Below are positions 1 to 64,000 of a stretch of DNA of 64,000 nt, in pieces (position 1 is the first letter of the stretch; each line of letters begins with the position of its first letter). The notes under the pieces were generated by a model. That model was not told the origin of the DNA. It ran no database searches and worked only from the letters and a program-made list of their open reading frames with translations. The position numbers and the translations under genes were made by a program. This stretch comes from Candidatus Binataceae bacterium. Lineage in GTDB: Bacteria > Desulfobacterota > Binatia > Binatales > Binataceae. The DNA is taken from assembly GCA_035524375.1 (NCBI GenBank), contig DATKOZ010000033.1, positions 26,842-90,841 on the forward strand, written 5' to 3'.

Positions 1-530
1 ATCGATCGATAATAGTTGGATTCGGCGCGGGTCGAAAATTGCGGCCCCTCCATGCACAGATAGGTGCCGCCCGGATGGACTGTCGCACCGCCCTTCCGTG
101 CCGCCGAGGTAAGATCGCGCGCGAGATCGGCGCATACGGGATCGGCCAGTGACACGTGCACGACGATGCCGCCACCGAAAAACGTCTCGGGACGCTTGAA
201 GGTGCGATCGATGAACTGATCCGGGATCACAAGCTCGCCCGGATGAATCTCCTCCTTAAGGCTGCCAGCGGTCGACACGGAGATCAGATGCGTCACGTCG
301 AGCAGTTTCATCCCGAAGATGTTCGCGCGGAAGTTGATCTCGGAAGGCAGCACGCGATGGCCGCGCCCGTGGCGCGAGAGAAATACCACCTCGGTATCTC
401 CGATGCGGCCTTGGTAGAAGGGATCGGACGGATGGCCGAACGGCGTCTCCAACTCCATCATTTCGACCTTTTCGAGGCCGGGCATTTGGTAAAAGCCGCT
501 TCCGCCGATAATTCCAAGTACATTTTCCAT
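1..530 (-). CDS. mtnP: S-methyl-5'-thioadenosine phosphorylase (MTAP/PNP family), N-terminal ~176 aa; 3' end runs off the window
   Basis: My own translation of the minus strand from ATG at 530-528 gives MENVLGIIGGSGFYQMPGLEKVEMMELETPFGHPSDPFYQGRIGDTEVVFLSRHGRGH...TYLCMEGPQFSTRAES, a classic MTAP/PNP-family N-terminus. It is absent from the ORF track because it is edge-truncated. The start sits 1 nt after the rlmN stop. Confidence 0.8.
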   Translation of the reverse strand, partial: MENVLGIIGGSGFYQMPGLEKVEMMELETPFGHPSDPFYQGRIGDTEVVFLSRHGRGHRVLPSEINFRANIFGMKLLDVTHLISVSTAGSLKEEIHPGELVIPDQFIDRTFKRPETFFGGGIVVHVSLADPVCADLARDLTSAARKGGATVHPGGTYLCMEGPQFSTRAESNYYRS

Positions 531-531
531 C

Positions 532-1602
532 TTAATTTCCGTGGCGCTCCGCGTAGAGCTGGCCGCAAGCCGCGGCGATATCCAAGCCCCTGCTCTCGCG
601 GATGGTGGCGGTCAAATTACCGCGCTTGAGGATTGCTTGAAAGGCCTCCACGGCGTCACGCGAACTGCCGTGCAATGCCGAGCCGGCAAACGGATTAAAG
701 AAAATCAGGTTGACCTTCGCGCGGATCGGCGCGAGCAGCTTGGCCAATCGTTTCGCGTCGGCGGCGGAATCGTTCACGCCCGCAAGCATCACATATTCGA
801 ATGTGATTCGGCTGCGCCGCTTGATCGGCAGATCGCGGCATGCGGCAAGCAGCGTATCGAGCGGGTAGCGTTTGTTGATCGGCGCAAGCCGATCCCTCAG
901 CTCGTCGGTGGTCGCATGCAGCGACACCGCCAGATTCACCGGCGTCTCTTCCAGTAATCGCGTCATGTTGGGAACCAGGCCCACCGTCGATACGGTGATA
1001 CGCCGTTGCGAAATATCCATCCCCCACTCCGCCGTCATAATTTTAAGTGCGCGGACCAATTGCTGGTAGTTGGCCAGCGGCTCACCCATGCCCATGAAGA
1101 CGTAGTTGGTGATGTCCTCGCCCGCTGCAAGTTCGCGGCGAGCGGCAAGAATCTGCCCGATGATCTCCGACGCGGTGAGATTGCGATGCAACCCCATTTG
1201 CGCCGTCGCGCAAAATTCGCACGCCATCGCGCATCCCACCTGGCTCGACATGCACAGGGTGACGCGCTTTTCGGTTGGGATTATCACCGACTCGATCGCT
1301 TCGCCGCCGGCAAGCCGGATGAGCAGCTTGCGGGTGCCGTCGCTTGAGCGAACCACCAGCGCTTGCGGGGCAGGCCCAATCTTAAAGTGACGCTTTAAGT
1401 ACTCGCGCGGCGCCGCCGGCAGACCCTGCATTGCATCGAATGTTTCCGCGCCGCGCCGCCATACCCAATCGAGAATCTGGCGCGCGCGAAATTTCCGGTC
1501 GCCGGCCTCGGCGACCGCCGCCTCAAGCTCCTCGATCGTCAGGCTGCGGATGTCCGGCAAATGGGCCGCCTCGGCGATATCGATTGCGCGTTCCGCATTC
1601 AT
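532..1602 (-). CDS. rlmN: 23S rRNA (adenine2503-C2)-methyltransferase, radical SAM (RlmN/Cfr family)
   Basis: 356-aa ORF with the radical-SAM CxxxCxxC motif (GCAMACEFCATAQMG) and RlmN-like flanking sequence. Confidence 0.9.
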   Translation of the reverse strand: MNAERAIDIAEAAHLPDIRSLTIEELEAAVAEAGDRKFRARQILDWVWRRGAETFDAMQGLPAAPREYLKRHFKIGPAPQALVVRSSDGTRKLLIRLAGGEAIESVIIPTEKRVTLCMSSQVGCAMACEFCATAQMGLHRNLTASEIIGQILAARRELAAGEDITNYVFMGMGEPLANYQQLVRALKIMTAEWGMDISQRRITVSTVGLVPNMTRLLEETPVNLAVSLHATTDELRDRLAPINKRYPLDTLLAACRDLPIKRRSRITFEYVMLAGVNDSAADAKRLAKLLAPIRAKVNLIFFNPFAGSALHGSSRDAVEAFQAILKRGNLTATIRESRGLDIAAACGQLYAERHGN

Positions 1603-1654
1603 TGGCGGCTATTGTATCGCAATCGCTGAGGCAGGCGCACGATGAATCCGGCAG

Positions 1655-1770
1655 CCTTCCCGAAACCCCTCACGGGTTTCCTGTTTTACCCGAAACCGTC
1701 CGCAAACGGCGCGGCGCGCCGTTTGCGGCACTGCGGGAAGTCCGAAACCCGTCAGGGGTTTCGGGAATTT
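1655..1770. repeat. Three consecutive GC-rich hairpins (REP-like element): GAAACCC-ctcac-GGGTTTC (1662-1680), a 29-nt perfect palindrome CCGCAAACGGCGCG-G-CGCGCCGTTTGCGG (1700-1728), and CCGAAACCC-gtcag-GGGTTTCGG (1742-1764) overlapping the stop of the 1752..2483 gene
   Basis: Read directly from the sequence. The GAAACCCC / GGGGTTTCG arms recur at 19956-20015. Confidence 0.6.
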
Positions 1771-2483
1771 CCTGTAAGATAGGCGAAGGCTTCGGCGATC
1801 TTCGCATGGCCGCCCGATTCCAGGATGTCGCCGTGGGTGACAATCACGCGATCGAAATCCCACCTGAGAGTTCGCTCGACAGATTTGGCCGCCGCGGCGC
1901 GATCGCGGATCAGCAGGCGAATGAAAGCGTCGGGACCAAAATGGCCCGGGGTGCCACGCAGCTTGAGGAACCAGTTGGCGGCCTCGTAGTCGGCGGGAAT
2001 ATTGAATACGAGGTCGGTGAACATGACCGTGCGGCTGGACGGATGAAAGAACACAATCTCATTCAGAAAGCTCGCGCCCCGGAAAAAATGCTGGTCGATT
2101 GCGCCCGCCCAATCGGGATGCGGCTCATCGCTCAAAATCGAATCGAACTTTAGATCGCGGCGCGCGCCGAGCCATGCGCGGATATCGTTAATTTCGCCGG
2201 CGATTCCGGGGGCGGCATGCAGCTTCGCGCCGGGAAACGCCTTCGCATAATCGCCCACAAACAGATGGTGTGCGCGGGACGGCGCGACGACATCGCGGAC
2301 CTCGCCGAGCGCGGTGAGCGCCGTTTTGGTTTCATCATCGAGTTTGGTTGGCGAATGGAGAAACAATCCGCCGTTGGGCAGGCGAACGATCGTCATTCGC
2401 GTTCCGAGCCGCCCGGCACCCGGATCGAAATCGGGCTGGTCGACAACCCAGAGGTTGGAAGCAAGATTTTTGGGTTGAGGCAT
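1752..2483 (-). CDS. Hypothetical protein, probably DUF4336-like (metallo-beta-lactamase-related fold)
   Basis: 243-aa ORF with coding-like codon usage. Motifs (HHLFVGDY, VIVTHGD) resemble the DUF4336 / MBL-fold family. The family call is from memory only. Confidence 0.5.
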   Translation of the reverse strand: MPQPKNLASNLWVVDQPDFDPGAGRLGTRMTIVRLPNGGLFLHSPTKLDDETKTALTALGEVRDVVAPSRAHHLFVGDYAKAFPGAKLHAAPGIAGEINDIRAWLGARRDLKFDSILSDEPHPDWAGAIDQHFFRGASFLNEIVFFHPSSRTVMFTDLVFNIPADYEAANWFLKLRGTPGHFGPDAFIRLLIRDRAAAAKSVERTLRWDFDRVIVTHGDILESGGHAKIAEAFAYLTGNSRNP

Positions 2484-2710
2484 AAATCAATGCCAGCGCG
2501 GAACCTAGATCAGCCGGGCGATATGAATCAAGAATCGCGCCAAAATCGAATCGAAATTGACGATTGCATACGCACGGCCTTAATGCGAGCCTAGATTGGA
2601 CTCTGAAGGAATTTCCAGATTATCCGCTACGCAATTCGTTCGACGAAACCGCTCCGCCAAAGGTAACTTCGGACAGAGGTGGAGAATCCGCGACCAAGTA
2701 TGGAGGCACG

Positions 2711-3904
2711 ATGCCACGCCGCAACGCATGCAACCGCAATCAATGTTCGAGTCTAACTCTAGCCGCGACGCTTGGCGGCCTCATAATCTTGGCCGGGGGA
2801 GCGGCGAGCGCGAAGACGACCCCGCTTGCGCTGTGCGTCAATCATAGCGGCTCCGGTGGCTGTTCAACCACGATTCAGGACGCGGTGGACATAGTACCGC
2901 CCGGGGGCAGCGCGGTTATCACGATTGCTGCCAGCGTCACTCCGTACGCGGAAGATGTCAGTGTCTCCAACATCACCGTTAGCTTTATAGGCGGCGGCGC
3001 GGGAATGACCATCGTGGACGGCGCCAACAGTTCCGGCATTCCGACCTTTCTGTTTCAAAACAGTTCGAACGGCGAGTTGCACGGGATGACGATAGAGAAC
3101 GGCAATGGCGGTCAAGGCAGCAACGTGGACTTCACCCAGTTTGCTTCAAAAGGCAGCAAAGGCGTTGGAACCCTTACGATTGAAAATTGCGAGATAACCG
3201 GCGGCGTACGGCCTTCCAACATTCTCCCGGAAGGTGCGGTCAACTTCGCCGGAAAGACGCTAATCATCGATTCCTCCAGTATCACGAACAATACCGACCA
3301 AGGGCTGCTCATAAACGGGGCGCCACACGTGTTCATTACCGACACGACAATCAGTGGCAATGACACTACCGGCAACAATGGAAATGCAACCGGATGCGGA
3401 ATCCATATTTCTTCGGGCACGATTGTCCTCAACAATGTTACGATCACGGACAACCATTGCGTGGGAGGCTCCGGGCACGGGCAATCCCCAACCCAAGGAG
3501 GCGGAATTTGGGTTGATTACCCCGGCAAGGTGTCGATCTCCAATACGGTGATTGCGAACAATACGGTGGCCGGCAGCCTGCCTTCCGGGCCGGACTGCTT
3601 TGCGCCGGGGACCGGCGTCAAATCGAAGGGCCATAACCTGATCGAAGACCCGTCGGCCTGCACGATCAAGTTGGGCAAAACCGATCTGGCTGCGGGAACC
3701 GACCCCGAACTGAGTTCGCTTGCAGCGTGCGCGTCCAGCTCGCTTGAGGTTCAAACGCCGCTGGCAGGGAGTCCGATAATTGGAAAAGGGAATCCAGGTA
3801 AGCTTACCGGAAAGATTGGCTCCACCGGCTCGGGTTGCCTGCCGACCGACGAATGCGGTGCCGCGCGGACGCAGGGTTCGTGCAGCATCGGCGCCGCCGA
3901 ATGA
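2711..3904 (+). CDS. Secreted right-handed parallel beta-helix repeat protein (pectate-lyase/NosD-like fold)
   Basis: ATG at 2711 is preceded by GGAGG (2702-2706). The signal peptide MPRRNACNRNQCSSLTLAATLGGLIILAGGAASA is followed by repeated 'NNVTITDNHCVGG', 'ITNNTDQGLLINGA' and 'ISGNDTTGNNGN' beta-helix repeats. The 5' part of the longer track ORF (2564) is judged non-coding. Confidence 0.7.
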   Translation: MPRRNACNRNQCSSLTLAATLGGLIILAGGAASAKTTPLALCVNHSGSGGCSTTIQDAVDIVPPGGSAVITIAASVTPYAEDVSVSNITVSFIGGGAGMTIVDGANSSGIPTFLFQNSSNGELHGMTIENGNGGQGSNVDFTQFASKGSKGVGTLTIENCEITGGVRPSNILPEGAVNFAGKTLIIDSSSITNNTDQGLLINGAPHVFITDTTISGNDTTGNNGNATGCGIHISSGTIVLNNVTITDNHCVGGSGHGQSPTQGGGIWVDYPGKVSISNTVIANNTVAGSLPSGPDCFAPGTGVKSKGHNLIEDPSACTIKLGKTDLAAGTDPELSSLAACASSSLEVQTPLAGSPIIGKGNPGKLTGKIGSTGSGCLPTDECGAARTQGSCSIGAAE

Positions 3905-4415
3905 CTCGGCTTTGTTTGTACTTCGCAAAGGGCCCGCTTCCCCCTCCCTGCGATTGGATCGTCGCAGGACCGGAGCGATATGAAGCTCACCCGTCACCTA
4001 TCCGGAAAAATTGCAGGCCCTTATCGACAAAGCCGTGCGGGAAGTTCGTGCGGAGCGGAGCGCCGCGCCAAAAAGGGGGCGACAACCCCTGATTAGAAAG
4101 GCGCGACAGCACCCTCACCCACGCGGCTCTTGATTGGAGCAACCACCATGTCCTTGATGCCTGCGCGTCGCCATTTCACCTGCGCCTGCCCTCTCCCGCA
4201 AAAGCAGCGGGCGAGGGAACATTAGGAGGCCGAAGCCGTCGCGAAGTCACTCTCTCCGGTCTGGAATCAATTCGATCTTGCCGCGTCGGCCGCCTACGCC
4301 TGCCTCCACAGCTTCCAGCCGTTTGGCCGCGCCTTGATGCAATAAAACCCTTCAAACCCCGTCTTTGCCTAAATCCTGTTTCGTGATAATTCGATCTGTA
4401 GGGATAATCGAAGCC

Positions 4416-7040
4416 ATGGCAACGATATCGGCAAGTGATGGCGGACATCTGGATGGTCCGAATACGGGGCCGATCGCCAGTGGGCAATCATCCCTTCCCT
4501 CCCAATTCAACGCCGATGAACTGGACGCATCTGAAGCACTGCCGGTGATCCGGATTGGCATGCTTGCCGTGCTAATCGTGCAAGCAATCTTCGCGCTGTA
4601 TGTTCGTCATCCGCTGCCGGCGCAGGTGGCAAGGCAGGTATTTCCGGTAAAAGTGGCGCTGGGCGTGCCGATGGGGATTGTTTTCCTCCTCACATGGACG
4701 CCATGGTTCCGCCGTCATTGGAAGCCCGTAGCATGGATTGCAAATGCCTGGCTCTTCACCTTCGCCTGCTTGATCGTAAAAGTCGAGGGGGAATACGGGA
4801 TGCTCCCCGAGGGCGGAGACGAGAGTTCGCTTTTGAGCTTCGGACTGTCCGGTAATGAAAGCACATATGGGCCGCTGTTCTTAACCATCGTTATGATCGT
4901 GCTGATTCTGCTCGGGATCGGAATCATGTTTCCGTGGAACCGGCTCTGGCAAGGCACGCTGGAGGTCGCCGGGTTGGCCGCCCTGTATTTCACTTCGAGT
5001 GCGATCGACTGGGCCGGCTCAAGCAGCAACGAAGCGTTCGCCGTGCTGGCGAGCGTTGCTGTCGTGCATTGGTGTCATGAAGTTGCCGCCCGGAATCGGC
5101 GGCGGCTTACCGACATGATGGGCAAGCTCACGGCCGCGCGCGAGGAGGCGATGGCGGCGACGCGCGCCAAGTCCGAGTTCCTGTCCAATATGTCGCATGA
5201 AATCCGAACTCCGATGAACGCCGTTATCGGCATGTCGGAATTGCTCTCGTCAAGCTCGCTAAGTCCGGAACAGCGCCGCTACGTCGATATCATGAAGGCC
5301 AACGGCGACGCCCTCATCGATCTAATCAACGACATTCTCGACCTCGCGAAGATCGAAAGCGGCCGTTTGAGCCTGGAACGCGTCAACTTCGACCTTGAGG
5401 ACGTGATCGGCAAGCTGGGCGAGATGATGGGCATCCGGGCGCACGAAAAGGGACTTGAGCTTGCGATTCGTATCGCGCCCGATGTGCCGGTCAATCTGGT
5501 CGGCGATCCGCTCCGATTGCGGCAAATCCTGGTTAATCTTTTCGGCAACGCAATCAAATTCACCAGGCGCGGTCAGATTTCGCTGACCGTCGAACGCGCC
5601 GCGGCCGCCGACGGATTGCTACTGAAGTTCTCAGTCCGCGACACGGGCATTGGAATCCCTAAAGACAAGCTCGGCGACATCTTTTCCAGCTTCACGCAGG
5701 CCGACGCTTCCACAACCCGAAATTACGGCGGCACTGGACTCGGTCTTACAATAGTAAAGCGGCTGGTTGAACTTTACGGCGGCGAAATCAAGGTTGAAAG
5801 CGAACCCGGTACCGGCAGTTGCTTCATCTTTACCGCAAGGTTAGGGACTCAGGCCCCGGTGGCGGCGGCATCCGCGAAGCCGATCGTCGATTTGCGCGGC
5901 ATCAACGCTCTCGTTGTCGATACCCTCCCAATTAACCGAACCGTCGTGAAGGAAATCTTGGCGGCGGGTGGGGGCCGCGTCTCGGAAGCCGAAGGCCCTG
6001 CCCAAGCAGCCGGCGAATTAAGGCGCGCGGCGGACGCCGGCAACCCTTACCGCCTGGCCCTGATCGCTTGCCGGACGCGCGATACTGCCGGAATCGATCT
6101 AATTTCGAATTTGCGAAATTTGAACGGCCAAAGGGTCGGTGGCGGACCGGAAGTCGTTGCTATGCTCACCTCCGGCGACTTGGCCACGATGCCCGCGCGG
6201 CTTGGCGAATTCGGCGTTCGCGCCTATATCGTCAAACCGGTCCGGCGGTTGGAGTTGCTGCGTGCCGTCCGAACAGCGCTAACCGGCGCCAGAGAAGCTG
6301 ATGGTGTCGCTCGCGAAGCGGTGGCCGGGGCGGAATTGCCTCCGCTCAGGGTGCTGCTGGCCGACGATTCCCAAGACAACCGCATGCTGGTGAAGGCGTT
6401 TCTTGCTGGTAATCCCGTCCAAATCACTGCGGTGGAAAACGGGAGCGAGGCGGTCGACGTCTTCAAAAACGGCAAGTTTGACGTGGTCCTGATGGACATG
6501 CGGATGCCGGTCATGGACGGATGCACGGCGACCCGTACGATTCGCGAATGGGAACAGGAACACAAATTGGCCCGCACTCCGATCATCGCGTTGACTGCGT
6601 CCGCGCTTGAGGAAGCGGTCAAAGAATGCGTCGCCGCAGGATGCGATTTGCACGTCAGCAAACCGGTTCGGCGGCTCGGGCTGCTGACCGCGATCACCGA
6701 CGTGGTTAGATCGGCGCCTCGCTCCCAACCGGGAGACGGGAATAGGCCGACTGCCGTCGTCGACCCAGAATTGCGCGATTTGATTCCGGACTTCCTGCAA
6801 AGCAAACGGACCGACGTGGCCGCCGTTCTCGCCGCCCTCGAAAGCGGCGACTATGCGTTGGCCTCCACGGTCGGCCATCAATTGAAGGGTGAAGGCGGCT
6901 CCTATGGGTTTCCCGCCGTTACCGATCTGGGGCGGGATTTGGAAGAAGCAGCCGCAAGTGCCGATCGCGAGCGTGCGCTCCGCTTGACCCGGGAGATCGC
7001 CCAATATCTCGAGCAAGTGGAAGTCACCTACCGAGTATAG
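4416..7040 (+). CDS. Hybrid sensor histidine kinase/response regulator: polytopic membrane N-terminus, HisKA + HATPase_c, degenerate receiver, canonical receiver, C-terminal HPt
   Basis: Domains read from the translation:
- HisKA H-box: [17 protein letters not shown].
- ATPase G-boxes: DTGIGIP ... [21 protein letters not shown].
- REC2: [13 protein letters not shown] ... [13 protein letters not shown] ... SKP.
- HPt: [12 protein letters not shown].
REC1 lacks the acidic pocket (LVVDTLP, and ...[10 protein letters not shown] where the phospho-Asp is expected). Start chosen at ATG 4416 ([10 protein letters not shown]); the track ORF begins at 4365. Confidence 0.85.
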
Positions 7041-7130
7041 AAGTCCCTGCGCGGCGGGAATCGGATTGCGAAGAGCAAACCGTGCCGAAGCCGAATGCGG
7101 TCAGATCTGACGCTATTGAGCCGCCGTAGT

Positions 7131-7676
7131 TTATGCGGCGTGCTTTGGAACGACAGTCTCCGCTCCGCCGACGACTACGCGGCTGCAGGCGTGGCCATAG
7201 CCGAGGGCATACTTGGCGAACGGGAAAAATCGTCCGGCCGACATCGAGATTGCCAGGCTCACCAGCCCGCGCTTGCCGTATAGTTTTACGATCTCTTCGC
7301 GAAATTCATCCGCTCTCAAGTCACGATTATAGACCGCGCGGGTAAAGCGGACGGCGAGTGCGATTTCCGGCGGCATTGCGGTTTCATCGCGGGCCAGGAT
7401 TGCGCGAATCGTCGCGGGCTTCACGCCCTCTCGCTCAGCCATCGTCACGCACAATTGCGTGCACGGGCCGCAATCTTCGGCCAGGGCGGTCGCGATATGC
7501 GCAGCATGGAATACGTCGAGCGGCAGGTCCCGGCGATAAGCGGCAAGCCCGCTCACGGCGTTGATCTTGAGCATCGCACCGGGACAGTACTCGGCGATCT
7601 CGCGCGCGTAGCTCATGTCGTAATTGAAGTCGCGTTCGAACTTGTCCATCCGCCATCGAAGCAGCCGCTTGAACAT
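7131..7676 (-). CDS. Hypothetical protein, possibly AhpD/carboxymuconolactone-decarboxylase-like
   Basis: The ORF is trimmed to the internal ATG at 7676 (MFKRLLRWRMDKFE...). It follows the 7682..8059 gene on the same strand as the last gene of the cyd-containing run. The AEDCGPCTQLC motif is reminiscent of the CMD/AhpD core, but the family assignment is weak. Confidence 0.45.
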   Translation of the reverse strand: MFKRLLRWRMDKFERDFNYDMSYAREIAEYCPGAMLKINAVSGLAAYRRDLPLDVFHAAHIATALAEDCGPCTQLCVTMAEREGVKPATIRAILARDETAMPPEIALAVRFTRAVYNRDLRADEFREEIVKLYGKRGLVSLAISMSAGRFFPFAKYALGYGHACSRVVVGGAETVVPKHAA

Positions 7677-7681
7677 CGTCG

Positions 7682-8059
7682 TCACTCCTTTGAGTTGCGC
7701 GGCCACGCAAGCCAGATCGCCAGCGCAGGCGGCGCAAATACTCCGGGTAAATCGCCAATCAGCCGGCCCAAGGTCTCGCGGCCCGAGGCGGCATCCCAAA
7801 CGTGGACCATCGCGTGCAGCGAAAGAAACGCCGCCCCTGTCATCGCGGCACGCCATGCACGCGGATCCATTGCGAGCCATACCAATGATGCGCCCGCTAC
7901 AAAATAGGCGCATCCGATGTCGCGCACGAAATGAGGGTTAAACGGTCCGGTCGCGACGACGCCCGGAGTCAGCGCGTACCATGGCGCCGGCGCGACGAGC
8001 ATCAGCACGCCGTTTGCCGCGAGCAGGACGCCTAGAATTGTTGCAATGGTCGATCGCAT
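7682..8059 (-). CDS. Small integral membrane protein (about 4 TM helices), unknown function
   Basis: 125-aa ORF with hydrophobic segments (ILGVLLAANGVLMLVAPAPW, CAYFVAGASLVWLAM, AAFLSLHAMVHVW, PPALAIWLAW). It lies immediately downstream of cydB on the same strand. Confidence 0.5.
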   Translation of the reverse strand: MRSTIATILGVLLAANGVLMLVAPAPWYALTPGVVATGPFNPHFVRDIGCAYFVAGASLVWLAMDPRAWRAAMTGAAFLSLHAMVHVWDAASGRETLGRLIGDLPGVFAPPALAIWLAWPRNSKE

Positions 8060-8183
8060 CGCGTCCTCATGGCTATAGACGATGCAGTGTCACCGGTTGT
8101 GGCATTCAGCACGAGCTCAGATGCGCAAGCTACGCTGAATCCACAGCAGTCTTATTTTCCAGCTACGGCGAACATCGGGCAAG

Positions 8184-9224
8184 TCAGTGCCCACCTCCCT
8201 CGATGCCGACCTTTCCGGCAAAGCCGCGATAAGCGATGAACACGTAGATCGCCGCGATCGCCATGCCCGGAATAAACCACGCCAGTCCGACTTCGAGGGC
8301 ATGAGGAGGTGCAGCCGCCTGGAATATCGTCAGGCCGGCTTTGGGGTCTAGATTGGATGCCAATACATAGGGATAGATTCCAAAGGCCGTGCATGCCGCG
8401 ATACCCATCATGTACGCGCAGGAACATCCAAACGCGCCTGCTCCGCTTGCAGTGCGATTGAAATAGCGCGTCCCCAGAAGTCCGGTCAGGGCTGCCGCCG
8501 ACAGAACATAGCCCCACTGATGATGCGCAATCCGGTCGAGCAGTTGCGGCTGAATGACGGGACTAACGATTGCGACCAACACCGTGAAGATGAGGACCGG
8601 CCACCAGATTATCGCAGCAAGCCGGCGGCATCTCGCTTCCAGCTCGCCATCTGTCTTCACTGCGACCCACATCGCGCCGTGATGAGCCATCGCGAAGAAC
8701 CCGGCGATGCCGACCAAAATGGTAAACCAATCCAAAACGCCCGCATTCTTGCCAGGTAGCAAGTTGGTCCACAGCGGTAGAAAGAAATAACCGCTACTGT
8801 CGAGAGGAACCCCCCGAACCACGTTGCCGATCGCGACTCCGTAAAAGAGGGCCAACGCCGCGCTCGCGCCTGCAAAAACGACATCCCAGAGCGGCGACCA
8901 TACGGGGCTCTCGATTCGATTGCGAAACTCGATTGCGATGCCGCGGAAGATCAAGAGCCAAAGTACGATCATCAGCGGCAGATAAAATCCGCTGAAGCTT
9001 GATGCGTACAGCGTGGGAAACGCCATAAACAGGACCCCGCCCCCCGCAATGAGCCACACTTCATTGCCGTCCCATACCGGGCCGATCGAGCGAAGCACCG
9101 CCCGCCTCTCCGCTTCGGTTTGCGCGACCAGCAGATGGATGATGCCGGCGCCGATGTCGAAGCCGTCGAGCGAGGCGTATATCGCCAGCATCGCCGCGAC
9201 CGCCCAGAACCAGAACGTGGCCAT
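8184..9224 (-). CDS. cydB: Cytochrome bd ubiquinol oxidase subunit II
   Basis: Internal start MATFWFWAVAAMLAIYASLDGFDIGAGI... is the canonical CydB N-terminus. The track ORF (8184..9677) is an upstream over-extension that overlaps cydA. Confidence 0.85.
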   Translation of the reverse strand: MATFWFWAVAAMLAIYASLDGFDIGAGIIHLLVAQTEAERRAVLRSIGPVWDGNEVWLIAGGGVLFMAFPTLYASSFSGFYLPLMIVLWLLIFRGIAIEFRNRIESPVWSPLWDVVFAGASAALALFYGVAIGNVVRGVPLDSSGYFFLPLWTNLLPGKNAGVLDWFTILVGIAGFFAMAHHGAMWVAVKTDGELEARCRRLAAIIWWPVLIFTVLVAIVSPVIQPQLLDRIAHHQWGYVLSAAALTGLLGTRYFNRTASGAGAFGCSCAYMMGIAACTAFGIYPYVLASNLDPKAGLTIFQAAAPPHALEVGLAWFIPGMAIAAIYVFIAYRGFAGKVGIEGGGH

Positions 9225-9235
9225 CAGCGCCTCAT

Positions 9236-10567
9236 TCAGTCCGCTGCCGCGGTTGCAACCGGACCACGGCTTACTTCCTGGTAGATTAGGAACAGGAACA
9301 GCACCGCAAGGACGCTGTACATCCCAGCGAAACCGATCAGAGTAAACAGGACGTTGCCCTCCGATACATGCGGCGAGGCGGCCTGCTCCGTGCGCATCAG
9401 TCCATAGATGACCCACGGCTGGCGGCCAAGTTCCGCCGTCATCCAGCCGAAGGTTGTCGCAAGGTATGGAAACGGCGCCATCAACATTAGCCCCCACAAA
9501 AGCAGCCGCGACTCGAACAGCCATCCGCGCCACAGTGCGAACAGGGCGAACCCCAGCACCGCGATAAACATCGTCCCAAGCCCCACCATGTTGTGGTAGG
9601 CATAGTAGAGCAATGGAACATTGTCGGGCCATTGCTGGCGTGGGAATGTGTCGAGTCCCTTGACCTCCGCATTCCAACGCCGATAAGTCAAAATGCTCAG
9701 GACGTCGGGAACCTCAAGCGGATTATCGAGCGTCTGAGTCTGCATATCCGGCTGCCCGAGGATCGTAAGCGACGCGCCGTCTTCGGTATGAAACAGCCCT
9801 TCCATCGCGGCGAAGGAAGCCGGCTGATAGCGGACGACATTGCGGCCTTGCCCATCGCCCAGCGGATACATCATCAGGCACGACGCGATCGCGCCAGCAA
9901 TAACGCCGGTCCGCAGAAAAATCTTCGCCTGAACCTGATGGCGTCCGTCCAGGAGATAAAATGCGCCGGCGGCACTCATCGCGGTGCTTCCGGTAACGAC
10001 GGCGGCGCACATGTTATGCGGGTACTGCCAGAACAGCCACGGATTCGTCAGTAGGCTCCAAAAACTCTCCAACTCAATTGCGCCATCGGGCATGACGCGA
10101 TAGCCGACGGGATGCTGCATCCATGCATTGGTCGCGATGATGAAGAAACCCGACATCCACGAGCCTGCAAACACGAGAAATGCGGCCGCCCAATGAAGTC
10201 GGGGTCCGAGGCGCTTCTCGCCAAACAAAAATAGCCCTAAGAAACTGGACTCGAGAAAGAACGAAAATACGCCTTCCATCGCGAGCGTCTGCCCGATAAC
10301 GCCGCCCGATCTTTTGGAAAATGCCGCCCAGTTCGTCCCAAACTGAAACTCCATCGGGATGCCGGTGACGACACCTATCGCGAAATTAATCGCGAAGATG
10401 CGCGCCCAGAATCGCGCCGCCTGGTTGTATTTGTCGTCGCCGGTTCGGAGCGCGGCGGTTTTGAGGATCACGATAAGCAGCGCGAGGCCCATCGTGAGTT
10501 GCGGAAAGATGTAATGAAAAACGGCAGTGAAGCCGAAGAGAATGCGATCCGCCGTCAGTGCGTCCAT
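9236..10567 (-). CDS. cydA: Cytochrome bd ubiquinol oxidase subunit I
   Basis: 443-aa ORF MDALTADRILFGFTAVFHYIFPQLTMGLALLIV... with the CydA N-terminal heme-binding region and Q-loop. cydB starts 12 nt after its stop. Confidence 0.9.
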   Translation of the reverse strand: MDALTADRILFGFTAVFHYIFPQLTMGLALLIVILKTAALRTGDDKYNQAARFWARIFAINFAIGVVTGIPMEFQFGTNWAAFSKRSGGVIGQTLAMEGVFSFFLESSFLGLFLFGEKRLGPRLHWAAAFLVFAGSWMSGFFIIATNAWMQHPVGYRVMPDGAIELESFWSLLTNPWLFWQYPHNMCAAVVTGSTAMSAAGAFYLLDGRHQVQAKIFLRTGVIAGAIASCLMMYPLGDGQGRNVVRYQPASFAAMEGLFHTEDGASLTILGQPDMQTQTLDNPLEVPDVLSILTYRRWNAEVKGLDTFPRQQWPDNVPLLYYAYHNMVGLGTMFIAVLGFALFALWRGWLFESRLLLWGLMLMAPFPYLATTFGWMTAELGRQPWVIYGLMRTEQAASPHVSEGNVLFTLIGFAGMYSVLAVLFLFLIYQEVSRGPVATAAAD

Positions 10568-10592
10568 GCGGTGATCCCCGGGTGTGCGCCGC

Positions 10593-12884
10593 TTATTCCC
10601 TCTGGTCCGGAACCATTCTTACTTTGCCGGGTTTTGGGGAGCGCGTCCCCCGCCCTGCCGCGCCGGCCGCCGCACCGGTGGCGGCACCGGCTCCCTTGCG
10701 GCCGCGAGTCTTGATCAGGGGAGCGACGTCGTCGCCGAGGCCTTTGATCTTGTGCGCTTCAAGGCGGCCGCGCGCCGATTCGCTGGCGTGGCGATGGGCC
10801 GAGCCGGGAGGAGTCGAAGCCTTCGCGGCGCGCCGCTGCTCCGCCTCTTGGGCGGCCGTATCCATGCCAAATACCTTGCGCTCCAGCCGTTTAATTTTGT
10901 CGCGCAGCTCCGCCGCCCGTTCGTAATCAAGCGCCTCTGCCGCTTCCATCATCTCGCGCCGGAGATCCGTAATTCGATCCGGCAGATCGTGCGCGGGAAT
11001 CGCCTCTTCGTCCTTGGCCGGCTTGCCATCGACTTCGGGCACGATCGCCCATTCGGGCGAATACATTTCGACCAGGGACGCATCGATCGCTTTGACGATC
11101 GATTTCGGTGTTATCCCATGCTCGCGGTTGTATGCCAGCTGCTTGGCGCGCCGGCGGTTGGTTTCATCGATTGCCTGCTTCATCGAGCCGGTAACGGCAT
11201 CCGCATACATGATGACGCGGCCGTTGACGTTGCGGGCCGCACGCCCGATTGTCTGAATCAGCGAACGAGCCGATCTCAGGTAGCCCTCCTTGTCGGCATC
11301 GAGAATCGCAACCAGTGAAACTTCGGGCAGGTCCAGTCCTTCGCGCAAAAGATTGATTCCCACGAGCACGTCGAACTCGCCGCCGCGCAGGCTGCGGATA
11401 ATCTCGACGCGTTCGATAGTCTCGATGTCCGAATGGAGGTAGCGGACGCGCACGCCCAGGTCGTGGTAGTAGTCGGTCAGGTCCTCGGCCATCTTTTTGG
11501 TCAGGCAAGTGACGAGCACGCGCTCGGAGGCGGCGACCCGCTTGCGGATTTCTTCGAGGAGATCGTCGACCTGCGTTCCGGCCTTGCGGACTTCGATCTC
11601 CGGATCGATCAGGCCGGTTGGGCGAATCAGCTGTTCGACGACCAGCCCCTCGGATTTTTTCAGTTCGTAATCGCCGGGTGTTGCCGAGACGTACACGGCC
11701 TGGTTCACGTGCTGTTCCCATTCCTCGAAATTCAGCGGGCGATTATCCAGTGCCGAAGGCAATCGAAACCCAAAATCGACGAGCACCTGCTTGCGCGATC
11801 TGTCGCCGCGATACATCCCGCCCACCTGCGGAATCGTCACGTGGCTTTCGTCGATGAAGAACAGCGACTCCTTTGGGAAATAATCCAGCAGCGTTGGGGG
11901 AGCCTGCCCCGGCGCGCGGCCCGTCAAATGCCGTGAATAGTTTTCGATTCCGGTGCAGAAGCCCATCTCGGCCAGCAACTCAAGGTCGTACATCGTACGT
12001 TGTTCCAGGCGCTGTGCCTCGACTAGGCGGTTATCCTTGCGAAAGAATTCGAGCCGCTCCTTAAGTTCGGCGCGGATGTTTCGCACTGCGGTTTCCATCC
12101 GATCGGAGGTCGTCACATAGTGCGAGGCCGGGTAGATCGCGATGCTCTTCAAGCGGCGCAGCGACTTTCCCCGCAACGCATCGATTTCATGGATTGCCTC
12201 GACCTGGTCGCCGAAAAATTCGATCCGCACCGCCGCGCGCTCTTCGTAGGCGGGAAAAATTTCAATTGTGTCGCCGCGCACGCGGAAAGTGCCACGATGA
12301 AAATCGTAATCGTTGCGCTGGTAGTGGATGTCCACCAGCTTGCGCAGCACCCGATCTCGTTCGATCGTCTGGCCTTCCTCCAGAAACACCAGCATCTCGA
12401 AGTACACTTCCGGCTCGCCCAAGCCGTAGATGCAAGAAACCGACGCGACGATCAGGACATCGTTGCGCTCGAGCAACGCCTTGGTAGCGGAATGGCGCAG
12501 CTTGTCGATCTCGTCATTGATGCTGGAATCTTTCTCGATGTAGGTATCCGTTGACGGGACGTACGCCTCCGGCTGGTAGTAGTCGTAGTACGAGACGAAG
12601 TACCGGACCGCATTTTCGGGAAACAAGCTCTTGAACTCGTTGTAAAGCTGCGCTGCGAGCGTCTTGTTCGGCGCCATCACCAGCGCAGGCCGATTTATCT
12701 GCGCGATGACATTAGCCATCGTAAAGGTTTTTCCGGAACCGGTGACACCCAACAGCACCTGATGCGGCACTGCGGCCCGAACGTTCTTTACGATCGCTTC
12801 GATAGCGGCGGGCTGGTCACCCTCGGGCTGATAGCCCGATACCAGTTGAAAGGTTCCACCCCTGCCGCGCGATTGTGACAGCAT
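10593..12884 (-). CDS. uvrB: Excinuclease ABC subunit B with an ~85-aa basic Ala/Gly/Lys-rich C-terminal extension
   Basis: Helicase motifs ([12 protein letters not shown]), a beta-hairpin region, the UVR domain ([22 protein letters not shown]), then a tail ...[39 protein letters not shown]. Confidence 0.9.
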
Positions 12885-13140
12885 GATTAAAGCCCCACTC
12901 TAGCAGGGTTTTCAGTCCGTTCCGAATTGGCGCGTATCCCAAATCGTCTAATCCCCAGGACAGAATGAGGAGCCGCATATGGAAAACGAACGAAAAATGC
13001 CCAGTAGAACAGGCCTCAAGAATGCAATAGATTGCGTGGTAGCGATGGCATGCGGGTTGCTGTGGTGGGTAGGTGTAAGAGCAGCCTCGGATGCGACTGC
13101 GGATCGGCGGATTTAGGCGGGGAAGAGTCGGGATCGGGAT

Positions 13141-13620
13141 ATGAAAATCGCGCGGGTTATGGCGGCGTCGGCGGTAATCGCATCCGCGATGACGGCAACT
13201 TCTCTGGCGCAAGAAATCCCATTGAAACCAGCGGCCGCTACTCCGGCCAGCAGTCCATCGTCGCCGGCTGTGCCAAAGGTCACCCATCGCGAGCGCGAGG
13301 AATACAAGCGATTTCTTCGCCGCCGCCCAAAGTTGAAAGCAGAACTGGAAAGGAACCCAAACCTGATCTACGACAAAGATTTTCTGCTAAAGAACCAGGA
13401 TTTCAGCGATTTCCTCGACGCACATCCAAACTTCAGAAAGGGCGTGCAACCGGGAACGGAATCGAGTTCTTCGACGGTGAACGAGCGCGAACAGCGCCGA
13501 CGGGAGAGAATCAAGCGGCGCGAAAAGCAGCTTTCCAACATGACCAAATCACATCACGAACAACCGCCACCAGCTTCGCCGGCTTCCGCCAGCGAACCCG
13601 CCCCCGTGCCGACGCACTAG
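13141..13620 (+). CDS. Secreted protein, paralog 1 of a small 'HP/NP-repeat' family (uncharacterised)
   Basis: Signal peptide MKIARVMAASAVIASAMTATSLAQE, then the module EYKRFLRRRPKLKAELERNPNLIYDKDFLLKNQDFSDFLDAHPNFRKG, then a charged low-complexity tail. It shares the module with the ORFs at 13642, 14349 and 62934. Confidence 0.7.
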   Translation: MKIARVMAASAVIASAMTATSLAQEIPLKPAAATPASSPSSPAVPKVTHREREEYKRFLRRRPKLKAELERNPNLIYDKDFLLKNQDFSDFLDAHPNFRKGVQPGTESSSSTVNEREQRRRERIKRREKQLSNMTKSHHEQPPPASPASASEPAPVPTH

Positions 13621-13641
13621 CAGACCGACTGGAATGCGCAA

Positions 13642-14238
13642 TTGAGAAATCGCTGCCTTCAATCCATCGTCGCCGGCGCAATACTATCGTTGTCGCTGAC
13701 ACCGCCTGCGCATGCACAGGGTGCGCCGCCGGGTTTCGGCATCCTCATGCGTGCGCAAAAACTTCATATGCTGCACATGGTTCCGGTACCTGAGCCGGTG
13801 GATCCCTTTCAAAAATATTACAACGAGCATCCGGATTTCGGAAAAGAGCTTCAGGAATTTGTCATTACATACAAAAAGACCAATCCAAAATCATACGATC
13901 AAGCGCAGAACAAATATTTGCTGCTCAATCCAAAGTGGCGAGCGCGCCAACCACGGGAGCTAAACGAGTTTCTGCAACGCCACCCCGACGCCTGGAAGGC
14001 CGCACTCTCCGCAGTGCAGTACTACTGGACCCCAGAGTTCTCAAAGTTTATGGATGACAAGCCGAAGCTGGCAGCGGAACTGAGGAACAACCCTGAATTG
14101 ATGTACGACGACAAATGGCTCGCAAAAAACCCCAAAGTCAAAGCATTTCTGCGTACGCATCGAGACGTGCTTTGCGACGTTTATTCATCGCCCCACTTCT
14201 CAGGCGCCAAAGCTGCGGATTCGATGCGAGCGCATTGA
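13642..14238 (+). CDS. Secreted protein, paralog 2 of the HP/NP-repeat family
   Basis: TTG start at 13642 (no in-frame ATG upstream). Signal peptide MRNRCLQSIVAGAILSLSLTPPAHAQ. Modules: YNEHPDFGKELQEF, LNEFLQRHPDAWKAAL, FMDDKPKLAAELRNNPELMYDDKWLAKNPKVKAFLRTHRDVL. Confidence 0.7.
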   Translation: MRNRCLQSIVAGAILSLSLTPPAHAQGAPPGFGILMRAQKLHMLHMVPVPEPVDPFQKYYNEHPDFGKELQEFVITYKKTNPKSYDQAQNKYLLLNPKWRARQPRELNEFLQRHPDAWKAALSAVQYYWTPEFSKFMDDKPKLAAELRNNPELMYDDKWLAKNPKVKAFLRTHRDVLCDVYSSPHFSGAKAADSMRAH

Positions 14239-14348
14239 CCGAGCGTGTATCAGGAGAATTTGTGTTACGTAATAACGGATAACTACCGAGCGGAACGCAC
14301 AATTCATCGCGTCGCCCGGCCAAACAGGAGGCCCAGCGGGAAAAACTT

Positions 14349-15077
14349 ATGAAACGAGGCAAACTTTTCGCAATCATCGCGATTTTGCTTTTGGCAACCA
14401 CGGCGCCGGCAATGGCTCAATACCCGGCTCCACACGGAGGATATTCTTCGATTCCATATTTCGCGAATTTGCCGGAAAGCAAAGATTTCCGGATGTTCGC
14501 GGAGCAGCATCCCGACATGCTTCAGCAATTGCAGAGCAAGCCGGGTGAAATTTTCAATCCCAATTGGCGATCACAGCATCCCTACTTGGAGCAATATTTC
14601 CAGAATCATCCGCAGACTTGGTATGCAATTCGCAACCAAGCGCCAAATTATTGGGATCCGAATTTCCGCAATTTCATGAATGGCCAGAAGAAGGCGGGCG
14701 CTGAGCTACTTGCCAATCCCGACCTAATCTATAATCGGGCTTGGATTTCGAGCCATCCCCGGGTTGCGGAATATTTGAAGACTCACCCTCAAGTGTTACG
14801 CACCATCGAAGTTAAGGCCGGCCGGCCTGAATATCCCATCCCTCCTTCAGCTCCTCATGGCTGGGGTGACTATGACGATCATCATGAATGGCACGACTAC
14901 GGCTGGTGGCAGGAGCATCATCCCAATTGGGCACGCAAGCATCATCCTGAGTGGTATGCCAACAAAGAGGCAATTGAGGAGCATCACCACGAGATGCAGC
15001 AGGAACACCATCACGATCATGGGCACGACAATGATCATCACGATCATCATGGCGACCATGGGCACGATCACCACTAA
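14349..15077 (+). CDS. Secreted protein, paralog 3 of the HP/NP-repeat family, with an extreme His-rich C-terminal tail (putative metal binding)
   Basis: Signal peptide MKRGKLFAIIAILLLATTAPAMAQ. Modules: FAEQHPDMLQQLQSKPGEIFNPNWRSQHPYLEQYFQNHPQ and FMNGQKKAGAELLANPDLIYNRAWISSHPRVAEYLKTHPQVL. Tail: HHEWHDYGWWQEHHPNWARKHHPEWY...EEHHHEMQQEHHHDHGHDNDHHDHHGDHGHDHH. Confidence 0.75.
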   Translation: MKRGKLFAIIAILLLATTAPAMAQYPAPHGGYSSIPYFANLPESKDFRMFAEQHPDMLQQLQSKPGEIFNPNWRSQHPYLEQYFQNHPQTWYAIRNQAPNYWDPNFRNFMNGQKKAGAELLANPDLIYNRAWISSHPRVAEYLKTHPQVLRTIEVKAGRPEYPIPPSAPHGWGDYDDHHEWHDYGWWQEHHPNWARKHHPEWYANKEAIEEHHHEMQQEHHHDHGHDNDHHDHHGDHGHDHH

Positions 15078-15090
15078 TAAATGAGCTCCG

Positions 15091-15124
15091 TCCGGCGGGG
15101 ATACTAAAGCGGGCCCCCGCCGGA
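15091..15124 (+). terminator. GC-rich hairpin downstream of the 14349..15077 gene (10-bp perfect stem TCCGGCGGGG / CCCCGCCGGA); no U-tract
   Basis: Inverted repeat read directly from the sequence, 14 nt after the stop. Factor-independent terminators without U-tracts are common in high-GC genomes. Confidence 0.4.
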
Positions 15125-15219
15125 CAAGCGGCAGTCGGAAGACTGAACCTCAACCTGGGCCAGTAATTCGCTGCAGGATAACCATCACGAAACAAGTTCG
15201 TAACTTTCCCCGGGGCCTG

Positions 15220-15249
15220 TTGCTTTTTACCGCCTGATATCACTATATT
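15220..15249 (+). promoter_or_regulatory. Candidate sigma70-like promoter for the OmpA-like gene (TTGCTT, 18-nt spacer, TATATT)
   Basis: Hexamers at 15220-15225 and 15244-15249. An RBS (GAGGAG, 6-nt spacer) precedes ATG 15343. Confidence 0.3.
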
Positions 15250-15342
15250 TCCCGGTCAATATGGACCTTTGGCGGCCTGCCAGCGTAACAGTGGAGCCGG
15301 CCAGGGTTGGGCGAAAACTTGCATGTGGTGAGGAGCAGCTTG

Positions 15343-16047
15343 ATGAAAGGAAAGCCGGGATTGGCCAAATCGATAGCCGCGATTGCGGGTGCCGCCCTTT
15401 TAACGGGCGGATTGACCGGTTGCGCGTCGATGCGCCAGCCCCGCGAATGGGGCAAATGCACTGTGATGGGCGCACTGGCGGGTGCTGCGGCCGGTGCGGC
15501 CAGTGGCATCGTGATTGCCGACAACGCCCATGGCAGCGGCAGCAGCTCAACCGACGCCCGCGCATTCGGCGGAATCGGCGGCGCAGCGGCAGGCGCCCTA
15601 ATCGGCGGCTTGACCGGACATTTCCTGTGCGACGAAATTATTCCACCACCGCCGCCGCCTCCTCCCCCGCCACCACCACCTCCACCGCCTCCTGCCGAGC
15701 CGGTAAAGCAAAAGCTCGTCCTGCGAGGCATCCATTTCGATTTTAACAAGTACGATATCCGGCCCGGCGATGCTGCTGTGCTAGATGAAGCCGCCGGCAC
15801 CCTCAAGGCTAATCCGACCGTGACGGTGAACGTCAACGGCTACTGCGACGCAATCGGAAGCGTCGAGTACAACCTCAAGTTGTCAGACAAGCGCGCTGGC
15901 GCGGCGGTCGATTACCTTGTAAAACAGGGCATCCCGGCCACTCAGCTGATTCCGCACGGCTTCGGCAAGACCGATTTTGTGGCGACCAATGATACCGACG
16001 AAGGCCGGGCTCAGAACCGGCGCGTAGAGCTGGTACCGGTGCAATAA
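15343..16047 (+). CDS. OmpA-family lipoprotein: lipobox, Gly-zipper region, 19-residue poly-Pro linker, C-terminal OmpA peptidoglycan-binding domain
   Basis: MKGKPGLAKSIAAIAGAALLTGGLTGC (lipobox), Gly-rich stretches (GALAGAAAGAASG, GGIGGAAAGALIGG), PPPPPPPPPPPPPPPPPPP, then the OmpA_C signature NGYCDAIGSVEYNLKLSDKRAGAAVDYL...RAQNRRVEL. Confidence 0.85.
   Translation: MKGKPGLAKSIAAIAGAALLTGGLTGCASMRQPREWGKCTVMGALAGAAAGAASGIVIADNAHGSGSSSTDARAFGGIGGAAAGALIGGLTGHFLCDEIIPPPPPPPPPPPPPPPPPAEPVKQKLVLRGIHFDFNKYDIRPGDAAVLDEAAGTLKANPTVTVNVNGYCDAIGSVEYNLKLSDKRAGAAVDYLVKQGIPATQLIPHGFGKTDFVATNDTDEGRAQNRRVELVPVQ
15644..15693. repeat. Low-complexity CCN trinucleotide tract encoding the poly-Pro linker (poly-Gly on the opposite strand)
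   Basis: ccaccaccgccgccgcctcctcccccgccaccaccacctccaccgcctcct. It explains the spurious 197-aa Gly-rich antisense ORF 15243..15836. Confidence 0.8.
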
Positions 16048-16124
16048 GGCGGGGCGCTTGGTTAAGACCGATTAACGGCGCACCAGAATTCCGCAATAAC
16101 GTGAAGTTGGGAGGGTAAGAGTCA

Positions 16125-16628
16125 ATGTCAAATCAAGGAAAATCAATCATGAAAGGGCTGGGCGGCGGCGCAATGATCGCAGCCCTGCTGTTCGTGTCGG
16201 GATGCGGCTGCACGTTGACGCCGCCGGCACCCCCGCCGGCTCCGGTTGCCGCCGCTGCGCCACCACCACCACCACCGGCCCCGATGCAGCAAAAAATCGT
16301 GCTGCGCGGAGTTCATTTCGATTTCAATATGTGGAACATTCGCCCCGGCGATGCCGCGGTGCTGGACGAAGCCGTACCAACGCTCAAGGCGAATCCCGGC
16401 GTGATGATTCACGTCAATGGCTATTGCGACATCATCGGCTCAGTGGAGGCCAACCAAAAGTTGTCGCAGGCCCGCGCCGGTTCGGTTACGGACTACCTGA
16501 TGAGACAGGGCTTGTATCCCAGCCAGTTCCTGCCTCGCGGCTATGGTAAGACCGACTTCGTCGCGACCAACAAGACCGAGGAAGGCCGCGCCCAGAACCG
16601 CCGGGTCGAGTTGGTACCTATCCAGTAA
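16125..16628 (+). CDS. OmpA-family lipoprotein, tandem paralog (Pro/Ala-rich linker + OmpA_C domain)
   Basis: GGGAGGG RBS 9 nt upstream of ATG 16125. Lipobox LLFVSGC. Linker TPPAPPPAPVAAAAPPPPPPAP. The OmpA_C domain is ~75% identical to that of 15343..16047 (NGYCDIIGSVEANQKLSQARAGSVTDYL...RAQNRRVEL). Confidence 0.85.
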   Translation: MSNQGKSIMKGLGGGAMIAALLFVSGCGCTLTPPAPPPAPVAAAAPPPPPPAPMQQKIVLRGVHFDFNMWNIRPGDAAVLDEAVPTLKANPGVMIHVNGYCDIIGSVEANQKLSQARAGSVTDYLMRQGLYPSQFLPRGYGKTDFVATNKTEEGRAQNRRVELVPIQ

Positions 16629-16648
16629 CACGACCCGAACGGAATGCC

Positions 16649-16692
16649 AGGACGGCCGCAGTCCCTAACAGGGGCTGCGGCCGTTCCATTTC
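16649..16692 (+). terminator. Hairpin downstream of the second OmpA gene (GGACGGCCGCAG ... CTGCGGCCGTTCC) followed by ATTTCG
   Basis: Imperfect 12-13 bp inverted repeat, 20 nt after the stop. Confidence 0.4.
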
Positions 16693-16753
16693 GATGCGGC
16701 CTGACGAAGTTAATGGCTGACACCAAACCTTAAATCTGGTATAAAAAGCGAAC

Positions 16754-17311
16754 ATGTTGCCGGGGAGGTTCATAGCGGCATTCGGTGCCGCCGCACTTGT
16801 AATCGCAATATCGATACCCTCCACTTCCGCTCTCGCTCAGACCGCCGCTTCCGTTAATCCCGACGCTGCGCAACCAGCGGCCCCATCCGCCGCAAAGAAG
16901 ACGCTGCGCCAGCGCGTAAAACAGAAGGTAAAGGCGCTGGTCGAAAGCTTTACCCCGACCCGGGTCGAAATGGACCGCGAGTTCAAAAAGGCCGCTGCGC
17001 TGTTCCCGCACTTTTGCGACCATTGGCAGCAGGATTTGCGCGATCGCGAGACCAACAACCTGTCCCAGCTCACTTTCACAGATAAGGACGGGTACAAGGT
17101 CGCGACCTACACCGGCTACGGAAAGATCGAGTCCTGCGAGGCGCACCAATCGAAGGATGGCTTCGCGATCGGCAAGCTCGCGTACAAGGAATATGTCTAC
17201 TACATCACGGGTAAGAGCCCCGCTGAGGCCCGCCATGCCGCTCCCAAGCCCGTCAGCACAACCTATACGACGGAGATCTTTCGCTGGGACAAGGGCCAAT
17301 GGTTCTACTAG
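16754..17311 (+). CDS. Secreted hypothetical protein (signal peptide; Lys-rich N-terminal region)
   Basis: MLPGRFIAAFGAAALVIAISIPSTSALAQT signal. It is the last gene of the same-strand envelope run and is followed by a strong terminator. Confidence 0.6.
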   Translation: MLPGRFIAAFGAAALVIAISIPSTSALAQTAASVNPDAAQPAAPSAAKKTLRQRVKQKVKALVESFTPTRVEMDREFKKAAALFPHFCDHWQQDLRDRETNNLSQLTFTDKDGYKVATYTGYGKIESCEAHQSKDGFAIGKLAYKEYVYYITGKSPAEARHAAPKPVSTTYTTEIFRWDKGQWFY

Positions 17312-17361
17312 AAGTCGCAGTTCCACCTTTCGCCGGTTTTCAAAGCACGCCGCTTAACTAG

Positions 17362-17403
17362 AAATAAAAACGGGCCGCTGGTGCAACCAGCGGCCCGTTT
17401 TGC
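17362..17403. terminator. Bidirectional intrinsic terminator: AAAAA - CGGGCCGCTGGT - gcaa - CCAGCGGCCCG - TTTTG
   Basis: Perfect 11-12 bp stem with A-run and T-run flanks, lying between the convergent genes 16754..17311 (+) and 17420..18649 (-). Confidence 0.7.
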
Positions 17404-17419
17404 GTGCAACTCTTCCCGC

Positions 17420-18649
17420 TTAGTTTAGTTCCTTGCTGCTGTAGCCAAGGATGCGCCGGCCCACGATGATCATATTTACCTGCTGCGTGCCCTCGAAGAT
17501 GTCGTTGATTTTGGCATCGCGCATCCACTTCTCGACGAGATTCTTGCGCGAGTAACCCAGCGGGCCCAGCACTTCCACGGCTTTCTGGGTAATCTGTGTG
17601 ACGGCCAGTCCCGCCTTGGCCTTGGCCATCGAGGCTTCAAGGTTGTTGTGCTTGCCGGTGTCGAGCATCCATGCGGCCCGCCAGGTGAGCAGACGGGCGG
17701 CCTTTAACTGCACCTCCATGTCCATGAAGTCGCGCTCGAGCGCGGTCAGTCGGCGCGGCGATATTCCATAGCGAACGGGGATGTTGTTCTGCTTCAGAAA
17801 ATCGCGCACGAAATCGAGTGCGGCGCGCCCGACGCCGAGCGCCATCGCGGCGACGATTGGGCGGGTGGCGTCGAAGGTCGCCATTACGTCCTTGAAACCG
17901 CCCTCTTTCTTCACTTCGGCGCTGCCGAGGATGTGATCGTACGGGATGCGGCAGTTGTCGAAGATAATCGCGGCGGTGTCGGAAGCGCGGATGCCGAGCT
18001 TGTTCTCGACGCGCGCAACCGTCATGCCGGGCGTGTGATGCTCGACCACGAACGGTTTGATTCCCGCGCGGCCGGCGCTCTTATCGACGGTTGCCCACAC
18101 GACAATCAGGCCATCGGACTTCTCCGCCGCCATTTGTCCGGCGGTGCAGAAGATTTTTGTGCCGTTGATCACCCAATGGTCGCCGTCGCGGGTGGCCGTA
18201 GTGGTAACTGCCGCCGAATCGGATCCGCACCCCGGCTCCGTAATCGCCATCGCGCCCCACTTCGGCTTGCCTTCCCGGAAGCGCTTTAGAAAGCGCTCCT
18301 TCTGTGCGGGCGTGCCGGCGGCCATGATCGCCGCGCCGCCCAGTCCCGCATTCGGTGTCGAAAGGAAGAGACCAGCGTCGCCCCAGCACATCTCCTCGGT
18401 GCTGATCACCGTGTATAGATTGCGCAGCTTGGGGCCTTTGGAGGTCGTATCTGCCGGTCCGGTGGTGCCGCCGCCGGGCTGCACGTCGGAGCTGGACGAG
18501 GCCGCCCAGATCAACTCGTAATAATTGGTTGGCTTGGTATGTTCGTTCTCGTCGAATTCACGCGAGATCGGGCGCAGCACGTCGCGCGCGACGCCGTGAT
18601 AGAGCTTCAACCGGTCGATTACCTGCGGTTCCAATTCAAAATCGATCAT
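17420..18649 (-). CDS. Acyl-CoA dehydrogenase (canonical catalytic Glu present)
   Basis: 409-aa ACAD with the C-terminal ...DAKINDIFEGTQQVNMIIVGRRIL motif carrying the catalytic base Glu. Confidence 0.9.
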   Translation of the reverse strand: MIDFELEPQVIDRLKLYHGVARDVLRPISREFDENEHTKPTNYYELIWAASSSSDVQPGGGTTGPADTTSKGPKLRNLYTVISTEEMCWGDAGLFLSTPNAGLGGAAIMAAGTPAQKERFLKRFREGKPKWGAMAITEPGCGSDSAAVTTTATRDGDHWVINGTKIFCTAGQMAAEKSDGLIVVWATVDKSAGRAGIKPFVVEHHTPGMTVARVENKLGIRASDTAAIIFDNCRIPYDHILGSAEVKKEGGFKDVMATFDATRPIVAAMALGVGRAALDFVRDFLKQNNIPVRYGISPRRLTALERDFMDMEVQLKAARLLTWRAAWMLDTGKHNNLEASMAKAKAGLAVTQITQKAVEVLGPLGYSRKNLVEKWMRDAKINDIFEGTQQVNMIIVGRRILGYSSKELN

Positions 18650-18661
18650 GATCTCCTCCAG

Positions 18662-19771
18662 CTAAACCGTCGCGATTCCGTCGATCGTTGCCAGTCCACG
18701 CGCGTTGCGCAGGTACAGCTCGACCGGATGCTCGCGGATGTAACCGTGGCCGCCCAGGCACTGCACGGAGTTATCGGCAACTTTAAGCGCGCTTGCCGAT
18801 ACATAGTTCTTGGCCAGGTAGCTTTCCTTCAGGCCGTCCTTGCCCTTGTCGAGCTGGGAGGCCGCCTCCCATACCAGTAATCGCGATGCGTCGATCTCGA
18901 TCGCCATGTCGGCCAGCATGAATGCGATCGCCTGCTTGGTCGCGATCGGCACGCCGAACGCCTTGCGCTCCTTGGCGTAATCGCGTGAATATTCGAACGA
19001 CGCGCGCGCCATTCCGATCCCAAGCGCCCCAATTGCCACCCGCGCCTGGCTCATCAGGCGCGAGAAATCGATTCCCTTCTCTCCGCCCAATCGCGCTGCT
19101 CCATCGACGCGGCAATCCTTGAGCGCAATTTCATAGGTCGCAAGGGGTTTGAGCCCCATGTTCTTTTCGCGCTCGGAAATTTCCATCCCCTTGGCGCCCT
19201 TCTGGATTAGGAATCCATCCACGCCCGCAAAGCCCGAATCCTGCTTGGTCGCGGCATACACCAGGATCGCTCCCGATTCATTGGCAATCGGCACGAAGCA
19301 TTTGGTGCCATTGAGCACGTATCCGCCGCCGTCCGCCTTGGCGGTCACCTGCATCGCCGTAAGATCGAAATCGAACCGTGGCTCCACGACGGCGGCCGTC
19401 GCCGGCGCAAAGCTGTTGGCGCCAAACCGCTTCAATTGCTGCGCGCGCTGATCGTCGGTCCCGAATTCAAGGACCGGGAATGCGAGCAAACGGGGCGCCA
19501 GCACATGGATCGCGATCGACAAATCGCCGTACCCGAGCTCCTCCGCGACCACCGCGCCGGTAATCGCCGACCGGGTGTCGCCGTCGCCGCCGAATTTCTC
19601 GGGGATTGCGCCGCGGACCAGGCCCAATTGCCAGGCCTGCTCGATCAATTCGCCGGGGATTTTTCCGCTTTCGTCGGCGGGCCGCGCGGCGGGCCGAATC
19701 TGCTCGCGCGCAAACGCTCCGACCGTGTCGCGGATCATCTGCTGTTCTTCACTAAGTTCGAAATCAACCAT
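18662..19771 (-). CDS. Acyl-CoA dehydrogenase-family protein, partner subunit (Asp in place of the usual C-terminal catalytic Glu)
   Basis: 369-aa ACAD fold, 12 nt upstream of the other ACAD on the same strand. The equivalent C-terminal motif reads ...NARGLATIDGIATV. Confidence 0.85.
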   Translation of the reverse strand: MVDFELSEEQQMIRDTVGAFAREQIRPAARPADESGKIPGELIEQAWQLGLVRGAIPEKFGGDGDTRSAITGAVVAEELGYGDLSIAIHVLAPRLLAFPVLEFGTDDQRAQQLKRFGANSFAPATAAVVEPRFDFDLTAMQVTAKADGGGYVLNGTKCFVPIANESGAILVYAATKQDSGFAGVDGFLIQKGAKGMEISEREKNMGLKPLATYEIALKDCRVDGAARLGGEKGIDFSRLMSQARVAIGALGIGMARASFEYSRDYAKERKAFGVPIATKQAIAFMLADMAIEIDASRLLVWEAASQLDKGKDGLKESYLAKNYVSASALKVADNSVQCLGGHGYIREHPVELYLRNARGLATIDGIATV

Positions 19772-19955
19772 GGATCAATCGGTAACCTCGCTGGCTGTAA
19801 AAATGGTCCTTCAGGTCTGCGCCGCCGCGGGGCAAATCGCAGCCGTAAGGGTTAATCGGATACATATAGACCGCTTCAAGGCGCAGTGCCAGCCCTGCAA
19901 AATGCCCTGCATTGGTTCAATTTGATCATCGAACGCAGCCCTTAATCATAGCCTT

Positions 19956-20015
19956 CCCGAAACCCCTGACCCTTCGGCTTCGCTCAGGGCAGGCTCCACC
20001 CGCGCCGGGGTTTCG
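19956..20015. repeat. REP-like nested hairpin: CGAAACCCC (19958-19966) ... GGGGTTTCG (20007-20015) with inner CCCTGA / TCAGGG arms
   Basis: Same arm sequences as the hairpins at 1662-1764. It lies directly after the stop of the small ORF 20022..20180. Confidence 0.5.
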
Positions 20016-20021
20016 CTATGG

Positions 20022-20180
20022 CTATGATCCCGACTTCGTCTCCCGCCGCATCTGTTCCTGCTCGCGTTTGCGGCTGTATACCGATTCGTCCTGCAGCGTG
20101 CGCGACGGCGGCGCCATCGGCTTGCGAATCTTCGCGATCAGCCCCCTGCGGGGCTTTTTCTTCCTTTTACGCGGTGACAT
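20022..20180 (-). CDS. Possible small, highly basic protein (52 aa), not in the ORF track (below the size cut-off)
   Basis: My own translation: MSPRKRKKKPRRGLIAKIRKPMAPPSRTLQDESVYSRKREQEQMRRETKSGS*. It sits in an otherwise empty 440-bp gap and is followed by the REP-like hairpin. No family recognised. Confidence 0.25.
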   Translation of the reverse strand: MSPRKRKKKPRRGLIAKIRKPMAPPSRTLQDESVYSRKREQEQMRRETKSGS

Positions 20181-20209
20181 CAGGATTCAGTCGCCGAACC
20201 CGATAAAAC

Positions 20210-21079
20210 TCATCTCCAAGGCAAAATCCTCGTCAAGTAGCGCCTGCGCAGCTCGGCCCAATACCACCTGCGTAGCTCGGTCGGGTCAAGGAATCCTATA
20301 AAGCTCATCTGCAGGCCCGTGGTTGCGCCGCCCGCCGCGCGCCGGGAAAAGAATTCATCGGCGGCGCATCGCGTGCACGGGCCGACGCTAAGGATATTCG
20401 CGGGCGCGACGCCGGCGCGCTCCAGTTGATCGCCGGCGACTCCACGCAAATCGAGATACGCCTTGCCGGGACGCCCTGCCCTGCGATGTCTTCCCGCACC
20501 GGCAATCTCATTTACGAATCTGTCCGCTAACGCCTCATCGACCTCAAAACAGCACGGCCCAATCGACGGCCCCAGCGCGGCGCGGATATCGGCGGGCTCA
20601 GCGCCAAGCTGGACCATCGCATGCACGCCCATTTTCGCGATATCGCCGATAACGCCGCGCCATCCCGCGTGGAGTGCGCCGGCAACTTTCCGATTCGGAT
20701 CGACCATCAGGATTGGCACGCAATCGGCGGTGAAAATTCCCAGAGCGACGCCCGGCTGCGCCGTGACCATCCCGTCTCCCGGCGGGCGCAATTTTGCGGT
20801 CTCGCGCGTGACGGCGTGAACATCGATGCCATGCACCTGATTCAGCCGCGCAACGAGCTTCGGAATCCCCGTCGCACACCGCAATCGCACCCAGTTCTCA
20901 TCGACCGCGCGGTCGTCGTCGCCCACCCAGTGCGATAGATTCAGCGATGCGAACGGCCCCTTGCTTGTGCCGCCTCTTCGTCCGATGAATCCATGAGGCG
21001 GGCCGGGAATGCCCCAGTCGGCGCAGAGGACTGGAAGTAACGGGGAACCGTTGAAGATCGTATCTTCTTGGACTTTCAC
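20210..21079 (-). CDS. pgeF: Purine nucleoside phosphorylase / laccase-domain protein (YfiH/PgeF, DUF152 family)
   Basis: Motifs GVALGIFTADCVPILMVDP, ALHAGWRGV and GPSIGPCCFEV typical of YfiH/PgeF. It overlaps the upstream lipoprotein gene by 4 nt. Confidence 0.8.
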   Translation of the reverse strand: MKVQEDTIFNGSPLLPVLCADWGIPGPPHGFIGRRGGTSKGPFASLNLSHWVGDDDRAVDENWVRLRCATGIPKLVARLNQVHGIDVHAVTRETAKLRPPGDGMVTAQPGVALGIFTADCVPILMVDPNRKVAGALHAGWRGVIGDIAKMGVHAMVQLGAEPADIRAALGPSIGPCCFEVDEALADRFVNEIAGAGRHRRAGRPGKAYLDLRGVAGDQLERAGVAPANILSVGPCTRCAADEFFSRRAAGGATTGLQMSFIGFLDPTELRRWYWAELRRRYLTRILPWR

Positions 21080-21615
21080 ATCGGTTTCCCGGATTTCGAC
21101 GATGATTGAAATGGCAACAGTGGGCTACTTTGAATCTTACCGCTGGTAGGCTGACTTGAAAGGTCCTGCACAGAGATGCTGATGCCGTGGTATTTGACCA
21201 CTTGGAAATAGAGATCCGGGTGATTGTCATATGTCACTTGTAGATGCGATGGGCTTAACCATTTCATCGTGAGAGCTATGGTTCCACCAGCGTTGGCGTC
21301 ATCCAAGACGTAGGGGTGAGGCGCTGGACCATCACAATTGAACGCCAAGACCTCAAACGGAGGCTGTGAGTCAGGGCTCGGCTTTAGGGACACGACGGTA
21401 TCAATACGCGCCGATCCAACCCCGCCGTCTTGTATTGTGCGAACACTGGCAATCCAACTCCCATCCGGGGATGGAACTTCTGCCTTCCAAATCGTCAAGT
21501 CGTCCAAGGTTGGTTTACAGCCGGAGGCTAAGACGCAAACTGCAACAGCTCCGAGCCAAATCGCGTTGAAACAAACTTTCCAGCTCACCGATAACCGCCG
21601 TTCGTGGCAATCCAA
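21076..21615 (-). CDS. Hypothetical lipoprotein
   Basis: Signal peptide with lipobox: ...VLASGC (the Cys of SGCKPTLDDL...). 4-nt overlap with pgeF suggests an operon. Confidence 0.55.
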   Translation of the reverse strand: MDCHERRLSVSWKVCFNAIWLGAVAVCVLASGCKPTLDDLTIWKAEVPSPDGSWIASVRTIQDGGVGSARIDTVVSLKPSPDSQPPFEVLAFNCDGPAPHPYVLDDANAGGTIALTMKWLSPSHLQVTYDNHPDLYFQVVKYHGISISVQDLSSQPTSGKIQSSPLLPFQSSSKSGKPM

Positions 21616-21669
21616 AGTAGCCCACTGGACAAACGCAACGCCACGTTGTTCGCCACTCGCAGAATATCG

Positions 21670-21675
21670 TATAAT
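21670..21675 (+). promoter_or_regulatory. Candidate -10 element TATAAT upstream of the small ORF 21709..21930
   Basis: Perfect TATAAT hexamer 34 nt upstream of the ATG; a weak -35-like TTCGCC lies at the expected spacing. Confidence 0.3.
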
Positions 21676-21708
21676 TCCACTCTTTGGAATTTAACTTCTG
21701 GAGCGCCT

Positions 21709-21930
21709 ATGAACGGCTATCAATATCTCATCGCGCGCAACCGCCTGATGCAGCAGCTTGAGGATGACCTAAAGCTGCTGGTTCCTATGCCCGCCCCGCA
21801 GCGGGAGGCGGAAACCCACCGTCTGGAGGCCGAATTCGACGCGAAGCTTGCCGAACTGTACGCCCAAGTGGCCGAGGAATATCCGGGCGAGCGAAAGAAG
21901 AAGGCCCGCCCAATCGCCGACCCGCGATGA
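21709..21930 (+). CDS. Small hypothetical protein (73 aa), predicted helical/charged
   Basis: MNGYQYLIARNRLMQQLEDDLKLLVPMPAPQREAETHRLEAEFDAKLAELYAQVAEEYPGERKKKARPIADPR. It has its own putative promoter and lies upstream of uvrA. Confidence 0.35.
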   Translation: MNGYQYLIARNRLMQQLEDDLKLLVPMPAPQREAETHRLEAEFDAKLAELYAQVAEEYPGERKKKARPIADPR

Positions 21931-22100
21931 ATGGCAATGACGGTTCTCAATAAAACGTCCCGTAACGGATTTTAGGCGCATTCCGGGGGACAGGGAGTAC
22001 AAGCCAAGCGCGGTTTTATTTCAGATGAATCAAAAAATTACAAAACGAACCCAATTTTGCCAATGATTATGGACGCTTTTTTTCTAACAACCGCATCCGG

Positions 22101-25001
22101 TTGAGGTTCAACAACCTCTTGAACGGATCGATCAGCATCCGGGGTGCGCGCACCCACAATCTCGCGGGCATTTCGCTGGAAATTCCGCGCAACAAGTTTA
22201 CCGTCGTGACTGGAGTCTCGGGATCCGGCAAGTCGAGCCTCGTGTTCGATACCATTTACGCCGAAGGGCAGCGGCGCTACGTACAGAGCCTTTCCACGTA
22301 TGCCCGTCTGTTCCTGGAGCGAATGGACCGGCCGGACGTGGATTCGATTTCAAACATCCCGCCGGCACTCGCGCTCCGCCAAAAAAATACGATCAAGAAC
22401 GCGCGTTCGACCGTCGGCACGGTCACGGAAATCAGCGACTACCTCCGCATCCTGTTCGCGACCGCCGGCCGGACCATATGCCCGAAATGCGGCGGCGAGG
22501 TCGGCCGCGACAGCGTCGAGAGTGCGGCAGGTGCGATCATGGCCGCGCCCGGACTTTACATCGTGCTTGCGCCATTCGAGACCGGATCGCGATCGCTCGT
22601 GGATGCCGGAAATTTTCTCGTCCAGAATGGGTACCATCGGCTATACGAGGGCGGCGCGATCACCGAGACCGCGGAGTTCGCAGCGCGGCAGGGTGCGGTT
22701 TCCGGTCCGATGATGGTGGTAATCGATCGACTGTCGGTCACGGGCGCTGGCGATGCCGAGCGGGTCCGCGAGGCGCTGGAAAAGGCCTTCTACCTTGGCG
22801 GCGGCCGCGCCCGGGTGGTCCGCGCCGAGCGCTCAAACGGCGATTTCCACGCGATCGAATCGCTCGATTTCGATCGGCGTTTCAATTGCTCTCGATGCGG
22901 CGATTGCTTCGCCGAACCAACCCCGGCGATGTTCTCCGCCAACAGCCCCATCGGCGCATGCTCCGAATGCGAAGGTTTTGGCCGCACGGTGGAACTGGAC
23001 ATCGAGAAGGTGATTCCCAACCCCCGCCTGTCGATCAGGCAGGGATTGGTCGCCCCGTGGCGCACGCCGGCATACCACGAGATGAGCGAGTGGATGTTAA
23101 AGCTGGCTCGGCGCGCCAGAATTCGCACCACAGCGCCGTTTAACTCGATGACCGCGGAGGAGCGCCGGTGGCTGCTCGACGGCGAAGATGGCCCACGCGG
23201 GGACTGGGACGAAGATCGATGGCCGGGGGTGCGCGGCTTTTTCAAATGGATGGAGGGGCGGCGTTACAAAACCCACGTCCGGATTTTACTGGCAAAGTAT
23301 CGCCGCTTCGTATCCTGCTCTTCATGCAAGGGCGCGAAATTAAAGCCCGAGGCCCTTAACGTCCGCATCGTTGGGAAGTCGATAGTCGATGTAGGACGAA
23401 TGTCAGTGGTCGAATTTGCGGAGTGGCTCGGTGAAATCGACGGCCGGCCCGGCGTGGCCGAGCGTGCGGCGACGGTGATGCGCGAACTCAAAAATCGCGC
23501 CGGATACCTGACCCAGGTCGGGCTGGGCTATCTCACGATTGAGCGGCAGGCGCGCACCCTCTCCGGCGGCGAGGCGCAGCGGATTCATCTTGCCAGCGCG
23601 CTTGGCAGCTTGCTGATCGGAACGCTCTACGCCCTTGATGAACCCACCGTGGGGCTGCATGCCGCCGATGCGCGCCGCCTGCTATCCGTACTCTGCCATC
23701 TGCGCGATCTCGGCAACACCGTGGTTGTCGTGGAGCATGATGCATCGATCATTTCCGGCGCCGACTATGCAGTCGAGCTTGGCCCCGGCGGCGGCAGCGA
23801 AGGCGGCAAGCTTATATATGCCGGCGCGGCCTCAAAGGCCCGGCTTGAGAGCATGGCCGTAACCCCCGAGCGCGTATTGCTGATGCGCGCGATATCGCGG
23901 AGGCGAAAATTAAACCGCAACGACCCGGCGATTCGGATTATCGGCGCCCGTGAGCACAATCTGGCGGGAGTCGATGCCACGATTCCGATCGGCCGGATGG
24001 TTTGCGTTACGGGAGTTTCGGGCTCGGGAAAATCAACTCTGATTGAAGACGTCCTTTACAATCATTGGCTGCGCCGCAATGGCGATGCCTCGGCAGAGCC
24101 GGGCGAATGCGATCGGATCCTGGGGTTCGAGCGGATCGGCGCGATGATCCACATGGGGCAGGAGCTACCGGCGCGCTCGATGCGATCGAATCCCGCGACA
24201 TACCTGAAGCTGTACGACGACATCCGCAAGGTCTTCGCTTCCGGCGCCGAGGCCCGCCGGCTCGGAGTCACGCCGCGCCATTTCTCATTTAACGCCACCG
24301 GCGGCCGATGCGAAAAATGCCATGGCCGGGGTACGGTTACGATCGAGATGCATTTCATGGCCGATCTCGAAGTTAATTGCGATGCGTGCGACGGGCGATG
24401 TTTCCAGAGCCATATTCTCGCGATTCGCCACAATCGGCTGAACATCAAGCAGGTCCTCGACCTGACCGCCGAACAGGCGCGCGCGTTTTTCGCCGGTCAT
24501 CCCGCGATCGTCAAGCGGCTCGACGCGCTGATCGCGGTTGGTCTGGGGTACCTGCGGCTTGGCCAGACAACCTCCACGCTGTCGGGTGGAGAAGCGCAGC
24601 GCCTCAAACTCGCGCGCTTTTTGCTCGCCGATCTCGAACCAGTGCCGCGCGACGATGAAGCGCGCGCCCTGCCCCGGATGTTTCTGCTCGACGAACCGAC
24701 GACCGGGCTCAGCGCGACGGATATCCGCAGGCTCCTTAAGGTGCTCGGCCGTCTGGTTTCGGAGGGCAACACGCTGGTCGTTATCGAGCACAATCTGGAG
24801 TTCATCGCGCACGCCGACTATGTCATTGACCTCGGACCCGGCGGGGGAGACGATGGCGGGCGGCTGGTCGCGGCCGGTGGTCCGCTTGATATCGCCGCAT
24901 GTGCCAAATCGGAAACGGGCCGTGAACTTCGCCGAATGCTGGGGCTGCCGGAAAATGTGAGGCGGGCACGCTCCGCGGTGCGGGTGGCGGCCGGAGCATA
25001 G
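22101..25001 (+). CDS. uvrA: Excinuclease ABC subunit A
   Basis: TTG start at 22101. N-terminus [53 protein letters not shown]. Two ABC modules (Walker A, LSGGE signature), zinc-finger Cys clusters, total 966 aa. Confidence 0.9.
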
Positions 25002-25025
25002 GTTGAGAACAGAGGGCTGAAGACG

Positions 25026-25205
25026 ATGCGAAAAATTCTTAAGCTTGAACGAGGAGGAACAACACCCCGATTCCTCGATATTCTAACGGCACTCATCCTG
25101 CTCGCGATTCTTGCGTGCGTCGCTTACTTACAGTTCCCCGTCTATAGTTCACCCGCTCGGGCGAAGCTCGGCAGCAATTCGACTCGCCAGTTGCGCATCT
25201 CGTGA
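25026..25205 (+). CDS. Possible small membrane protein (59 aa), translationally coupled to the downstream pseudouridine synthase gene
   Basis: My own translation: MRKILKLERGGTTPRFLDILTALILLAILACVAYLQFPVYSSPARAKLGSNSTRQLRIS*. Its TGA stop (25203-25205) overlaps the GTG start (25202-25204) of the next gene in a GTGA arrangement. Below the ORF-track size cut-off. Confidence 0.3.
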   Translation: MRKILKLERGGTTPRFLDILTALILLAILACVAYLQFPVYSSPARAKLGSNSTRQLRIS

Positions 25206-26098
25206 ATCGGGCGGACGAGCGGCTCGACCGCTACCTGGTCCGGACAGGACTTGCGCCGTCGCGGCGCGCCGCGCAGGAATTGATCTCGCGCGGAAAGGTG
25301 CGGGTTAACGGCGCGCGCGCCAAGAAAAGCGATCTGATCGGCGCGGCAGATAAAGTCGAAGCGCCCGGGACGAGCCATGCGCCGTGTCCAATCGCATCCA
25401 ACCCGGCGCTCCCGCTTGAAGTTCTCCATGAAGATGCGGCCGTCGTCGTCGTAAACAAGCCCGGCGGGATGCCGTGTCATCCCCTGCGGCCCGAGGAGCG
25501 CGACTGCGTAATGAATGCCGTTGTCGCGCGTTTCCCCGACACCGCAAATGTTGGAATCAAGCCGCTGGAAGGCGGGCTGGTCCATCGCCTCGACAACGGC
25601 ACTTCCGGCGCGCTAATCATCGCGCGCAACCGCGCGACATTCGAGAAGCTGCGCGATGCGATCCGGATCGGCCAAATTGCACGGCGCTACGAGGCGCTGG
25701 CCGCAGGCGAGATTGACCGCCGTATGGAGATCGATCTGCCAATCGCGCATCATCCAAAGAACGCGCGCAAAATGGTGGCCGGCGATCTTTCAAGTTCGAA
25801 TCCGAAACGCTTTGGCCGCCCGGCGCGCACGATAATCGAGCCGATTCGGCGAATCGGCAATTTCACCCTTGTCTCAGTTACTCCATCGACCGGCAGCCGG
25901 CATCAGATTCGCGTGCATCTGGCCGGCGCGGATCATCCAATTGTCGGTGACACGCTGTACGGCGGACCGGCCTCAGATGCCCTCCCCCGCGGCCGCTTCT
26001 GGCTTCATCTGTGCGAAGTGGCCTTCGATTCGCCGGCGGTAGGCCACGTCAAAGTGGCAGCGCCGCTTCCATCGGATTTGAATAAATTGATCGCCTAG
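25202..26098 (+). CDS. RluA-family 23S rRNA pseudouridine synthase (RluD-like, N-terminal S4 domain)
   Basis: S4: RLDRYLVRTGLAPSRRAAQELISRGKVRVNG. Catalytic motif HRLDNGTSGALIIARN. C-terminal RHQIRVH. Confidence 0.85.
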   Translation: MNRADERLDRYLVRTGLAPSRRAAQELISRGKVRVNGARAKKSDLIGAADKVEAPGTSHAPCPIASNPALPLEVLHEDAAVVVVNKPGGMPCHPLRPEERDCVMNAVVARFPDTANVGIKPLEGGLVHRLDNGTSGALIIARNRATFEKLRDAIRIGQIARRYEALAAGEIDRRMEIDLPIAHHPKNARKMVAGDLSSSNPKRFGRPARTIIEPIRRIGNFTLVSVTPSTGSRHQIRVHLAGADHPIVGDTLYGGPASDALPRGRFWLHLCEVAFDSPAVGHVKVAAPLPSDLNKLIA

Positions 26099-26107
26099 CC
26101 GTGGCAG

Positions 26108-26659
26108 TCAGTTGCAAGCGCAGTTCGAGCATTCGCCCGCGATTTGGCCCTGCGCCGCCTGAACCGGATCCGTGACGATTGCCGACGAGCTGACCTGGCC
26201 GCGCGAATTGAAAGCGGTCCCATTGTAGAACGTCGGAGATTGGGTGAGCGCATTTTGCCTGGGCGCGATGTAAGGAGATGGCACATGATCGTTCGTGTTG
26301 TAACCGATGCATTGGCCGGTGGCCGCCTGGCTGGCATTGGTGTAGTTCGTTGCGGAAACAGTCCCCACCCATGCCGTCGGGAATCCGGGACCAGAACAGG
26401 AGCATCGGAAGACTCGAATCGTAGCCATGACAGTCGCTTTTAGGATCTGGCCGGTACCCGGCGCCGGCATCAGCGCTGGAAGCGCCCCGATGGTCGCGAA
26501 CGGTTGGGGCTGGCCGGGCACCGCCGGAACTGTCAATTGCACCGGGGTGGGTGCAGCCACTTGCGCATCGGCCGGCCGCAATATGTTCACCGGTCCGATT
26601 ACGAGCACAAGCGCCCCGAACGCCACCGACGACACCGCCAATATCCGAATCGCACGCAT
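26108..26659 (-). CDS. Secreted Cys-rich hypothetical protein
   Basis: Signal peptide MRAIRILAVSSVAFGALVLVIGPVNILRPADAQ. The mature part carries 8 Cys (CSCSG, CIGYN, ECSNCACN). Confidence 0.5.
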   Translation of the reverse strand: MRAIRILAVSSVAFGALVLVIGPVNILRPADAQVAAPTPVQLTVPAVPGQPQPFATIGALPALMPAPGTGQILKATVMATIRVFRCSCSGPGFPTAWVGTVSATNYTNASQAATGQCIGYNTNDHVPSPYIAPRQNALTQSPTFYNGTAFNSRGQVSSSAIVTDPVQAAQGQIAGECSNCACN

Positions 26660-26790
26660 AGTAGAAACAGCAGACAGGGCTTGCCCCGTTGGATATAATC
26701 CCCGACCGGCCGGAGCTGCACAAGCCTTGCCACCTGAACCGATTTTCCGGTCCAGCCGTATATCGTACCGACGAGGAGGTCTCTCAGACG

Positions 26791-28686
26791 ATGTCGAGTC
26801 GCAAACGTCTTCTGCTTACGTTGACGATTTTATCGATAATATTTGCGGGCGGCACGATGGCGCCGGCCGATGATTCTCTTAAGGTGACCGGGGCGTTGCC
26901 CACCTCACCGCTGCCCGCGCCGGCCACGTCCGGAACAATTCAGCTCAACGCCCAGCCGATTGCGCCGCAACAGGCTCCGCCGGAAAACCTTTCTCCGTCG
27001 GTGTTGACGGCGCCGTTTGAACAGCGCGATTCGGCGCTCGATCTTCCGGCCATCTTTGGCCACCAATGGTCGTTGACCAAGGAGTCCGCGCCGGAAAGCC
27101 TCATCAGCGAGCGATACTTGCGCTCGCAGGATTCAAATGCCCGCGGAGTTACACTCAAAGAGTCCATCTATATTGCGCTGCGCAACAACCCGGGGCTGCA
27201 GGCGTCGGCGCTGGATCCGATCGCATCGATGGAATCGGTTCGGCAGGCCAACGGCGCATTCGACCCGAACATCACCTCGCAGGGCGACATCATCAAGAAC
27301 GTCCAGCCCACGACCAACATCCTGCAAACCGGCAACCACGTCGAGACGTATACCCAGAAAAACTACGACTGGAATTTCGGCATCAACAAGGTGTCGTCGA
27401 TTACCAACGGCACTTGGGGCGTGACTTTCAACAACGATCGCTCGTTGTCGAACTCGTCGTTCGCCGGCGTGAACCCCTCTTACACTCCTACGCTCGCCCT
27501 GTCGCTTTCGCAGCCGCTGTTGCAGAACTTCGGATGGAAATTCGCAACGATCAATGTTCGCATCGCCGAGTCGGGCCAACGCCAGGCGCAATGGAATTTC
27601 GGCCAGACGTTGCAAGACTTCGTGGAGAGGATCGGCGGCGAATATTGGAACGTCGTGCTCGCCGAGGAAAACCTGGACGTCGCTCGCGCGGCACTGCGCT
27701 TCAATCAGGACCTAGTCCGCCAGAATGCGATTAGCGTGAAGGTTGGAACCCTTGCGCCAATCGACCTGCAGGAGGCGCAATCGGCGGCCGCCACCGCGGA
27801 GGCCAATGTGTTTACCGCCGAGGCCAACCTGAAGAATACGCGCAGCCAGTTGCGCGAGGATGTGATGTTTAATCCTTACGGCACGTTCCTTCCTGCGGAA
27901 CTTGAGCCGATTACGCGGCCGGCTCCGGAGGAGAAAATGACAATGGACGAGAACCGGGCGCTTGAGCTTGCCGTTCAATACCGGCCCTCGCTGGCCGGAA
28001 TGCGCGAGGCGATCCGTGGCGCGCTTATGCAGGAAAAATTCTCCGAAAACCAGGTACTGCCGCAGTTGAACCTCGGCACGCAGTTCGGAATCAATTCAAC
28101 CGCCGGAACGACTCCTTGCCTTAGTACCAGCTCCGCAGTTGGGAATTGCACCCCACTGGGCGGTGGTACGGGCAGCCAGCTTCCTTTCGGTGGAATCTAT
28201 GGCGACGCTCTCAATCGCCTGTGGGGGTTCAGCTTCTACAATTATGCCGCCGTGCTGACCTTCCAGGTGCCGCTGGATAACGCCACCGCCCGCGCCGCGC
28301 TGTCCCAGGCTCGCATCCAGTACGAACAGCAGCGCGCACAATATCGTGCCGCGCTGGCACAGGCGGTCGTTGACGTGCAGAGCGCCCTGTCCAATCTGTA
28401 CGCCGACCAGAAGCGCGCCACCGCGACCGCGCAGGCAACCTACTATGCGCGCCAATCACTGCATGACGAGGAAGTTCGTTTCCGCGTGGGGTTGGCGACA
28501 ACCCACGACCTGCTGCAATTCCAGGAGGAAGAAGTCAGCGCGGAGGGTAACCAGGTGCAGGCTGAGGTCGATTTGGAGAACGCGAAGCTCGCGATGGGCC
28601 ACGCAACCGGCACGCTGTTGCAATCATTTCAGATCGATTTCGACGTGAAGGACCCGCACGACACGCCGTGGTACGCGGCCTTCTAG
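26791..28686 (+). CDS. TolC-like outer-membrane efflux protein (OEP family), unusually long (~630 aa)
   Basis: ATG 26791 (MSSRKRLLLTLTILSIIFAGGTMA signal). OEP repeats recognisable in two halves (LKESIYIALRNNPGLQAS...; VVDVQSALSNLYADQKR...), with long Gln/Ala-rich helical segments. Confidence 0.75.
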   Translation: MSSRKRLLLTLTILSIIFAGGTMAPADDSLKVTGALPTSPLPAPATSGTIQLNAQPIAPQQAPPENLSPSVLTAPFEQRDSALDLPAIFGHQWSLTKESAPESLISERYLRSQDSNARGVTLKESIYIALRNNPGLQASALDPIASMESVRQANGAFDPNITSQGDIIKNVQPTTNILQTGNHVETYTQKNYDWNFGINKVSSITNGTWGVTFNNDRSLSNSSFAGVNPSYTPTLALSLSQPLLQNFGWKFATINVRIAESGQRQAQWNFGQTLQDFVERIGGEYWNVVLAEENLDVARAALRFNQDLVRQNAISVKVGTLAPIDLQEAQSAAATAEANVFTAEANLKNTRSQLREDVMFNPYGTFLPAELEPITRPAPEEKMTMDENRALELAVQYRPSLAGMREAIRGALMQEKFSENQVLPQLNLGTQFGINSTAGTTPCLSTSSAVGNCTPLGGGTGSQLPFGGIYGDALNRLWGFSFYNYAAVLTFQVPLDNATARAALSQARIQYEQQRAQYRAALAQAVVDVQSALSNLYADQKRATATAQATYYARQSLHDEEVRFRVGLATTHDLLQFQEEEVSAEGNQVQAEVDLENAKLAMGHATGTLLQSFQIDFDVKDPHDTPWYAAF

Positions 28687-28693
28687 CCCGGGG

Positions 28694-29104
28694 TCAGTTA
28701 TGTCCCCAAATCGACACGAGGCGGCTCGCGAATCGCCATCCAGCAGGGGTTTTGCGCAACTCATCGGCATAGACGCCCACCGAGGCTTGCTGCACCCGGC
28801 CATCTTTGCAGTGACTGTAGAGAAAATAAGCCGAGCCGGTGGCGGTATCGCCGGTGATTTCGAGCGATATATTCGCGACCACGTGCAGTGATCGCGCGCC
28901 CCCCAGCGATTCCTGGTACTGCGAGCAAAAATGGCGCAATCCGGCTTGACCGGCGCAGCGTCCGAATCGCGGGCTTTCAAAGACGCCATCCTCTGTGAAA
29001 CACGCGCGCCAATCGTCGTATCGCGCCTGGTCGATCGCCAGGCAATATCGTGCATACAGCTCCCGTATCTCTTCGCGATCCTCAACGGTTCCACTAAATC
29101 GCAT
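28694..29104 (-). CDS. SnoaL-like / NTF2-fold protein
   Basis: Start MRFSGTVEDREEIRELYARYCLAIDQARYDDWRACFTEDGVFESP, typical of SnoaL_4 / DUF4440 NTF2-like proteins. The ORF is trimmed from the track start at 29149. Confidence 0.55.
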   Translation of the reverse strand: MRFSGTVEDREEIRELYARYCLAIDQARYDDWRACFTEDGVFESPRFGRCAGQAGLRHFCSQYQESLGGARSLHVVANISLEITGDTATGSAYFLYSHCKDGRVQQASVGVYADELRKTPAGWRFASRLVSIWGHN

Positions 29105-29206
29105 CGGCCAACCCTCTCTTAGTTTCTTCGACTGCCCGCAATATACCACAGGCTTGGTCGAATCCGGTGGGCTTGAGTTTCACTGCGATGGCATCGACAA
29201 TTTGAT

Positions 29207-29941
29207 GTGGCAATCCTCGTTCCGCTCCTCAATTTTCTCTACCCGCCGCGATGCGCCGCATGCGATGCGCCGCTTGCCGCGGACACGGCCGCCCGGGTGT
29301 GCTCCAATTGCCTCGCTCGGCTTGAGCCATTACCGGAACATCGATGCGAAATCTGTTCCGGATCGCTCGATTCCGCAACCGGGGATGCTCCGCGATGCTC
29401 CCGATGTATGACGATGCGGCCGCACTTTGGTGCCGCGTATGCAATCGCACGCTACCGGCCATCGGCGGAGGACGAGCCGGGCAGCCTGCCTCGGCTTATC
29501 CGGCGGCATAAGTATGGGCTCGATCAAGCGGCGGGACGGGCACTGATTGAGTTTCTCGGCGCGGGATTACCGCTCTCAGCAGACGCCTACGACATCGTGA
29601 TTCCGGTTCCTCTCCATTGGCGGCGGCTGTGGTGGCGGGGCTTTAATCAGGCGGCTCTTCTCGGCGAAGAAATTGCGGCGCGATTGGGCCGCCCGCTCGA
29701 TGCAACCGTGATGGCGCGAAAGCGATACACTTCGCCGCAGACCTCACGCCATCACGATGAACGTGTCCGCAACGTCAGGAGCGCTTTTGTCGTTAAGCGG
29801 CGCGATCGCATCAAGGGGCGGCGAGTGCTTCTGGTAGATGACGTAATGACCACGGGAGCCACCGTCAATGAATGCGCACGTGCTATTCTCGCCGCCGGCG
29901 CGGTCCGGGTTGACGTCTTTACTCTCGCAAGGATGCTATGA
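29207..29941 (+). CDS. comF: ComF-family protein (amidophosphoribosyltransferase-like, N-terminal Cys4 finger)
   Basis: PRCAACDAPL...CSNC...CEIC...CSRC zinc-finger region plus the PRTase motif VLLVDDVMTTGATVNECA. Confidence 0.8.
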   Translation: MAILVPLLNFLYPPRCAACDAPLAADTAARVCSNCLARLEPLPEHRCEICSGSLDSATGDAPRCSRCMTMRPHFGAAYAIARYRPSAEDEPGSLPRLIRRHKYGLDQAAGRALIEFLGAGLPLSADAYDIVIPVPLHWRRLWWRGFNQAALLGEEIAARLGRPLDATVMARKRYTSPQTSRHHDERVRNVRSAFVVKRRDRIKGRRVLLVDDVMTTGATVNECARAILAAGAVRVDVFTLARML

Positions 29942-29971
29942 ATATGGGTGCGCTGTACAGGTGAACTATCG

Positions 29972-30643
29972 ATGGCGGACCGTCCTCCAGTCAAACTCGG
30001 CATCCTGATCTCAGGCTCTGGAACAAATCTGCAGGCGATTATCGACGCAATCGCTTGTGGCGACCTTAAGGCGGAGATCGGGCTGGTGATATCCAATCGC
30101 CCCGATGCATTCGGATTGGAGCGGGCGCGGCGCAATGGAATCCAAGCCCTGACCATCGAGCATCGAAAGTTTGCCTCGCGCGAGGATTTCGACCGCGCAG
30201 TGGCAGAAGCATTGCGCGAGCGCGGCGTCGAGTTGGTGGCTTGCGCCGGCTTCATGCGGCTGCTGTCGCCAGCGATGCTGGATGCGTTTCCCGATCGGAT
30301 CATGAACATACATCCCGGGCTGTTGCCTTCATTCCCAGGCACGCATGCGCAGAAGGACGCCTTCGAAAGCGGCGTCCGCATAGCAGGATGCACGGTATTT
30401 TTCGTTGCACCGGGTGTGGACGACGGCCCCATTATCATTCAGGCGGCGGTGCCGGTCATGCCCGACGACGATGAGGAGCGGCTAGCGGCACGCATCCTGG
30501 AGCAGGAGCATCGGATTTACCCATACGCGATTCGCCTCTATCAGGAAGGGCGTCTGGAGATTCAGGGACGGAAGGTAATCATCAAAGGCGATGCGCCCGG
30601 GTCAACGTCGGCGCCGCTGGTCAATCCGCCGGTTATTAAATGA
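29972..30643 (+). CDS. purN: Phosphoribosylglycinamide formyltransferase
   Basis: KLGILISGSGTNLQAIIDA, the formyl-transferase core NIHPGLLPSFPGTHA, and DDGPIIIQAAVPV. Confidence 0.85.
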   Translation: MADRPPVKLGILISGSGTNLQAIIDAIACGDLKAEIGLVISNRPDAFGLERARRNGIQALTIEHRKFASREDFDRAVAEALRERGVELVACAGFMRLLSPAMLDAFPDRIMNIHPGLLPSFPGTHAQKDAFESGVRIAGCTVFFVAPGVDDGPIIIQAAVPVMPDDDEERLAARILEQEHRIYPYAIRLYQEGRLEIQGRKVIIKGDAPGSTSAPLVNPPVIK

Positions 30644-30707
30644 TCAGGCCCTGACCCTACTGGACTCGGCAGTGCCGCGGTTGGAAGATAATTTTAGGAG
30701 ATGATCC

Positions 30708-30977
30708 GTGGCGAGAGTAGAAATCTATACCACCACCTACTGCCCATTCTGCACGCGAGCAAAGAGTTTGCTCAAGAGCAAGGGCGTCGGCTTCGATGAA
30801 ATAGACGTTACCGATGACGATGCATTGCGCGCGAAAATGGTCGAGCTTGCGGGCGGTCGCCGCACCGTCCCGGAAATCTTTGTAAACGGCAAACTGATCG
30901 GCGGCTTCGACGAACTCAAACGGCTTGACGATCAAGGGCTGCTCGACGGCATCCTCGCAGAGCCAGCTCCAGCTTAA
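30708..30977 (+). CDS. grxC: Glutaredoxin (Grx3-type)
   Basis: 89 aa. VEIYTTTYCPFCTRAKSLL active site; TVPEIFVNGKLIGGFDEL. Confidence 0.85.
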   Translation: MARVEIYTTTYCPFCTRAKSLLKSKGVGFDEIDVTDDDALRAKMVELAGGRRTVPEIFVNGKLIGGFDELKRLDDQGLLDGILAEPAPA

Positions 30978-31009
30978 TCGAGCCGGGGGCGCCGAATCAT
31001 CCAAAAGAA

Positions 31010-31041
31010 GCGGGCGCCTCCCGATTCGGAGAGGCGCCCGC
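31010..31041. terminator. Bidirectional GC hairpin (11-bp perfect stem GCGGGCGCCTC / GAGGCGCCCGC) between convergent grxC and the lipoprotein gene
   Basis: Read directly from the sequence. Confidence 0.5.
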
Positions 31042-31058
31042 AATACCGTCCGTTCGGA

Positions 31059-31505
31059 TTACTGGTTGTCGTTGGGCGACGCTACCATCCCTTCGTTCAT
31101 TCCATGCAACGCTGCGCGATCGACAGACGATTCATACTGGATGGCTTCAGCCGTCACGGTGATCTGGGACCCGTCAGCCGAGGTGTCGTGGTTCATCTTT
31201 ACGATCGCATCGATGGTATCAGGCCACTTGGCCAGCGCCATCTTCTTGAGCTTGTCCTTGATGTAGTCTTCTTCGATCGCATCAGGCGAGAACGGCTCGG
31301 TATATTTCAATTCGCCAAGCACAGTGTAAGGCTTGCCCGGCGGCGGTGTATCGGTGGTCACCCAAATGTGCGCCATGTCGACGTGCTGCGCGAACTCCTG
31401 CTGCTTCTGTTCGTGTTCCTGGCGCTCCGCCTCAATTGCGGAACAGCCCGAAATTCCGATCGCAAGCCCAATCGCGATAACCGGAAGAATTCTGAATGAA
31501 CGCAT
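31059..31505 (-). CDS. Hypothetical lipoprotein
   Basis: MRSFRILPVIAIGLAIGISGC lipobox signal, charged helical N-terminal region. Trimmed from the track ORF start at 31541. Confidence 0.55.
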   Translation of the reverse strand: MRSFRILPVIAIGLAIGISGCSAIEAERQEHEQKQQEFAQHVDMAHIWVTTDTPPPGKPYTVLGELKYTEPFSPDAIEEDYIKDKLKKMALAKWPDTIDAIVKMNHDTSADGSQITVTAEAIQYESSVDRAALHGMNEGMVASPNDNQ

Positions 31506-31628
31506 ATGTCTCCTTCCAATCTCCCCCGTTGTGTTTGACACAATTATAACTAAATCAGTCTCGATGTCTAACTGTCCAGCCGTTCGACGGGACTGTCAGG
31601 CCGATGCCTCGATCGGTAAGATTTCGCC

Positions 31629-32465
31629 GTGACCAGATTTGCGGCCTGCTTCCTATTGGTGTTCGGCGAGCTCGCGCTCGGCGGAATGTTCGCGCTCGCA
31701 ATTCCGCCCTTCTTCAAGGTCGAGCGAGGTTTTTATAAATCGAGCGCGTCGGTTTATCTCGTAGCCGGGCTTGTGACAGCGATCGGGTTGGCTTTTCTGG
31801 CCATTCGGGGCGGAGCCTCCGAAGGCCCGAGTGCGGCCGCGCTCTGGACGGCAGCGGGATTTTGGACGCTCTTTTCCGCCGTCTTTGCGACATACCTTTA
31901 CACGCTGTGGTTCGACAATGGATGGCTGCGGGCGCGGTCGTTTACTCTAGGCTTGGGCATGGGAATCATGGCACTGGCGTTCAATGCGATTATCCTGACG
32001 CCGGCAGGATTCGGCATTGCCGCTGATGTCGGAGCCGTACTTACGGCCCTCACTTCCGGCTTGGTACTGGGCCTGACCAGCGGCGCGATGCTGTTTGGCC
32101 ATTGGTACCTGATCGACTTGGAGATGCCGGTCGACTATCTGCGCACTTTTATGAGGGTATTGGTAGGTGCGATCATCGCAAACATTGGCGCTACACTCGT
32201 CTCGGTGGTGCTCCTGTGGCTGGCCGGAGGAACCATGGGCGCAGGTGCAGTTGGATCGCTGTTAGGCCCCAATCTTATGCTCGGTACGATGTGGTTTGCA
32301 TTAGGGCCGGCGGCAACAATCGTACTAGTGTGGATGTGCTGGCAGACGCTCAAAATCCCGCAGACGATGGCAGCGACCGGATTACTTTATATTGCGGTAA
32401 TGTCAGTATTAGTTGGAGAAATGCTAAGCCGGTTCATCCTTTTTCGCACCTCTGTCCCCCTTTGA
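31629..32465 (+). CDS. Polytopic integral membrane protein (7-8 TM), unknown function
   Basis: 278 aa, almost entirely hydrophobic helices separated by short loops. Confidence 0.55.
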   Translation: MTRFAACFLLVFGELALGGMFALAIPPFFKVERGFYKSSASVYLVAGLVTAIGLAFLAIRGGASEGPSAAALWTAAGFWTLFSAVFATYLYTLWFDNGWLRARSFTLGLGMGIMALAFNAIILTPAGFGIAADVGAVLTALTSGLVLGLTSGAMLFGHWYLIDLEMPVDYLRTFMRVLVGAIIANIGATLVSVVLLWLAGGTMGAGAVGSLLGPNLMLGTMWFALGPAATIVLVWMCWQTLKIPQTMAATGLLYIAVMSVLVGEMLSRFILFRTSVPL

Positions 32466-32573
32466 TCCCATTGGTATCGCATTTGTAGAAAATTCCCATG
32501 AACTTGGCGATGCCCTAATGACTCAATTAGGCAAACTATTCATCTCTTTAAGAATTATAGTTTTTTTGAGAGT

Positions 32574-32602
32574 TTGACCCATGATTTTTGCTCTGCTAGC
32601 AT
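32574..32602 (+). promoter_or_regulatory. Candidate promoter in the AT-rich 245-bp gap upstream of the giant surface-protein gene (TTGACC, 17-nt spacer, TAGCAT)
   Basis: This is the only markedly AT-rich stretch in the neighbourhood. The hexamers lie about 130 nt upstream of ATG 32734. Confidence 0.3.
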
Positions 32603-32733
32603 TTAGCCGTTCTTAGCTCACCCCTTTCCCCTTCTGAGACCATACCTTCGGGGGGCTTGGACGCGCGAGCGGCGCGATTGAACGGCCGTGCTGGGAGACC
32701 TCGTGCAAATTGCCGTCGATGAAGGTTGATGTG

Positions 32734-35700
32734 ATGAAGAGTACTGAAGGACGGGTCCGGCTTGGAACGATCGCGATCTTTAGCGCGGTCGCAATGGTCA
32801 TATTTGCTACCGCGATTCTGACTACACCGCGCGCCCAGCAGAATGCAGTCGCGGCCGCGTCAGCAACCCCTAGTTTGCCTTTTAGACCGTTTCTGCCGCC
32901 CGCAATCGCTCCCGACGGGTCAGCCCGAGTCACAACTAGCACAACCGCCAGCGCCAATATCGTATTAAATTTTCCAACTTCCGTGACTGCGGGCGATATT
33001 TGTGTCGCGGGTATCAATTTCAGTTCGTCCAGCGGTGCCGGCAACACCCGCACGGTGAATACTGTTCCTACTGGATGGACTCTGGTCCGGACCGATACCG
33101 CCACCGGTACGAATAATGGCACCAATGCCAACCAGCAGGGCTTCATTTACTGGTATAAGAACGGCGGCGCGAGCGGGACCGAGGGAGGCACAACGGCCAC
33201 TTGGGTATTGAATGCGAATTACGCCGATTTGGTCGGATGGATCCAATGCTTCAAAGGAGTCGATGCCAACGTGCCGATCGATTCGCTGAATCCAACCGGA
33301 AGCGGCGTCAACGGCGGCAGCGCCAACGTCGGAACTGTCACCGTTCCAGCGCTGGGTACGCTAAACCGCGCCGGTGACACCGTTATCCTGAACTGCTCGA
33401 TCGCCAACGGAGCCGGCACATACACAAGCCCGGCGATTCCGGTAGGTGTGTTTACGACGCAGAGCGTCGGCACGGCCGGAGCCGGAATCGTAGCGGGTAC
33501 GCACGCTGACGCCGCCGCATATACGGGAGTTGATGCGACCACGACCGCTCCCGCCGCACAGGCGTGCACCAACAATGGCACCAACGGCAGAATGGTCGGC
33601 GAACAGATCGCCCTGCAGCCGTCGGTTACGCCCGGAGCTTGCACTGCGCTCAACTACGGCGACTTCAGTTCCACCTCGGGGCTAACCTTGCTCGGCAGCA
33701 CGATCCAGAACGGCAATGCGCTGGAGTTGACGCCGGCCAGCGGCAACCAGCTAGGGGCACTATGGGGCTCCAGTCAAATCGATGTTGCGGACGGATTTAT
33801 CGCGAGTTTCGCATTTTCACTCACTAATCCCTCGACCCCTCCGGCCGACGGCATCACTTTCACGATTCAGAACGAGGCTCTGACCGCGATCGGCGATACT
33901 TTGGCCGGCGGCGGCGGCATCGGTTATAACGATATAACCGACGCACTCACCGTCGAGTTCGATGTATTCAATAACGGCGTGGGCGGAACTTGCCCCACTT
34001 GCTATAACGACCCCAACGCAAATCACATCGCAGTACAAAGTTGCGGCACCGCCGCCAACGGGCCAAACCCGGCCTGCCAACTGGGCATTCAGGCGACGCT
34101 GCCCAATACGATGTCGGACGGCGCCGTGCATACCGCCACGATCGTATACGATCCGGGCACGTTGGAAATCTATTATGACAACGGCGCAACGCCGGTACTT
34201 CAGGTGCCGGTTGATTTGGCAACCCTCCTGAGTTTGACCGGTGGCAACTCGGCGTGGGTTGGATTCACTTCTTCGACCGGTGGGTCGTTTGAACAGACCA
34301 ATCTGTTCAATTTCTTTGCTGCCCAGGGACAGGAATGCGCCACTCCGACTCCGACGGCAACTTCGACTACAACGTTGACACCGTCGATTACACGGACTCC
34401 AACCACTACAGCGACGGCTTCTGCAACACGGACGCCGACCGCGACAATCACCCGGACGCCGACGGCTACCGTTTCGCCAACGACCACGGCAACCAGGACC
34501 GCGACGCTTTCTCCGACTTCCACAGTCACCGCCACATCGACGCTTACGCGGACAGCCACATCAACGGCTACTGCGACTTCGACCGCTACAGTGACCGCAA
34601 CTCTATCGCCGACCATTACTACTACGGCGACAATTTCGCCGACCTCAAGTATCACCGCGACTTCGACCACGACCGCGACGCCAACAGCCACTTCAACATC
34701 GACGCCGCTGGTAAACATTTCGGTTACGCCGACGCCCGTCGCTTTCCCAACGGTAACGATTGGCACTCCGCAGTCTCAGTTCGTTGTCATTACGAATTCC
34801 GATCCTACGAATCCGCTTGTCTTTAGTTCTTTCAATACGACTGACACGACCGCGACCGGAAGTACGCCAAACGAATGGAGCGTGACCGGAGCCGTCGATG
34901 GCGCCATCCCGGCATGTGTTGCGGGAACACCTGTGCCGCCGGGAACTTCCTGCGCTCTGCAGGTTACGCTGTCTCCAAACGCAGCCAACGGAGATGACGT
35001 CACGGTTACCGGTAATCTGACGCTGAACGGCAACATCTCGCCGGGCGGCTCAACCACAATTTCGCTGCATGGGACTGGGCAATGGGCCAACGTCAGCGCG
35101 ACCGCCTCGCCCACGCCGCTCGCGTTCGGAACGGTTCAGGTTGGGACTCCTCAGACTAAGACTTTGACCATCACCAACACCGACGCCACCAATCCGCTCT
35201 ACATCACCTCGCTGGGCGCATCCGACACCACTGCCGGCTACTCTGGCCCCGATGAGTTCTCAATTGTCGGTGGAACTTGCAGTGCGGCGACCGATGGGTC
35301 CAATCCGGTGGCTCCGGGCGGCTCATGCACAGTAGTCGTGCAGCTAGCACCGAATGCCGCCAACGGCGACGGGGTGGGCGTCACAGGCCAACTAGCGGTG
35401 AATGGCAACCTGACGGGCGGACCGTTGGATGTCTCAATGACGGGAACCGGCCAGTGGCCTTCAGTCGCCGCGACCGCCTCGCCTACACCGATCGCATTCG
35501 GAACTGTGCAGGTTGGGACTCCGCAGACTAAGACCCTGACCATCACGAATACCGACGCAACCAATCCGCTCTACATCACATCGCTGGGAGCATCGGATAC
35601 GACCGCCGGCTACACCGGTCCCAATGAATTTTCGATCGTGGGCGGTACCTGCACGGCGGCAACCAACGGTTCCAATCCGGTACCTCCGGGCGGCTCGTGC

Positions 35701-37413
35701 ACGGTGATCGCGCAACTCTCGCCCAATACGGTCAATGGCAATGGCGCAAGCATTACCGGCCAGTTGTCCGTGAACGGGAATCTGACCGGCGGACCGCTCA
35801 ATGTGGCGATGACCGGAACCGGCCAATGGCCCAATACCACCGTATCGCCCAGTTCCAATCCGTTGAACATTGGAACGGTTTTCGTCGGAACTACGGGAAC
35901 CGGCATACTGACGATTACGAACACCGGAACAAATCCGCTGTTCATCACGAGCACCGGAACTACCGACACCACCAGTGGCTATACTGGAACCAACGAGTGG
36001 GGAGTGACCAGCGGAGGAATTAATCCGTGCCCCGTGGCTCCTGCCAGCATTCCCCCGGGAAGCTCTTGTACTCTCGTCGTGAGCTTGGATCCATCGGTAT
36101 CGAACGGCGACAACACGACCATCACCGGAACCCTCACCATAGGTGATAATACGACCGGCGGAACGACGACGGTCAACCTGACGGGGACCGGCGAATGGCC
36201 GCAGGTCGTCGCATCTCCATCTCCTACTCCGCTCGCCTTCGGCGCAGTAAACGTCGGGGCTCCAGTGACTAAAACACTGACGATCAAAAATGAAGATGCT
36301 ACCAACCCGCTATACCTCACCTCGATAACGCCTACCGATACCACCGCTGGCTACACGGGTCCGGATGAATTCTCCGTCACCGGAGGCACCTGTAGCACTG
36401 CCACCGATGGCTCCAATCCGCTTGCTCCGGGAGCCTCCTGCACGGTTCAGGTGACGCTGTCTCCTCAACCGATCAATGGCAATGGGACGAGCATCACCGG
36501 CCAGTTGTCGATAAATGGCAACATCACCGGCGGGCCCCTGAACGTATCCATGACTGGGACCGGCACCGGCATAACGACTGTAAGCGTGAGCCCGGCTTCG
36601 TGCTTTGCGGGCGCCGTGGTGGAGGGAAACACGTCAACGTTCTGCGTATTCACGGTGAGCAACACCGGCTTTGTGAATCATATGCTCGTGAGCAACATTG
36701 CCCTCGACGACTCGCTGGATTCCGGGGTGTTCTTCACCGATTGCCAGGCGCCGGGCGGAACCCCCGCACAGTCGCAATGCTCAATCAATGTGGCGTTCAC
36801 TCCACAGACCCTTGGGCCGTACACGATCCACATGAATATCACCGATAACGCGTTGTCCAGTCCGCAAACAGTGACAGTAACGGGGACTGGAACGATGCCC
36901 CCAAACACCACCGACACGCTGCTGCCGAATCCCTTGGACTTCGGCGGCGCGCCGGTAGCGCAGCCGACGGAGGCATTCCTGACAGTAACCAACACCGGAT
37001 TTACCAATCCGTTGGTGCTGCAGACGTTGAACGTTACGGACACGACGCCGGGTTACACGGGCGCCAATGAATTTGCATTGGTGCCTGCGGATTCGAACTG
37101 TCCGACTGCGCCCGCGGGGCTGGGACCAGGCGCAAGCTGCATATTGGCAATTAACCTGACTTCGGATGCGTCAAACGTTGACCAGACGATCACCGGAACG
37201 CTGACGGTGACTGACAACACGGCTGGTAGTCCGCAGACGGTGAGCCTGACCGGGTACGGAGTGTCGGGGATAACACCGGATGGAGATTGCTACACCGCTT
37301 CGAGCGGGGCGTGCGATTCGACGCAATCCAATCCGGGCTTCTCCGGCCAGTCGTGCCTGATAGACTCCGGAACCTGCACGAATACTGGAGGCCCAGGGTG
37401 CCAGTGCCAGTAA
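32734..37413 (+). CDS. Giant secreted surface protein / putative lectin adhesin: signal peptide, N-terminal region of unknown fold, legume-lectin-like domain, Thr/Ala/Ser-rich linker, 7 tandem Ig-like (choice-of-anchor-D type) repeats, Cys-rich C-terminus
   Basis: Start chosen at ATG 32734 (MKSTEGRVRLGTIAIFSAVAMVIFATAIL).
- Lectin_legB-like motifs: ASFAFSL...DGITFTIQNE, LTVEFDVFNNG, NHIAVQS, AWVGFTSSTGG.
- A ~115-residue Thr/Ala/Ser-rich linker (TPTPTATSTTTLTPSITRTPTTTATA...TSTSTP).
- Repeats with the motif ...FG.V.VG....K.LTI.N....PL.I.S.......F.....C......PG.SC...V.L.P...G.
- C-terminal GDCYTASSGACDSTQSNPGFSGQSCLIDSGTCTNTGGPGCQCQ. Confidence 0.85.
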   Translation: MKSTEGRVRLGTIAIFSAVAMVIFATAILTTPRAQQNAVAAASATPSLPFRPFLPPAIAPDGSARVTTSTTASANIVLNFPTSVTAGDICVAGINFSSSSGAGNTRTVNTVPTGWTLVRTDTATGTNNGTNANQQGFIYWYKNGGASGTEGGTTATWVLNANYADLVGWIQCFKGVDANVPIDSLNPTGSGVNGGSANVGTVTVPALGTLNRAGDTVILNCSIANGAGTYTSPAIPVGVFTTQSVGTAGAGIVAGTHADAAAYTGVDATTTAPAAQACTNNGTNGRMVGEQIALQPSVTPGACTALNYGDFSSTSGLTLLGSTIQNGNALELTPASGNQLGALWGSSQIDVADGFIASFAFSLTNPSTPPADGITFTIQNEALTAIGDTLAGGGGIGYNDITDALTVEFDVFNNGVGGTCPTCYNDPNANHIAVQSCGTAANGPNPACQLGIQATLPNTMSDGAVHTATIVYDPGTLEIYYDNGATPVLQVPVDLATLLSLTGGNSAWVGFTSSTGGSFEQTNLFNFFAAQGQECATPTPTATSTTTLTPSITRTPTTTATASATRTPTATITRTPTATVSPTTTATRTATLSPTSTVTATSTLTRTATSTATATSTATVTATLSPTITTTATISPTSSITATSTTTATPTATSTSTPLVNISVTPTPVAFPTVTIGTPQSQFVVITNSDPTNPLVFSSFNTTDTTATGSTPNEWSVTGAVDGAIPACVAGTPVPPGTSCALQVTLSPNAANGDDVTVTGNLTLNGNISPGGSTTISLHGTGQWANVSATASPTPLAFGTVQVGTPQTKTLTITNTDATNPLYITSLGASDTTAGYSGPDEFSIVGGTCSAATDGSNPVAPGGSCTVVVQLAPNAANGDGVGVTGQLAVNGNLTGGPLDVSMTGTGQWPSVAATASPTPIAFGTVQVGTPQTKTLTITNTDATNPLYITSLGASDTTAGYTGPNEFSIVGGTCTAATNGSNPVPPGGSCTVIAQLSPNTVNGNGASITGQLSVNGNLTGGPLNVAMTGTGQWPNTTVSPSSNPLNIGTVFVGTTGTGILTITNTGTNPLFITSTGTTDTTSGYTGTNEWGVTSGGINPCPVAPASIPPGSSCTLVVSLDPSVSNGDNTTITGTLTIGDNTTGGTTTVNLTGTGEWPQVVASPSPTPLAFGAVNVGAPVTKTLTIKNEDATNPLYLTSITPTDTTAGYTGPDEFSVTGGTCSTATDGSNPLAPGASCTVQVTLSPQPINGNGTSITGQLSINGNITGGPLNVSMTGTGTGITTVSVSPASCFAGAVVEGNTSTFCVFTVSNTGFVNHMLVSNIALDDSLDSGVFFTDCQAPGGTPAQSQCSINVAFTPQTLGPYTIHMNITDNALSSPQTVTVTGTGTMPPNTTDTLLPNPLDFGGAPVAQPTEAFLTVTNTGFTNPLVLQTLNVTDTTPGYTGANEFALVPADSNCPTAPAGLGPGASCILAINLTSDASNVDQTITGTLTVTDNTAGSPQTVSLTGYGVSGITPDGDCYTASSGACDSTQSNPGFSGQSCLIDSGTCTNTGGPGCQCQ
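34711..37260 (+). repeat. Seven tandem ~360-370-bp coding repeats inside the giant gene; units 2 and 3 (35086-35457, 35458-35829) are roughly 85% identical at nucleotide level (by-eye estimate)
   Basis: Unit boundaries are approximate: 34711, 35086, 35458, 35830, 36202, 36571, 36895. Long identical runs are shared by units 2 and 3 (ccgctctacatcac, ggttgggactcc.cagactaag). Confidence 0.7.
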
Positions 37414-37516
37414 TGGGATGGACGCCCGATGGCCAATCTTGGCGCAGGGTGCTATTCGTTCAGGCGTGGATGGTGAGTACGATAACGAGCGATTCCCCGG
37501 TAATTTCTACCAGGGA

Positions 37517-37771
37517 ATGATCCTCAAGCTCGACCGCGCGCGCGGCCGGGGAATCGTTCGTTCGCATAGCGGAAGGGAGATATCTTTCGAGTTTCCTTTC
37601 GTATCGGTGGTGGGCGCGGAAATCGGCGGAAAGATGCCGGGAATCGACCTGATCCGCGAAGGCGATGTAATCGGATTCGACGTCGGGTGGACATCCAAGG
37701 GGCTCCGCGTCACCACCATACAACCACCCTCTGGTGCCGCTTCCGCTTCCGGAGGCGGTCAGACCGCCTGA
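37517..37771 (+). CDS. Small hypothetical protein with possible divergent cold-shock/OB-fold-like architecture
   Basis: MILKLDRARGRGIVRSHSGREISFEFPFVSVVGAEIGGKMPGIDLIREGDVIGFDVGWTSKGLRVTTIQ... has G-x-V ... L-x-EG-x-x-V-x-F ... KG spacing reminiscent of CspA, but lacks the RNP motifs. The start is uncertain (track ORF begins at 37418). It is followed by a hairpin at 37782-37799. Confidence 0.3.
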   Translation: MILKLDRARGRGIVRSHSGREISFEFPFVSVVGAEIGGKMPGIDLIREGDVIGFDVGWTSKGLRVTTIQPPSGAASASGGGQTA

Positions 37772-37782
37772 CACTCACCTAA

Positions 37783-38418
37783 TCAGCGCTTACGCTGATA
37801 CATTCGCCAGATTCTAACGCCTTGAGGAAAGAGTTCGCCAATCACTTCGTAGCCGTGCGCGCTGTAAAAGGCGACATTCGCTTCGGTCGCAGTCTCAAGA
37901 TATACACCGGCAACATCCGTTCGGATGGCGGCCTCAAGACGTAGCCGTTCGAGCAGCGCCTTGCCGTAGTGCTTTTTCTGGAAATCCGGATCGACCCCGA
38001 GCGCTTGCAGATACAGGTGCGGCTCCTTGGGATGATTTCGTGCCAGCACGTCCATCATGTTAAATCCGCGCAACATTCCACCCCACCCCGCCGCCCGCAG
38101 CATTCGCGGCAGCTGACCGATGCCGGTGACCATCATGCTTAATACTGAAACAATCGAAGTACCCTCGGTTGCCGCGACTCCGACCACTTGGCCATTGTCG
38201 ACCACTCCAAACACGGGCTGCCCATGATGCCGCTCCACCGCCAACATCGCGCGGAATATTTCCGCAAGCAGACGGGCCCGAATAACGGGATCGGCTACCT
38301 CTCGCACCACCGGCTTGAATGACGGATCGTTAATGAACGCTCGTCCGAGCGCGACCGCCGCCTGCTCGTGCTGCTCCGGGTACAATATCGTAACGGTGGG
38401 CTTGCCGTTGTCAGCCAT
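37783..38418 (-). CDS. GNAT-family N-acetyltransferase
   Basis: Start MADNGKPTVTILYPEQHE; acetyl-CoA binding-like region QVVGVAATEG...GIGQLP. Its start overlaps the glpK stop by 8 nt (operon). Confidence 0.65.
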   Translation of the reverse strand: MADNGKPTVTILYPEQHEQAAVALGRAFINDPSFKPVVREVADPVIRARLLAEIFRAMLAVERHHGQPVFGVVDNGQVVGVAATEGTSIVSVLSMMVTGIGQLPRMLRAAGWGGMLRGFNMMDVLARNHPKEPHLYLQALGVDPDFQKKHYGKALLERLRLEAAIRTDVAGVYLETATEANVAFYSAHGYEVIGELFPQGVRIWRMYQRKR

Positions 38419-39922
38419 TTGAGTCTCCAGTAGAGGCGGATGGCGCGGTTCGCACACGCGCAACCGCATCATGCCATCCGGCTATCAGTCGCGCACGCTC
38501 AGCGACGGACATCTTCGGTTTAAATAACTTTGCGGTTCCCTTGAGCGCCGCGGCCTCGTCCATCGACTTCCACATTCCGACAGCCATCCCCGCCAGTATC
38601 GCGGCACCCATCGCGGTGGTTTCCGCCATCTTTGCGGGCCGCACCGGTTTCCCCAAGATATCGGCCTGAAATTGCATCAGGTAGCGATTGGCGGTAGCGC
38701 CGCCATCGGCGCGTAATTCCGCGAGCGCATGGCCGGTGTCAGATTCCATTGCCGCGATCACGTCGCGCACCTGATATGCGATGCTATCAATTGTCGCGCG
38801 CACCAAGTCAGCGCGGGTGGTACCTCGTGTAATCCCAAAAATTCCGCCCCGCGCTCCACTGTCCCAATATGGCGCACCAAGACCTACAAATGCCGGAACG
38901 ACATAGGGCGCGGAATTGTCTTTGCTGCCACGCGCCAACGCTTCCGAATCGCCCGCCTTCTTAATCAGCCCCAGCCCGTCGCGCAGCCATTGAACAGCCG
39001 CACCGGCCACAAAGACCGACCCCTCCAAAGCATAGGCCGGCTCCCCCTGCTTACCCAACGCTGCGGTCGTAAGCAGCCGGTTTTTCGACGGTACGATTTC
39101 TTTGCCGGTGTTCATTAGCAGGAAGGCGCCGGTACCATAGGTTGCCTTGGAATCGCCCGCAGCAGTGGCGCCCTGCCCGAACAATGCGGACTGCTGATCT
39201 CCTATCACCGACGCGATCGGAATCGCTCGCGGCCCGACGGTTCCTGGAGCGGCCTCGGCAAGCGGCCCGCGCGAACTGACCGCGGCCGGCATCATGCTGT
39301 CTGGAACCTCCAGCATTGCAAGCATCTCGTCGTCCCATTCCAGACGCGCGAGATTGAACATCATCGTGCGCGATGCATTCGTAAAATCGGTGACAAACCC
39401 GCTACCGCGTGACAACTTGAAGATCAGCCAGGTGTCGATAGTACCGAAGCATAGCTCCCTGCGGGCGCCGCGTCCGCGTAGTTCCGGGTTCTCGTCAAGG
39501 AGCCATTTGAGCTTGGTGCCGGAAAAATAAGGGTCGAGCAGTAGCCCGGTGCGGCGCGAGACTTCGCTTTCGCGCTCGCGAAGTGCGTTGCAGATTTCGG
39601 CGCTCCGGCGGCATTGCCATACAATCGCGCGATGGAGCGGGCGGCCAGTGCGTCGCTCCCAGACCACGAATGTTTCGCGCTGATTCGTAATTCCGATCCC
39701 GCGCAGGTCGGTCGGTGCGAGCCGGGCGTCTTTAATTGCCTTCTTCGCCAGTGTCACGGCGGACCGGTAGATTTCCTCCGGATCGTGCTCGACCCATCCT
39801 GCTCTGGGGTAGAACTGCCGAATCTCGCCGTACGCGCGGCCCAATATGCGCCCGCGACCGTCCACGACGAACACAGTGGTGCCGGTGGTCCCTTGATCGA
39901 TCGCTAATACGGCTTGGGCCAT
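38411..39922 (-). CDS. glpK: Glycerol kinase
   Basis: MAQAVLAIDQGTTGTTVFVVD, FGTIDTWLIFKLS, and the second FGGY signature GGATANRYLMQFQADILGKPV. Confidence 0.9.
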   Translation of the reverse strand: MAQAVLAIDQGTTGTTVFVVDGRGRILGRAYGEIRQFYPRAGWVEHDPEEIYRSAVTLAKKAIKDARLAPTDLRGIGITNQRETFVVWERRTGRPLHRAIVWQCRRSAEICNALRERESEVSRRTGLLLDPYFSGTKLKWLLDENPELRGRGARRELCFGTIDTWLIFKLSRGSGFVTDFTNASRTMMFNLARLEWDDEMLAMLEVPDSMMPAAVSSRGPLAEAAPGTVGPRAIPIASVIGDQQSALFGQGATAAGDSKATYGTGAFLLMNTGKEIVPSKNRLLTTAALGKQGEPAYALEGSVFVAGAAVQWLRDGLGLIKKAGDSEALARGSKDNSAPYVVPAFVGLGAPYWDSGARGGIFGITRGTTRADLVRATIDSIAYQVRDVIAAMESDTGHALAELRADGGATANRYLMQFQADILGKPVRPAKMAETTAMGAAILAGMAVGMWKSMDEAAALKGTAKLFKPKMSVAERARLIAGWHDAVARVRTAPSASTGDSNG

Positions 39923-40085
39923 TTTCCGTGCGGTGATTATCCGCCGTGGGCATCCTATTGTGCATTGGCAGGCCCGACAACTCTTTTCGGCAAATTTGAG
40001 GCAACATTCGAGACTTGCCTCGAATTTTGTCCAAGGTCATTATAGGCGGACTCGCCGATCCACCTCTGTTCAGGAGCCTCACCCA

Positions 40086-41450
40086 TTGAGCGAACTGGTT
40101 GAAAAGAAAGAGGATTTGATCCGCTACTTCGAGGCCGGCTCAAAGCCTCGATCGGCGTGGCGCATTGGCTCGGAGTTCGAAAAAGTGTTGGTCCGCGCCG
40201 AAGACGGCCGCGCCCTGCCCTTCTCCGGCCCATGCGGCGTCGAAGAGCTTCTGCGCCGGATGGCCGAACATTACGGCTTGGAGCCGGAGATCGAACACGG
40301 CCGAATCCTTGCGCTTGCCGGTCCGCATGGCGCGATTACTCTGGAGCCGGGCGGACAAATTGAGTTGTCAGGGTCGCAATGCGAGACGATCCATGAGGCC
40401 TACGCTGAGTTTCTGAGCCACGCGCGACAAGTCATCGATGTCGGCGCCGAAATCGGCGCCAAGGTACTTGGGTTGGGAATGCAGCCAATCAGCCGCATCG
40501 ATGAAATCGAGCTTCTTCCCAAGGCCCGCTACCACATCATGTACCCATACATGGCCCGCAAGGGGACTCTGGGGCAGCGGATGATGAAGCAGACGGCGGG
40601 AGTGCAGGCCAACTTGGATTACTCTGACGAGGCTGACGCAATGCGTAAGGTTCGCACCAGCATGGGTTTGGTGCCGATCCTCCACGCGATTTTTGCGAAT
40701 TCACCGCTGAGCGATGGCGGCCTTAACGGGTATCAAAGTTTCCGCGGCCATATCTGGACTGATACCGATCCCGATCGGTGCGGCATCCTCGAGTTTATAT
40801 TCCGTGGCGGCTGCTCATTCGAAGATTACGCCGAGTATGCGCTCGACGTTCCGATGTATTTTCTCATCCGCGATCACGAATATATCGACCTCACGCGTAC
40901 CCCCGGAATTACATTCCGCCAGTTCATGGAGCGCGGATTCGGCGCGGAGCGCGCGACCTTGGATGACTGGAGCAATCATCTCACAACCATATTCACTGAA
41001 GTGCGATTAAAGAGCTACCTTGAGGTTCGCACCCCTGATAGCCAGCCGCCGGCCCTGATGCTGGCACTGCCCGCACTTCTCAAAGGGGTGCTATATGACG
41101 ACGATTGCCTGACTGGCGCGTGGGATCTCGTCAAGCAATTGAGCTTCAGTGACCGTCTGGAGTTGGCCGACGCTGCGCAGAAATTCGGCCTCGATGCACG
41201 AGCGGGCAAGGTCCGTCTGCAAGAGCTGGCCAACGAGCTTTTGTCAATAGCGGCGCACGGCCTCACCCGGCAGAGGGCGTTGAACAATCGGGGCCGGGAT
41301 GAGACCATTTACTTGTCACGTTTGATGGAAATGATCCGCAGCGGAGACAATTTGGCCCGATGGACGATCGACCGCTGGAAAGGCGCTTGGAATTCCGACG
41401 TAAAACGGCTGATCGAAGCTATGGCCTATCAAATTGAGGCGATCGAGTAG
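40086..41450 (+). CDS. gshA: Glutamate--cysteine ligase, plant/alpha-proteobacterial type (GshA family 2, GCS2)
   Basis: TTG 40086 preceded by AGGAG (40072-40076). The LSELVEKKEDLIRYFEAGSKPRSAWRIGSEFEKVLV...GGQIELSGSQ...ANLDYSDEADA...TEVRLKSYLEVR pattern matches plant-type GCL. The track ORF (39933) has a ~50-aa N-terminal over-extension. Confidence 0.8.
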   Translation: MSELVEKKEDLIRYFEAGSKPRSAWRIGSEFEKVLVRAEDGRALPFSGPCGVEELLRRMAEHYGLEPEIEHGRILALAGPHGAITLEPGGQIELSGSQCETIHEAYAEFLSHARQVIDVGAEIGAKVLGLGMQPISRIDEIELLPKARYHIMYPYMARKGTLGQRMMKQTAGVQANLDYSDEADAMRKVRTSMGLVPILHAIFANSPLSDGGLNGYQSFRGHIWTDTDPDRCGILEFIFRGGCSFEDYAEYALDVPMYFLIRDHEYIDLTRTPGITFRQFMERGFGAERATLDDWSNHLTTIFTEVRLKSYLEVRTPDSQPPALMLALPALLKGVLYDDDCLTGAWDLVKQLSFSDRLELADAAQKFGLDARAGKVRLQELANELLSIAAHGLTRQRALNNRGRDETIYLSRLMEMIRSGDNLARWTIDRWKGAWNSDVKRLIEAMAYQIEAIE

Positions 41451-42449
41451 ATGGAATTTCGGCTGACACAACGCCACTTTATGGCAGCCAACATCCTCCT
41501 TGGCGCGGCGCTCTTTTACGTCGCATGGCTGTGCTTCTTGGATATTCGTAACTTTACGCCGACCGGCGAGATTAACCCAAAGCACGTCTCGCAGCGTGCC
41601 GGCGCCACCGAGGCCGGCGAGCGAACCCGCGCCACTTACGATGAAATCGTCAAGCGCGATATTTTCAATCTCGTCCCGCTGGCTCCGGCGGCGGCTCCGC
41701 CGGTAGTAGACGAAGATTTGCACTTGGTGCTGATTGGCACGTCCCAACTGACGGCATCCAAGCCGTACGCAATCATCGAGGCTGAAGGCACCAATTCCCA
41801 AGTTCTGTATCGAATCGGCGACCAAGTCGAAAGTGCCGGCACGCTCGCCGCGATTGAGCATAGCCGGGTGTTAATCGATCACAATGGTCACCGGGTTGCG
41901 TTGGAGCTTCCAAAAGAAGAATTGTCCTCTACTGAACCGTCAGGTCTGTCTTCGGGAGCATCAGAAGCCCCACCCCGTCCCGCACCACACCCGCTAGCCG
42001 ACAAAGAACGATTGAAGCGGCGCCTGCGCAGCCGTCACCACCACCGGGGTGACGATTCGGGCGAGCCGGAAGGTGATGCGGCATCGCCTCGCGAACGCCT
42101 GGGAATGATCGCTCCACCCAGCTTTGGACCGGCGACCGGCGGATCGGGGCACTCGAAGTTCCCTGCGTCAAACTTGTCTCCAGAAAAACTCTCCTCGCAA
42201 ATCCACGTGGATCCGCACATGGTCGGTGGCAAAGTTGAAGGATATTCGGTTTCCCAAGTCAGCGCAGATTCGGTCTTCGATAAACTAGGCCTGAAGGTTG
42301 GAGACACAATCACTGCGCTTGATGGGCAACCGGTTACAAATCCTGCCCAAGGAATCATTTTCCTTCAGTCGATCCCTAATCGTTCGGCAATCGACATGAC
42401 GGTTACCCGCAACGGTTTTCCGATCCAGCTTCACCTCACTCTGCGCTAG
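41451..42449 (+). CDS. GspC-like protein: N-terminal TM anchor, secretin-interacting 'HR'-like region, low-complexity linker, C-terminal PDZ domain
   Basis: TM: ILLGAALFYVAWLCFL. HR-like: LHLVLIGTSQLTASKPYAIIEAEGTNSQVLYRIGDQVESAGTLAAIEHSRVLIDHNGHRVALEL. PDZ: GGKVEGYSVSQVSADSVFDKLGLKVGDTITALDGQPVTNPAQGIIFLQSI. The start abuts the gshA stop. Confidence 0.6.
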   Translation: MEFRLTQRHFMAANILLGAALFYVAWLCFLDIRNFTPTGEINPKHVSQRAGATEAGERTRATYDEIVKRDIFNLVPLAPAAAPPVVDEDLHLVLIGTSQLTASKPYAIIEAEGTNSQVLYRIGDQVESAGTLAAIEHSRVLIDHNGHRVALELPKEELSSTEPSGLSSGASEAPPRPAPHPLADKERLKRRLRSRHHHRGDDSGEPEGDAASPRERLGMIAPPSFGPATGGSGHSKFPASNLSPEKLSSQIHVDPHMVGGKVEGYSVSQVSADSVFDKLGLKVGDTITALDGQPVTNPAQGIIFLQSIPNRSAIDMTVTRNGFPIQLHLTLR

Positions 42450-42451
42450 TT

Positions 42452-43516
42452 ATGGAATATCGAGCCGCGCGTCCCAGCGAGCGTGACGAGGTCCTGGACC
42501 TACTTTCGCTGTGGTACGGCGATCGGGAGTTTTTTGCCCGCTACAACCAAAATGACCCGAGCTATCGGGACAATTTCTGCCTGATCGCTCGTGACGGTGG
42601 CCAACTGGCGTCAACTGTTCAAATTTTCGACCGTAAGATCAACCTGGCGGGTCAAGCTGTTCCGATGGGCGGAATTGGTTCGGTCTTCACGCGCGAGGAT
42701 TATCGGCACAAAGGCGTTGCGTCCGAACTCATGCGGCTTGCGGTCGAGACGATGCGTAATGCGAGTTTTGAAGTTTCGCTGCTGTTCGCCGAGCGGATCA
42801 CGTTTTACAACCAATTCGGATGGCGCGAAGTCGAACGCAAAATCAGTATGCTTCCCGGCACGGAGAGGCTTTCAGCTCCCGGTAATTACCTCATTGATGT
42901 CTTTGATCCTGAACGCGACCTTACGGAGGTGGATTCCATCCACCGCGGATACAGCGGCCGGTTCAATTTGACCGCGGCGCGCGACCCCGCCGCATGGAGC
43001 GGCAGCCTCAAATTCTCCGCTAATCAGCCACTCCATCACGGCGAGGCTTCTGACGAATACTTCATTCTGTGCCGCAATGAAAAACGGATCGTAGCTTATG
43101 CTCGCGTGATGCGCTTGTACGGAGTTCCCGGCGTCATGGAATTTGGCTATGTTCCCGGCGCGAGATCCGCATTACTTTCGATATTCAAATATCTTGGTGA
43201 AGTAGCTGCCGGCCGGGCGCCGTCGTTCAAGACCGCCGGCAATCATTCGCGGGCCGCGATGCTGATGCCGGCCCGGGGAACCGCTCCCGCCGGAATTATC
43301 GCGTCGCATACCGCGCACGATCCCGATCTGGAGCGCCAATTCGCCGCCGCCGGATCTCAAGTGTCGTATTACACGGACAATAATTTCATGTGGACAGTGC
43401 TCGCGCCCGAAAAGCTGGCGAAGCGCTTGAATGTCTCTCCGGAATCGGCCACCGCCCGCGCATTCAAGATATTTTCCGACCCCGGTTCAGTTTATTGGAT
43501 GTCGGACCGATTCTAG
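42452..43516 (+). CDS. GNAT-family acetyltransferase with a ~200-aa C-terminal extension (Eis-like architecture)
   Basis: GNAT core: QAVPMGGIGSVFTREDYRHKGVASELMRLAVETMRNASFEVSLLFAERITFYNQFGW. The C-terminal region is of unknown fold. Confidence 0.65.
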   Translation: MEYRAARPSERDEVLDLLSLWYGDREFFARYNQNDPSYRDNFCLIARDGGQLASTVQIFDRKINLAGQAVPMGGIGSVFTREDYRHKGVASELMRLAVETMRNASFEVSLLFAERITFYNQFGWREVERKISMLPGTERLSAPGNYLIDVFDPERDLTEVDSIHRGYSGRFNLTAARDPAAWSGSLKFSANQPLHHGEASDEYFILCRNEKRIVAYARVMRLYGVPGVMEFGYVPGARSALLSIFKYLGEVAAGRAPSFKTAGNHSRAAMLMPARGTAPAGIIASHTAHDPDLERQFAAAGSQVSYYTDNNFMWTVLAPEKLAKRLNVSPESATARAFKIFSDPGSVYWMSDRF

Positions 43517-43518
43517 TT

Positions 43519-44439
43519 ATGCGCAATCGAATTGTAATCATCGCAGCGGCACTGGTGGCCATTTGGTTTGGAAGCGTCCTGGCACTCCATTTCGGCCAAA
43601 AGCATCACGACAATCTCGGCTACGATATCGACGAGCACTTTCCGCCCGGCAAACCGGTTGTGCCCGGTGAAATCTTCGCCTCCACACTGGCCGCAATCAT
43701 GGATCATGAGCTCCACACCGGTTTTGGATGGCGTCCGAATGATTTTTTCCTGTGGGGACCTGCGATTGGTCCGGACAATAATGCGAATCGGCAATTGGGA
43801 ATCATTATGGCGGTCCGCGAAACCACCCGCGTTTTCAAAGACGATCTCACGAAGGTGTCGTCGAATCAGTACGACAAAAATCTGGTAATCGCCGATACCG
43901 ATTTCCGCAACGACGCTGAGAAGTGGGTCCTGCCCGCACCGGAAGGCAAGTACGACGATGGCGTTCAGCATCTCCAACTGTATGCTCAAGGCCTTCATAC
44001 CAGCCCGGAATCATCCCGCGAACTAAATGTGCGCGCAGTCGAACTGGTGCGGCTGTTTCAGGCGTGGACCGACCTTTTAGGGGACGCTCACGCCAACCTG
44101 TACCGAACTACAAAAGATGACGGTTCGCCGATTCGATGGTGGAGCAGCGCGCGTGACTTTTATCACGCGCAGGGCTACGCGCACGTGATGTATCACATGA
44201 TGATCGCGCTAAAGCGGGAATATGCCGAAGTGATCAAAAGCGATCCGACGCTGGCGACCTTGTTCGACGACACTATCGACGCGCTCGGCAAGGCCGCAGT
44301 CCTCAAGCCGCTGGTGATTATGAATGGCTCTCCGGACGGCTTGTTCGCAAACCATCGCCGCAACTTGGACGGCTACATCACCGAAGCCCGCCAGAAAATG
44401 TATTCGATTCGCGAAGAATTGCAGCGATCGCCACTCTAA
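43519..44439 (+). CDS. Membrane-anchored hypothetical protein (single N-terminal TM; possibly DUF2333-like)
   Basis: MRNRIVIIAAALVAIWFGSVLALHF then a ~280-aa soluble domain. Fourth gene of the tightly spaced gshA run (3-nt gaps). Confidence 0.5.
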   Translation: MRNRIVIIAAALVAIWFGSVLALHFGQKHHDNLGYDIDEHFPPGKPVVPGEIFASTLAAIMDHELHTGFGWRPNDFFLWGPAIGPDNNANRQLGIIMAVRETTRVFKDDLTKVSSNQYDKNLVIADTDFRNDAEKWVLPAPEGKYDDGVQHLQLYAQGLHTSPESSRELNVRAVELVRLFQAWTDLLGDAHANLYRTTKDDGSPIRWWSSARDFYHAQGYAHVMYHMMIALKREYAEVIKSDPTLATLFDDTIDALGKAAVLKPLVIMNGSPDGLFANHRRNLDGYITEARQKMYSIREELQRSPL

Positions 44440-44445
44440 CCGGGG

Positions 44446-46296
44446 CTACAGATCGAACCAGGGGCAAAGGAGCATGATCCCTCCCCGCACGGCTAACTCA
44501 GCCATCGCTGGAGCCCATCGTGCTGGAATCCCCAGCAATTCAGCAAGTGTACGCATCGGCCACGTCGGCCCGGCGGGCATGATGCCCAAGGGCAGTCCCA
44601 ACAACCGCCGTTCATGATGGTAGGTCACCAACTCGTGCCGCCGATCATCGGGAATATTTGCCCGCCGGCGTGCAAGCCGGATTGCCGCATCCATGCCACC
44701 GATTTCGTCGACCAAGCCGTTCTCACGCGCCGCTATTCCGCTCCAGATTCGCCCTCGCGCAAGCTCCTCGGTTCGTTCGGGCAAGAGATGCCGCCCTTGG
44801 GCTACCTTTGCCGTGAAATTGCCGTAGAGGTGCCCCAGCGTGTCATTCACCTGCGTCAGCTCGGCCTCGGTCAACGGACGCGTAATCGACATCGAGTCGC
44901 TGTTCTCGGCCGTCTTTACGTACTCGATGCGAACGCCGAGTTCGTCGAGAACCCGGGCAAAATTGAATTTCGCGTAAACGACTCCGATTGAACCCGTAAC
45001 CGTAGCAGCCTCGGCGACGATCGCATCCGCCCCGGCTGCGACGTAATAGCCCCCCGACCCCGCAACGTCACCCATTGAAACCACCACTGGCTTGCCGCGA
45101 TGCTGAGCTTCACGCACAGCGCGCCACACGAGATCGGAGCCGACCGCCGAACCTCCTGGCGAATTGACGCGAAATACGATTGCCTTTATCCGCTCATCGC
45201 GGGAGGCGCGCTCGAATTGCAAAGCGGTTGCCGGTCCGCTGACGAACTCGCCGGCGGCAGGGGCGTTTCCTCCAATAATTGGGCCGCACGCGTGAATCAA
45301 AGCAATCTTTGCCGGTCGTCCAGGCGCCCGAGGAAGGGCCGCGTGACGGCAATAGCGGCCTATGCTGACAAATGGATGGCCCTTGCCTTCCGAATCCAGG
45401 TCCGCGTGGATATCTTCGATATAGCCTTCGCGATCTACCAGTCCATGGTCCACACCGAACTTGGCGGTAACAAATCCCGATGCCAGTAGCTCGCGAATCC
45501 GCGCTGGATCGATCTTGCGGGCCGAGGAAATCGCTTCGATAATGATTTTTTCCCAGTCGCCAACCACCGCCGCGATACTTTCGCGCAGCACCGGTGACAT
45601 CGTATCCCGGCTAAGCGTTTCCCCCGCACCCTTGTATTCCTTCCACTGCAGGGTTTGAGCCTGCACTTTCAGTTTGTCCAGCACGGACTTGAGAAAAACG
45701 CCCCGAGTGGCAATGCCGTGCAATGCGAGCGTCGTATCCGGGTTGATTACAATCTCACCCGCACCCGCCGCAGCCAGATACTCTCCTAATGCGGCTGTGT
45801 CGCCGCGTAGGAGCGCAATCACTCGCTTGCCGGCCGTCTGCACCGCGCGCAGGCCGCGGTAAATCTCATGCGCAGTCGCAATTCCAGTCTCGAGCCCCGC
45901 AATCTGAACGACGACCGCCCGTATCTGTGGGTCGGTGGCGGCCGCGTCAAGCGCATAGCGGACTTGATCGAGGCTGAGCGGGCCTCGGCGCAGGAGCTGC
46001 TCCAGCGGCGAGCGCCGGGGTGCTTCCTGGATCGGCCCGGTCAATTTGAATGCCAGTACGGCGTCGTGCGGGATGTGCGCCGGCCGCAATACGAAGAACC
46101 AGAACGCCGCCGAAAGCGCCCCAGCAATCCCAATCAGTTCGATTCCGGTCGACCAGTTCTCGCTGGCGCATTCTACGGCGCCGGCGGCGCACAAGAGTGC
46201 GACCACGATGGCCAAGCGTGCTTCCCGGCTTATCCACAAGCGATCCGGAACAGTTATCTTCATCGATTCGGCAGTCGCCTTTTTCGTCGGCTCCAT
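44446..46296 (-). CDS. sppA: Signal peptide peptidase SppA (protease IV, 67K type, tandem ClpP/crotonase-like domains)
   Basis: 616 aa. N-terminal TM, two S49 domains (AVVVQIAGLETG...; GKPVVVSMGDVAGSGGYYVAAGAD with catalytic Ser), and the Lys dyad region. Confidence 0.85.
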   Translation of the reverse strand: MEPTKKATAESMKITVPDRLWISREARLAIVVALLCAAGAVECASENWSTGIELIGIAGALSAAFWFFVLRPAHIPHDAVLAFKLTGPIQEAPRRSPLEQLLRRGPLSLDQVRYALDAAATDPQIRAVVVQIAGLETGIATAHEIYRGLRAVQTAGKRVIALLRGDTAALGEYLAAAGAGEIVINPDTTLALHGIATRGVFLKSVLDKLKVQAQTLQWKEYKGAGETLSRDTMSPVLRESIAAVVGDWEKIIIEAISSARKIDPARIRELLASGFVTAKFGVDHGLVDREGYIEDIHADLDSEGKGHPFVSIGRYCRHAALPRAPGRPAKIALIHACGPIIGGNAPAAGEFVSGPATALQFERASRDERIKAIVFRVNSPGGSAVGSDLVWRAVREAQHRGKPVVVSMGDVAGSGGYYVAAGADAIVAEAATVTGSIGVVYAKFNFARVLDELGVRIEYVKTAENSDSMSITRPLTEAELTQVNDTLGHLYGNFTAKVAQGRHLLPERTEELARGRIWSGIAARENGLVDEIGGMDAAIRLARRRANIPDDRRHELVTYHHERRLLGLPLGIMPAGPTWPMRTLAELLGIPARWAPAMAELAVRGGIMLLCPWFDL

Positions 46297-46314
46297 CTAC
46301 ACTATCGAATTTCG

Positions 46315-47652
46315 ATGGCAAAGTCTGCCTTAAATTTCGCGCTGGGATTGGCGCTCTTAGGCGCCGCAGCGTGTTCCACCGGGAAGCCCACGGCAACCCC
46401 CCTCCGGCCCTATATGGGTCGCGCAGCGACGCTCGATTTTGCCAGCAATATGAACGTGATTTCCGTGATGTCGCTGCCAAAGGGATTTGCTCCGATTGCG
46501 GACCGGCCGCCAATGTGGGTTCAGAACGGCGAAGAAATTGCCGTCGCTGGCATTCAAGATGGCCACTCAGTGGTCTATGGCTTGAGTGGCGCCGGATGGA
46601 AAACCGGGCGAGTATTGGCCGCGGAGAGCGGCCCGGCTGCTGCTGTTCCCGGTTCGCTGGTCGACGCCGCCTCCAGCCCGGACGGGTTCGCTCTTGCGAC
46701 CGCCGTGGTATCGCCCGACGGCAATCAACTGGATATCGTCGTCCGTGACTTGATAGCCAACGGAGCCGGCCATTCGGTCGCCGTATTTGACGGCAGCTTC
46801 GATTCGATTTCAATCGCTTGGCTGAACTCAGCAACTATCGCCGTGGCGCTACGCCGCCATCCTGATTCCACCCCTAACGCGAATGGCGCCGGTCCGGACG
46901 GCCTTCAGCTGGTGGTCCTTTCCGGAGCCGGCTCGGCGGCGCCTATCACGCTCACTTGCCCAATGTCGCGGCTGTCGTGGAGCCCGCATGGAATTTATGC
47001 CGTTGGCGAGGGAGATGCGGGAGCCCCGCCGATTCTGATCGACCGGCGAACCTCAGCCTGCAAGCCATTTCATACGAACCGGCCGATTCGCGTGCTTGAT
47101 TGGGATTTGGCCGATGAAGGAACTTTTCTCTACGCCGGAACCGATGTCGCCAATCGTGTAGTCAGCGTCTACAAATACAACATCGCCACCGGCACTGAAA
47201 ATCTGATGGGCCTGTCATCGGCCGCCGCGGCCTTCACCAGCGGAGGCCAGGTCTTAATCTTGGGCAACCAAAAGCTAAATTTTCGCGTAGCCACCGAGCG
47301 CCCTACACAACCGCTAACCGCACAAATCGCGCTGGCCCGCTCCGATCAAAGCGAAATCGACATAAAATCGCTTGCTTTTCAAACCACGCCCGCGATGCTG
47401 GATCAGAGCTCGATTGCATATTCCAAGCAGGCGGATGAGGCCGCAATCCAAACCTTCTCGCCAAGCGTGCCGATCCCATGGCGTAAAATAATCAACTATT
47501 CGATGACCAGCGGCACCGCCTACATGGTCGGAACCGGCCCCGCGAGCGGAACCGTCACGATGGCATGGTCGCCAAAGGGACGCTGGCTGGCGGTTCTGGA
47601 TGGTGACGCTGCGTCAGGCACCGCAATGGCGATTCTCGCGCCGCCTCGATAA
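46315..47652 (+). CDS. Secreted/lipoprotein with PD40 (TolB-like) beta-propeller repeats
   Basis: Start MAKSALNFALGLALLGAAACSTG. Repeated SPDG/SPHG/SPKG motifs (SPDGFALA, SPDGNQLDI, SPHGIYAV, SPKGRWLAV). The track ORF start (45868) overlaps sppA in antisense, so it is trimmed to the first ATG after sppA. Confidence 0.55.
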   Translation: MAKSALNFALGLALLGAAACSTGKPTATPLRPYMGRAATLDFASNMNVISVMSLPKGFAPIADRPPMWVQNGEEIAVAGIQDGHSVVYGLSGAGWKTGRVLAAESGPAAAVPGSLVDAASSPDGFALATAVVSPDGNQLDIVVRDLIANGAGHSVAVFDGSFDSISIAWLNSATIAVALRRHPDSTPNANGAGPDGLQLVVLSGAGSAAPITLTCPMSRLSWSPHGIYAVGEGDAGAPPILIDRRTSACKPFHTNRPIRVLDWDLADEGTFLYAGTDVANRVVSVYKYNIATGTENLMGLSSAAAAFTSGGQVLILGNQKLNFRVATERPTQPLTAQIALARSDQSEIDIKSLAFQTTPAMLDQSSIAYSKQADEAAIQTFSPSVPIPWRKIINYSMTSGTAYMVGTGPASGTVTMAWSPKGRWLAVLDGDAASGTAMAILAPPR

Positions 47653-47698
47653 CAGGTCCCCGTTGTAATCCCGTGGCATTCGCGCGAGCTTGGATGGC

Positions 47699-49972
47699 TC
47701 AACGCGCGCGATGCTCCCAGTATTCCGCCGCAACTTTGAAAGCCCGCCCTGCGCGTTCGAAGCTCTCAAACACGACCAATCCTCGCGCGCGAGCCTGTTC
47801 CCTAGCCCGCGCCACAACGGCTTCAAGGTGCGCTGGCTGAATCACTGTCGCGAAGGGCTTCTGCGAGCGGCTATTGAATGCCGCCAATTGATCCAGAAGC
47901 CCGCTTAACGCGGCTTCTTGCGCCGCCCACAGACCCGCGCGCAGACCGCTTCCCAGCTCGACGATCATCCCGTCGATAACCGGATCGCGTTCGAGGATGC
48001 CGAGTATACGGTCGAGATTCCCGCCATCGGAGACAAAGCCAATCGTTCCGCCCGCATCCAGGGGATTTCGGCAACTGCCGCCGATGATGTTGAAGAATTG
48101 TTTCAGTTCCTCATACGAGCGCGGCGACAGGGCGGGAACTTCCAATCCGGCTGTGGAAAATGCGTCGGTTATTGCCACCGATTGCCCACCGGTCATCGCC
48201 ACCAGCCCCATTTTTCGGCCGGAATGACGTCTCCCGCGCGAGAATAGCTCCATCGCGTCGAGCATCGCGTCGAAGCCGTCGACCTCCACTGCACCGGCCT
48301 GCCGAACCATCGCTTGCCAAACCGCCGCCCGCGAGGTCATTGCCCCGGTGTGCGACAATGCCGCGCGCGCTCCCGCCTCCGTAGCCCCGCCCTTCCATAT
48401 CACGACCGGATGGCGTCCCGCGGCCCGCTGTACGCTCTCAAAGAAATGACGGCCGTGACGCACGCCCTCGATATACATGCCAATGGCGGCAGTTGCGGGA
48501 TCGTCCGCCATTAGATCGATGTAGTCCGCCGCTTCCACTACGGTCGCATTTCCGATCGAGGCCGCCTTATTGACCTTGATGCCGCGCACGGGAGCCTGCA
48601 GGCAAAAATTGACCGTGTGGGTGCCGCTCTGCGAGATGAAACATACGTTTCCCGCTTCGCCGGTCGCCTCGCCGGGATAATTGCAAAGTCCGGCGGCGGG
48701 GTTGTACAGTCCCATACAATTGGGTCCGACCAATGCGATCTCGGAATCAAGCGCGACTTGCCGGAGCGCCTCCTCCAGGCGTATTCCTTCTTCTTCCGCA
48801 GTCTCGGAAAAGCCCGAAGTAAAGAAAGAAATCGCTCCAACCCGGTTTGCGGTGCAATCTTTCAGGATGCGCGGTGCAACGTTGCGCGGCACCGCGCTAA
48901 CCGCGTAATCGATCGGTCCGTCGATTTCCGCAAGGCTTTTCCGGTTCTCCACGCCCATCGCCTCGATGCCCGGAATTTCGTTCGGGTCGATTTGAATGGA
49001 GTAAACCTTCACCTTAAGCTCCCGCATCGCACGCAGCCATAGATATCCACCGGCACGCTTGTCGCCGATTACAGCCACGGCGCGTGGATCAAAGGCACGC
49101 CTCAGGTTTGCCAAACGCATCGCGCGATGCGGGTCGGAATCATCTCCAGCTGAAGGCGTCCGGACCACGATTCGGGCGTCAAGAATCGCCACTTTATCCG
49201 GGTAGGCAATTATCGGGTTCAAGTCCATTTCGGCAATTTCCGGATGCGCCGACGCCAGCTCGGATACCTCCGCCAGAACCGAGGCAACCATCTCCTTATT
49301 AATGCCTGGCTGGCCTCGCGTTCCGCGCAGCACCGCTTCGCCGCGCAATTCCGCGATCATTTCGGCCGCCTCGGCCCGGCCGATCGGCGCAAGGCGAATC
49401 GCAGTATCTCGGATGACTTCGGTAAAAATGCCGCCCAGGCCAATGAGTACGGCCGGACCGAAGCTTTCATCGCGCATCACTCCCGCTATCAGCTCGACAC
49501 CCGGACGAGCCATTGCATCGATCGTTACACCTTCAAACTGCGCCGCCGGCGCGCACTTCAGCAGCGAAAGGCGGATACGTTCAAGGGCTGCTCGCACCGC
49601 ATCGTCGTCGGCAAGGTTGAGCTCAACACCGCCAATTTCGCTCTTATGGCTAATCTGTGGGGAGATTACCTTCAGTACAACAGGATAGCCGATTCCATTC
49701 GCTACCCGCACTGCAGAAGCCGCGTCAATTGCGGTCTCGGGGACCGAGGCCGGCAGCCCTGCAGCGGCCAGCAGCCGTTTGCTTTCGATCTCAGTTAAAG
49801 CGGTGCGTCCAGAAGCCTGAACGGACGCGATGAGCGCGGAAATATCGGAGGCATTCACAGCAAACGCATATAGCAGAGGCGACCGCCGATTAGAATCAAC
49901 CGGCCACTCCGCCCGCGGTTCAGACTTGGTTTTTCCGCAAATCGGATGGAATTTCGGGTGCGGACGCCGCAC
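47699..49972 (-). CDS. Acetyl-CoA synthetase (ADP-forming) / NDP-forming acyl-CoA synthetase, fused; ATP-grasp part N-terminal, CoA-binding/ligase part C-terminal
   Basis: ATP-grasp: GYPVVLKVISPQISHKSEIGGVELNL. CoA-binding: RAVAVIGDKRAGGYLW. Phospho-His loop: ALSHTGAMTS. The N-terminal boundary is uncertain. Confidence 0.75.
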   Translation of the reverse strand: MRRPHPKFHPICGKTKSEPRAEWPVDSNRRSPLLYAFAVNASDISALIASVQASGRTALTEIESKRLLAAAGLPASVPETAIDAASAVRVANGIGYPVVLKVISPQISHKSEIGGVELNLADDDAVRAALERIRLSLLKCAPAAQFEGVTIDAMARPGVELIAGVMRDESFGPAVLIGLGGIFTEVIRDTAIRLAPIGRAEAAEMIAELRGEAVLRGTRGQPGINKEMVASVLAEVSELASAHPEIAEMDLNPIIAYPDKVAILDARIVVRTPSAGDDSDPHRAMRLANLRRAFDPRAVAVIGDKRAGGYLWLRAMRELKVKVYSIQIDPNEIPGIEAMGVENRKSLAEIDGPIDYAVSAVPRNVAPRILKDCTANRVGAISFFTSGFSETAEEEGIRLEEALRQVALDSEIALVGPNCMGLYNPAAGLCNYPGEATGEAGNVCFISQSGTHTVNFCLQAPVRGIKVNKAASIGNATVVEAADYIDLMADDPATAAIGMYIEGVRHGRHFFESVQRAAGRHPVVIWKGGATEAGARAALSHTGAMTSRAAVWQAMVRQAGAVEVDGFDAMLDAMELFSRGRRHSGRKMGLVAMTGGQSVAITDAFSTAGLEVPALSPRSYEELKQFFNIIGGSCRNPLDAGGTIGFVSDGGNLDRILGILERDPVIDGMIVELGSGLRAGLWAAQEAALSGLLDQLAAFNSRSQKPFATVIQPAHLEAVVARAREQARARGLVVFESFERAGRAFKVAAEYWEHRAR

Positions 49973-49995
49973 AGCGCCCGCACCCGCTCGGCGTC

Positions 49996-51285
49996 TTAAT
50001 GCGTCAAGCGCAGCAGAATCTTGGAGGCGATTAACAAAAATGCGTTGTTAAGATCCGCTGAGGTTTGCGCCAAGATTGCCGCCCCTTGGGGTAGATTCGG
50101 GTTGTAGCTGGGGCTGGCAGGATCGTTGGCAATTTCTTGCAGGTAGGTCATATCCACCTTATCGCCCATGCCTAGAGCGTAAATCTCGACTCCAGGATTC
50201 TCCTCCTGCATCGACAGCGCCACTTGCTCAGCACGATATTTTGCTTCATTAGACACGTTGGTATTATTCTGAGTCATCGTCGGCGGTGACAATTGCGAAG
50301 GGAAGGTGGTCGGTGGGCAACTGCTGCATGCATTGCTGCTGCAGGTGCTGTCCGAGCTCCCCGGCATTGCACAGAAGCTATTAGCCCCGTGACACCAGCC
50401 GACAGCCGCTTCCGGAGGTGCGCAGCCGCCGTAAATTGTGAGGTGACTGCCGGAACTACCACTGCAGCCACCTCCCGACTTACAGGTCAAGGTGTCCTCG
50501 ATCATGTTGGCCCAGCCGTCGGTGAAAAAAACCGCAACCCGCACTGTGTTCTGTCCAGCTGGAATCGCAATAGTATTAATTTGAGTTTGCCCAGCCGCCA
50601 GTGCAGCTTCCGCGAACGTTCCACCCTGGAATGATATCGAGCCAACGTTTGAGATGATGGCTGATTTGAAGGGCTGGGTCATGGCCACGCCGGTGGTTGC
50701 GACCGTCCCAAAATGAATTTCGGCCACGTGATCCTGCGTATCGTCGAAATAGTTGATGAAACTATCAACTGCGGGAGGAAGCGCCGTGGAGCCTCCGTTC
50801 CTTGTCATCGATGCCGAATTATCCAGGACCAGCGACATGACCAGCTTGGCGCGGGTGGCTTGGGCGCTCCCGCTGACCGATACCTGATTAAATTGGTTAA
50901 AAATTGCAAGAAAGAACGGGTTGACGGTAACTGTGCCGCTGACATTGACCAGTTTGTTGCCGTTGGAATCTGTTCCAACCGAGAATGAAAAAGTCGGGGT
51001 AATGCTGTTATTAGTAAATTGCGAGGTCGAGCTCATGTTCAAGGTGTAGGCCGTCTGAGCAAGACTTTGCGCGGTGGAATTGCCCTGATAAAGATTGCGC
51101 ATCCCTTCCAGCGCCGCGGCATCTAGCGCCCGGGATAACGCCGACTGCTCGACATAGATCATGCCAAAGTCGATCGCCATGCCGGCAAAAACGATAAGGA
51201 CCGGAATCATGAGCGCCAGCATCACTAGGATCTGGCCGGGTTTGCTCTCTTTAATCTTTTGCTTCCAGCGAGCCGACATAATCAT
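49996..51285 (-). CDS. TadG-like pseudopilin with C-terminal von Willebrand factor A domain
   Basis: Tad N-terminus: GQILVMLALMIPVLIVFAGMAIDFG. vWA MIDAS-like: VMSLVLDNSASM ... VFFTDGWAN. Confidence 0.7.
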   Translation of the reverse strand: MIMSARWKQKIKESKPGQILVMLALMIPVLIVFAGMAIDFGMIYVEQSALSRALDAAALEGMRNLYQGNSTAQSLAQTAYTLNMSSTSQFTNNSITPTFSFSVGTDSNGNKLVNVSGTVTVNPFFLAIFNQFNQVSVSGSAQATRAKLVMSLVLDNSASMTRNGGSTALPPAVDSFINYFDDTQDHVAEIHFGTVATTGVAMTQPFKSAIISNVGSISFQGGTFAEAALAAGQTQINTIAIPAGQNTVRVAVFFTDGWANMIEDTLTCKSGGGCSGSSGSHLTIYGGCAPPEAAVGWCHGANSFCAMPGSSDSTCSSNACSSCPPTTFPSQLSPPTMTQNNTNVSNEAKYRAEQVALSMQEENPGVEIYALGMGDKVDMTYLQEIANDPASPSYNPNLPQGAAILAQTSADLNNAFLLIASKILLRLTH

Positions 51286-51292
51286 ACCCCTC

Positions 51293-51838
51293 CTAGAAAT
51301 ACGCCGCCTGATACATCTGCGTTGGCATCACAATATTTAGCATGGTGCCGATTGGCGTGATTGGCGTGAACTGGTAGCACACTTCGGTAATGTAAACCGT
51401 CATTCCCGAATTGAGTAGAGTAGCCGCGTTGGTTGGAACTGTCGCACTGGACCCGACGCCAGTGCCGACATGGCTCGTGCAATGATAGCCGCCGCCAGAG
51501 GCTTGGGCGGTGATCTTGTTCGAGTTCGAAATCTGCTGCACCGTCGTTAAAATAACGCCGCCATAGTGGGCCATATCCAACGGCGCACCACCGGAAACCA
51601 AAGCGGTGGCCGCAGTTGCAACGTCCGTCCCGCGGCACGTGATGCTGGAGCCCTCGCGGCTCAAACCAACCATCTCCTGTTCGTAATTCAGCGCCCGGCC
51701 GAACTCAATCAATCCGCACATCAGGCTCAGAAGAATCATCACGACCATCGCGAATTCAACCGCAGCTTGGCCGGATGACTGCGTCCGCGTTCTAATCCTA
51801 ACTCCATCTCGACGTTTTGAAGCCATAGTACTCTCCAA
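51293..51838 (-). CDS. TadE-like pseudopilin
   Basis: QAAVEFAMVVMILLSLMCGLIEFGRAL, the TadE N-terminal helix. Confidence 0.65.
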   Translation of the reverse strand: MESTMASKRRDGVRIRTRTQSSGQAAVEFAMVVMILLSLMCGLIEFGRALNYEQEMVGLSREGSSITCRGTDVATAATALVSGGAPLDMAHYGGVILTTVQQISNSNKITAQASGGGYHCTSHVGTGVGSSATVPTNAATLLNSGMTVYITEVCYQFTPITPIGTMLNIVMPTQMYQAAYF

Positions 51839-51852
51839 GCTTGGCCGCCCCG

Positions 51853-52398
51853 TTAGGGATTCTGACCCGGCGGGAACGGCTCGTTCTTGATGGTGGTACT
51901 CGCGACGATTGTATATTGGCCGCCGGGAAATATATTCGCCACAAACGGAGTGATGAACGGCACCGTGGTGGTCAGCGTTATTGTTACGACATCCAGCGGC
52001 CCTCCGCCGTTGTTATTGCTGGTCTGGCCCGCCGAGTTCACGCTGTTTACCGTAATGTTGGCAACCGAGGCACCCATCGAAGTTGCGCCGAACGCGGCAG
52101 TTGTGGCGTACGAGATAATCGAATTGATCCGGCTCAGATTCCCTCCTGAACCATTGGGCAGCTTATTGCCTGTCGAAGCAAACCTGCCGGCCTCTTGCAC
52201 TGCCTGCTGGAGGTTCAGCTGAATAAAAAACATCCGCCCATAATCGACAATTGCAAAGGTTAGGAAAAAGAATAGCGGTGCGACCAACGCAAATTCGACT
52301 ACATCCTGCCCGCTCATTGATCCCAAGCGCCGGTTTCTCAACCGGCGTGGCAGAATACTGCAGGCAGCCTCCGCTCTGCGCTTGGCTACAGTTGTCAT
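51853..52398 (-). CDS. TadE-like pseudopilin
   Basis: Start MTTVAKRR... then GQDVVEFALVAPLFFFLTFAIVDYGRMFF. Trimmed from the track start at 52473. Confidence 0.65.
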   Translation of the reverse strand: MTTVAKRRAEAACSILPRRLRNRRLGSMSGQDVVEFALVAPLFFFLTFAIVDYGRMFFIQLNLQQAVQEAGRFASTGNKLPNGSGGNLSRINSIISYATTAAFGATSMGASVANITVNSVNSAGQTSNNNGGGPLDVVTITLTTTVPFITPFVANIFPGGQYTIVASTTIKNEPFPPGQNP

Positions 52399-52708
52399 GA
52401 ATGACACCCTCCTAGGTCTGTCACATCGCGCGTGTCGAATTTTGGCGATGGCCCCTTCATGGCTGAGGAACACCCTCCCAAAATTTCCCGCGATCTTCCT
52501 CCCTCGCTATGCATCCGACCTACGATTTGCCGAGCCAAGGACCCGTAATATGGTCACTGGCGCCACAAATCTTATCCTCCGATTCGGATTTACGCATACA
52601 ATATGCCACAAAATTAAACCCGTCAAGGCTCATATTTCTCTGGCGGGAAATCCGACCCGTTGCTCGGGTGCCACAATTAGTGGCAGCCACGCATATCGCC
52701 GACAACTA

Positions 52709-53470
52709 TTAAGCCTTCCCCACCGCAGCGATTGCCTCTCCTAATGTGAAGTTCCCCTCATACAGCGCCCGGCCAACGATAACCCCGACTAAGCCATCGC
52801 CGAACCGGTCTGCCAAAGCCTTTATGTCATCCAGGGTAGCTACCCCACCCGAGGCAATTACCGGCAATCCAATCGACTTTGCAATCTGCCCCATTTCCGC
52901 CGCATCGACGCCCGACTGCACCCCATCTCGCGAAATGTCAGTTACCGTCACAGCCGCCACGCCGGCCGTTTTGAACAGTTCCGCGACCTCGGCAATTGAG
53001 AGCTCACTGGTTTCTTTCCAGCCTTTGATTGCCATCTTGCCATCGCGGGCGTCGATCGAACCGATCACCCGGCCCGGCAGATTCATGCAAGCGCGGCGAA
53101 CCAACTCCGGATTAACGATTGCGGCGGTCCCAATCGATACGGAATCGGCGCCAGCAGTCAGGACCGACCGAATCGATTCGATCGTCCGCAGCCCGCCCCC
53201 GACGTCGAGTGAGCATTTCACTGCCGCTCGAATCTTGCGGAGCGTGGGAAGCGCGCGCGGCTCGCCCGCGACGGCGCCATCGAGATCGACGATATGGATT
53301 ACTTCCGCCCCTTCCCCCTCGAAATGGCGCGCGATTTCCGCGGGATCGGCCTCGTAGTCGGTGGCTTGGTTCATGTCACCTTGCATCAGGCGGACGACAC
53401 GAGTGCCTTTCAAATCGATAGCCGGAATAACCGTGAAATGATCGAACACAATCGTCACCTCCTCCATCAT
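52709..53470 (-). CDS. hisA: 1-(5-phosphoribosyl)-5-[(5-phosphoribosylamino)methylideneamino]imidazole-4-carboxamide isomerase
   Basis: VIPAIDLKGTRVVRLMQGD...DLDGA...VGGGLRT...SGGVATLDDI...VIVGRALYEG aligns along the full length with HisA. The true start may be GTG 53449 (GGAGGAGG RBS upstream) rather than ATG 53470. Confidence 0.85.
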   Translation of the reverse strand: MMEEVTIVFDHFTVIPAIDLKGTRVVRLMQGDMNQATDYEADPAEIARHFEGEGAEVIHIVDLDGAVAGEPRALPTLRKIRAAVKCSLDVGGGLRTIESIRSVLTAGADSVSIGTAAIVNPELVRRACMNLPGRVIGSIDARDGKMAIKGWKETSELSIAEVAELFKTAGVAAVTVTDISRDGVQSGVDAAEMGQIAKSIGLPVIASGGVATLDDIKALADRFGDGLVGVIVGRALYEGNFTLGEAIAAVGKA

Positions 53471-53554
53471 CCCGCATCGTTTCGTGCAGGCTGCTGGGAA
53501 CCGGCTTCAGCTCGGAGGTCTAATTCGATGCAAAACCGGTGCTCAACATCCCGC

Positions 53555-54220
53555 TTATGTCAGCGTTCCCTTGGTCGAAGGTACCCCGGAACGCCGGGGC
53601 TCAAGCGCGGTCGCCTGATCCATCGCGCGCGCCAGCGCCTTGAATGCCGCTTCGATTATATGATGGGGATTACGTCCGCTGGCCAGATTAAGATGCAAAT
53701 TCATGCCGGTTTCGTCGGCCAGCGCCTTCATGAAGTCATGAAGCAGTTCGGTCTGAAAGCTCCCCACCCGCTCCTGCGCGATTGGCACATTATACCCCAA
53801 ATACGAGCGCCCGCTCAGATCTACAATCGCCGTGCAGACCGCCTCGTCCAACGGTACGGTCGCCTCGCCAAACCGCCTAATACCCGAGCGATCGCCGAGC
53901 GCCTGCCGGAAAGCCCGGCCAAGCACGATCCCGACGTCCTCGACCGTGTGATGCTCATCGATATGCAGGTCGCCGCGCGCCTCCATCTTGAGGTCGAAAA
54001 ATCCATGGCGGGCAAAGCTGTCCAGCATGTGGTCGAGGAACGGGACTCCCGTATCGATCGTGGAAGCGCCCGAGCCATCGAGCTTAAGGGAGGCTTTTAT
54101 CTGTGTCTCGCGCGTTTTGCGGTCGATTTCGGCCGCCCGGGGCGCCGCCGCCGCAATCGCGGCGACTCGCGCCGGCGCTACGGATCGAGTGCTAGCTTTG
54201 GTCTTACGCCGATTCCGCAT
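53555..54220 (-). CDS. hisB: Imidazoleglycerol-phosphate dehydratase
   Basis: [55 protein letters not shown] are IGPD signatures. The N-terminal ~29 residues are atypical, so the start is uncertain. Confidence 0.8.
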
Positions 54221-54237
54221 GTCGAACTAATCTCCCC

Positions 54238-55566
54238 TCATCCGCCCCTGCCACCACGCTTGGAATTCCCTGTTACGCTCCGCAACTCAATTGCCCGCGC
54301 ATGCCCCTCGAATCCTTCCATCCGCGCCAGATGCGCAACGCTGGCGCCCAGCGCCGCAATCGCCCCCCGCGATGCCTCGATTATACTCGTTCGCTTAAGG
54401 AAATCGTATGCCCCCAAGGGGGAGGCAAAACGGGCCGTCCCACCCGTCGGCAGGACGTGGTTTGGCCCGGCGAGATAGTCACCCAGCGGGGCAGGGGTAA
54501 GTAAACCCAGAAAGACCGCTCCGGCCGCCTTCACCCTTGGAAGCCATTTCGCCGGCTTGCGGATATCCAATTCCAGGTGTTCCGGCCCGATACGGTTGCT
54601 GAGATCGAACGCTTCTTCCAAGTCGCGCACGACGACCATCGCGCCGCGCCGTGCGATTGCCGCGCCAGCCTGCCGGCCGCGCGGCAGAGTCTTGAGGGCG
54701 CTTTCCAACTCATCAGCTACCCGCGCCGCCAGAGCCGCCGACGGTGTCAGCAAAATTGCAGCCTCATCGCCCGATCCATGCTCGGCCTGGGCTATCAGGT
54801 CAGCTGCAACCCAAGCCGGTTTCGCACTGGTGTCCGCAATCACCAGCACTTCGCTCGGCCCGGCCATCTTGTCGATATCGACAATTCCGTAGACCATCCG
54901 CTTGGCTGCCTGCACGAAGGCATTGCCGGGGCCTACGATTTTATCGACCGGCCGGATTGACTCGGTCCCGTAAGCAAGCGCCGCGATCGATTGCGCTCCG
55001 CCCACGCGATAGACTTCGCTGACTCCGGCGATCGCCGCCGCGGCCAGCACGGCGGGCCGATCCCCACCCGGCACCGGCGGCGACACCATAACTATATCCT
55101 CGACGCCGGCGACCTTGGCGGGAATGGCGTTCATCAGCACCGACGACGGATACGCGCCCATCCCACCGGGCACATAGATGCCGACCCGTTTGATCGGACT
55201 TGCGATTTGCCCCAGCCGCATCCCGGTCCGATCTCGATAGACGAACGATTTCTCCATTGTGCGGCGATGGAAATCGGCGATCCGGCGCGCGGCGAGCTTG
55301 AGTGCGCGGAGGTCCTCCCGCGTGATTTTGCCCATCGCGGCGCGCAAATCGGCGGCCGGGACACGAAGCGTCCTCGGCGTGAGCCGGACATTGTCCAGCT
55401 CGAAGGTGAGATCGATAAGCGCGCGGTCGCCGCGTTTCCGGACCGCTTCCACGATGCGGCTCGCCGCATTATCAACGCCGCTGTCGCGACCGCCGCGACG
55501 CGCCTCCATCGCGGCCATGAACTCGCGGAATTCAGCGCTGTTGGATTTCAGGACCTTGGGCTTCAT
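54238..55566 (-). CDS. hisD: Histidinol dehydrogenase
   Basis: 442 aa; NAD and Zn-binding motifs (IYVPGG, AQAEHGSGDE) and overall HisD-like sequence. Confidence 0.9.
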   Translation of the reverse strand: MKPKVLKSNSAEFREFMAAMEARRGGRDSGVDNAASRIVEAVRKRGDRALIDLTFELDNVRLTPRTLRVPAADLRAAMGKITREDLRALKLAARRIADFHRRTMEKSFVYRDRTGMRLGQIASPIKRVGIYVPGGMGAYPSSVLMNAIPAKVAGVEDIVMVSPPVPGGDRPAVLAAAAIAGVSEVYRVGGAQSIAALAYGTESIRPVDKIVGPGNAFVQAAKRMVYGIVDIDKMAGPSEVLVIADTSAKPAWVAADLIAQAEHGSGDEAAILLTPSAALAARVADELESALKTLPRGRQAGAAIARRGAMVVVRDLEEAFDLSNRIGPEHLELDIRKPAKWLPRVKAAGAVFLGLLTPAPLGDYLAGPNHVLPTGGTARFASPLGAYDFLKRTSIIEASRGAIAALGASVAHLARMEGFEGHARAIELRSVTGNSKRGGRGG

Positions 55567-55688
55567 GCGTCGTCATCCTTTACCGGCTCAGGCGGCAAGT
55601 CAAATCAGCGTCGCTCATGCCGACCGCTTGCGCAACAGAATAGATCTGTCTTATGCGTCTCAAGGTCTGATAGATCTGCGCGGAAGCG

Positions 55689-56810
55689 ATGCTAACCCTG
55701 CTCGAATTGATTGCCGCCGCATCGGTGGCCCTAGCCGCGTATTCGATGATTCGGCGGAATCAGTCGCGCGTCGACCCGGGCCTCGAATTGGCCACTTGGG
55801 ATGCGGTCGCGGACGGACTGCATAATTCGAATACCGATCTGATCTTTTGGCGAGATCGGTTTTACCTCGTCCACGCAGCCTCCCCGTTTCATCTGGGCAG
55901 CAGCCGCTGCAAATTGACGGTGCGCCGCTCAGCCGACGCACGGACTTGGGAGACGGTGGCCGAACTGAACATGCCCGGCGAGGATATCCGCGACCCGAAG
56001 TTCGCGGCGATCGGCGATCGCTTGATTATGTACGCGTTGCCGAACGCCGGCTTGCGCGCGATGCCGTATGGAACTGTCTACTCCGCCACCGACGATGGCG
56101 AGAATTGGTCAAAATTTGAAACTATCGGCCATCCCGGATGGCTTTTCTGGCGGCCGAAAACCAACGACGGACATACTTGGTACGTTCCGGCCTACTGGCA
56201 TCACCACGGTAAATCGAACTTGCTGACCTCGACCGACGGCATCAAATGGACCGTCGTGTCAGAGATCTACAACGGCGAAGGTAACGACGAGACCGATATC
56301 GAGTTTCTGCCCGACGGCCGGGTGCTCGCCACTGCGCGGCTGGAATATACGCCGGACAATCCGATTGGCAATGCGAACGCGTCAACACTGATCGCAGTGG
56401 CGTCGCCGCCGTTCACCGAATGGCATTACGCAAAAAGCCGGGTGACGCGCCTGGATGGACCCGCCCTCTTCCGCTACGACGGGCGCATCTTCGCCGTCGC
56501 CAGGTTCCAGCCCGGCCCGCGCGGATTTTTCACCCGGCTCGGCAGCTCATTCAGCCGCAAGCGCACATCGCTCTTTCTGGTTGAAGAAGACGGCTTGGTA
56601 TACCTTTCCGACCTTCCCAGCGCCGGCGACACTTCGTACGCCGGCGTAGTCGTTCGCGACGGTTACCTCTACGCCAGCTATTACACCAGCGACATCAGCC
56701 GGGATTATCCGTGGGTAATCGGGATGATGCTGCGGTCGGACATTCGAATGGCGAAAATCGGATTGCAGTCGCTCGCACGATTGGCGCCCGCGAGACATCC
56801 CAAGAGTTGA
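55689..56810 (+). CDS. Membrane-anchored BNR/Asp-box repeat protein (sialidase-like beta-propeller)
   Basis: N-terminal TM LLELIAAASVALAAYSMI. Repeated S-x-D-x-G-x-T-W boxes: SADARTW, ATDDGENW, STDGIKW. Confidence 0.55.
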   Translation: MLTLLELIAAASVALAAYSMIRRNQSRVDPGLELATWDAVADGLHNSNTDLIFWRDRFYLVHAASPFHLGSSRCKLTVRRSADARTWETVAELNMPGEDIRDPKFAAIGDRLIMYALPNAGLRAMPYGTVYSATDDGENWSKFETIGHPGWLFWRPKTNDGHTWYVPAYWHHHGKSNLLTSTDGIKWTVVSEIYNGEGNDETDIEFLPDGRVLATARLEYTPDNPIGNANASTLIAVASPPFTEWHYAKSRVTRLDGPALFRYDGRIFAVARFQPGPRGFFTRLGSSFSRKRTSLFLVEEDGLVYLSDLPSAGDTSYAGVVVRDGYLYASYYTSDISRDYPWVIGMMLRSDIRMAKIGLQSLARLAPARHPKS

Positions 56811-56813
56811 GCG

Positions 56814-58079
56814 CTACCCGTTTTCGTCCTTGACGCGCTCGATTCGAGCGCCCAAGGCCGACAATTTCTCGTCGAGTTTTTCGTAGCCGCGATCCAGATG
56901 ATAAACGCGCGATAGCTCGGTGGTGCTTTCGGCGGCCAGCCCCGCCAGGATCAGCCCCATACTGGCGCGCAGGTCGGTCGCCATTACGGGAGCGCCACCC
57001 AGCTTCGACGGTCCGCGCACCACCGCGGTTGGCCCCTTCATGACGATATCCGCGCCCATCCGGATGAGTTCCTGCGCATGCATGAACCGATTCTCAAAAA
57101 TCGTTTCGGTAATCACCGAGGTCCCCGGCGCCTGCGTAAGCAGCGCCATCATTTGCGCCTGCAGGTCGGTCGGAAAACCTGGGTATGGCAGCGTACGCAA
57201 CTCGACCGGACGCAGCTTGCCGTTGGCACGCACCCGCAGGCCGCCGTTCACGGGAGTTACTTCAACGCCTGCCTCCACAAGCTTTGCCATTACAGCATCC
57301 AATCGAGGCGCCGGAGCGTTGGATATTGTGACATCGCCGCCGGTTACCGCCGCCGCGATCATCAGCGATCCCGCCTCGATTCGGTCGGGCGCAACCCGAT
57401 GCTCCGCGCCGTGCAGCCGCTCTACTCCTTCGATTTCGATTACATGCGTTCCGGCACCCGAAATCTTCGCACCCATCGCGTTGAGCATCGCCGCAAGGTC
57501 GACAATCTCCGGCTCGCGCGCCGCATTTTCGATCTGTGTGCGGCCCGCTGCGATCGACGCGGCCATCAAAATGTTTTCAGTTGCGCCGACCGATGGGTTG
57601 TCGAGCCAAATGCGCGCTCCCTTGAGCGGTTGCGCGTGCGCTTCGACATAACCGGCGCGCATCGCAAGCTTAGCCCCCAACGCGCGCATTCCCGTTATGT
57701 GCAGATTCACCGGGCGCGCGCCGATGGCGCATCCGCCGGGAGTCGAGACCCGCGCCCGCCCGGCACGCGCGAGCAAAGGGCCCAGCACCAGGAACGACGC
57801 GCGCATCGTCTTAACCAGCTCATACGGGGCGACATGCGAGCGGATTTCCCGCGTCTGAATTTCAACCGAGTGATCGCCGGACCAATCGGCCTGCGCGCCC
57901 AAGTCGCGCAACAGGCCAAGCGTGGTCGCCACATCGCGCAATCGAGGAACGTTGGTGACCTTAACCGGCTCGTCCGTCAGCAGCGCGGCAATCAGGCACG
58001 GCAGAGCGCTGTTTTTGCTGCCGCTTGCGGCAACCGTTCCCGCCAGAGGAACACCGCCGCGAATGACCATCTTGTCCAT
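56814..58079 (-). CDS. murA: UDP-N-acetylglucosamine 1-carboxyvinyltransferase
   Basis: MDKMVIRGGVPLAGTVAASGSKNSALP..., and the active-site Cys in GCAIGARPVNLHI. Confidence 0.9.
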   Translation of the reverse strand: MDKMVIRGGVPLAGTVAASGSKNSALPCLIAALLTDEPVKVTNVPRLRDVATTLGLLRDLGAQADWSGDHSVEIQTREIRSHVAPYELVKTMRASFLVLGPLLARAGRARVSTPGGCAIGARPVNLHITGMRALGAKLAMRAGYVEAHAQPLKGARIWLDNPSVGATENILMAASIAAGRTQIENAAREPEIVDLAAMLNAMGAKISGAGTHVIEIEGVERLHGAEHRVAPDRIEAGSLMIAAAVTGGDVTISNAPAPRLDAVMAKLVEAGVEVTPVNGGLRVRANGKLRPVELRTLPYPGFPTDLQAQMMALLTQAPGTSVITETIFENRFMHAQELIRMGADIVMKGPTAVVRGPSKLGGAPVMATDLRASMGLILAGLAAESTTELSRVYHLDRGYEKLDEKLSALGARIERVKDENG

Positions 58080-58121
58080 TTAGGGTTATGCCCGACGCGC
58101 GATACTGGTCCTCAAGGACGC

Positions 58122-60323
58122 TCACTTTTTCTTGCCGAAGTTGAACATGTTCCGCAGATCGCCGATCGCGGGACTGTTGGTCGGAACGTATGGTTCTACG
58201 CTTGTACTTACGGGATTCGGCAAATTATCCCGGCTGCGCTTGGAAAGCGGCTTCAGTCCCCAGTTCCATTCGATGAACTTCAGGATCGACACATGGTCGG
58301 AATAGGTGTGATCGACGAAGCCGTACTTGGAGAACGGCGATATTGCGATCATCACGGTGCGCGGACCGTCGCCGAAGAAATCGATCGGCTGAATGTACCC
58401 ACTGTCGTACTCGCCGCCGGATTCATCGAAGGTGACGAGAATCGCCGTTGTGGCCCACAGCTTTGGGTTGCTTTGCACGGTCTGAACGATGTTCTTCGCA
58501 AATGCCTCGAACCGCGCCGGCATCGAGGTTCCTGGATGTCCGTCCGTCAGCTCGCTTGGCTTGACGAATGAAACCGCCGGCAACGTGTTGTGCTGCACGT
58601 CATCGAAGAAGGTGGAAATATCCTGGATGTTATTCCTCAGCGGCGTGGTCATGATCGATTTCGAATACTGAAAGGCGTTGCAGATGGCGCAGTAGAGGCT
58701 ATTACCCGGCTCCGGGTCGCCGGCCTGATCGTACCCATCGCCATAATACTTCCACGATATCTTCCGCTTGGAGAGCGCATCGCCAATGGTCGGTATGGTC
58801 TGCGGGCCGATCGAATAATAAGGTCCAGCCGGGAATTCCTCTTTCTGCGTCGGCGATGTAGCGATCGGGTTCCCCAAATGATCGTAGGCCGGATATTCGT
58901 TATTGATTTGATAGTAGGTGCCGGCCGCGCAATTTCCGCCATTGAAGGGAGAGTACGGCAATTGCCCGAGGTAGTTCCTGATGGGCGCGATTCCGGGCTG
59001 GCTCGTGTCGGAACATTCCGCCGCACCACCAAAGCTTGTGCTTCCGGGGTCCGCGAACGGCAACGTGTCGTTTGTGTAGAAATTGTTCGTCCCGGCGACG
59101 GGGTTGGGATTCGCAATCAGGTCGGATGCGGGCGCGATCGGATTTCCAGAGCCCGACGGATCGGCAAAGTAATAAACGTCGCCGGTAAATATCGCCTGCG
59201 AGTTGGGCCCGGTGCCGCCCATTATCGGCTGATGATAATTATCGTTGAGGGCGTAATTCTCCGCGAATGATTGCAAGATCGGCACCTCGCCCGCGGCCAT
59301 ATTATAAATTCCCATTCCGACCCCGCCCTGATAGGTTCCCTCGTCATCGGTTGGCGGCGGGCATTGCTCGCTGCCGATAGCCGGCTGGCAGGTTCCGGTA
59401 ATTCCCCATCCCTGCGTGATGGCGACCCAGGTGACCAGGTCATGCATGCATCCGCTGGGGTTGGCCGGGGTCGCATTGGCGATATTGCAGTCGGCCTGCT
59501 GCCACATCTGGAAAAATTGATGCGCCGGATCTCCCGTATTGTCAGTGACGGTGGTCGGCGTGGGCGGCGAGTCCGGAGCTCCAAGGGCTTCGAGCAACGG
59601 GCCACAGAAGCCTCCACTGCCCACTATCGGCTGACATTTGGTAGCGTCAAATGGCGGTACGCCTGCGAGCGACGACCAGACTCTGCCCGGATTCACCAGC
59701 GGATACGGCCCATCAGGCAGCAAGAATGGATCGGTTCCTGACCCTTCTGCCTTTGGCCTCAACAGTTCGTACCGGCAATCCACCTGCGGTGAAAGGCATA
59801 GCGGCTCCGTCGGTTCGTACAACGACTGATGGGTTCCGCTCAGCGACAGCAGATACTGATCCTCCGGTGCAAGTCCGATGTCGGTGCAACTCACCGGTCC
59901 CATCGAGAGGCCGAGCGCCAGCGTCAGGCTGGAGAGCAAACATGCCGACGCGGGAAGGCCGTTTAATCCCGTACTTGGTTGAGGCAGGTTTTCGAAAGGG
60001 CCGGTCTGCGTCGGGCTAATCTCGTAGGTGGCCGTATCGGTCGCCTGATTCTGCAAGGACAACGATTCGGTGCCGTTGAAGGTTCCGGGAGGAAATCCGG
60101 TTTCATCAACGATCCCCTCCGAGAGCAGATTCATGACCGTCTGGGTCGGATCGGGCGGCGTGTAAGTTCCAAACAGGTTGTCGAAGCTCCGATTTTCGCC
60201 GACCACCACGATCAGATGCTTGATCGGGCTCCGCGTCGGTGCCGCGAGCGCCATTCCGGCCTGATTAATACCGAAGCAGACCACCAATGCGGCGCTGACC
60301 GCGCGTCGATAACGTTTACGCAT
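58122..60323 (-). CDS. Phosphoesterase-family protein (phospholipase C / AcpA acid phosphatase family), probable Tat signal
   Basis: Signature IKHLIVVVGENRSFDNLFGTY near the N-terminus. Signal MRKRYRRAVSAALVVCFGINQAGMALA with an RR motif. Start chosen at ATG 60323 (RBS spacing); the track start is 60416. Confidence 0.75.
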   Translation of the reverse strand: MRKRYRRAVSAALVVCFGINQAGMALAAPTRSPIKHLIVVVGENRSFDNLFGTYTPPDPTQTVMNLLSEGIVDETGFPPGTFNGTESLSLQNQATDTATYEISPTQTGPFENLPQPSTGLNGLPASACLLSSLTLALGLSMGPVSCTDIGLAPEDQYLLSLSGTHQSLYEPTEPLCLSPQVDCRYELLRPKAEGSGTDPFLLPDGPYPLVNPGRVWSSLAGVPPFDATKCQPIVGSGGFCGPLLEALGAPDSPPTPTTVTDNTGDPAHQFFQMWQQADCNIANATPANPSGCMHDLVTWVAITQGWGITGTCQPAIGSEQCPPPTDDEGTYQGGVGMGIYNMAAGEVPILQSFAENYALNDNYHQPIMGGTGPNSQAIFTGDVYYFADPSGSGNPIAPASDLIANPNPVAGTNNFYTNDTLPFADPGSTSFGGAAECSDTSQPGIAPIRNYLGQLPYSPFNGGNCAAGTYYQINNEYPAYDHLGNPIATSPTQKEEFPAGPYYSIGPQTIPTIGDALSKRKISWKYYGDGYDQAGDPEPGNSLYCAICNAFQYSKSIMTTPLRNNIQDISTFFDDVQHNTLPAVSFVKPSELTDGHPGTSMPARFEAFAKNIVQTVQSNPKLWATTAILVTFDESGGEYDSGYIQPIDFFGDGPRTVMIAISPFSKYGFVDHTYSDHVSILKFIEWNWGLKPLSKRSRDNLPNPVSTSVEPYVPTNSPAIGDLRNMFNFGKKK

Positions 60324-60421
60324 GTTCATCCTCGCCCACCAGGATTTTCCACATCGTAAGACATACCCACCTCGTGAGCAAAGGGTTCTCGACGCGAGGG
60401 GGGATGCCGGCCACAACTTTT

Positions 60422-61279
60422 CTAATCGGTGCGCATCACCAGTGTGCGTGGAAGGCCCGCCAGATCGCTCAACTGCGAGACGGCGGCGAAACCCTCGCGC
60501 GCGAAAATTTTCCGAACCGCCGCGTTTTGAGCTGCTCCGATCTCGACGATCACGGTTCCGCCGGGCTCAAGATGCGTACCCGCCCCGGCCGCGATTCGCC
60601 GATAGCATTCCAGTCCGTCGGACCCGGCGACAGTCGCGATCCGCGGTTCGTAATCCCGCACTTCAGGCTCGAGTGAACCGATCTCGGAGGCTGAGATATA
60701 CGGAGGATTCGATACGATCAGGTCAAATTTGCCGAGCGGATCGAGATCGTCGCGGATCTCAAATAAATCGGCGATTCGCAAATCAACCCGGCTGGAAAGC
60801 CCATGCTTCGCCGCATTGCGGCGGGCGATCTCCAATGCCACAGGCGAGATATCGACGGCAGTCACGCGCGCCGCTGGAGCATGATGTGCAATTGCGATCG
60901 CAATCGCACCCGATCCTGTGCCGATGTCGAGCATGCTAATACTGCCGCGAGTTTCAGCCGCCTTTAGCGCCGCCTCAACGAGTATCTCTGTTTCCGGGCG
61001 CGGAATCAGAACGTCTGGCGTCACGATGAAATCGAGCGAGTAGAACTCCTTGTGGCCGACGATATATGCAAGCGGTTCGCGCGCCGCACGGCGTGCGACA
61101 AATGAATCGAATCGAGCAATTGCTGATTCGTCCGCAATGAAATCCCGCACCAATATCCGTTCGCGTGAGACGCCGGCAGCCGCGACCATCAGCAATGATG
61201 CGTCCAAATCCGCATTTTCGATTCCGGCAGCCGTCAGTTTCCGTGCCGCATCGGCGACGGCGTCCGCCACCCGGCTCAT
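60422..61279 (-). CDS. prmC: Release factor glutamine N5-methyltransferase
   Basis: DLIVSNPPYI signature, SAM-binding DIGTGSGAIAIAIA. Start ATG 61279, one nucleotide after the prfA stop. Confidence 0.8.
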   Translation of the reverse strand: MSRVADAVADAARKLTAAGIENADLDASLLMVAAAGVSRERILVRDFIADESAIARFDSFVARRAAREPLAYIVGHKEFYSLDFIVTPDVLIPRPETEILVEAALKAAETRGSISMLDIGTGSGAIAIAIAHHAPAARVTAVDISPVALEIARRNAAKHGLSSRVDLRIADLFEIRDDLDPLGKFDLIVSNPPYISASEIGSLEPEVRDYEPRIATVAGSDGLECYRRIAAGAGTHLEPGGTVIVEIGAAQNAAVRKIFAREGFAAVSQLSDLAGLPRTLVMRTD

Positions 61280-61280
61280 A

Positions 61281-62348
61281 TCAGGTTGGCAGGTTGAGAG
61301 CTTGCTGCTGATCATAGGCAGCCAGCGCATCGATGACTGGATCGATCTCACCGTCGAGGACCTTGTCCAATTGATGGAGCGTGAGATTCACGCGATGATC
61401 GGTCACGCGCGATTGCGGAAAATTATAGGTGCGGATGCGCTCGGAGCGGTCCCCCGTCCCGATCATTGTGCGGCGCGCATCGGCAATCTTCGCGTGCTGC
61501 TCCGCCTGCGCCTGCTCGAGCAATCGGGCCCGCAAGACCTTTAGGGCGCGCGCCTTGTTCTTGTGCTGCGATTTTTCATCGCGGCAAACGATGACCATCC
61601 CGCTTGGGATGTGCGTGATGCGCACCGCGGAGTCGGTCGTGTTGACGCTCTGGCCGCCGGGGCCCGACGCGCGCATCACGTCGATTCGCAGGTCCTTCTC
61701 CTCATTGATGTTTACTTCGACCTCATCGGCTTCGGGCATCACGGCAACCGTCACCGCGGAGGTATGAATCCGCCCCGACGCTTCCGTCTTCGGCACCCGC
61801 TGCACGCGATGCACCCCGCCCTCATACTTGAGGCGCGAGTAGGCGCCGCGTCCACTGATGTTGGCGATCACTTCCTTGATTCCGCCCAAACCGGTGTCGC
61901 TCATGCTGAGCGGTTCGACCTTCCACCCGTGGCGTTCGGCGTATCGCGTGTACATCCGATATAGGTCACCGGCGAATAGCGACGCTTCCGCGCCGCCGGT
62001 TCCGGCGCGAATTTCCAGGATGACGTTCTTTTCGTCATTGGGATTGCGCGGAGTCATCAGCACCTTCAGCCGCTCTTCGAGGGCGGCTTGCCGTTTGAGC
62101 AACTCCGGCAATTCGGCGCGCGCGAGGTCTTTCAGGTCCTGGTCGGCGCCCTCGGCAAGTGCGCGATGCTCCTTGATTTCATCGGACAGGCGGATGTATT
62201 CGCGGGCGCATTGGACCGTCTCGCTCAATTGCGAGCGTTCCTTGCCGATACGCGCATATTCGCGCTGGTTCGCGATTACGGCCGGATCGCCAAACTTGCG
62301 CTCCAGCTCCGCAAATCGCTCCACTATTGCGTTTGCCTTGTCGAGCAT
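61281..62348 (-). CDS. prfA: Peptide chain release factor 1
   Basis: GGQ motif (SGPGGQSVNTTDSAVRITHIPSG) and the PxT-region typical of RF1. Confidence 0.9.
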   Translation of the reverse strand: MLDKANAIVERFAELERKFGDPAVIANQREYARIGKERSQLSETVQCAREYIRLSDEIKEHRALAEGADQDLKDLARAELPELLKRQAALEERLKVLMTPRNPNDEKNVILEIRAGTGGAEASLFAGDLYRMYTRYAERHGWKVEPLSMSDTGLGGIKEVIANISGRGAYSRLKYEGGVHRVQRVPKTEASGRIHTSAVTVAVMPEADEVEVNINEEKDLRIDVMRASGPGGQSVNTTDSAVRITHIPSGMVIVCRDEKSQHKNKARALKVLRARLLEQAQAEQHAKIADARRTMIGTGDRSERIRTYNFPQSRVTDHRVNLTLHQLDKVLDGEIDPVIDALAAYDQQQALNLPT

Positions 62349-62380
62349 CGCCCCATCACATGCAGCTTTCCGCGTGAAGT

Positions 62381-62416
62381 GAAAACAAAAACGGCGCGGC
62401 CGAAATGGCCGTGCCG
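62381..62416 (-). terminator. Intrinsic terminator for rpmE on the minus strand (stem CCGGCACGGCC / GGCCGCGCCG with 1 mismatch, followed by TTTTTGTTTT)
   Basis: Read directly on the reverse complement of 62381-62416. Confidence 0.6.
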
Positions 62417-62476
62417 GTTATATATCCCCCGCGCACCCGGACGCATCATGCGACACGGGCGGCGGGAGTTGCAATG

Positions 62477-62680
62477 CTACTTCTTGATGCCGTACTTGCG
62501 GTTGAAACGCTCGACGCGGCCGGCGGTATCAACCAAGCGCTGCTGCCCGGTGTAAAACGGATGGCACTTCGAACAAACTTCAACGTGAATCTCTTTCAGC
62601 GTTGAGCGCGTCTCAAAGGTGTTGCCGCAAGCACAGCTAACCATGCAGCGGCGATAATCAGGATGGATTTCAGCTTTCAT
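62477..62680 (-). CDS. rpmE: 50S ribosomal protein L31 (zinc-ribbon C+ form)
   Basis: [47 protein letters not shown] with four Cys. Confidence 0.9.
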
Positions 62681-62866
62681 TGTCTCTTTCCGGCCATGCG
62701 CACCGATTTTTCAAAAGGATATCATCGGTCCAGCGGCGGTTCAAACCACCTGCCGATGCTGTCTACTAAGATGAATCGGCCCTCGGCCTTCCGTCCTTGC
62801 CGGTTATTTTAACCACGATTTCCGAATTCGCCAGCCCCAACCCTCCGCCATGCGAATCGCCAAGGG

Positions 62867-62872
62867 TATAAT
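62867..62872 (+). promoter_or_regulatory. Perfect TATAAT -10 hexamer upstream of the 62934 gene; GGAGGA RBS at 62922-62927
   Basis: Read directly from the sequence. No convincing -35 element. Confidence 0.35.
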
Positions 62873-62933
62873 GAGAGCCGAAATCGAGGTTAGAATTTCG
62901 CAGGTTCGCCAAATGCGATATGGAGGACGGACG

Positions 62934-63308
62934 ATGAAGAAACTACCCGGTCTGCTAACGGCGGTGACATTCGTCGCCATTTCGGCAACTGGCCTATTCG
63001 CCCAGGAAAGCGGCTCGCAGCCACAGGTTAATGGCACGGTTGTTCGCGGCAATACGACGATAGTGTTTGAGGCTGCCAATACCAGCGACTTGCCGATGGA
63101 CCTGTATAAAATTTGGGGCGAATTCGAAAAATCGCATCCAGACATCGAACACGACCTTGCGTATAACCCTAAACTACTCGACGACGCCAACTACCTGCAT
63201 AAACATCCGGATTTCGCCAAATTGCTCGACGAAAATCCCGAACTGTTCAAAGAAATGAGGCGCAATCCGGGCAACTTCGCCGCCATCCCGCCCCGGCCGG
63301 GCGAATGA
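62934..63308 (+). CDS. Secreted protein, paralog 4 of the HP/NP-repeat family
   Basis: Signal peptide MKKLPGLLTAVTFVAISATGLFAQ. Module: EFEKSHPDIEHDLAYNPKLLDDANYLHKHPDFAKLLDENPELFKEMRRNPGNF. The track ORF starts at 62850 in non-coding leader. Confidence 0.65.
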   Translation: MKKLPGLLTAVTFVAISATGLFAQESGSQPQVNGTVVRGNTTIVFEAANTSDLPMDLYKIWGEFEKSHPDIEHDLAYNPKLLDDANYLHKHPDFAKLLDENPELFKEMRRNPGNFAAIPPRPGE

Positions 63309-63417
63309 TCCAAAGTCTCCAGTAGTCGAAGTTCACGCGCGGCGCCCTTCACTTTCCACGCCGGGCGGAGAACGGCAAGATAACGACGTGCACCATCCTC
63401 GTCAGGCTATCCGAACC

Positions 63418-64000
63418 GTGAGCAAGCGGCGTCTGGCAGCTGCCGTCGCAGCGGCCTTGGTGTCCGTAACCCGGATAACAGCCGGTGCGGTAGCGGCTCC
63501 GGAGCTGGGTGCACAGGTTTCCGCCAAGTCATCCGCGAATTCGCCCGGATTCGCACCAGACAATGAATCGCCGTTTCTCCCGGTAATCCAATTGGCGCCG
63601 CCGGGACCCAATCGCGCGGCACGCGCGGTCGCGATTTTCGAGCGGATACTCGCGCTGCAGCGCAAGGTGATGTTTCACCCTGAGTTCGCCGAATCGATCG
63701 ATCCGATGCTCGACCATCTCTCGCCCCGGCAATCGACGCTGATTCGCGCCGCCGCTCTTTATTCTGATAGCGACGTTCCGTGGATCGTTCAGCCCGGCGG
63801 AATCCATCAAATTTGCATCACTGGCGAGCCGCGCGGCGCCGACTACTACTATTCGCTCGCTCATGCATGCGACGTTCAGGCGCCGATGGATCATTTCCTT
63901 GGGACGTTTTCCCTGAAACCGATCGTTGCCGGCAATGACGGGAAAATCTCCAGCGTAATCGGCAACATCGGCGGGCAGATGACCGTCGATACCGTCGGCC
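63418..64000 (+). CDS. Hypothetical secreted protein, GTG start, 3' end beyond the window
   Basis: My own translation from GTG 63418: VSKRRLAAAVAAALVSVTRITAGAVAAPELGAQVSAK...IFERILALQRKVMFHPEFAESIDPML...ICITGEPRGADYYYSLAHACDVQAPMDHFLGTF..., open to the window end. Strong GC3 codon bias. The ORF track only lists weak antisense ORFs here because it requires ATG. Confidence 0.4.
   Translation, partial: MSKRRLAAAVAAALVSVTRITAGAVAAPELGAQVSAKSSANSPGFAPDNESPFLPVIQLAPPGPNRAARAVAIFERILALQRKVMFHPEFAESIDPMLDHLSPRQSTLIRAAALYSDSDVPWIVQPGGIHQICITGEPRGADYYYSLAHACDVQAPMDHFLGTFSLKPIVAGNDGKISSVIGNIGGQMTVDTVG

Follow-up and report, generated by a model that had tools for sequence, protein, structure and literature searches.

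Four small genes, here called A to D, lie in a 64,000-nucleotide stretch of a Candidatus Binataceae genome (the window), are real genes for what are predicted to be Sec-exported, all-alpha periplasmic proteins, and share a module that defines a large family, uncurated so far, of secreted proteins with tandem repeats. The probable, putative activity of these proteins is the binding of metal or haem in the periplasm. The best explanation overall, which we hold tentatively and with slightly less than even confidence, is that they are sigma54-inducible periplasmic proteins for the putative binding or buffering of metal or haem, working in a ZraP-like manner.

The coding status of the four genes (Table 1) is manifested by several comparisons. 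Over 165 aa, B and C share 33% identity (E 5e-26, the database being of four sequences), A is 40% identical to the second module of B over 53 aa, and D matches the other paralogs more weakly. An HMM built solely from 90 modules of other organisms matches just A to D (E-values of 2.7e-17 for A, 9.1e-24 for B, 1.4e-30 for C and 3.1e-17 for D) among the 448 ORFs of the window that are 50 aa or longer, and no other of these ORFs is matched at E<=10. All four products begin with an n-h-c signal peptide composed of a basic n-region, a hydrophobic h-region and a small-x-small site followed by Gln, the cleavage sites (marked by a slash) being read by eye as MKIAR...SLA/Q in A, MRNR...AHA/Q in B, MKRGK...AMA/Q in C and MKK...LFA/Q in D; direct reading of these signal peptides finds no lipobox Cys. 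The TTG at 13642 gives gene B a complete signal peptide that can be aligned with that of C, and mature A has a pI of 10.1. The preliminary description of this DNA had proposed a tandem array of exported paralogs with a recurring HP/NP module and a fourth copy 48 kb away, at 62934, and both proposals are confirmed by the position and strand of the ORFs, by their paralogy and by the match of gene D to the non-window HMM. Its impression that the GC content of these genes is lower than that of their flanks also holds: A to D have a gene GC of 0.51-0.57, the window as a whole having 0.59, and a GC3 of 0.55-0.63 vs 0.67-0.79 in ten neighbouring and housekeeping genes. In the NCBI records of this MAG, A to D are the hypothetical proteins VMU16_06100, VMU16_06105, VMU16_06110 and VMU16_06325 (protein ids HUO04753.1 for A and HUO04798.1 for D). 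The ENA gene call over gene A is an out-of-frame ORF, and gene B is given three different starts across public records.

Table 1. Coordinates of the genes, modules and regulatory features, counted from the first letter of the window.
Feature	Position	Strand	Description
sigma54-type promoter element	13046..13061	+	TGGCATGCGGGTTGCT (GG-N10-GC); 80 nt 5' of gene A ATG
Gene A	13141..13620	+	159 aa; signal peptide, one module, then basic low-complexity Ser/Pro-rich tail
Module A1	13294..13449	+	A aa 52-103; ungapped 52-aa alignment; 38% identity to B2
Gene B	13642..14238	+	198 aa, TTG start; signal peptide and two modules; without His tail
Module B1	13801..14016	+	B aa 54-125; carries 20-aa insertion
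Module B2	14029..14184	+	B aa 130-181
Gene C	14349..15077	+	242 aa; signal peptide, two modules, Trp/His repeat, His-rich tail
Module C1	14478..14633	+	C aa 44-95
Module C2	14655..14810	+	C aa 103-154
Trp/His repeat	14862..14957	+	WGDYDDHHEWHDYGWWQEHHPNWARKHHPEW; C aa 172-203
C-terminal His/Glu/Asp-rich tail	14958..15074	+	16 His among last 40 residues; ends HGDHGHDHH
GC-rich stem-loop	15090..15125	+	3' of gene C; likely end of A-B-C transcript
Gene D	62934..63308	+	124 aa; signal peptide and one module; acidic, stand-alone
Module D1	63105..63260	+	D aa 58-109

At the structural level, the repeat is a module of 52 residues, ungapped, with the pattern F..F...HP....L..L..NP.L.....W...HP.V..YL..HP.V. 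It had been described as a module of about 20 residues in two to four copies; the repetition is real, but its size and number need correction, since A and D carry one copy each and B and C two. The AF2 model of mature C reaches a pLDDT of 85-95 over the modules, and that of a single unit (C2) has a core pLDDT of 90-93. Both models display six short helices in every module, so that the module is, as modelled, a set of six short helices each N-capped by a His/Asn/Asp-Pro pair. The Trp/His repeat of C, which is without any Pfam domain match, is likewise predicted to be helical (pLDDT about 81-83).

The module reaches far beyond the window, and the idea of a private repeat is not sustained. A word-indexed homolog search with C alone returned nothing other than C itself, and the same type of search with the unit alignment A3 returned 26 short proteins, almost none of them named. 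An exhaustive profile search retrieved at least 1086 representatives of 50% identity clusters at E<=1e-3, 114 of them at E<=1e-30. Module copies per representative range from two to nine, the best 150 proteins containing 615 modules at a spacing of about 73-88 aa, and a signal-peptide-like N-terminus is found in 176 of the 201 fetched family proteins that start with Met. Few members have a name, and all of these belong to Binatota or Terriglobia. Neither Pfam nor NCBIfam holds a dedicated model for the module family, scans of A to D against both collections gave no model at its cut-off, and a literature search on PF16525, TIGR04529 and 'hemophore-related' proteins brought up mycobacterial typing papers alone, none of them on the repeat family. 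The JGI label of the cluster of one relative, P0002, is 'phage-related protein'.

In 11 Binataceae species, one C-like gene, encoding module, Trp/His repeat and His-rich tail, is situated between uvrB and genes for OmpA-like lipoproteins, and the block formed by the C-like gene, one to five OmpA-like lipoproteins and a secreted protein of 185 aa recurs in all 11 loci. C is the ancestral gene, the ortholog of this single locus gene, whereas A and B arose by lineage-specific duplication and sit between the sigma54-type promoter and C; they qualify as local duplicates because the related genomes have a single C-like gene at the locus. Both have lost the tail seen in C as well as several conserved His. 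The array, earlier taken as the signature of an uncharacterised periplasmic system, is not a system of several components, as that single gene is what the related genomes contain. A locus search with P0173, the Binatus ortholog of C, returned Binataceae only. It had also been asked whether homologs lie beside OmpA-like or metal-related genes. The first association is found, although only within Binataceae: OmpA-like genes do not adjoin the family members at the loci of distant relatives examined outside this group, where conserved neighbours of any kind were sought and none was found. The second is absent, with no metal- or haem-transport gene appearing as a conserved neighbour at the loci examined within or beyond Binataceae. 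The secreted 185-aa neighbour protein has no match among PDB sequences.

Regarding transcription, A, B and C would form one sigma54-dependent, enhancer-activated operon ending at the hairpin that follows C. Within the 64 kb of the window, TGGCAY-N5-TTGCW is matched by the promoter element alone, and gene D has no such element upstream. At least one match to the pattern occurs in 19% of window shuffles, and the sigma54 case consequently rests on conservation across loci: an exact match occupies the same place and strand in 8 of the 11 syntenic Binataceae loci, 57-73 nt upstream of the module gene and once 150 nt upstream, and two further loci present near-matches with one and two mismatches. 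Apart from these eight, no exact match occurs in the 13 loci that were scanned, which total 152 kb. No enhancer-binding protein (Sigma54_activat) was detected among ten large window ORFs scanned, a scan for sigma70-type promoters returned no sites, and no leader or riboswitch was matched when the region 12700-15400 was compared with Rfam. At the other end, the stem-loop has a minimum free energy of -34.2 kcal/mol over the 68-nt stretch 15078-15145 (z = -3.76 vs shuffles) and is not followed by a T tract, and no terminator-like site was found on the forward strand between A and C. The terminator-like sites reported by the promoter scan have no bearing on the A-C operon.

The products of A to D would act as inducible periplasmic binders or buffers of a His-ligated ligand, most likely a divalent transition metal, with haem as the alternative. 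The position-specific His of the module would take part in binding, and so would, in C, the Trp/His repeat and the His tail. Across 585 modules, H11 is conserved in 92%, and the Pro that follows it in 54%; H34 is conserved in 83% and H44 in 77%, and caps 21 and 54 are Asn/Asp, not His. These His look functional because helix capping alone would require no position-specific pattern of His and Asn. In the window, C1 is the only module with all three family-conserved His (H54, H77 and H87). Position 11 is Arg in A1, Lys in B2 and Gln in C2, H11 being kept in three of the six window modules, and position 34 is Asn in A1 and B2; given these His losses in A1, B2 and C2, A and B may bind another ligand or none. 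The Trp/His repeat, often as two copies, is kept in the C-like subfamily and the Binataceae orthologs. Repeat and His-rich tail are both conserved throughout the C-like subfamily, and 20 of the fetched relatives have tails like that of C.

The preliminary description could not assign this repeat to any named domain. This remains correct in that A to D have no confident match, but a weak link exists to the MHB/hemophore-related domain (PF16525 and TIGR04529), whose prototype is Rv0203 of M. tuberculosis (PDB 3MAY). On sequence scores, this domain is weakly indicated as the nearest named family, and the two are probably remotely related, a candidate homology. B (E 5.9e-4) scores 16.3 bits with PF16525 and 20.7 bits with TIGR04529, and C 13.9 and 14.8 bits, vs curated cut-offs of 27.4 and 32 bits; A and D have no match to either model. 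When single modules are considered, 59 of 96 match TIGR04529 at E<=0.01 (best 2e-8), other NCBIfam models matching two at most, and 42 match Pfam MHB, the next family reaching 15. Multi-module relatives do exceed the MHB cut-offs (74.2 and 66.3 bits for P0013; 65 and 75.4 bits for P0002). These scores were rejected as proof of membership, as unrelated models (BRK, DHC, GST_C_3 and others) likewise score above their cut-offs on these relatives because weak repeat matches sum. An hhalign comparison of the A3 module alignment with Rv0203 gives 60.9% probability (E 8.2e-5), a small margin above the 40.2% (E 2.9e-4) of the RAD23B XPC-binding domain; the STI1/XPC-binding domains serve here as a specificity control and not as a proposed relative. 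In PDB sequence searches, 3MAY comes up at E 1.5 when A3 is used and at E 0.8 when P0013 is the query, and neither B nor the module profiles A2 and A3 find a real match there. Foldseek of the predicted fold vs the PDB returns 0 matches, to 3MAY or to any other entry. No confident HMM match to a characterised family covers the module, the scores being below cut-off, the fold search not retrieving Rv0203 and the control being nearly equal.

Like MHB proteins, the proteins described here are secreted, small and all-alpha, and the motifs (Y/F)-L-D-x-H-P and L-x-x-x-F-x-x-N-P-x-V are present in both. In contrast to the single MHB domain, the modules occur in tandem arrays of one to nine copies, their hosts are Binatota and Terriglobia instead of Actinobacteria, nothing in Rv0203 corresponds to the centre of the module (positions 22-36), and C-like members add the Trp/His repeat and the His tail. 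The haem ligands of Rv0203 are Tyr59, His63 and His89 (PMC9846915). The alignment pairs F7-L8-x-x-H11-P12 of the module with Y59-L-D-S-H63-P, so that His63 stands opposite H11, Tyr59 opposite position 7 (Phe in 89% and Tyr in 9%) and His89 opposite position 40, which is Phe/Tyr.

This relationship bears directly on the proposal that these are genuine haemophores or shuttles of haem in the manner of Rv0203, delivering haem to an uptake system, with the multi-module relatives as high-capacity scavengers. The first rank of the MHB/hemophore-related models among named families, the sub-threshold matches of B and C to the same models, the pairing of the H11 and His63 motifs, the position of H11 as the most conserved residue of the family and secretion as in Rv0203 all speak in its favour. 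However, the equivalents of Tyr59 and His89 are not conserved, H11 is missing from half of the window modules, the two Cys of Rv0203 are absent, and no haem-uptake gene (TonB receptor, haem ABC transporter or haem oxygenase) is found near any family member examined; with the fold search that does not retrieve 3MAY and the small hhalign margin, these observations leave haemophore function improbable. A different proposal, that the proteins bind no ligand and work in the envelope as a scaffold, spacer or holdase-type chaperone with the OmpA-like peptidoglycan-binding lipoproteins, the His/Asn-Pro pairs being caps and the His tail incidental, is unlikely, though less so. It agrees with the OmpA-like block at all 11 Binataceae loci, with copy numbers of one to nine per protein, typical of structural or avidity repeats, with the cap positions of window modules at which His has given way to Asn, Gln, Lys or Arg, and with sigma54 control, which is also compatible with an envelope-stress response. 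The modules further resemble STI1/XPC-type client-binding domains, 15 of 96 single modules matching XPC-binding and 11 UBQLN1. With STI1, XPC-binding and ubiquilin domains they share short amphipathic helices split by Asn-Pro caps, but those domains are eukaryotic and cytosolic, are without the conserved His pattern and match fewer modules than MHB. Against a ligand-free role, His and Asn follow a position-specific pattern in which H11 is better conserved than the Pro after it, the Trp/His repeat and His-rich tail are kept throughout the C-like subfamily, C is parted from the OmpA genes by a strong hairpin and a gap of 265 nt, and OmpA genes are not neighbours of members outside Binataceae.

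A further possibility, though a doubtful one, is that the module is no true MHB domain but a ligand-binding domain of a new kind. In combination with the Trp/His repeat and the His tail, it would define an unrecognised class of sigma54-inducible periplasmic buffers of metal (or of a tetrapyrrole), widespread in soil Binatota and Acidobacteriota, in which the multi-module members would be high-capacity periplasmic or extracellular sponges. The view that the genes are an artefact, that is, non-genes with chance composition, or of phage origin is effectively refuted: the different frame placed by ENA over gene A, the JGI label on the P0002 cluster and a GC3 below that of neighbouring genes would suit it, but the non-window profile matches exactly the four frames, hundreds of homologs have signal peptides and the gene is syntenic in 11 species. 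A PHROGs scan of A to D gave no match and no phage genes lie near the locus.

The favoured reading, inducible metal or haem buffering, takes its model from ZraP, a sigma54-dependent, zinc-binding periplasmic chaperone (PMC4987338). As in ZraP, the proteins of the window are small, all-helical and periplasmic, with His-rich segments and a sigma54 promoter; metal binding belongs to ZraP and is putative here. The resemblance would concern the way of working and not family membership. There is no sequence relationship, the LTXXQ motif is absent from A to D, neither Pfam (LTXXQ/Metal_resist) nor NCBIfam gives a match to this family, in line with the earlier statement that these are not CpxP/Spy/ZraP proteins, and divergent zraSR-like genes for a two-component system/bEBP do not adjoin the locus.

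Were the His, the Trp/His repeat and the His-rich tail to bind metal or haem, the family could be a major component of periplasmic metal or haem handling in Binatota and Terriglobia, the module hosts, which are two abundant and barely cultured soil lineages. A dedicated model of the module family would mend its annotation as 'hypothetical' or, misleadingly, 'phage-related'. The locus also represents a small and clean gene-family expansion, with two duplicates, in which conserved residues are being lost, placed between a conserved promoter and the ancestral gene, and the conserved sigma54 promoter before the Binataceae gene offers a testable regulatory entry point. Conserved blocks, including ATTTGCTAGGATA, are also present upstream of the module gene at the Binataceae loci.

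Four genes of the window (A, B, C and D) encode exported, helical, modular proteins that are rich in His at specific positions. Direct reading of the N-termini shows a basic n-region followed by a hydrophobic h-region in all four, and Gln follows each predicted cleavage site (SLA in A, AHA in B, AMA in C and LFA in D). B is a colinear paralog of C (33% identity across 165 aa), A resembles the second half of B (40%, 53 aa), and D gives a weaker match. These data confirm the preliminary description of three same-strand paralogous exported proteins with a fourth copy 48 kb off, as well as their lower GC relative to the flanks (0.51-0.57 vs 0.59 in the whole window; GC3 0.55-0.63 vs 0.67-0.79 in ten nearby and housekeeping genes used for comparison). 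NCBI labels the four products of this Candidatus Binataceae MAG as hypothetical proteins. Public records start gene B at TTG 13642 (198 aa, JGI), TTG 13690 (182 aa, NCBI) or ATG 13747 (163 aa, ENA), and its signal peptide is complete only from the first of these.

Coordinates of the module genes and of other features in the window
Feature	Position	Strand	Description
Gene A	13141-13620	+	159 aa
Gene B	13642-14238	+	198 aa, TTG start
Gene C	14349-15077	+	242 aa
Gene D	62934-63308	+	124 aa, counted from second ATG
Sigma54-type element	13046-13061	+	80 nt upstream of A ATG; sole match in the 64-kb window
Other conserved intergenic blocks	12885-13045		between uvrB and A
OmpA-family lipoprotein	15343-16047	+	lipobox, OmpA_C; Gly-zipper-like segment, run of 17 prolines
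OmpA-family lipoprotein	16125-16628	+	lipobox, OmpA_C; ~70% identical to its paralog; shorter Pro/Ala-rich linker
Secreted protein	16754-17311	+	185 aa
ENA gene call	13032-13793	+	247-aa out-of-frame ORF laid over gene A
Hybrid histidine kinase	4365-7040	+	HisKA, HATPase_c, receiver, Hpt; upstream of uvrB
cydAB	8184-10567	-	cytochrome bd oxidase genes, just upstream of uvrB
Largest ORF	32710-37413	+	1567 aa
TadE/G-VWA ORF	49996-51285	-	N-terminal TadE/G-like domain, VWA domain

Instead of the ~20-residue module in 2-4 copies that had been proposed, the repeat unit is an ungapped stretch of 52 residues, F..F...HP....L..L..NP.L.....W...HP.V..YL..HP.V, with a single copy in A and in D and two copies each in B and C. 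An HMM built from 90 modules of other organisms only matches exactly these four among 448 window ORFs (E 1e-17 to 1e-30), with no fifth ORF at E<=10. In the AF2 predictions each module forms six short helices (pLDDT 85-95). Column frequencies were computed from 585 modules pre-filtered on P22, which accounts for the invariance of that position: F 89% and Y 9% at 7, L 89% at 8, H 92% at 11, P 54% at 12, L 87% at 18, N 57% and D 29% at 21, L 83% at 24, H 83% at 34, L 88% at 37, L 85% at 41, H 77% and N 16% at 44, P 84% at 45, N 55% at 54 and P 87% at 55. The five helix caps follow a fixed H-N-H-H-N pattern and H11 shows higher conservation than the Pro at position 12, both of which are hard to explain by capping alone and point to a specific role for the three His of each module. 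Among the window modules (named by gene and order), only C1 keeps all three conserved His (H54, H77, H87); position 11 is Arg in A1, Lys in B2 and Gln in C2, and position 34 is Asn in A1 and B2.

A word-indexed homolog search with C as sole query recovered no protein besides C. By exhaustive hmmsearch, a six-module profile run against 1.84 billion representatives yielded 1086 proteins at E<=1e-3 (445 at E<=1e-10, 114 at E<=1e-30), so the repeat is not private as had been thought. Among the matches listed, proteins are 180-760 aa long with 2-9 modules each; the best 150 hold 615 modules at a spacing of ~73-88 aa, and 176 of the 201 fetched relatives beginning with Met have a signal-peptide-like N-terminus. 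The few named members belong to Candidatus Binataceae, Candidatus Binatus and Terriglobia, and are annotated as 'hypothetical' or, in JGI, 'phage-related'. The family is large, uncharacterised and without a model of its own. Three relatives outside the window (P0002, P0005 and P0013) pass the gathering cut-offs of several unrelated Pfam families (BRK, DHC, GST_C_3, LIAS_N and others), since weak per-repeat matches sum in multi-repeat members; misleading automatic names, among them the JGI 'phage-related protein', are likely to arise in part from this summing.

No Pfam or NCBIfam model reaches its cut-off in A-D, and to that extent the absence of a named domain stands. The top sub-threshold matches are Pfam MHB (PF16525, 'Haemophore, haem-binding') and NCBIfam TIGR04529 ('hemophore-related protein'; E 5.9e-4 for B). 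Multi-module relatives pass both cut-offs (P0013, 74 and 66 bits), an argument for MHB membership that was rejected because the same proteins also pass those of BRK, DHC, GST_C_3 and further unrelated families. In a fairer test, 96 single 80-aa units were scanned one by one: TIGR04529 matched 59 (best E 2e-8) with no rival NCBIfam model, and Pfam gave MHB in 42, XPC-binding in 15 and UBQLN1 in 11, so that single units map, weakly, to a named family. Alignment of the units by hhalign with Rv0203, the M. tuberculosis prototype (sequence checked as that of PDB 3MAY), reached 61% probability and paired module F7-L8-x-x-H11-P12 with Y59-L-D-S-H63-P. Against membership, the unrelated RAD23B XPC-binding domain reached 40% as control, and module profiles searched against PDB sequences recovered 3MAY no better than E 0.8-1.5. 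MHB is thus the nearest named family, and a remote relationship to it is plausible, at about an even chance; membership is not established.

Gene C belongs to a subfamily whose members are composed of a signal peptide, 1-2 modules, 1-2 Trp/His repeats (conserved consensus GDYDxxHxWHDxxWWxxHHPxWxxxHHPEW, a segment that no Pfam model covers) and a His/Glu-rich tail ending in HGHGHD, with 16 His within the last 40 residues of C. When GTDB species genomes were scanned, the Binatus ortholog (P0173) as query gave 12 loci, all from Binataceae or 'uncultured delta proteobacterium' MAGs. The window order is common to 11 of them: uvrB (- strand), one C-like gene, 1-5 OmpA-like lipoprotein genes, a homolog of the 185-aa secreted protein and, where the fetched locus reaches that far, two acyl-CoA dehydrogenase genes (- strand). 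Three module genes occur at this locus in the window genome only. Given the single C-like gene elsewhere, the closeness of A1 to B2 and the colinearity of B with C, comparison of the sequences indicates that C is the ancestral gene and that A and B are local duplicates that lost the tail. The 185-aa protein, with no match in Pfam, NCBIfam or PDB sequences, has a 56-65% identical homolog at every syntenic Binataceae locus of sufficient extent, in each case following the OmpA-like genes.

When the uvrB-to-module-gene intergenic regions were aligned, a conserved element appeared, TGGCAT-N5-TTGCT, which fits the sigma54 -24/-12 consensus with GG-N10-GC spacing. The window match alone is not significant, since 19% of window shuffles yield one by chance. 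Exact matches recur in 8 of the 11 orthologous loci, with position and strand unchanged, and two more loci have near-matches (one and two mismatches); scanning of 13 loci (152 kb) gave no exact match elsewhere. Upstream of B, C, D and the OmpA genes the element is absent. The A-B and B-C gaps (21 and 110 nt) contain no + strand terminator-like site, and a GC-rich hairpin lies 3' of C (MFE -34 kcal/mol, z -3.8, for the 68-nt stretch folded). From the element, the short gaps and the hairpin we infer that A-B-C form a sigma54-dependent operon. A scan of ten large window ORFs revealed no enhancer-binding protein, and the leader matched no Rfam element. Other blocks conserved between the window and loci L008-L018, ATTTGCTAGGATA (~25 nt upstream of TGGCAT), AACCGAAAT and GCACCTTTT, might represent an activator or IHF site, or else the divergent uvrB promoter.

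A-D belong with secreted small helical His-rich binding proteins and may represent a distant offshoot of the MHB superfamily; new are their tandem-array architecture, the Trp/His repeat, the His tail and, in Binataceae, the conserved sigma54 promoter. The C-like proteins are predicted to be inducible and, in the periplasm, to bind or buffer a His-ligated ligand, likeliest a divalent transition metal, with haem as the alternative, a reading we favour tentatively and at somewhat less than an even chance. Their mode of action would resemble that of ZraP, a zinc-binding periplasmic chaperone under sigma54/ZraR control (PMC4987338). In contrast to this likeness, no sequence relationship exists: A-D lack the LTXXQ motif of CpxP/Spy/ZraP, as the preliminary description had stated, and match no such family. 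A and B, with fewer conserved His and basic pI (10.1 and 9.3), may be decaying or may have become sub-functionalised.

That the proteins bind no ligand and form an envelope scaffold or holdase tied to the OmpA-like lipoproteins is rather unlikely. OmpA-like neighbours are present at 11 Binataceae loci; the loci of distant members examined share no common neighbours. That the proteins are true Rv0203-type haemophores is still less probable. H11 pairs with His63, one of the proposed haem ligands (Tyr59, His63 and His89; PMC9846915); the other two of the three ligands are not conserved in the module family, and no haem or metal transport genes were seen around distant members. An artefact, or a phage origin such as the JGI label suggests, is highly improbable; PHROGs gave no phage link for A-D. 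The initial interpretation is partly supported. The results overturn no expectation and the function is our inference, yet the family is sizeable, uncharacterised and directly testable.

Each syntenic Binataceae locus has between 1 and 5 OmpA-like genes. In the Binatus locus (L002), conservation does not extend to the segment with the kinase and cydAB. The product of the TadE/G-VWA ORF, as its domains suggest, may be a Flp/Tad pilus-associated protein. In three long-read MAGs (L015, L017 and L018) the C-like orthologs look frameshifted or truncated, as does uvrB in L015, which probably reflects assembly indel errors rather than pseudogenisation.

Follow-up and report, generated by a model that had tools for sequence, protein, structure and literature searches.

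Closest described systems and layout of the run

Lipoproteins of the Pal, YiaD and PA1041 type combine a lipobox and a linker with an OmpA-C domain at the C-terminus; in characterised OmpA-C domains, such as those of OmpA and Pal, an Asp and an Arg bind diaminopimelate. The mycobacterial haemophore family (MHB, PF16525 / TIGR04529; Rv0203, PDB 3MAY) is made up of small, secreted, all-helical proteins. His-rich segments, such as the loop of ZnuA and the termini of ZraP, bind metal in the periplasm. These groups, together with the NTF2-like, cystatin-like and Tim44 C-terminal alpha+beta folds, are the closest known systems to the locus analyzed here.

The locus lies in a 64-kb stretch of DNA (the window) from an uncultured Binataceae MAG; the Binatia are an uncultured lineage, globally common in soil and sediment. 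As the first-pass annotation had it, six co-oriented envelope genes run divergently from uvrB, each product carries an export signal, and neither the ORF list nor Pfam and NCBIfam place a cytoplasmic enzyme or regulator within the run. Three of the products, P1 to P3, are made up by units of a ~50-residue helical repeat (HP/NP) belonging to an unnamed family. Promoters and terminators were called from sequence and conservation alone. The features are:

10593-12884, - strand: uvrB, divergent from the run
13141-17311, + strand: run of six ORFs, P1 to P6, all products exported
13141-13620, + strand: P1, secreted, 159 aa, one HP/NP unit, basic Pro/Ser-rich C-terminal part
13642-14238, + strand: P2, secreted, 198 aa, two HP/NP units, one degenerate and one canonical
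14349-15077, + strand: P3, secreted, 242 aa, two HP/NP units (residues ~45-157), a Trp/His/Asp-rich segment and a His-rich C-terminal tail
15090-15125, + strand: hairpin after P3, perfect 11-bp arms, 14-nt loop, 13 nt past the P3 stop, no U-tract
15220-15249, + strand: candidate P4 promoter, sigma-70-like, TTGCTT, 18-nt spacer, TATATT
15343-16047, + strand: P4, lipobox LTGC, Gly-zipper-like segment, 17 consecutive Pro, OmpA-C domain
16125-16628, + strand: P5, shorter tandem paralog of P4, lipobox VSGC, Pro-rich linker, OmpA-C domain, no Gly-zipper segment
16652-16684, + strand: hairpin after P5, 15-bp arms, GGCCGCAGTCCC / GGGGCTGCGGCC
16717-16745, + strand: candidate P6 promoter, sigma-70-like, CTGACA, 17-nt spacer, TATAAA
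16754-17311, + strand: P6, secreted, 185 aa, alpha+beta, two invariant Cys (88, 128)
17367-17401, both strands: closing hairpin, perfect 16-bp arms, 3-nt loop, between P6 (+) and the convergent acyl-CoA dehydrogenase operon (-)

On balance we lean towards viewing the run as a positionally conserved envelope neighbourhood of Binataceae which comprises three or more independently transcribed units, and not as one operon or a dedicated machine. The set is named as a system by neither Pfam nor NCBIfam, in line with the earlier remark that it is not a described one. For the most part the finding is an ordinary one, in which known anchor proteins are joined by lineage-specific proteins.

OmpA-like lipoproteins and transcription units

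P4 and P5, rightly taken for OmpA-like lipoproteins at first pass, match Pfam OmpA (PF00691) with E=4.7e-22 (78.6 bits) and E=6.1e-19 (68.6 bits), over a cut-off of 27.2, and are 70% identical across the OmpA domain. By pattern match, the lipobox [LVI][ASTVI][GAS]C follows the signal peptide at residues 24-27 in both (numbered from 15343 in P4). The presumed diaminopimelate-contact motif (..TD.. and ..LSxxRA..), here of the form GYCD...LSxxRA, reads GYCDAIGSVEYNLKLSDKRA in P4 and GYCDIIGSVEANQKLSQARA in P5. The ORF list opens P4 at TTG 15307; the start was set at 15343 because a conserved RBS, GGTGAGGAG, precedes an ATG there. Lipobox, linker and C-terminal OmpA-C domain (E about 1e-19 to 1e-22) are shared with Pal, YiaD and PA1041, and the Gly-rich zipper-like segment of P4 with the latter two, but both proteins fall below every NCBIfam equivalog cut-off, and their type of linker is an unusually pure Pro run (17 Pro in P4, about 14-25 in relatives). 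Assignment to Pal was rejected, as both proteins stay short of the TIGR02802 cut-off of 125.35 (78.1 and 62.8 bits) and have uvrB and acyl-CoA dehydrogenase genes as neighbours, unlike the adjacent tol genes of Pal. Assignment to the YiaD or PA1041 equivalogs is not supported by the scores either (P4 scores 119.1 vs. 175 and 122.5 vs. 250, P5 lower). On the strength of the domain identity, and of what is established for OmpA-C proteins, P4 and P5 would be tandem-duplicated outer-membrane lipoproteins which bind peptidoglycan through the OmpA-C domain and so link outer membrane and wall in the manner of Pal, YiaD or OmpA, the polyproline run acting as a stiff spacer.

Intergenic gaps from P1 to P6 measure 21, 110, 265, 77 and 125 nt. 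P2 starts with TTG only 21 nt past the P1 stop, and the 77-nt gap between P4 and P5 is free of hairpins; P1 and P2 are thus probably co-transcribed, as are P4 and P5. The hairpin reported earlier at 15091-15124 was found at 15090-15125, and a candidate promoter lies downstream of it, as had been noted. Folding of the hairpin is modest (z=-2.55; equalled by 4 of 200 shuffles), and in related loci a hairpin of other sequence is found from a few to about 125 nt past the stop of the P3-like gene; it is probably a terminator, or a 3'-end stabiliser, of the P1-P3 transcript. The P4 promoter-like site was overlooked by the consensus promoter scan. Its hexamers are invariant or nearly so across six aligned loci, within poorly conserved DNA, and are followed by an invariant block which extends to 15264.

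A stronger hairpin (z=-5.15; none of 200 shuffles as good) follows P5. The motif is found downstream of nearly every OmpA-like gene examined in related loci, in several of them followed by T-runs, and has no second copy within the window; the hairpin is a probable terminator of the OmpA unit. Of six related loci, five keep the P6 promoter in the form GCTGAC ... TATAGA, and L008 diverges there. The promoter stops 8 nt short of the ATG, so that P6 appears to be transcribed from its own promoter as an mRNA which is leaderless or nearly so. Both this hairpin and the P6 promoter-like site had been missed when the run was described as one module closed by one terminator, and that description does not fit the signals found.

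The closing hairpin had been called a strong bidirectional terminator. Its perfect arms and stability on both strands (z=-7.3 on +, -5.0 on -), with A-run and T-run flanks, bear this out in part, but a canonical U-tract is found on the - strand only, four T following the stem on the + strand, and the consensus scan called a terminator there on the - strand alone, on the acyl-CoA dehydrogenase side. It would be common to P6 and the convergent operon.

Gaps of up to 265 nt, internal hairpins with z of -2.55 and -5.15, and internal promoter-like sites are at odds with a single operon. The internal hairpins, and the conserved promoter-like sites before P4 and P6, would divide the run into three transcription units or more: P1-P2, probably together with P3; P4-P5; and P6. 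In the window both internal hairpins lack a good U-tract; this, and the modest z of the first, imply that read-through may occur and give rise to a longer transcript.

P6, correctly listed before as another secreted protein, belongs to a family seen solely in Binataceae/Binatus-labelled sequences. It would be a periplasmic alpha+beta protein, in which a disulfide is probable. The N-termini of P6, P1, P2 and P3 conform by rule to signal peptides (basic start, hydrophobic core, AxA-type site).

Gene order in related loci

The comparison of genomes suggested at first pass was carried out. P3-like, OmpA-like and P6-like genes reside together in 10 further Binataceae/Binatus loci, always with uvrB first, then a single P3-like gene, polyproline OmpA-like genes in one to four copies, a single P6-like gene and two acyl-CoA dehydrogenase genes; the scattering of orthologs that would have spoken against the run was seen in none of the ten. 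P3 orthologs adjoin uvrB in L005, L008-L010, L013, L014 and L017-L020. The OmpA-like genes are arranged in tandem, each copy with its own conserved hairpin, a further difference from Pal, YiaD and PA1041, and duplication of a gene along with its terminator would make their number drift among genomes, where it ranges from 1 to 4. Such polyproline-spaced lipoproteins represent a natural example for studies on tethering and spacing of outer membrane and wall. Co-occurrence of HP/NP and polyproline OmpA genes holds for P3, the sole HP/NP gene present in all related loci, but not for P1 and P2, which are outside the conserved core. A P1-like ortholog (42% identity) is found in L021 upstream of a P2-like gene.

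The same loci also keep the flanks, namely uvrB, the two acyl-CoA dehydrogenase genes, an oxidoreductase gene and uvrA. As these housekeeping genes are equally conserved, co-localisation does not prove a functional module: what is conserved is a whole chromosomal stretch within one family, indistinguishable from inherited gene order. The dedicated envelope module proposed earlier is supported as to conserved co-localisation, but is weakened by the apparent splitting of the run, by the conservation of the flanks and by HP/NP genes residing alone elsewhere.

The three units may be functionally linked. P3 and P6 might form a dedicated envelope system with the OmpA-like lipoproteins, P1 and P2 being part of it or not; the genes would be co-regulated even if separately transcribed, and the system might be, for instance, a His-rich periplasmic metal buffer or chaperone which the anchors hold at the interface of wall and outer membrane. 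Every product is exported, and the trio of P3-like, OmpA-like and P6-like genes is contiguous in 11 of 11 loci, even though identity falls to 31-36% for P3 (51-65% for P6, about 65-77% for OmpA); insertions (L007, L008, L017, L018) are found beside the trio, never inside it, which could reflect selection for linkage. Yet the housekeeping flanks are as conserved in position, and linkage accordingly does not single out the trio; a separate housekeeping-type promoter and hairpin go with every unit; no regulatory motif common to the units was found; and HP/NP relatives reside elsewhere with neither OmpA nor P6 neighbours. All loci informative on linkage carry both the uvrB and the acyl-CoA dehydrogenase flanks, and the distant P6 homologs in L012 and L016 lie at contig ends, so that they provide no wider test of linkage. 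Such a system is unlikely, and the positionally conserved neighbourhood is the reading we retain. Were the system real, it would offer a first way into the function of the Binatia cell envelope.

HP/NP proteins

The three HP/NP proteins are paralogs, as had been proposed, pairwise matches being significant. P2 and P3 match with E=2e-24, and P1 has one unit in common with each of them (E=3e-10 and 2e-6); the P1 unit scores 79.8 bits against the A2 profile. The unit is widespread, 1,202 cluster representatives being detected at E<=1e-3 and 725 at E<=1e-10, and is found in up to 8 copies per protein. It consists of short helices in series, every one of them capped by Asp-, Asn- or His-Pro; the AF2 model of P3 folds the HP/NP units as short helices with pLDDT 78-92. 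HP/NP genes devoid of OmpA or P6 neighbours were found in L001, in L022 and in the window itself (62934-63308, 46 kb away). P1, P2 and P3 would be periplasmic proteins of all-helical units bearing a weak likeness to the MHB domain.

This likeness raises the question of whether HP/NP proteins are haem-binding haemophores, true relatives of Mycobacterium Rv0203 which carry haem across the periplasm. MHB and TIGR04529 are the best or only family match for P2, and are among the weak matches for P3; HP/NP-type helix caps are shared, along with small size, secretion and all-helical make-up. The scores nonetheless lie below threshold, both for PF16525 (P2 16.3, P3 13.9 bits, cut-off 27.4) and for TIGR04529 (P2 20.7, P3 14.8 bits, cut-off 32). 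Multi-unit relatives exceed the Pfam whole-protein threshold of 27.4 (P0004 34.3, P0129 65, P0139 58 bits), but by summing weak per-repeat matches, and the same proteins match many unrelated helical families, among them XPC-binding, UBQLN1, GST_C_3 and BRK, which suggests a helix-cap pattern in common rather than homology to MHB. No PDB sequence matches the HP/NP profile at E<0.1, no haem uptake or degradation gene is found near the HP/NP genes and, in contrast to MHB, the unit is tandemly repeated, up to eight times, in diderm bacteria. The haemophore assignment is very improbable.

The same architecture would also suit ATP-independent periplasmic chaperones or client binders, analogous to Spy, CpxP, ZraP or eukaryotic STI1/DP, with grooves of amphipathic short helices and the His tail of P3 as a pH or metal switch. 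The serial capped helices, the expansion to 8 tandem units and the matches of relatives to ubiquilin/STI1-type families are consistent with this, and the best, albeit non-significant, PDB match is the STI1 DP domain (E=0.17). The argument is, however, purely architectural, with no support from gene context; no match to the Spy/CpxP/ZraP (LTXXQ) family was found in Pfam or NCBIfam at E<=1, and neither that family nor STI1 is matched significantly by sequence or fold. We regard a chaperone role as distinctly unlikely.

In the P3 tail 16 of 32 residues are His (HDHGHDNDHHDHHGDHGHDHH-like). The tail is retained in P3 orthologs, varying in sequence, and its composition is what speaks for the earlier idea of metal handling. 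Judged by composition, the tail would most likely bind a divalent metal (Zn, Ni or Cu) in the periplasm. Like the segments of ZnuA and ZraP it is exported and His-rich. P3 differs from these in that Pfam and NCBIfam relate its sequence neither to ZnuA or ZraP nor to CusF, CopC and the like, and in that no transporter or regulator lies nearby. In a broader proposal, which we hold to be quite improbable, HP/NP would be a novel and widespread family of helical repeats that bind a ligand in the periplasm (metal, haem or a hydrophobic client; ~1,200 representatives, up to 8 tandem units), and the His-tailed P3 of Binataceae would combine with lineage-specific P6 and the OmpA anchors with their polyproline runs into an undescribed system buffering metal or stress at the interface of wall and outer membrane.

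The analysis delimits a secreted family whose members are marginally labelled as 'haemophore' or 'phage-related' in the libraries. The NCBI call for P2 (P0001, 182 aa) starts 16 codons downstream and truncates the signal peptide; in the L021 ortholog of P2 the signal peptide is complete and the gap measures 24 nt.

The six-gene run and its chromosomal setting

Six genes, P1 to P6, lie on the + strand between uvrB and a pair of acyl-CoA dehydrogenase genes, and their ORFs and export signals bear out the first-pass annotation, according to which they are co-oriented envelope genes divergent from uvrB.

Genes of the run and its flanks (window coordinates)
10593-12884, divergent, upstream of the run: uvrB
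13141-13620, + strand: P1, HP/NP ORF
13642-14238, + strand: P2, HP/NP ORF
14349-15077, + strand: P3, HP/NP ORF
15343-16047, + strand: P4, OmpA-like ORF, the longest form of which opens at TTG 15307
16125-16628, + strand: P5, OmpA-like ORF
16754-17311, + strand: P6, ORF of a secreted protein
17420-18649, convergent, downstream of the run: acyl-CoA dehydrogenase gene
18662-19771, convergent, downstream of the run: acyl-CoA dehydrogenase gene

Rule-based inspection suggests that every one of the six products is exported: P1, P2, P3 and P6 combine a basic N-terminus and a hydrophobic core with a cleavage site of AxA type, and P4 (LTGC) and P5 (VSGC) each carry a lipobox. Public counterparts (VMU16_06100, 06105, 06110 and 06125) are identical or near-identical to the three HP/NP proteins and P6. 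The G+C content at 13750-15000 (P2-P3) is 49-54% vs. about 57-65% in the flanks, which may reflect either a Lys/Asn/Tyr/Phe-rich protein composition or a different history.

The related loci were retrieved by way of their P3-like and P6-like proteins. Ten more distinct loci, taken from Binataceae/Binatus MAGs and metagenomes (L005, which shares its contig with L011; L008; L009; L010; L013; L014; and L017-L020), all feature the same order: uvrB (-), one P3-like gene, one to four genes for polyproline OmpA-like lipoproteins, one P6-like gene and two acyl-CoA dehydrogenase genes (-), then usually genes for an oxidoreductase and Cu-oxidase_4, and uvrA. Relative to their window counterparts, UvrB is about 83-86% identical, the OmpA-like proteins about 65-77%, P6 51-65% and P3 31-36%. 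The co-localisation noticed earlier is conserved, the orthologs being kept together rather than scattered, and that observation was largely right. Since the housekeeping flanks are as conserved as the envelope genes, what is conserved is the gene order of an entire chromosomal stretch in a single family, and functional linkage and inherited order are not separable on that basis. Two more divergent P6 homologs (42% identity in L012, 47% in L016) both reside at contig ends, their upstream neighbours being cut off; efforts to find further settings of divergent P6 genes by way of L012 and a metagenome scan yielded a single locus, truncated in the same manner.

Some genomes carry small insertions (a GH43 gene, short ORFs) that separate P6 from the dehydrogenase genes or lie past the latter (L018 7647-8531, L007 563-2524, L008 3693-4088, L017 10188-10715); none falls within the P3-OmpA-P6 stretch in the genomes compared. 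The presence of three HP/NP genes in the window cluster is unusual, most Binataceae loci keeping only P3. The trio is not a one-off and predates the window genome, as P1-like, P2-like and P3-like genes are found in the same order at 68-1679 of L021, a divergent 1.68-kb metagenome contig (31-42% identity to the window; P1-P2 gap of 24 nt).

Hairpins, candidate promoters and proposed transcription units

The run had been proposed to be a single dedicated module. This is not supported, as internal hairpins and conserved promoter-like sites would split the run; the better-supported reading is a neighbourhood specific to the lineage, in which envelope genes transcribed separately are grouped around ordinary OmpA-type anchors.

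Hairpins and candidate promoter elements in the window
15090-15125: hairpin after P3, 11-bp perfect arms, z=-2.55
15220-15225 and 15244-15249: hexamers of the P4 candidate promoter
15250-15264: invariant block TTTCCnnGTCAATnnGG
16652-16684: hairpin between P5 and P6, z=-5.15
16717-16722 and 16740-16745: CTGACA and TATAAA hexamers of the P6 candidate promoter
17367-17401: closing hairpin, perfect 16-bp stem, z=-7.3 on the + strand and -5.0 on the - strand

The gaps separating P1 to P6 measure, in order, 21, 110, 265, 77 and 125 nt. The hairpin earlier reported after P3 is real, though only modestly better than shuffled sequence. The hairpin between P5 and P6, overlooked in the first-pass annotation, is stronger, none of 200 shuffles being as good. 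The closing hairpin, described as a strong bidirectional terminator, has a U-tract that is canonical on the minus strand only, the side of the dehydrogenase operon.

A consensus promoter scan of the region found no promoter, and the conserved candidate promoters emerged from alignments only. In the spacer 5' of the first OmpA-like gene, aligned across six loci, an invariant island stands amid poorly conserved DNA. It includes a candidate P4 promoter, TTGC(A/T)T and TATATT separated by an 18-nt spacer, and, just downstream of the -10 hexamer, the TTTCCnnGTCAATnnGG block, which is invariant in the six loci and may act as an operator or as an element of the 5'-UTR; a conserved ribosome-binding site, GGTGAGGAG, precedes the P4 ATG at 15343. 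Directly after the last OmpA-gene hairpin, GCTGAC and TATAGA, about 17 nt apart, are found in five of six related loci. In the window the corresponding -10-like hexamer ends 8 nt 5' of the conserved P6 ATG and no Shine-Dalgarno sequence is present (16740-16756), an arrangement kept in five related loci; both features suggest that the P6 mRNA is leaderless. When the uvrB-P1 and P2-P3 spacers were aligned with the spacers between uvrB and P3 in relatives, no clear shared promoter emerged. Gaps, hairpins and promoter-like sites together argue for at least three putative transcription units, P1-P2(-P3), P4-P5 and P6.

OmpA-like anchors and their hairpin

P4 and P5 match the Pfam OmpA domain (E=4.7e-22 and 6.1e-19, respectively), over which they are 70% identical. 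P4 carries 17 consecutive prolines, P5 a Pro-rich linker, and across OmpA-like proteins the length of the pure proline run ranges from about 14 to 25 residues. P4 and P5 share the architecture and binding motif of proteins that tether the outer membrane to peptidoglycan, and both score below every equivalog cut-off of NCBIfam for Pal, YiaD and PA1041. Copy number differs between otherwise syntenic genomes, one gene being found in L008, two in the window, L005, L010 and L019, three in L009, L013 and L014, four in L017, L018 and L020.

In related Binataceae loci almost all polyproline OmpA-like genes that were examined are followed by the hairpin CGGCCGCAGTCCC-loop-GGGGCTGCGGCCG (GGCCGCAGTCCC / GGGGCTGCGGCC), found at L005 9669-9696 and ~10585-10612, at L009 6072-6099, 6958-6986 and ~7819-7846, and likewise in L010, L013 and L014. 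A T-run often comes after it. The window copy is found after P5 only (16652-16684), and the sequence has no other occurrence in the 64-kb window or in the loci. Because the hairpin accompanies OmpA-like genes and is missing elsewhere, gene and terminator seem to duplicate as one unit. The most useful by-products of the analysis are this apparent mode of OmpA amplification and the fact that a secreted repeat family with no name has been delimited; literature searches turned up no account of the HP/NP repeat or of clusters of polyproline OmpA lipoproteins.

The GGCCGCAGTCCC hairpin was also considered as a genome-wide REP-like element, an option rejected given its confinement to the 3' side of OmpA-like genes. 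A one-mismatch GGCCGCAGTCCC site at 44292 lies within an unrelated ORF. Rfam returned nothing relevant, the sole match being BSnc120 (23 bits vs. a gathering score of 114).

The HP/NP family

The three HP/NP genes had been called paralogs, and this holds: P2 and P3 are plainly paralogous (E=2e-24), and P1 has one ~50-residue unit in common with each. A P2-only word-indexed homolog search matched the source protein alone. A profile made from 11 units (54 columns), run exhaustively against 1.84 billion cluster representatives, matched 1,202 proteins at E<=1e-3, of which 725 also reach E<=1e-10, with up to eight tandem units per protein. Relatives carry no label, or are termed 'hypothetical' or 'phage-related'. 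The IMG label 'phage-related protein', borne by the multi-unit proteins P0129 and P0132 and their relatives, was probably carried over spuriously on the strength of weak matches to helical repeats.

Pfam has no family dedicated to HP/NP proteins, and neither the unit profile nor an 8-unit relative had a significant match among PDB sequences. Membership in the mycobacterial haemophore domain (MHB) family is not established, since P2 reaches 16.3 bits and P3 13.9 bits vs. a cut-off of 27.4, and multi-unit relatives exceed the cut-off through summed weak repeats and also match many unrelated helical families.

HP/NP genes also reside away from OmpA-like genes. A fourth one in the window (62934-63308, +; start at 62850 in the ORF list), coding for a secreted, single-unit product of about 124 aa (profile E=6e-9), adjoins prfA, 46 kb from the cluster, with neither an OmpA nor a P6 neighbour. 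Elsewhere, the genes of the three-unit P0004 (locus L001) and the six-unit P0132 (locus L022) lack OmpA and P6 neighbours.

The public annotation of P2 (P0001, 182 aa) begins 16 codons past TTG 13642, so that most of the signal peptide is lost (13642-13689); the longer form is favoured by the L021 ortholog. P3 orthologs retain three parts: the signal peptide together with a single HP/NP unit, a stretch rich in Trp, His and Asp in which (D/N)HP(D/E)W motifs recur, and a C-terminus that is His-rich but varies in sequence. The tail of P3 itself has 16 His in the last 32 residues, a composition typical of metal-binding segments; metal handling, earlier suggested for the whole run, would on compositional grounds concern P3 alone.

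Follow-up and report, generated by a model that had tools for sequence, protein, structure and literature searches.

A histidine-tailed, probably periplasmic protein of the Binataceae and its candidate role in metal binding

A predicted protein of 242 residues, encoded in a 64,000-nucleotide stretch of DNA from a Candidatus Binataceae bacterium (the window, by which we mean the whole stretch analysed), begins with what looks like an export signal and ends in a run of His, Asp and Gly. The combination raises the question of whether the protein, hereafter p3, binds metal ions in the periplasm and what such binding would be for, as an earlier note made from the DNA sequence had proposed.

The p3 protein and its paralogs

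Translation of the window places p3 in an ORF with an ATG start at positions 14349-15077 of the forward strand, and the product is identical to the NCBI entry VMU16_06110, a 'hypothetical protein' of a Candidatus Binataceae MAG. The reading frame is backed by homology both to the paralogs (phmmer) and to 943 family representatives (HMMER), and the GC content of the ORF (51% versus 59% for the window) fits its His/Asn/Tyr/Lys-rich composition. The earlier note had described an ORF with a signal peptide and an extreme His/Asp tail; all of these elements are present, and the tail was quoted correctly. It had also put the number of His in the last 70 residues at about 26, which holds as regards His-richness and fails as regards the figure, our count being 23, with 16 in the last 40 residues, 15 in the last 30 and 13 in the last 25. 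Of the last 70 residues, 18 are Asp or Glu. Over its whole length p3 contains 30 His in 242 residues (12.4%) against a background of 1.7% in conserved neighbour proteins of related loci, a difference that excludes chance. From the N-terminus to the C-terminus the protein is made up as follows:

14349-14417, forward strand: signal peptide MKRGKLFAIIAILLLATTAPAMA (residues 1-23), read from the sequence, with predicted cleavage before Q24
14478-14816, forward strand: two MHB-like helical repeat units (residues about 44-156) with [F/Y/W]-x-x-x-H-P helix starts
14859-14957, forward strand: Trp/His module GWGDYDDHHEWHDYGWWQEHHPNWARKHHPEWY (residues 171-203), a predicted beta-hairpin followed by short helices
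14958-15017, forward strand: E/H-rich helix ANKEAIEEHHHEMQQEHHHD (residues 204-223) with two His triplets 8 residues apart
15018-15077, forward strand: disordered His/Asp/Gly tail HGHDNDHHDHHGDHGHDHH (residues 224-242) and stop codon

Inspected by eye, the N-terminus has the n-, h- and c-region layout of a Sec signal peptide and an AxA site (...APAMA followed by Q), and a signal peptide ending in A-x-A-Q is common to all 25 aligned family members. The signal region of p3 has no Cys and hence no lipobox, so that the protein is not a lipoprotein; we regard it as probably Sec-exported to the periplasm. An AF2 model built on a 66-sequence alignment (mean pLDDT 78) is all-helical over residues about 41-156 (pLDDT 88-96), passes through a disordered linker at residues 159-170 into the Trp/His module (pLDDT 80-93), and continues in a helix spanning residues 206-223, along which pLDDT drops from ~80 to 55. 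The last segment, residues 224-242, in which 11 of the 19 residues are His, is a low-confidence coil devoid of secondary structure (pLDDT 47-58).

Three relatives of p3 are encoded in the window, the last of them beside the gene for L31:

13141-13620, forward strand: p1 (159 aa), with a signal peptide, one MHB-like unit and a tail rich in K/R/E and P/A/S
13642-14238, forward strand: p2 (198 aa), with a signal peptide and two MHB-like helical units
62850-63308, forward strand: p4, with one MHB-like unit; its real start is probably internal (MKKLPGLL...)
62477-62680, reverse strand: rpmE (L31), divergent from p4, with CxC and CxxC motifs

That p1, p2 and p4 are paralogs of p3, as had been claimed, is borne out by phmmer (p1 versus p2, E 4e-8; p2 versus p3, E 1e-20; p4 versus p1, E 4e-5), and among the four only p3 carries the Trp/His module and the His tail. 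A suggested connection between p4 and the adjacent L31 gene did not survive. Judged by its motifs, L31 is here the ordinary zinc-ribbon housekeeping form, the two genes are divergently transcribed, and p4 has no His tail. In other bacteria, the L31 that is regulated by Zur is the Cys-less paralog.

Family relations of the repeats, the module and the tail

Scans of p1-p4 against Pfam and NCBIfam returned nothing above threshold. Weak matches to ScsC_N (15.1 bits), XPC-binding and GST_C_3, all of them on one short helix motif, were dismissed as chance. The 943 representatives (E<=1e-3) come from an exhaustive HMMER run with a profile of five sequences, and the family takes two forms. Architecture A comprises proteins of 300-750 aa with 3-8 tandem helical units that are poor in His and Trp. 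Proteins of architecture B are 150-280 aa long; they have a signal peptide, 1-2 helical units and 1-2 Trp/His modules, and in their C-terminal part an E/K/H-rich linker leads into an ending of the kind HGHGHD(N/H)D or HHHDHDHH. p3, with two units and one module, is of type B and has the most His-dense tail seen in the family; its residues 204-223 match the linker, which is variable in the relatives. Searches of the PDB with the family profile, with P0020 (a relative with several repeats) and with the tail of p3 gave nothing significant, and no sequence or fold kinship of p3 to any proven metal-binding protein was found in Pfam, NCBIfam, the PDB or by Foldseek.

A genome scan with an eight-sequence alignment located 76 family loci, often several per genome and nearly all in MAGs of soil and peat that are named Binatus/Binataceae or 'uncultured delta proteobacterium'; the sources are MAGs from acidic peat and soil (palsa, SPRUCE, SMAG, MFD). 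On the evidence here, the form bearing the Trp/His module appears confined to Binatia as far as sampled, the scan pattern being specific and possibly underestimating the taxonomic spread of this subfamily. Database names of the relatives are uninformative ('hypothetical protein', 'phage-related protein') and literature searches found no paper on the family. The carrier family is thus undescribed and its domain combination new; His-rich metal-binding tails as such are already known.

The consensus of the repeat unit, derived from 695 instances, is FDQFLDSHPEIAEQLRKNPSLINNPQFLKNHPELQAFLQDHPGVR and consists of three [F/Y]LxxHP helix starts. Against the Pfam MHB model (PF16525), the scores are 13.9 bits (E 0.062) for p3 and 16.3 bits for p2, both below the gathering threshold of 27.4, and on TIGR04529 the p3 and p2 proteins reach 14.8 and 20.7 bits versus a cutoff of 32. 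Relatives do pass the MHB threshold, namely P0006 (profile E 3e-77) with 65 bits and P0020 with 74 bits over four stretches, and 7 of 25 type-B members of the His-tail subfamily match MHB at E<=0.1. Since type-A relatives pass and p3 does not, we call its repeats MHB-like by transitive homology and not by direct membership.

In p3 the Trp/His module reads G-x-Y-D-x-x-H-x-W-H-D-x-x-W-W...HHPxW. Its consensus over 319 unique instances is [WD]-G-[AD]-Y-D-x-x-H-x-W-[HR]-D-x-x-W-W-H-x-[HN]-x-P-x-W-x-Y-x-[NH]-H-P-x-W, in which G, W10, W15, W16, W23, H28, P29 and W31 are near-invariant and three further positions are His in 60-69% of instances. BLASTP links the module to E. coli YaaX, a DUF2502 protein (E 2e-4), and the 319-instance profile aligns with YaaX in hhalign (E 8e-5, probability 61%) over 19 columns only, the common core being G-x-Y-x-x-x-H-W-[RH]-D-x-x-W-W. 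To judge from these alignments, the likeness is a resemblance and is insufficient to claim homology. Membership of DUF2502 (PF10697) was rejected, its HMM giving no match at E<=10 to the p3 tail or to four relatives while the YaaX control scored 51.8 bits.

How the tail fares in other genomes was read from 22 positional orthologs, that is, loci from the genome scan and from encoding contigs that repeat the gene order of the window. Their last 25 residues contain a median of 32% His (range 4-52%, p3 being the maximum at 52%), and the share is at least 16% in 21 of the 22; the exception, ortholog L011, has just one His in this segment and has lost most of its tail His. Ungapped tail identity among the orthologs is ~20%, both length and sequence vary, and the types of ending include ...HHHDHDHH, ...HHDHGNHDGQNHH and (HHEEAV)n...HHHQ. 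The tail also goes with the module: five or more of the last 20 residues are His in 22 of 43 representatives with the Trp/His module versus 1 of 111 without it, and in 35 of 61 further module-bearing family members. A terminal HGHG-H-D(N/H)D can be aligned over 25 family members, and the His-rich composition is kept also among members that are less than 40% identical. What is maintained in the tails of p3 orthologs is composition, not sequence, and such retention combined with sequence turnover is what one expects of a disordered tail that is chelating or titratable, not of neutral drift. The earlier note had held that a tail absent or variable in orthologs would speak for drift; the observed answer mostly favours the note's reading, in that 21 of 22 orthologs retain a His-rich end, though the sequence and length of the tail vary. 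We note that the Binataceae compared are close kin (uvrB ~84% identical), so that a short time since their separation may account for the synteny and for some of the tail retention.

A putative sigma-54 operon and its neighbours

The region ahead of p1 and the region behind p3 contain the following features:

13046-13061, forward strand: sigma-54 (-24/-12) promoter consensus TGGCATGCGGGTTGCT, between uvrB and p1, 80 nt before the p1 ATG
15090-15125, forward strand: GC-rich hairpin with an 11-bp perfect stem and a 14-nt loop, 13 nt past the p3 stop codon
15307-16047, forward strand: OmpA-family lipoprotein with a poly-Pro linker (Pfam OmpA, E 5e-22)
16125-16628, forward strand: second OmpA-family lipoprotein with a poly-Pro linker (Pfam OmpA, E 6e-19)

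When both strands of the 64 kb were searched for TGGCAY-N5-TTGCW, the site at 13046-13061 was the sole match in the window (0.19 expected). Of the 23 uvrB-syntenic loci, 19 have the motif at the corresponding place in the alignment, or 21 if one mismatch is allowed, versus a single strict match in the other 57 loci (~12 kb each). In the aligned motifs the GG and GC elements are invariant and the spacer is variable; the motif lies 45-75 nt ahead of a conserved ATGAAGCATCTC start in the syntenic loci, where further conserved blocks occur upstream (GACAACCGCTGAC, CTAACCGAAAT, TGCACCTTTTCGG and ATTTGCTAGGAT). Downstream of the site, p1 and p2 precede p3 with gaps of 21 nt (p1-p2) and 110 nt (p2-p3), and no sigma-70 consensus promoter was found in 12700-15400. 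The hairpin after p3 (RNA fold -28.5 kcal/mol, z = -2.2, no T-run) is possibly a terminator or a stabiliser of the operon transcript. The one promoter motif upstream, the spacing of the genes, the lack of another sigma-54 or sigma-70 site and the hairpin after p3 suggest that TGGCATGCGGGTTGCT is likely to be the promoter of a p1-p2-p3 operon whose genes would be co-transcribed. No GAFTGA enhancer-binding protein is encoded in the 64-kb window; GAFTGA/Walker-A enhancer-binding proteins occur in six Binatia loci, which implies that the sigma-54 machinery exists in the group.

The gene order common to the 22 orthologous loci runs from uvrB (reverse strand) through the family gene (forward strand), one to five OmpA-like poly-Pro lipoproteins and a 185-aa secreted protein to acyl-CoA dehydrogenases (reverse strand), and in the window a 230-nt gap containing the hairpin separates p3 from the first OmpA-like gene. 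In another Binatia clade, the neighbours of the family gene encode membrane proteins of the stress type, those with a BON domain among them. The genes next to p3 include no metal transporter, metallochaperone, metalloregulator or two-component system, and the 22 orthologous loci have none either, a metal-gene search of these neighbourhoods having returned only extra OmpA-like lipoproteins. Metal transporters, metalloregulators and haem-uptake genes are absent from the window as a whole. Neither are there haem-uptake or haem-degradation genes near p3 or its orthologs, or hydrogenase or urease genes adjoining p3. A search for operator motifs, which the earlier note had recommended, yielded no palindrome, there being no operator-like inverted repeats upstream of p1 or p3, and no Rfam family, metal riboswitches included, was detected at the p3 locus; the 22 orthologous loci likewise gave neither an operator-like palindrome nor a metal riboswitch.

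Readings of the His-rich tail and comparison with known systems

The proposal of the earlier note is partly supported. The reading that we favour, and put forward tentatively, is that p3 is an inducible periplasmic metal-binding buffer or chaperone, ZraP-like in its working and unrelated to ZraP. Once an enhancer-binding protein activates the sigma-54 promoter ahead of p1-p2-p3, and only then, p3 would be made; its flexible tail would offer several sites of low specificity for the chelation of divalent ions of transition metals (Zn, Ni, Cu, Co), the conserved His and Asp of the Trp/His module possibly adding to the chelation, and the protein would enlarge the capacity of the periplasm to buffer metals or serve as a chaperone dependent on metal. 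That p3 probably binds metal we infer from its composition, and the physiological role given to it is likewise inferred. On chemical grounds, a tail of this kind would almost certainly bind metal in vitro, and the physiological role is the uncertain step. Favouring metal binding are the His composition, its retention in orthologs, its association with the module and the attachment of a disordered tail to a confidently predicted core (pLDDT 80-96), together with a signal peptide in every aligned member, a conserved sigma-54 promoter that parallels that of zraP, the enhancer-binding proteins of Binatia genomes, the periplasmic metal enzymes of the Binatota and their acidic peat and soil habitats, in which metal ions are more soluble. 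The same reading is weakened by the lack of linked metal genes, operator or riboswitch, by conserved neighbours (uvrB, OmpA-like lipoproteins, acyl-CoA dehydrogenases) of other kinds, by the lack of kinship to proven metal binders, by the loss of His in L011 and by the close relatedness of the genomes compared. His-rich segments serve in addition in pH sensing and haem binding.

In keeping with the former of these uses, p3 might be a periplasmic chaperone or buffer responsive to envelope stress or pH, whose His (pKa ~6) would act as protonation switches in acidic soil instead of metal ligands and which would protect or organise envelope proteins such as the OmpA-like lipoproteins. We consider this unlikely, while noting that it would account for the conserved position of the gene beside one to five OmpA-family peptidoglycan-binding lipoproteins and for control by sigma-54, which is usual in genes of envelope stress (psp and zraP, for example). 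The BON-domain and stress-type neighbours of the other Binatia clade, the acidic habitats, and the motif that the Trp/His module shares with YaaX, ypeC and yaaX both being stress-induced (PMC5105897), point the same way. The OmpA adjacency, however, may be no more than gene order inherited among close kin; the 230-nt gap and the hairpin intervene, and the DUF2502 HMM matches no member of the family. The strict H-D/H-G alternation at the terminus of p3 likewise tells against such a role, being commoner in cation chelation than in pH sensing. Turning to the Trp-rich module and the repeats, p3 could be a structural or adaptor protein of the envelope that binds peptidoglycan, polysaccharide or OmpA-like lipoproteins and whose tail is incidental. 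The repeat architecture, with relatives of 3-8 units, the conserved OmpA-like neighbours and the likeness of Trp-rich modules to carbohydrate-binding surfaces all agree with this, but an 18-fold enrichment in His in 21 of 22 orthologs and the tight sigma-54 control would be left unexplained, and we judge it improbable.

Equally to be weighed is a haemophore-like function, in which p3 would bind haem or another tetrapyrrole through the MHB-like Tyr-x3-His, as in Rv0203, with the tail His as extra axial ligands. The scores of 65-74 bits that relatives reach on Pfam MHB lend it some substance, as does the alignment of the [F/Y]LxxHP family motif with GDYLDSHPE of Rv0203 (Y59-L-D-S-H63-P), which includes the ligands Tyr59 and His63 (PMC9846915); p3 itself contains Y-x3-H-P twice (Y83..H87 and Y142..H146), with no residue assigned as the counterpart of His89. 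Yet the Tyr position is occupied by Phe in 44-82% of the 695 repeats, so that haem ligation by Tyr is not a conserved property of the family, and p3 stays at 13.9 bits where 27.4 are called for. A Foldseek search of the PDB gave no match and did not recover 3MAY, and haem-uptake and haem-degradation genes are missing from the neighbourhood; a haemophore seems to us a poor prospect. Lastly, the tail could be the functionless product of neutral low-complexity drift, a view already disfavoured that we hold to be highly improbable. The wide variation in tail length and sequence, the single His in the last 25 residues of L011 and the extreme position of p3 (52% His) are what drift might produce. 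Against it, TRF found no tandem DNA repeat in the p3 tail that could drive slippage, which rejects a microsatellite origin; the composition is kept in 21 of 22 orthologs and in distant members below 40% identity; and of the 111 relatives without the Trp/His module, 110 have no such tail.

Returning to metal binding, the tentative preference stated above, p3 would matter because the Binatota, an uncultured phylum that abounds in peat and soil, depend on periplasmic enzymes that use Cu, lanthanides and Ni and are encoded in their genomes (PMC8262859). The locus is a compact, testable candidate for envelope metal handling in this group, and its conserved sigma-54 promoter offers a route to identifying the regulator and the cue for induction. 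p3 also links three poorly understood groups, namely MHB 'haemophore-related' repeats, DUF2502 and His-tailed periplasmic proteins. Taken further, the Trp/His module might be a new periplasmic metal- or haem-binding domain, distantly shared with YaaX/YpeC and deployed here with MHB-like repeats and a poly-His/Asp tail in a Binatota-specific sigma-54 system for envelope metal stress, a speculation to which we give little credence and which, if true, would open a first way into the function of the Binatia family and of DUF2502 alike. Should the function be only generic metal buffering, the finding is a modest one, as His-rich tails are common and their binding of metal in vitro is nearly guaranteed by chemistry.

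Disordered His-rich stretches, some with Asp/Glu/Gly, allow Hpn/Hpn-2, HypB, SlyD, UreE and CooJ to bind several Ni or Zn per chain. These proteins are cytoplasmic, their His-rich stretches being attached to GTPase, FKBP or UreE domains or free-standing, whereas p3 has a signal peptide and, in Pfam and NCBIfam, no CobW/HypB GTPase, FKBP or UreE domain. Hpn, HypB, SlyD and ZraP had been offered as models for p3 in the earlier note; a Pfam scan gives no homology to any of them. Closer in their location are ZinT, the ZnuA loop, PA4063 and DUF4198/Zcp, periplasmic proteins whose flexible His-rich segments capture Zn (PMC8561739, PMC12663993). They are Zur-regulated, lie beside importers and have folds unrelated to p3, the locus of which has no such context.

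Rv0203, whose haem ligands are Tyr59, His63 and His89 (PMC9846915), and the MHB proteins at large (PF16525, TIGR04529) resemble p3 in being secreted and all-helical and in starting helices with [Y/F]-L-x-x-H-P. The p3 family differs in its tandem units, in a Tyr that is not conserved, in the Trp/His module and His tail, and in belonging to a different phylum. Like p3, the DUF2502 proteins (PF10697; YaaX, YpeC) begin with a signal peptide, carry the motif G-x-Y-x-x-x-H-W-[RH]-D-x-G-W-W-x-x-H and end rich in His (...HDHHGGHGPGKHHR in YaaX), but they lack MHB-like repeats and the likeness spans 19 columns. In E. coli, an inhibitor of LolCDE lipoprotein transport, which sets off the Rcs response to envelope stress, induces ypeC 42-60x, and yaaX is given as RpoS stress-induced (PMC5105897).

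The proposed working of p3 has its analogue in zraP of E. coli and Salmonella, the gene for a zinc-resistance-associated periplasmic protein of the CpxP/Spy family. It depends on a sigma-54 promoter with its enhancer-binding protein and encodes a zinc-binding periplasmic chaperone answering to zinc and envelope stress (PMC4987338). p3 is set apart from ZraP, CpxP and Spy by the lack of any match to LTXXQ/Metal_resist (Pfam, E<=1) and of an LTXXQ motif in its sequence, and from ZraP by a fold of MHB-like repeats and a Trp/His module, by far more His, and by a locus with no adjacent ZraSR-like two-component system and no GAFTGA protein in the window. ZraP and p3 are alike in being small, mostly helical proteins with His-bearing termini, exported in the case of ZraP and probably so in that of p3, and a conserved sigma-54 consensus lies ahead of the putative p3 operon.

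Gene models around the p paralogs

The homology-supported reading frames of the paralogs p1 and p2, and the two housekeeping genes next to the fourth paralog, p4, lie in the window as follows:

13141-13620, p1, homology-supported gene
13642-14238, p2, homology-supported gene
61281-62348, minus strand, prfA
62477-62680, minus strand, rpmE (ribosomal protein L31), with CxC and CxxC zinc-ribbon motifs

In the ENA gene calls, p1 is overlaid by a 247-aa ORF read in a different frame (window 13050-13793), and p2 is cut short to 13747-14238. Public annotation is probably wrong at these two genes. The housekeeping genes rpmE and prfA are both of the ordinary kind and are oriented divergently from p4, the true start of which is probably the internal MKKLPGLL… rather than the first ATG at 62850.

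The uvrB intergenic region and the OmpA-family lipoproteins

Alignment of the intergenic region between uvrB and the family gene (loci L009-L030) revealed four further conserved blocks 5' of the sigma-54 motif, GACAACCGCTGAC, CTAACCGAAAT, TGCACCTTTTCGG and ATTTGCTAGGAT, all of which show poor conservation in the window. Sites for an activator or IHF are one possible reading of these blocks; the divergent uvrB promoter or SOS box is another.

The OmpA-family lipoproteins (window 15307-16047 and 16125-16628; also loci L006, L014, L018 and L021) have 17-25 consecutive prolines in addition to a segment rich in Gly and Ala, and their genes are amplified in tandem, one to five times, in Binatia relatives. 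We note that long shadow ORFs rich in poly-Gly/Arg/Trp are found on the opposite strand because of these poly-Pro runs.

Relatives of the family beyond the window

A second Binatia clade of proteins with the Trp/His module (L033-L065) consists of Gln-rich proteins of 320-430 aa with the C-terminal end GHEGGGHEGAVREAKK. Two example regions are:

3743-7667 in L040
9521-10882 in L047

Their genes neighbor those of a BON-domain protein, a holin-X-like membrane protein, a VTT/DedA protein and an AI-2E transporter fused to a B12-binding domain, joined at some loci by a gene for a glucan-synthase-like protein of ~1750 aa. The search of L033-L065 for the sigma-54 motif returned none. NtrC-type enhancer-binding proteins (GAFTGA and Walker A motifs) are encoded at six of these loci, 1-2 kb downstream of the clade member and beyond a 700-aa ORF:

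~7.8-10.4 kb in L051, L057, L058, L059, L063 and L065, strand opposite to the family gene, NtrC-type enhancer-binding protein genes

Three contigs carry the labels of other phyla, "Candidatus Acidiferrales" for L026 and L040 (DATNLS01…) and "uncultured Enterobacteriaceae" for L031. The uvrB of L026 is 84% identical to that of the window, with identical synteny. All three are probably mis-binned or mislabelled Binatia contigs.

Long relatives from the profile search (P0006-P0154) span 300-750 aa, with 3-8 MHB-like units and a Thr/Pro/Gly-rich tail at the end. The "phage-related protein" label that IMG attaches to some of them looks meaningless. Their recurrent terminus, ..KPKQ or ..PKPKP, may act as a signal for sorting or attachment.

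Follow-up and report, generated by a model that had tools for sequence, protein, structure and literature searches.

A lectin protein of a Candidatus Binataceae bacterium ends in an Ig-pair and six-cysteine cassette shared with proteins of unrelated heads

Introduction

Unrelated exported cargo proteins of T9SS share one conserved Ig-like C-terminal domain (Por_Secre_tail/TIGR04183) for secretion and surface attachment, and this system is, to our knowledge, found in Bacteroidota and relatives and not in Binatia. Also, the enzymes equipped with dockerins or CBMs (cellulosomal enzymes, and those with fungal CBM1 or CBM10-type modules) join varied heads, through linkers rich in Thr/Pro, to a small module that is conserved at the terminus; in fungi, the CBM1 and CBM10-type dockerin modules are disulfide-rich and ~40 aa in length. 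In VesB of Vibrio, a substrate of T2SS, an Ig-like domain is placed immediately before the GlyGly-CTERM sorting signal. Furthermore, soil metagenomes encode lectin/choice-of-anchor-D proteins of ~808 aa (e.g., P0006, named “choice-of-anchor D domain-containing protein” at NCBI; one of them is named from Terriglobales), which carry a signal peptide and an L-type lectin together with Ig-like domains and, close to the C-terminus, a choice-of-anchor-D domain.

Here, we describe a lectin protein encoded in a stretch of 64,000 nucleotides (hereafter, the window) from a Candidatus Binataceae bacterium, which is uncultured and from soil. Its lectin domain is 42–46% identical to the N-terminal one of the ~808-aa proteins, with which it also shares the Ig-like and choice-of-anchor-D domains. 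In the ~808-aa proteins, nonetheless, nothing stands between the signal peptide and the lectin, and the chain ends in a few charged residues; they are devoid of the N-terminal beta domain, the long Thr-rich linker, the C-terminal pair of Ig-like domains (R6-R7), and the Cys tail of the window protein. The Ig-like domains of the window protein match the Pfam family HYDIN_VesB_CFA65-like_Ig as a likeness to the VesB type, but neither GlyGly-CTERM nor a terminal transmembrane helix is present. It matches no model of the T9SS C-terminal domain (CTD) either, and the T9SS CTD does not have a Cys knob. In contrast to the dockerin/CBM enzymes, furthermore, the terminal module matches no dockerin or CBM model of Pfam, no cohesin-like scaffold was found here, and the heads in its family are propellers and lectins but not recognisable glycoside hydrolases. 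Binatia are abundant in soil and sediment and are not known to have a cultured representative, and we know of no work on how their cell surface is built.

Results

The gene is a single long open reading frame on the + strand that ends at 37413, and its features are as follows.

32734..37413, + strand: whole CDS, 1,559 aa and the stop codon (ORF list and translation)
32734..32865, + strand: Sec-type signal peptide or signal anchor, aa 1-44 (sole hydrophobic segment of the protein)
32866..33648, + strand: undescribed all-beta domain of ~230-240 aa, aa 45-305 modelled (AlphaFold2 and relatives)
33688..34299, + strand: L-type (legume-like) lectin, aa 319-522 (Pfam PF18483 and phmmer)
34342..34713, + strand: Thr-rich low-complexity linker, aa 537-660 (composition count)
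34714..36564, + strand: five choice-of-anchor-D Ig-like spacer repeats R1-R5, aa 661-1277 (NF012200 and Pfam)
36565..37260, + strand: conserved Ig pair, R6 (aa 1278-1387, 4 Cys) and R7 (aa 1388-1509, 2 Cys) (family identity and AlphaFold2)
37261..37410, + strand: C-terminal six-Cys tail, Cys module at aa 1519-1559 (same Cys spacing in 13 of 14 copies)

The ATG at 32734 as a start gives 1,559 aa, which corrects the 1,558 aa counted in a first-pass annotation of this DNA, and the TTG at 32710 would give 1,567 aa. An identical gene call (1,559 aa) was obtained in an independent ENA assembly (L001), where the copy differs from the window gene at 12 nt, all within R2 and with one amino-acid change; this ORF is a real gene. 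The encoded protein is acidic and contains 32 Cys and 19% Thr.

When hydrophobicity was examined over the whole protein (Kyte–Doolittle), only one segment was found, at aa ~10-30, in agreement with the signal peptide that had been proposed for the N-terminus. The signal has K/R residues and a hydrophobic core of ~20 aa, there is no lipobox Cys, and a putative cleavage site between ASA and T can be read by eye. The region that follows had no match in Pfam or NCBIfam. An exhaustive search of 1.84 billion representative proteins, nevertheless, gave 22 relatives, in which two Cys, three Trp, one Pro, and a P-x-D motif are invariant, and the domain occurs at variable positions and at times in tandem. 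AlphaFold2 predicts an all-beta structure with pLDDT of 83.7 and pTM of 0.85. No match to this model was found in a fold search of PDB (best TM of 0.25 with E of 1e-3), a PDB sequence search with the domain also found none, and a query with aa 1-535 matched relatives of the lectin alone and none of the N-terminal domain. The N-terminal ~240 aa thus constitute a rare and mobile all-beta domain.

The next domain had been called legume-lectin-like, and this assignment is borne out: L-type lectin models match, with PF18483 (Lectin_L-type_dom) scoring 95.7 bits against the Pfam gathering cut-off of 78.3. Solved legume lectins were also matched by phmmer, including 7elv (E=3.7e-10) and ConA-type lectins, with their motifs aligned. 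In the alignment with 7elv, the metal-binding loop is kept as VEFDVFNN (407) and DPNANH (DP..NH; 430, to 431), and the sugar-binding Asp and Gly loop as ADGITF (ADG, 371) and GGGGIGY (392). A TCPTC insertion (419), in the stretch GVGGTCPTC, breaks a loop that is shorter in the ~808-aa homologues. The lectin head may bind glycans in a metal-dependent manner. By itself, the head is ordinary, since both its domain family and this kind of architecture were known before and it only adds one member. The combination of a lectin with a repeat stalk is indeed uncommon in bacteria, as the first-pass annotation had remarked, but it is not new in view of the ~808-aa proteins.

The linker that had been noticed downstream of the lectin is present and contains 59 T, 18 A, 16 S, and 12 P in its 124 residues; comparable Thr-rich linkers stand between domains in all members of the cassette family described below. 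Its O-glycosylation, as proposed earlier, is a speculation. NCBIfam NF012200 (choice_anch_D) then matches in seven stretches (139.5 bits against a cut-off of 45), and Ig-like Pfam families match the repeats as well; each of R1-R5 has one Cys pair. The seven repeats had been regarded as near-identical. While their number and type hold, only R2 and R3 are close (83% identity); R5 is 71–72% identical to R2 and R3, R6 is 20–31% identical to the other repeats, and the remaining pairs fall in 36–51%. Tandem Repeats Finder detected a lone array at 35097-35831, consisting of two copies of 372 nt with 78% matches.

The chain closes with a cassette of ~265 aa, in which two Ig-like domains are followed by a six-Cys tail. 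R6-R7 is 71–78% identical to the C-terminal cassettes of other genes, and AlphaFold2 models it as two beta-sandwiches (pLDDT of ~80) with a fold of the ASH/HYDIN/CEP192 type; over the tail, pLDDT was 30–42, giving no usable model. The tail had been described as 43 aa with 8 Cys, but a count gives 41 aa and 6 Cys in the pattern C-x7-C-x13-C-x6-C-x7-C-x-C-Q-COOH, which is acidic with no K or R. Thirteen of the 14 copies share this Cys spacing, and the other one (L013, corresponding to P0022) has Tyr at the position of the last Cys. Invariant are 18 positions in 51 columns, which are C, G, D, and L, and aromatic residues (Y/F after Cys1 and in G-[FY]-S-G) and Asp residues are also conserved. When the 14 tails were compared with Pfam, no family was hit at E<=10, models of CBM, dockerin, EGF-like, and cystine knot included; NCBIfam gave nothing at E<=10, and the tail profile had no match among PDB sequences at E<=10. 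A metallothionein-like role in metal binding is unlikely, against which the export of the protein and, in the tail, the Cys content of only 15% and the conserved aromatics tell. As a side note, the “choice-of-anchor” families are named for the differing C-terminal anchoring signals of their members, and the tail is positioned exactly where such signals usually sit.

A Cys-rich end on a Thr-rich protein is reminiscent of gel-forming mucins, which have Pro/Thr/Ser-rich regions and a C-terminal Cys-rich domain. The protein might accordingly be a component of a mucin-like matrix with extended and perhaps glycosylated Thr-rich spacers, where the Cys knob would link family members to one another, or to a Cys-rich envelope protein, through intermolecular disulfides into an extracellular network. 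The parallel in architecture, the 32 Cys and 19% Thr, and the possible hetero-oligomers among many paralogues with the same end are in line with this idea. Six Cys is, however, an even number, which fits three internal disulfides together with the fixed spacing, and the variant with Tyr for the last Cys (L013/P0022) exists in nature; furthermore, neither a cystine-knot nor any other Cys-rich Pfam family matches, and we have no evidence for glycosylation machinery. The mucin-like arrangement is hence considered quite improbable.

The cassette is under purifying selection, as dN/dS was 0.105 in the tail (dS of ~1.3), 0.14 in R6, and 0.18 in R7, where synonymous divergence is saturated (dS of 0.8–1.3). 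Recent duplication or gene conversion thus does not account for its conservation. In the fetched loci, the cassette including the tail terminates at least 13 other genes, it likewise ends eight database clusters (P0021–P0028), and all of the carriers with a source name are from Candidatus Binataceae. A member of this family has an R6-like and an R7-like Ig domain and then C-x7-C-x13-C-x6-C-x7-C-x-C-[QL]-COOH at the extreme C-terminus; the window protein has all of these, and its cassette is 66–78% identical over 265 aa to those of the other members with the Cys spacing in common. The matches are separated by a gap in identity: those bearing the cassette are at 66% or more, and generic choice-of-anchor-D proteins, which have no tail, are at 42% or less. 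When genome contigs were searched with patterns derived from R6, only distant choice-of-anchor-D proteins without the tail (31–33% identity) were hit. Other tail-bearing proteins, at least two in number (HUO06088.1 and HUO05863.1), belong to the same NCBI accession block as the window proteins and are probably encoded in the same MAG as the window gene.

The heads of the family members are unrelated to each other (Kelch, NHL, SBBP, PQQ/BamB-like, and sortilin-like), classical AxA cleavage sites can be read by eye in other members, and the tail is always at the very C-terminus wherever it is present. Some family genes are in tandem (L011, L013, and L014). At another locus (L016), the same Ig pair occurs twice at the N-terminus of a protein without the tail, which means that the Ig pair and the tail are separable and that the cassette is not obligatorily C-terminal. 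The Cys-rich end noted earlier does exist, but this protein is not alone in having it; it ends a ~265-aa cassette of a paralogous family. This bears upon another view of the locus, in which the protein is a one-off lectin adhesin, the Cys-rich end merely stabilises it as a cap, and any anchoring has nothing to do with the C-terminus. Both lectin and stalk are real, no known anchor was found, and the 64-kb window has no dedicated machinery. The same tail and two Ig domains, however, recur under strong purifying selection behind different heads in at least 13 other genes, and a mere cap would not need the 18 invariant positions in 51 columns; we consider this view very improbable and largely refuted by the evidence from the family.

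In terms of sorting signals, the earlier statement that none is recognisable was confirmed. No model of LPXTG, PEP-CTERM, GlyGly-CTERM, MYXO-CTERM, T9SS CTD, or autotransporter barrel matched the whole protein (E<=1) or the tail (E<=10), other Pfam/NCBIfam families were also absent from the whole protein at E<=1, and the C-terminus corresponds to no known sorting domain. A C-terminal hydrophobic helix followed by basic residues is not present (KD19 peaks at 0.14 over the last 60 aa, and the tail is free of K/R). With no model match and no C-terminal helix, we exclude the autotransporter, T9SS, sortase, and exosortase classes, and the tail cannot act like the signals of sortase, exosortase, and rhombosortase because it has no hydrophobic helix.

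Discussion

Given that the cassette is shared by paralogues with unrelated heads, it stands out as the foremost candidate for an anchoring or sorting element, which is otherwise missing from the protein. We propose, with a probability of roughly 0.5, that the window gene encodes a Sec-exported glycan-binding exoprotein of which the shared C-terminal cassette serves for localisation or docking. The product would be an acidic, Thr-rich, and modular exoprotein of a diderm bacterium, with its working end at the N-terminus, where the rare all-beta domain is followed by the L-type lectin with Ca/Mn- and sugar-binding motifs. The 124-aa Thr-rich spacer and the five Ig-like spacers would hold this working end apart from the cassette, which is the C-terminal module common to a lineage-specific exoprotein family with interchangeable heads. 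Disulfides of the cassette would be formed in the periplasm after export, and the cassette would then mediate a common localisation step, most likely one in which the protein is retained by, or docks to, a partner that the family has in common on the cell surface or matrix, while recognition for passage through the outer membrane is also conceivable. The lectin head of the localised protein may then bind glycans.

The localisation role is suggested by a single pattern, namely a conserved terminal module on varied cargo, and the same pattern would be expected of a shared binding or oligomerisation module. The six-Cys knob might be a small distal binding module of a CBM1/CBM10 type, like fungal dockerins, for an extracellular polymer or scaffold; it would then be a “sticky end” but not a sorting device, and the protein would be either free or held by an uncleaved signal anchor. 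The small size of the tail with its conserved aromatics and Asp, the occurrence of the Ig pair without the tail (L016), and the Thr-rich linker directly upstream of the cassette in other family members are consistent with such a module; in cellulases, linkers of this kind lie upstream of CBMs and dockerins. The ~20-aa core of the signal peptide is also compatible with a signal anchor. On the other hand, no CBM or dockerin of Pfam was matched at E<=10, PDB sequences gave no match, and no candidate scaffold gene is nearby. A hold at the inner membrane, furthermore, would confine a lectin protein of 1,559 aa to the diderm periplasm, an odd location for it, and the classical AxA sites in other family members also speak against an anchor. 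A binding module of this type is thus rather unlikely.

Returning to the cassette as a localisation or docking element, a more specific but tentative and somewhat doubtful proposal is that the R6-R7-Cys cassette, or the 41-aa tail alone, represents an undescribed C-terminal sorting/docking domain restricted to Binataceae with a dedicated partner, be it a receptor on the surface, a scaffold, or a translocon of the outer membrane. Nothing relevant was found in the literature on choice-of-anchor, Binatia, and Cys-rich sorting domains. If a dedicated sorting/docking tag is indeed the case, the cassette would be a new entry among the few “one tag, many cargo” systems, such as LPXTG, PEP-CTERM, T9SS CTD, and dockerin. 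A conserved terminal module on many exoproteins offers a direct entry point to the surface of Binatia, as it defines a set of displayed or secreted proteins (lectins and beta-propeller binders) and can be used as a bait for partner machinery by phylogenetic profiling or pull-down. Also, this study adds two uncatalogued domains, of which one is the tail with its six Cys and the other the N-terminal beta domain of ~240 aa.

As for the partner and the secretion route, the 11 family loci have no conserved neighbour genes (partner, processing enzyme, secretion, or scaffold) apart from the family itself, and no dedicated anchoring or secretion machinery was found in the 64-kb window. Export through T1SS is unlikely because of the Sec signal and the many Cys residues, and secretion by T2SS, whose substrates are not known to bear a sequence signature, is a conjecture; a GspC-like/PDZ gene at 41451-42446 is an orphan with no gspD/E/F in the window. 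This gene together with a TolC-like OEP and Tad genes shows the diderm context of the window. The neighbours of the lectin-protein gene in the window are housekeeping genes, and glpK is a neighbouring gene.

Gene model and domain organization

32734-37413, plus strand: reading frame under study, 1,559 aa from the ATG at 32734 (1,567 aa if translation began at the TTG at 32710)

An ENA assembly made independently from the same population (ERZ27256510, a 187.7-kb contig; locus L001) also calls this 1,559-aa gene. The two versions differ at 12 nucleotides, all of which fall within gene nt 2615-2681 (window 35348-35414, 67 nt of repeat R2) and 11 of which are synonymous, leaving I883V as the single residue change; this pattern looks like ambiguity between R2 and R3, two similar repeats, arising in assembly or by recombination. 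The GC content of the gene (~0.57-0.59) is similar to that of the remainder of the window, and its neighbor proteins are identical to NCBI entries under the name Candidatus Binataceae bacterium (e.g., GlpK, HUO04778.1).

The sole hydrophobic segment of the protein lies at aa ~10-30, and the final 60 aa are hydrophilic. As the first-pass annotation had proposed, a lectin-like domain is present: in Pfam, Lectin_L-type_dom (PF18483) scores 95.7 bits over aa 319-522 (gathering score 78.3), and solved legume lectins (7elv, E=3.7e-10) as well as ConA-type lectins are matched. The diagnostic motifs ADG (371), GGGGIGY (392), VEFDVFNN (407), and DP..NH (430) align with the solved lectins, and the metal loop is broken by a GVGGTCPTC stretch when compared with lectin homologues. 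In a lectin relative of 334 aa (P0003), the L-type lectin precedes a D/G-rich, EF-hand-like repeat at the C-terminus and an end that contains Cys and appears dockerin-like by eye; Pfam reported the lectin alone. The Thr-rich linker that had also been described is found at aa 537-660, where 59 of the 124 residues are Thr.

Seven stretches are then recognized by the NCBIfam model choice_anch_D (NF012200) with 139.5 bits against a cut-off of 45, in agreement with the proposed choice-of-anchor-D repeats; nothing else was matched by NCBIfam in the whole protein at E<=1, and several ASH/HYDIN/Cep192-type Ig-like families were also matched by Pfam. While the number of seven repeats thus stands, their supposed near-identity does not, as the pairwise identity ranges from 20 to 83%: R2 and R3 share 83%, R5 is 71-72% identical to both, most other pairs share 36-51%, and R6, the most divergent, shares just 20-31% with the other repeats. 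At the DNA level, indeed, only one tandem array was detected (372 nt, two copies). Both the lectin head and its choice-of-anchor-D stalk belong to known families, and similar lectin/choice-of-anchor-D proteins occur in other soil bacteria, with Terriglobales as the named source of one.

The N-terminal ~240 aa, in turn, matched no model in Pfam or NCBIfam and no sequence in the PDB, and phmmer, run exhaustively against 1.84 billion representatives, gave just 22 relatives. Two Cys, three Trp, one Pro, and a P-x-D motif are invariant in this domain, and AlphaFold2 with 13 sequences produced a confident all-beta model (pLDDT 83.7, pTM 0.85), for which Foldseek found no convincing analogue in the PDB (best E 1e-3, best TM-score <=0.25). 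The position of the domain varies among the relatives, sometimes with two to five tandem copies, and its companions include NHL and PQQ-like propellers, choice-of-anchor-D-like Ig, an Rv2525c-like glycoside-hydrolase-like domain, Laminin_G_3, and, in one relative, a T9SS tail. We read it as a putative extracellular binding-type module. Four entries (P0069, P0070, P0074, and P0075) consist almost wholly of two to five such ~230-aa domains separated by Pro-rich linkers, with no further recognizable domain seen.

A C-terminal cassette shared by predicted exoproteins

The tail was first described as having eight Cys in 43 aa, but it spans 41 aa (aa 1519-1559) and has six. With the last 67 aa as query, a word-based search gave one product, P0011 (82 aa, 78% identity), on whose contig (L003) two genes end in a unit of R6-like Ig, R7-like Ig, and Cys tail; in one of them, the unit is preceded by DUF7948/SBBP and PQQ-like propellers. 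Scanning metagenomes with the tail alignment added nine further loci with a complete tail (72-76% identity). Among the fetched loci, leaving out the contig that holds the window, the pattern C-x7-C-x13-C-x6-C-x7-C-x-[C/Y]-x-stop was found in 13 copies, all at ORF ends, with the last position being Cys in 12 and Tyr in one (L013). Complete family members have 1,247-2,918 aa, N-terminal signal peptides, Thr-rich linkers between domains, and Kelch, NHL, SBBP, PQQ/BamB-like, or sortilin-like propellers as heads. In L011b, the first-Met reading (1,116 aa) loses the likely signal peptide of the full 1,388-aa ORF. Family genes are in tandem at L011, L013, and L014.

Among 5.8 billion proteins, a profile search retrieved eleven clusters (P0021-P0031; E 1e-155 to 5e-42, 66-78% identity to the cassette), eight of which (P0021-P0028) have the complete tail, the other three being truncated or frameshifted. 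Below them is a sharp break, followed by generic choice-of-anchor-D proteins with <=42% identity and without the tail. All cassette-bearing entries with a named source are Candidatus Binataceae, and two of them (HUO06088.1 and HUO05863.1) have accessions from the same block as the proteins encoded in the window, so the source MAG probably holds at least three cassette genes. The 2,918-aa member (L015:1469-10222) also has an N-terminal-type domain, as judged by eye, with a similar-looking segment in L008; four copies of an inserted motif, roughly C-T-G-x-G-x-P-[FL]-x-C-C-T-G-x-x-T-G-x-C, were counted by eye inside its propeller regions.

Median substitution rates in pairwise comparisons of ten cassettes (Nei-Gojobori method)
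R6: dN/dS 0.14, dS 0.92
R7: dN/dS 0.18, dS 0.77
Tail: dN/dS 0.105, dS 1.27

Synonymous sites in the cassette are near saturation with the protein sequence held constant, and on these sequences recent duplication or gene conversion cannot account for the conservation. When 14 tails are aligned, 18 of the 51 columns show no variation; these hold all six Cys, five Gly, three Asp, and one each of Val, Leu, Thr, and Pro. The Cys tail could be regarded as a mere stabilizing cap, but the family evidence argues strongly against such a reading.

Nature and possible role of the cassette

In the AlphaFold2 model, R6 and R7 each form a beta-sandwich (pLDDT ~80), similar to ASH/HYDIN/CEP192-type domains, with residues 219-265 of the cassette at pLDDT 30-42. 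The tail, alone or as 14 members, had no match in Pfam or NCBIfam at E<=10, nor did its profile in the PDB sequences at E<=10, and it has neither a hydrophobic helix nor basic residues; to the extent that sequence is informative, this rules out the LPXTG, PEP-CTERM, GlyGly-CTERM, MYXO-CTERM, T9SS-CTD, and autotransporter classes, consistent with the earlier claim of no recognized sorting signal. The protein at L016:8564-12592 (Ga0335069_10000160) lacks the Cys tail and has an inverted architecture, in which a signal peptide precedes two R6-R7 pairs, a Thr-rich linker, and then NHL propellers; the tail and the Ig pair are thus separable, and the pair can occupy either protein end. The cassette with its six-Cys tail and the N-terminal domain are uncatalogued.

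We propose that the lectin protein, which has a signal peptide, would be exported via Sec, fold and form disulfides in the periplasm, and then cross the outer membrane, for which T2SS is a conjectural candidate; T2SS is the sole general route known for folded, disulfide-bonded proteins outside Bacteroidota. The shared cassette would then retain or dock the protein, and a long spacer would display the N-terminal domain and the lectin at its far end. T9SS CTD and dockerin systems likewise equip diverse cargo proteins with a single conserved terminal module; when tested, the protein matched the sequence models of neither family. Alternatively, the cassette or tail might be a binding knob at the distal end, similar to a CBM or dockerin. 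Across the whole protein there are 32 Cys, with one pair per Ig repeat and two pairs in R6, and mucin-like cross-linking through disulfides would be another reading.

Genomic neighborhood

26689-28683: TolC-like OEP
31629-32465, plus strand: 278-aa polytopic membrane protein, directly upstream of the gene
37418-37771: 117-aa ORF, starting 5 nt past the stop codon of the gene
41451-42446: orphan GspC-like (T2SSC) plus PDZ gene, flanked by genes for a GCS2 glutamate-cysteine ligase and a GNAT protein
49996-52473, minus strand: TadG-like with a VWA domain, and TadE-like (Tad/Flp-pilus-like)

Housekeeping genes (purN, grxC, GNAT acetyltransferases, glpK, GCS2 ligase, sppA, uvrA/uvrB, and his genes) surround these features, and no other T2SS genes are within the window. 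The neighborhoods of 11 family loci have no gene in common except family members; the 278-aa membrane protein, with no Pfam or NCBIfam match, was not found beside other members. The 117-aa ORF is also present in the assemblies L001 and L002 and belongs to no family, its sole match being a weak one to a retron Se72 effector model (E=0.041, far below the cut-off).

A different C-terminal arrangement recurs, furthermore, in generic choice-of-anchor-D proteins, namely a hydrophobic helix, G-C-[GA]-G, and a beta-looking segment of ~45 aa:

L004:1-1539
L005:5954-13411
L006:5375-11305
L020:1885-2934
L021:6923-12460

The named records among these proteins are a Binatia MAG, Bryocella, and Granulicella, and L020 and L021 are metagenome contigs.
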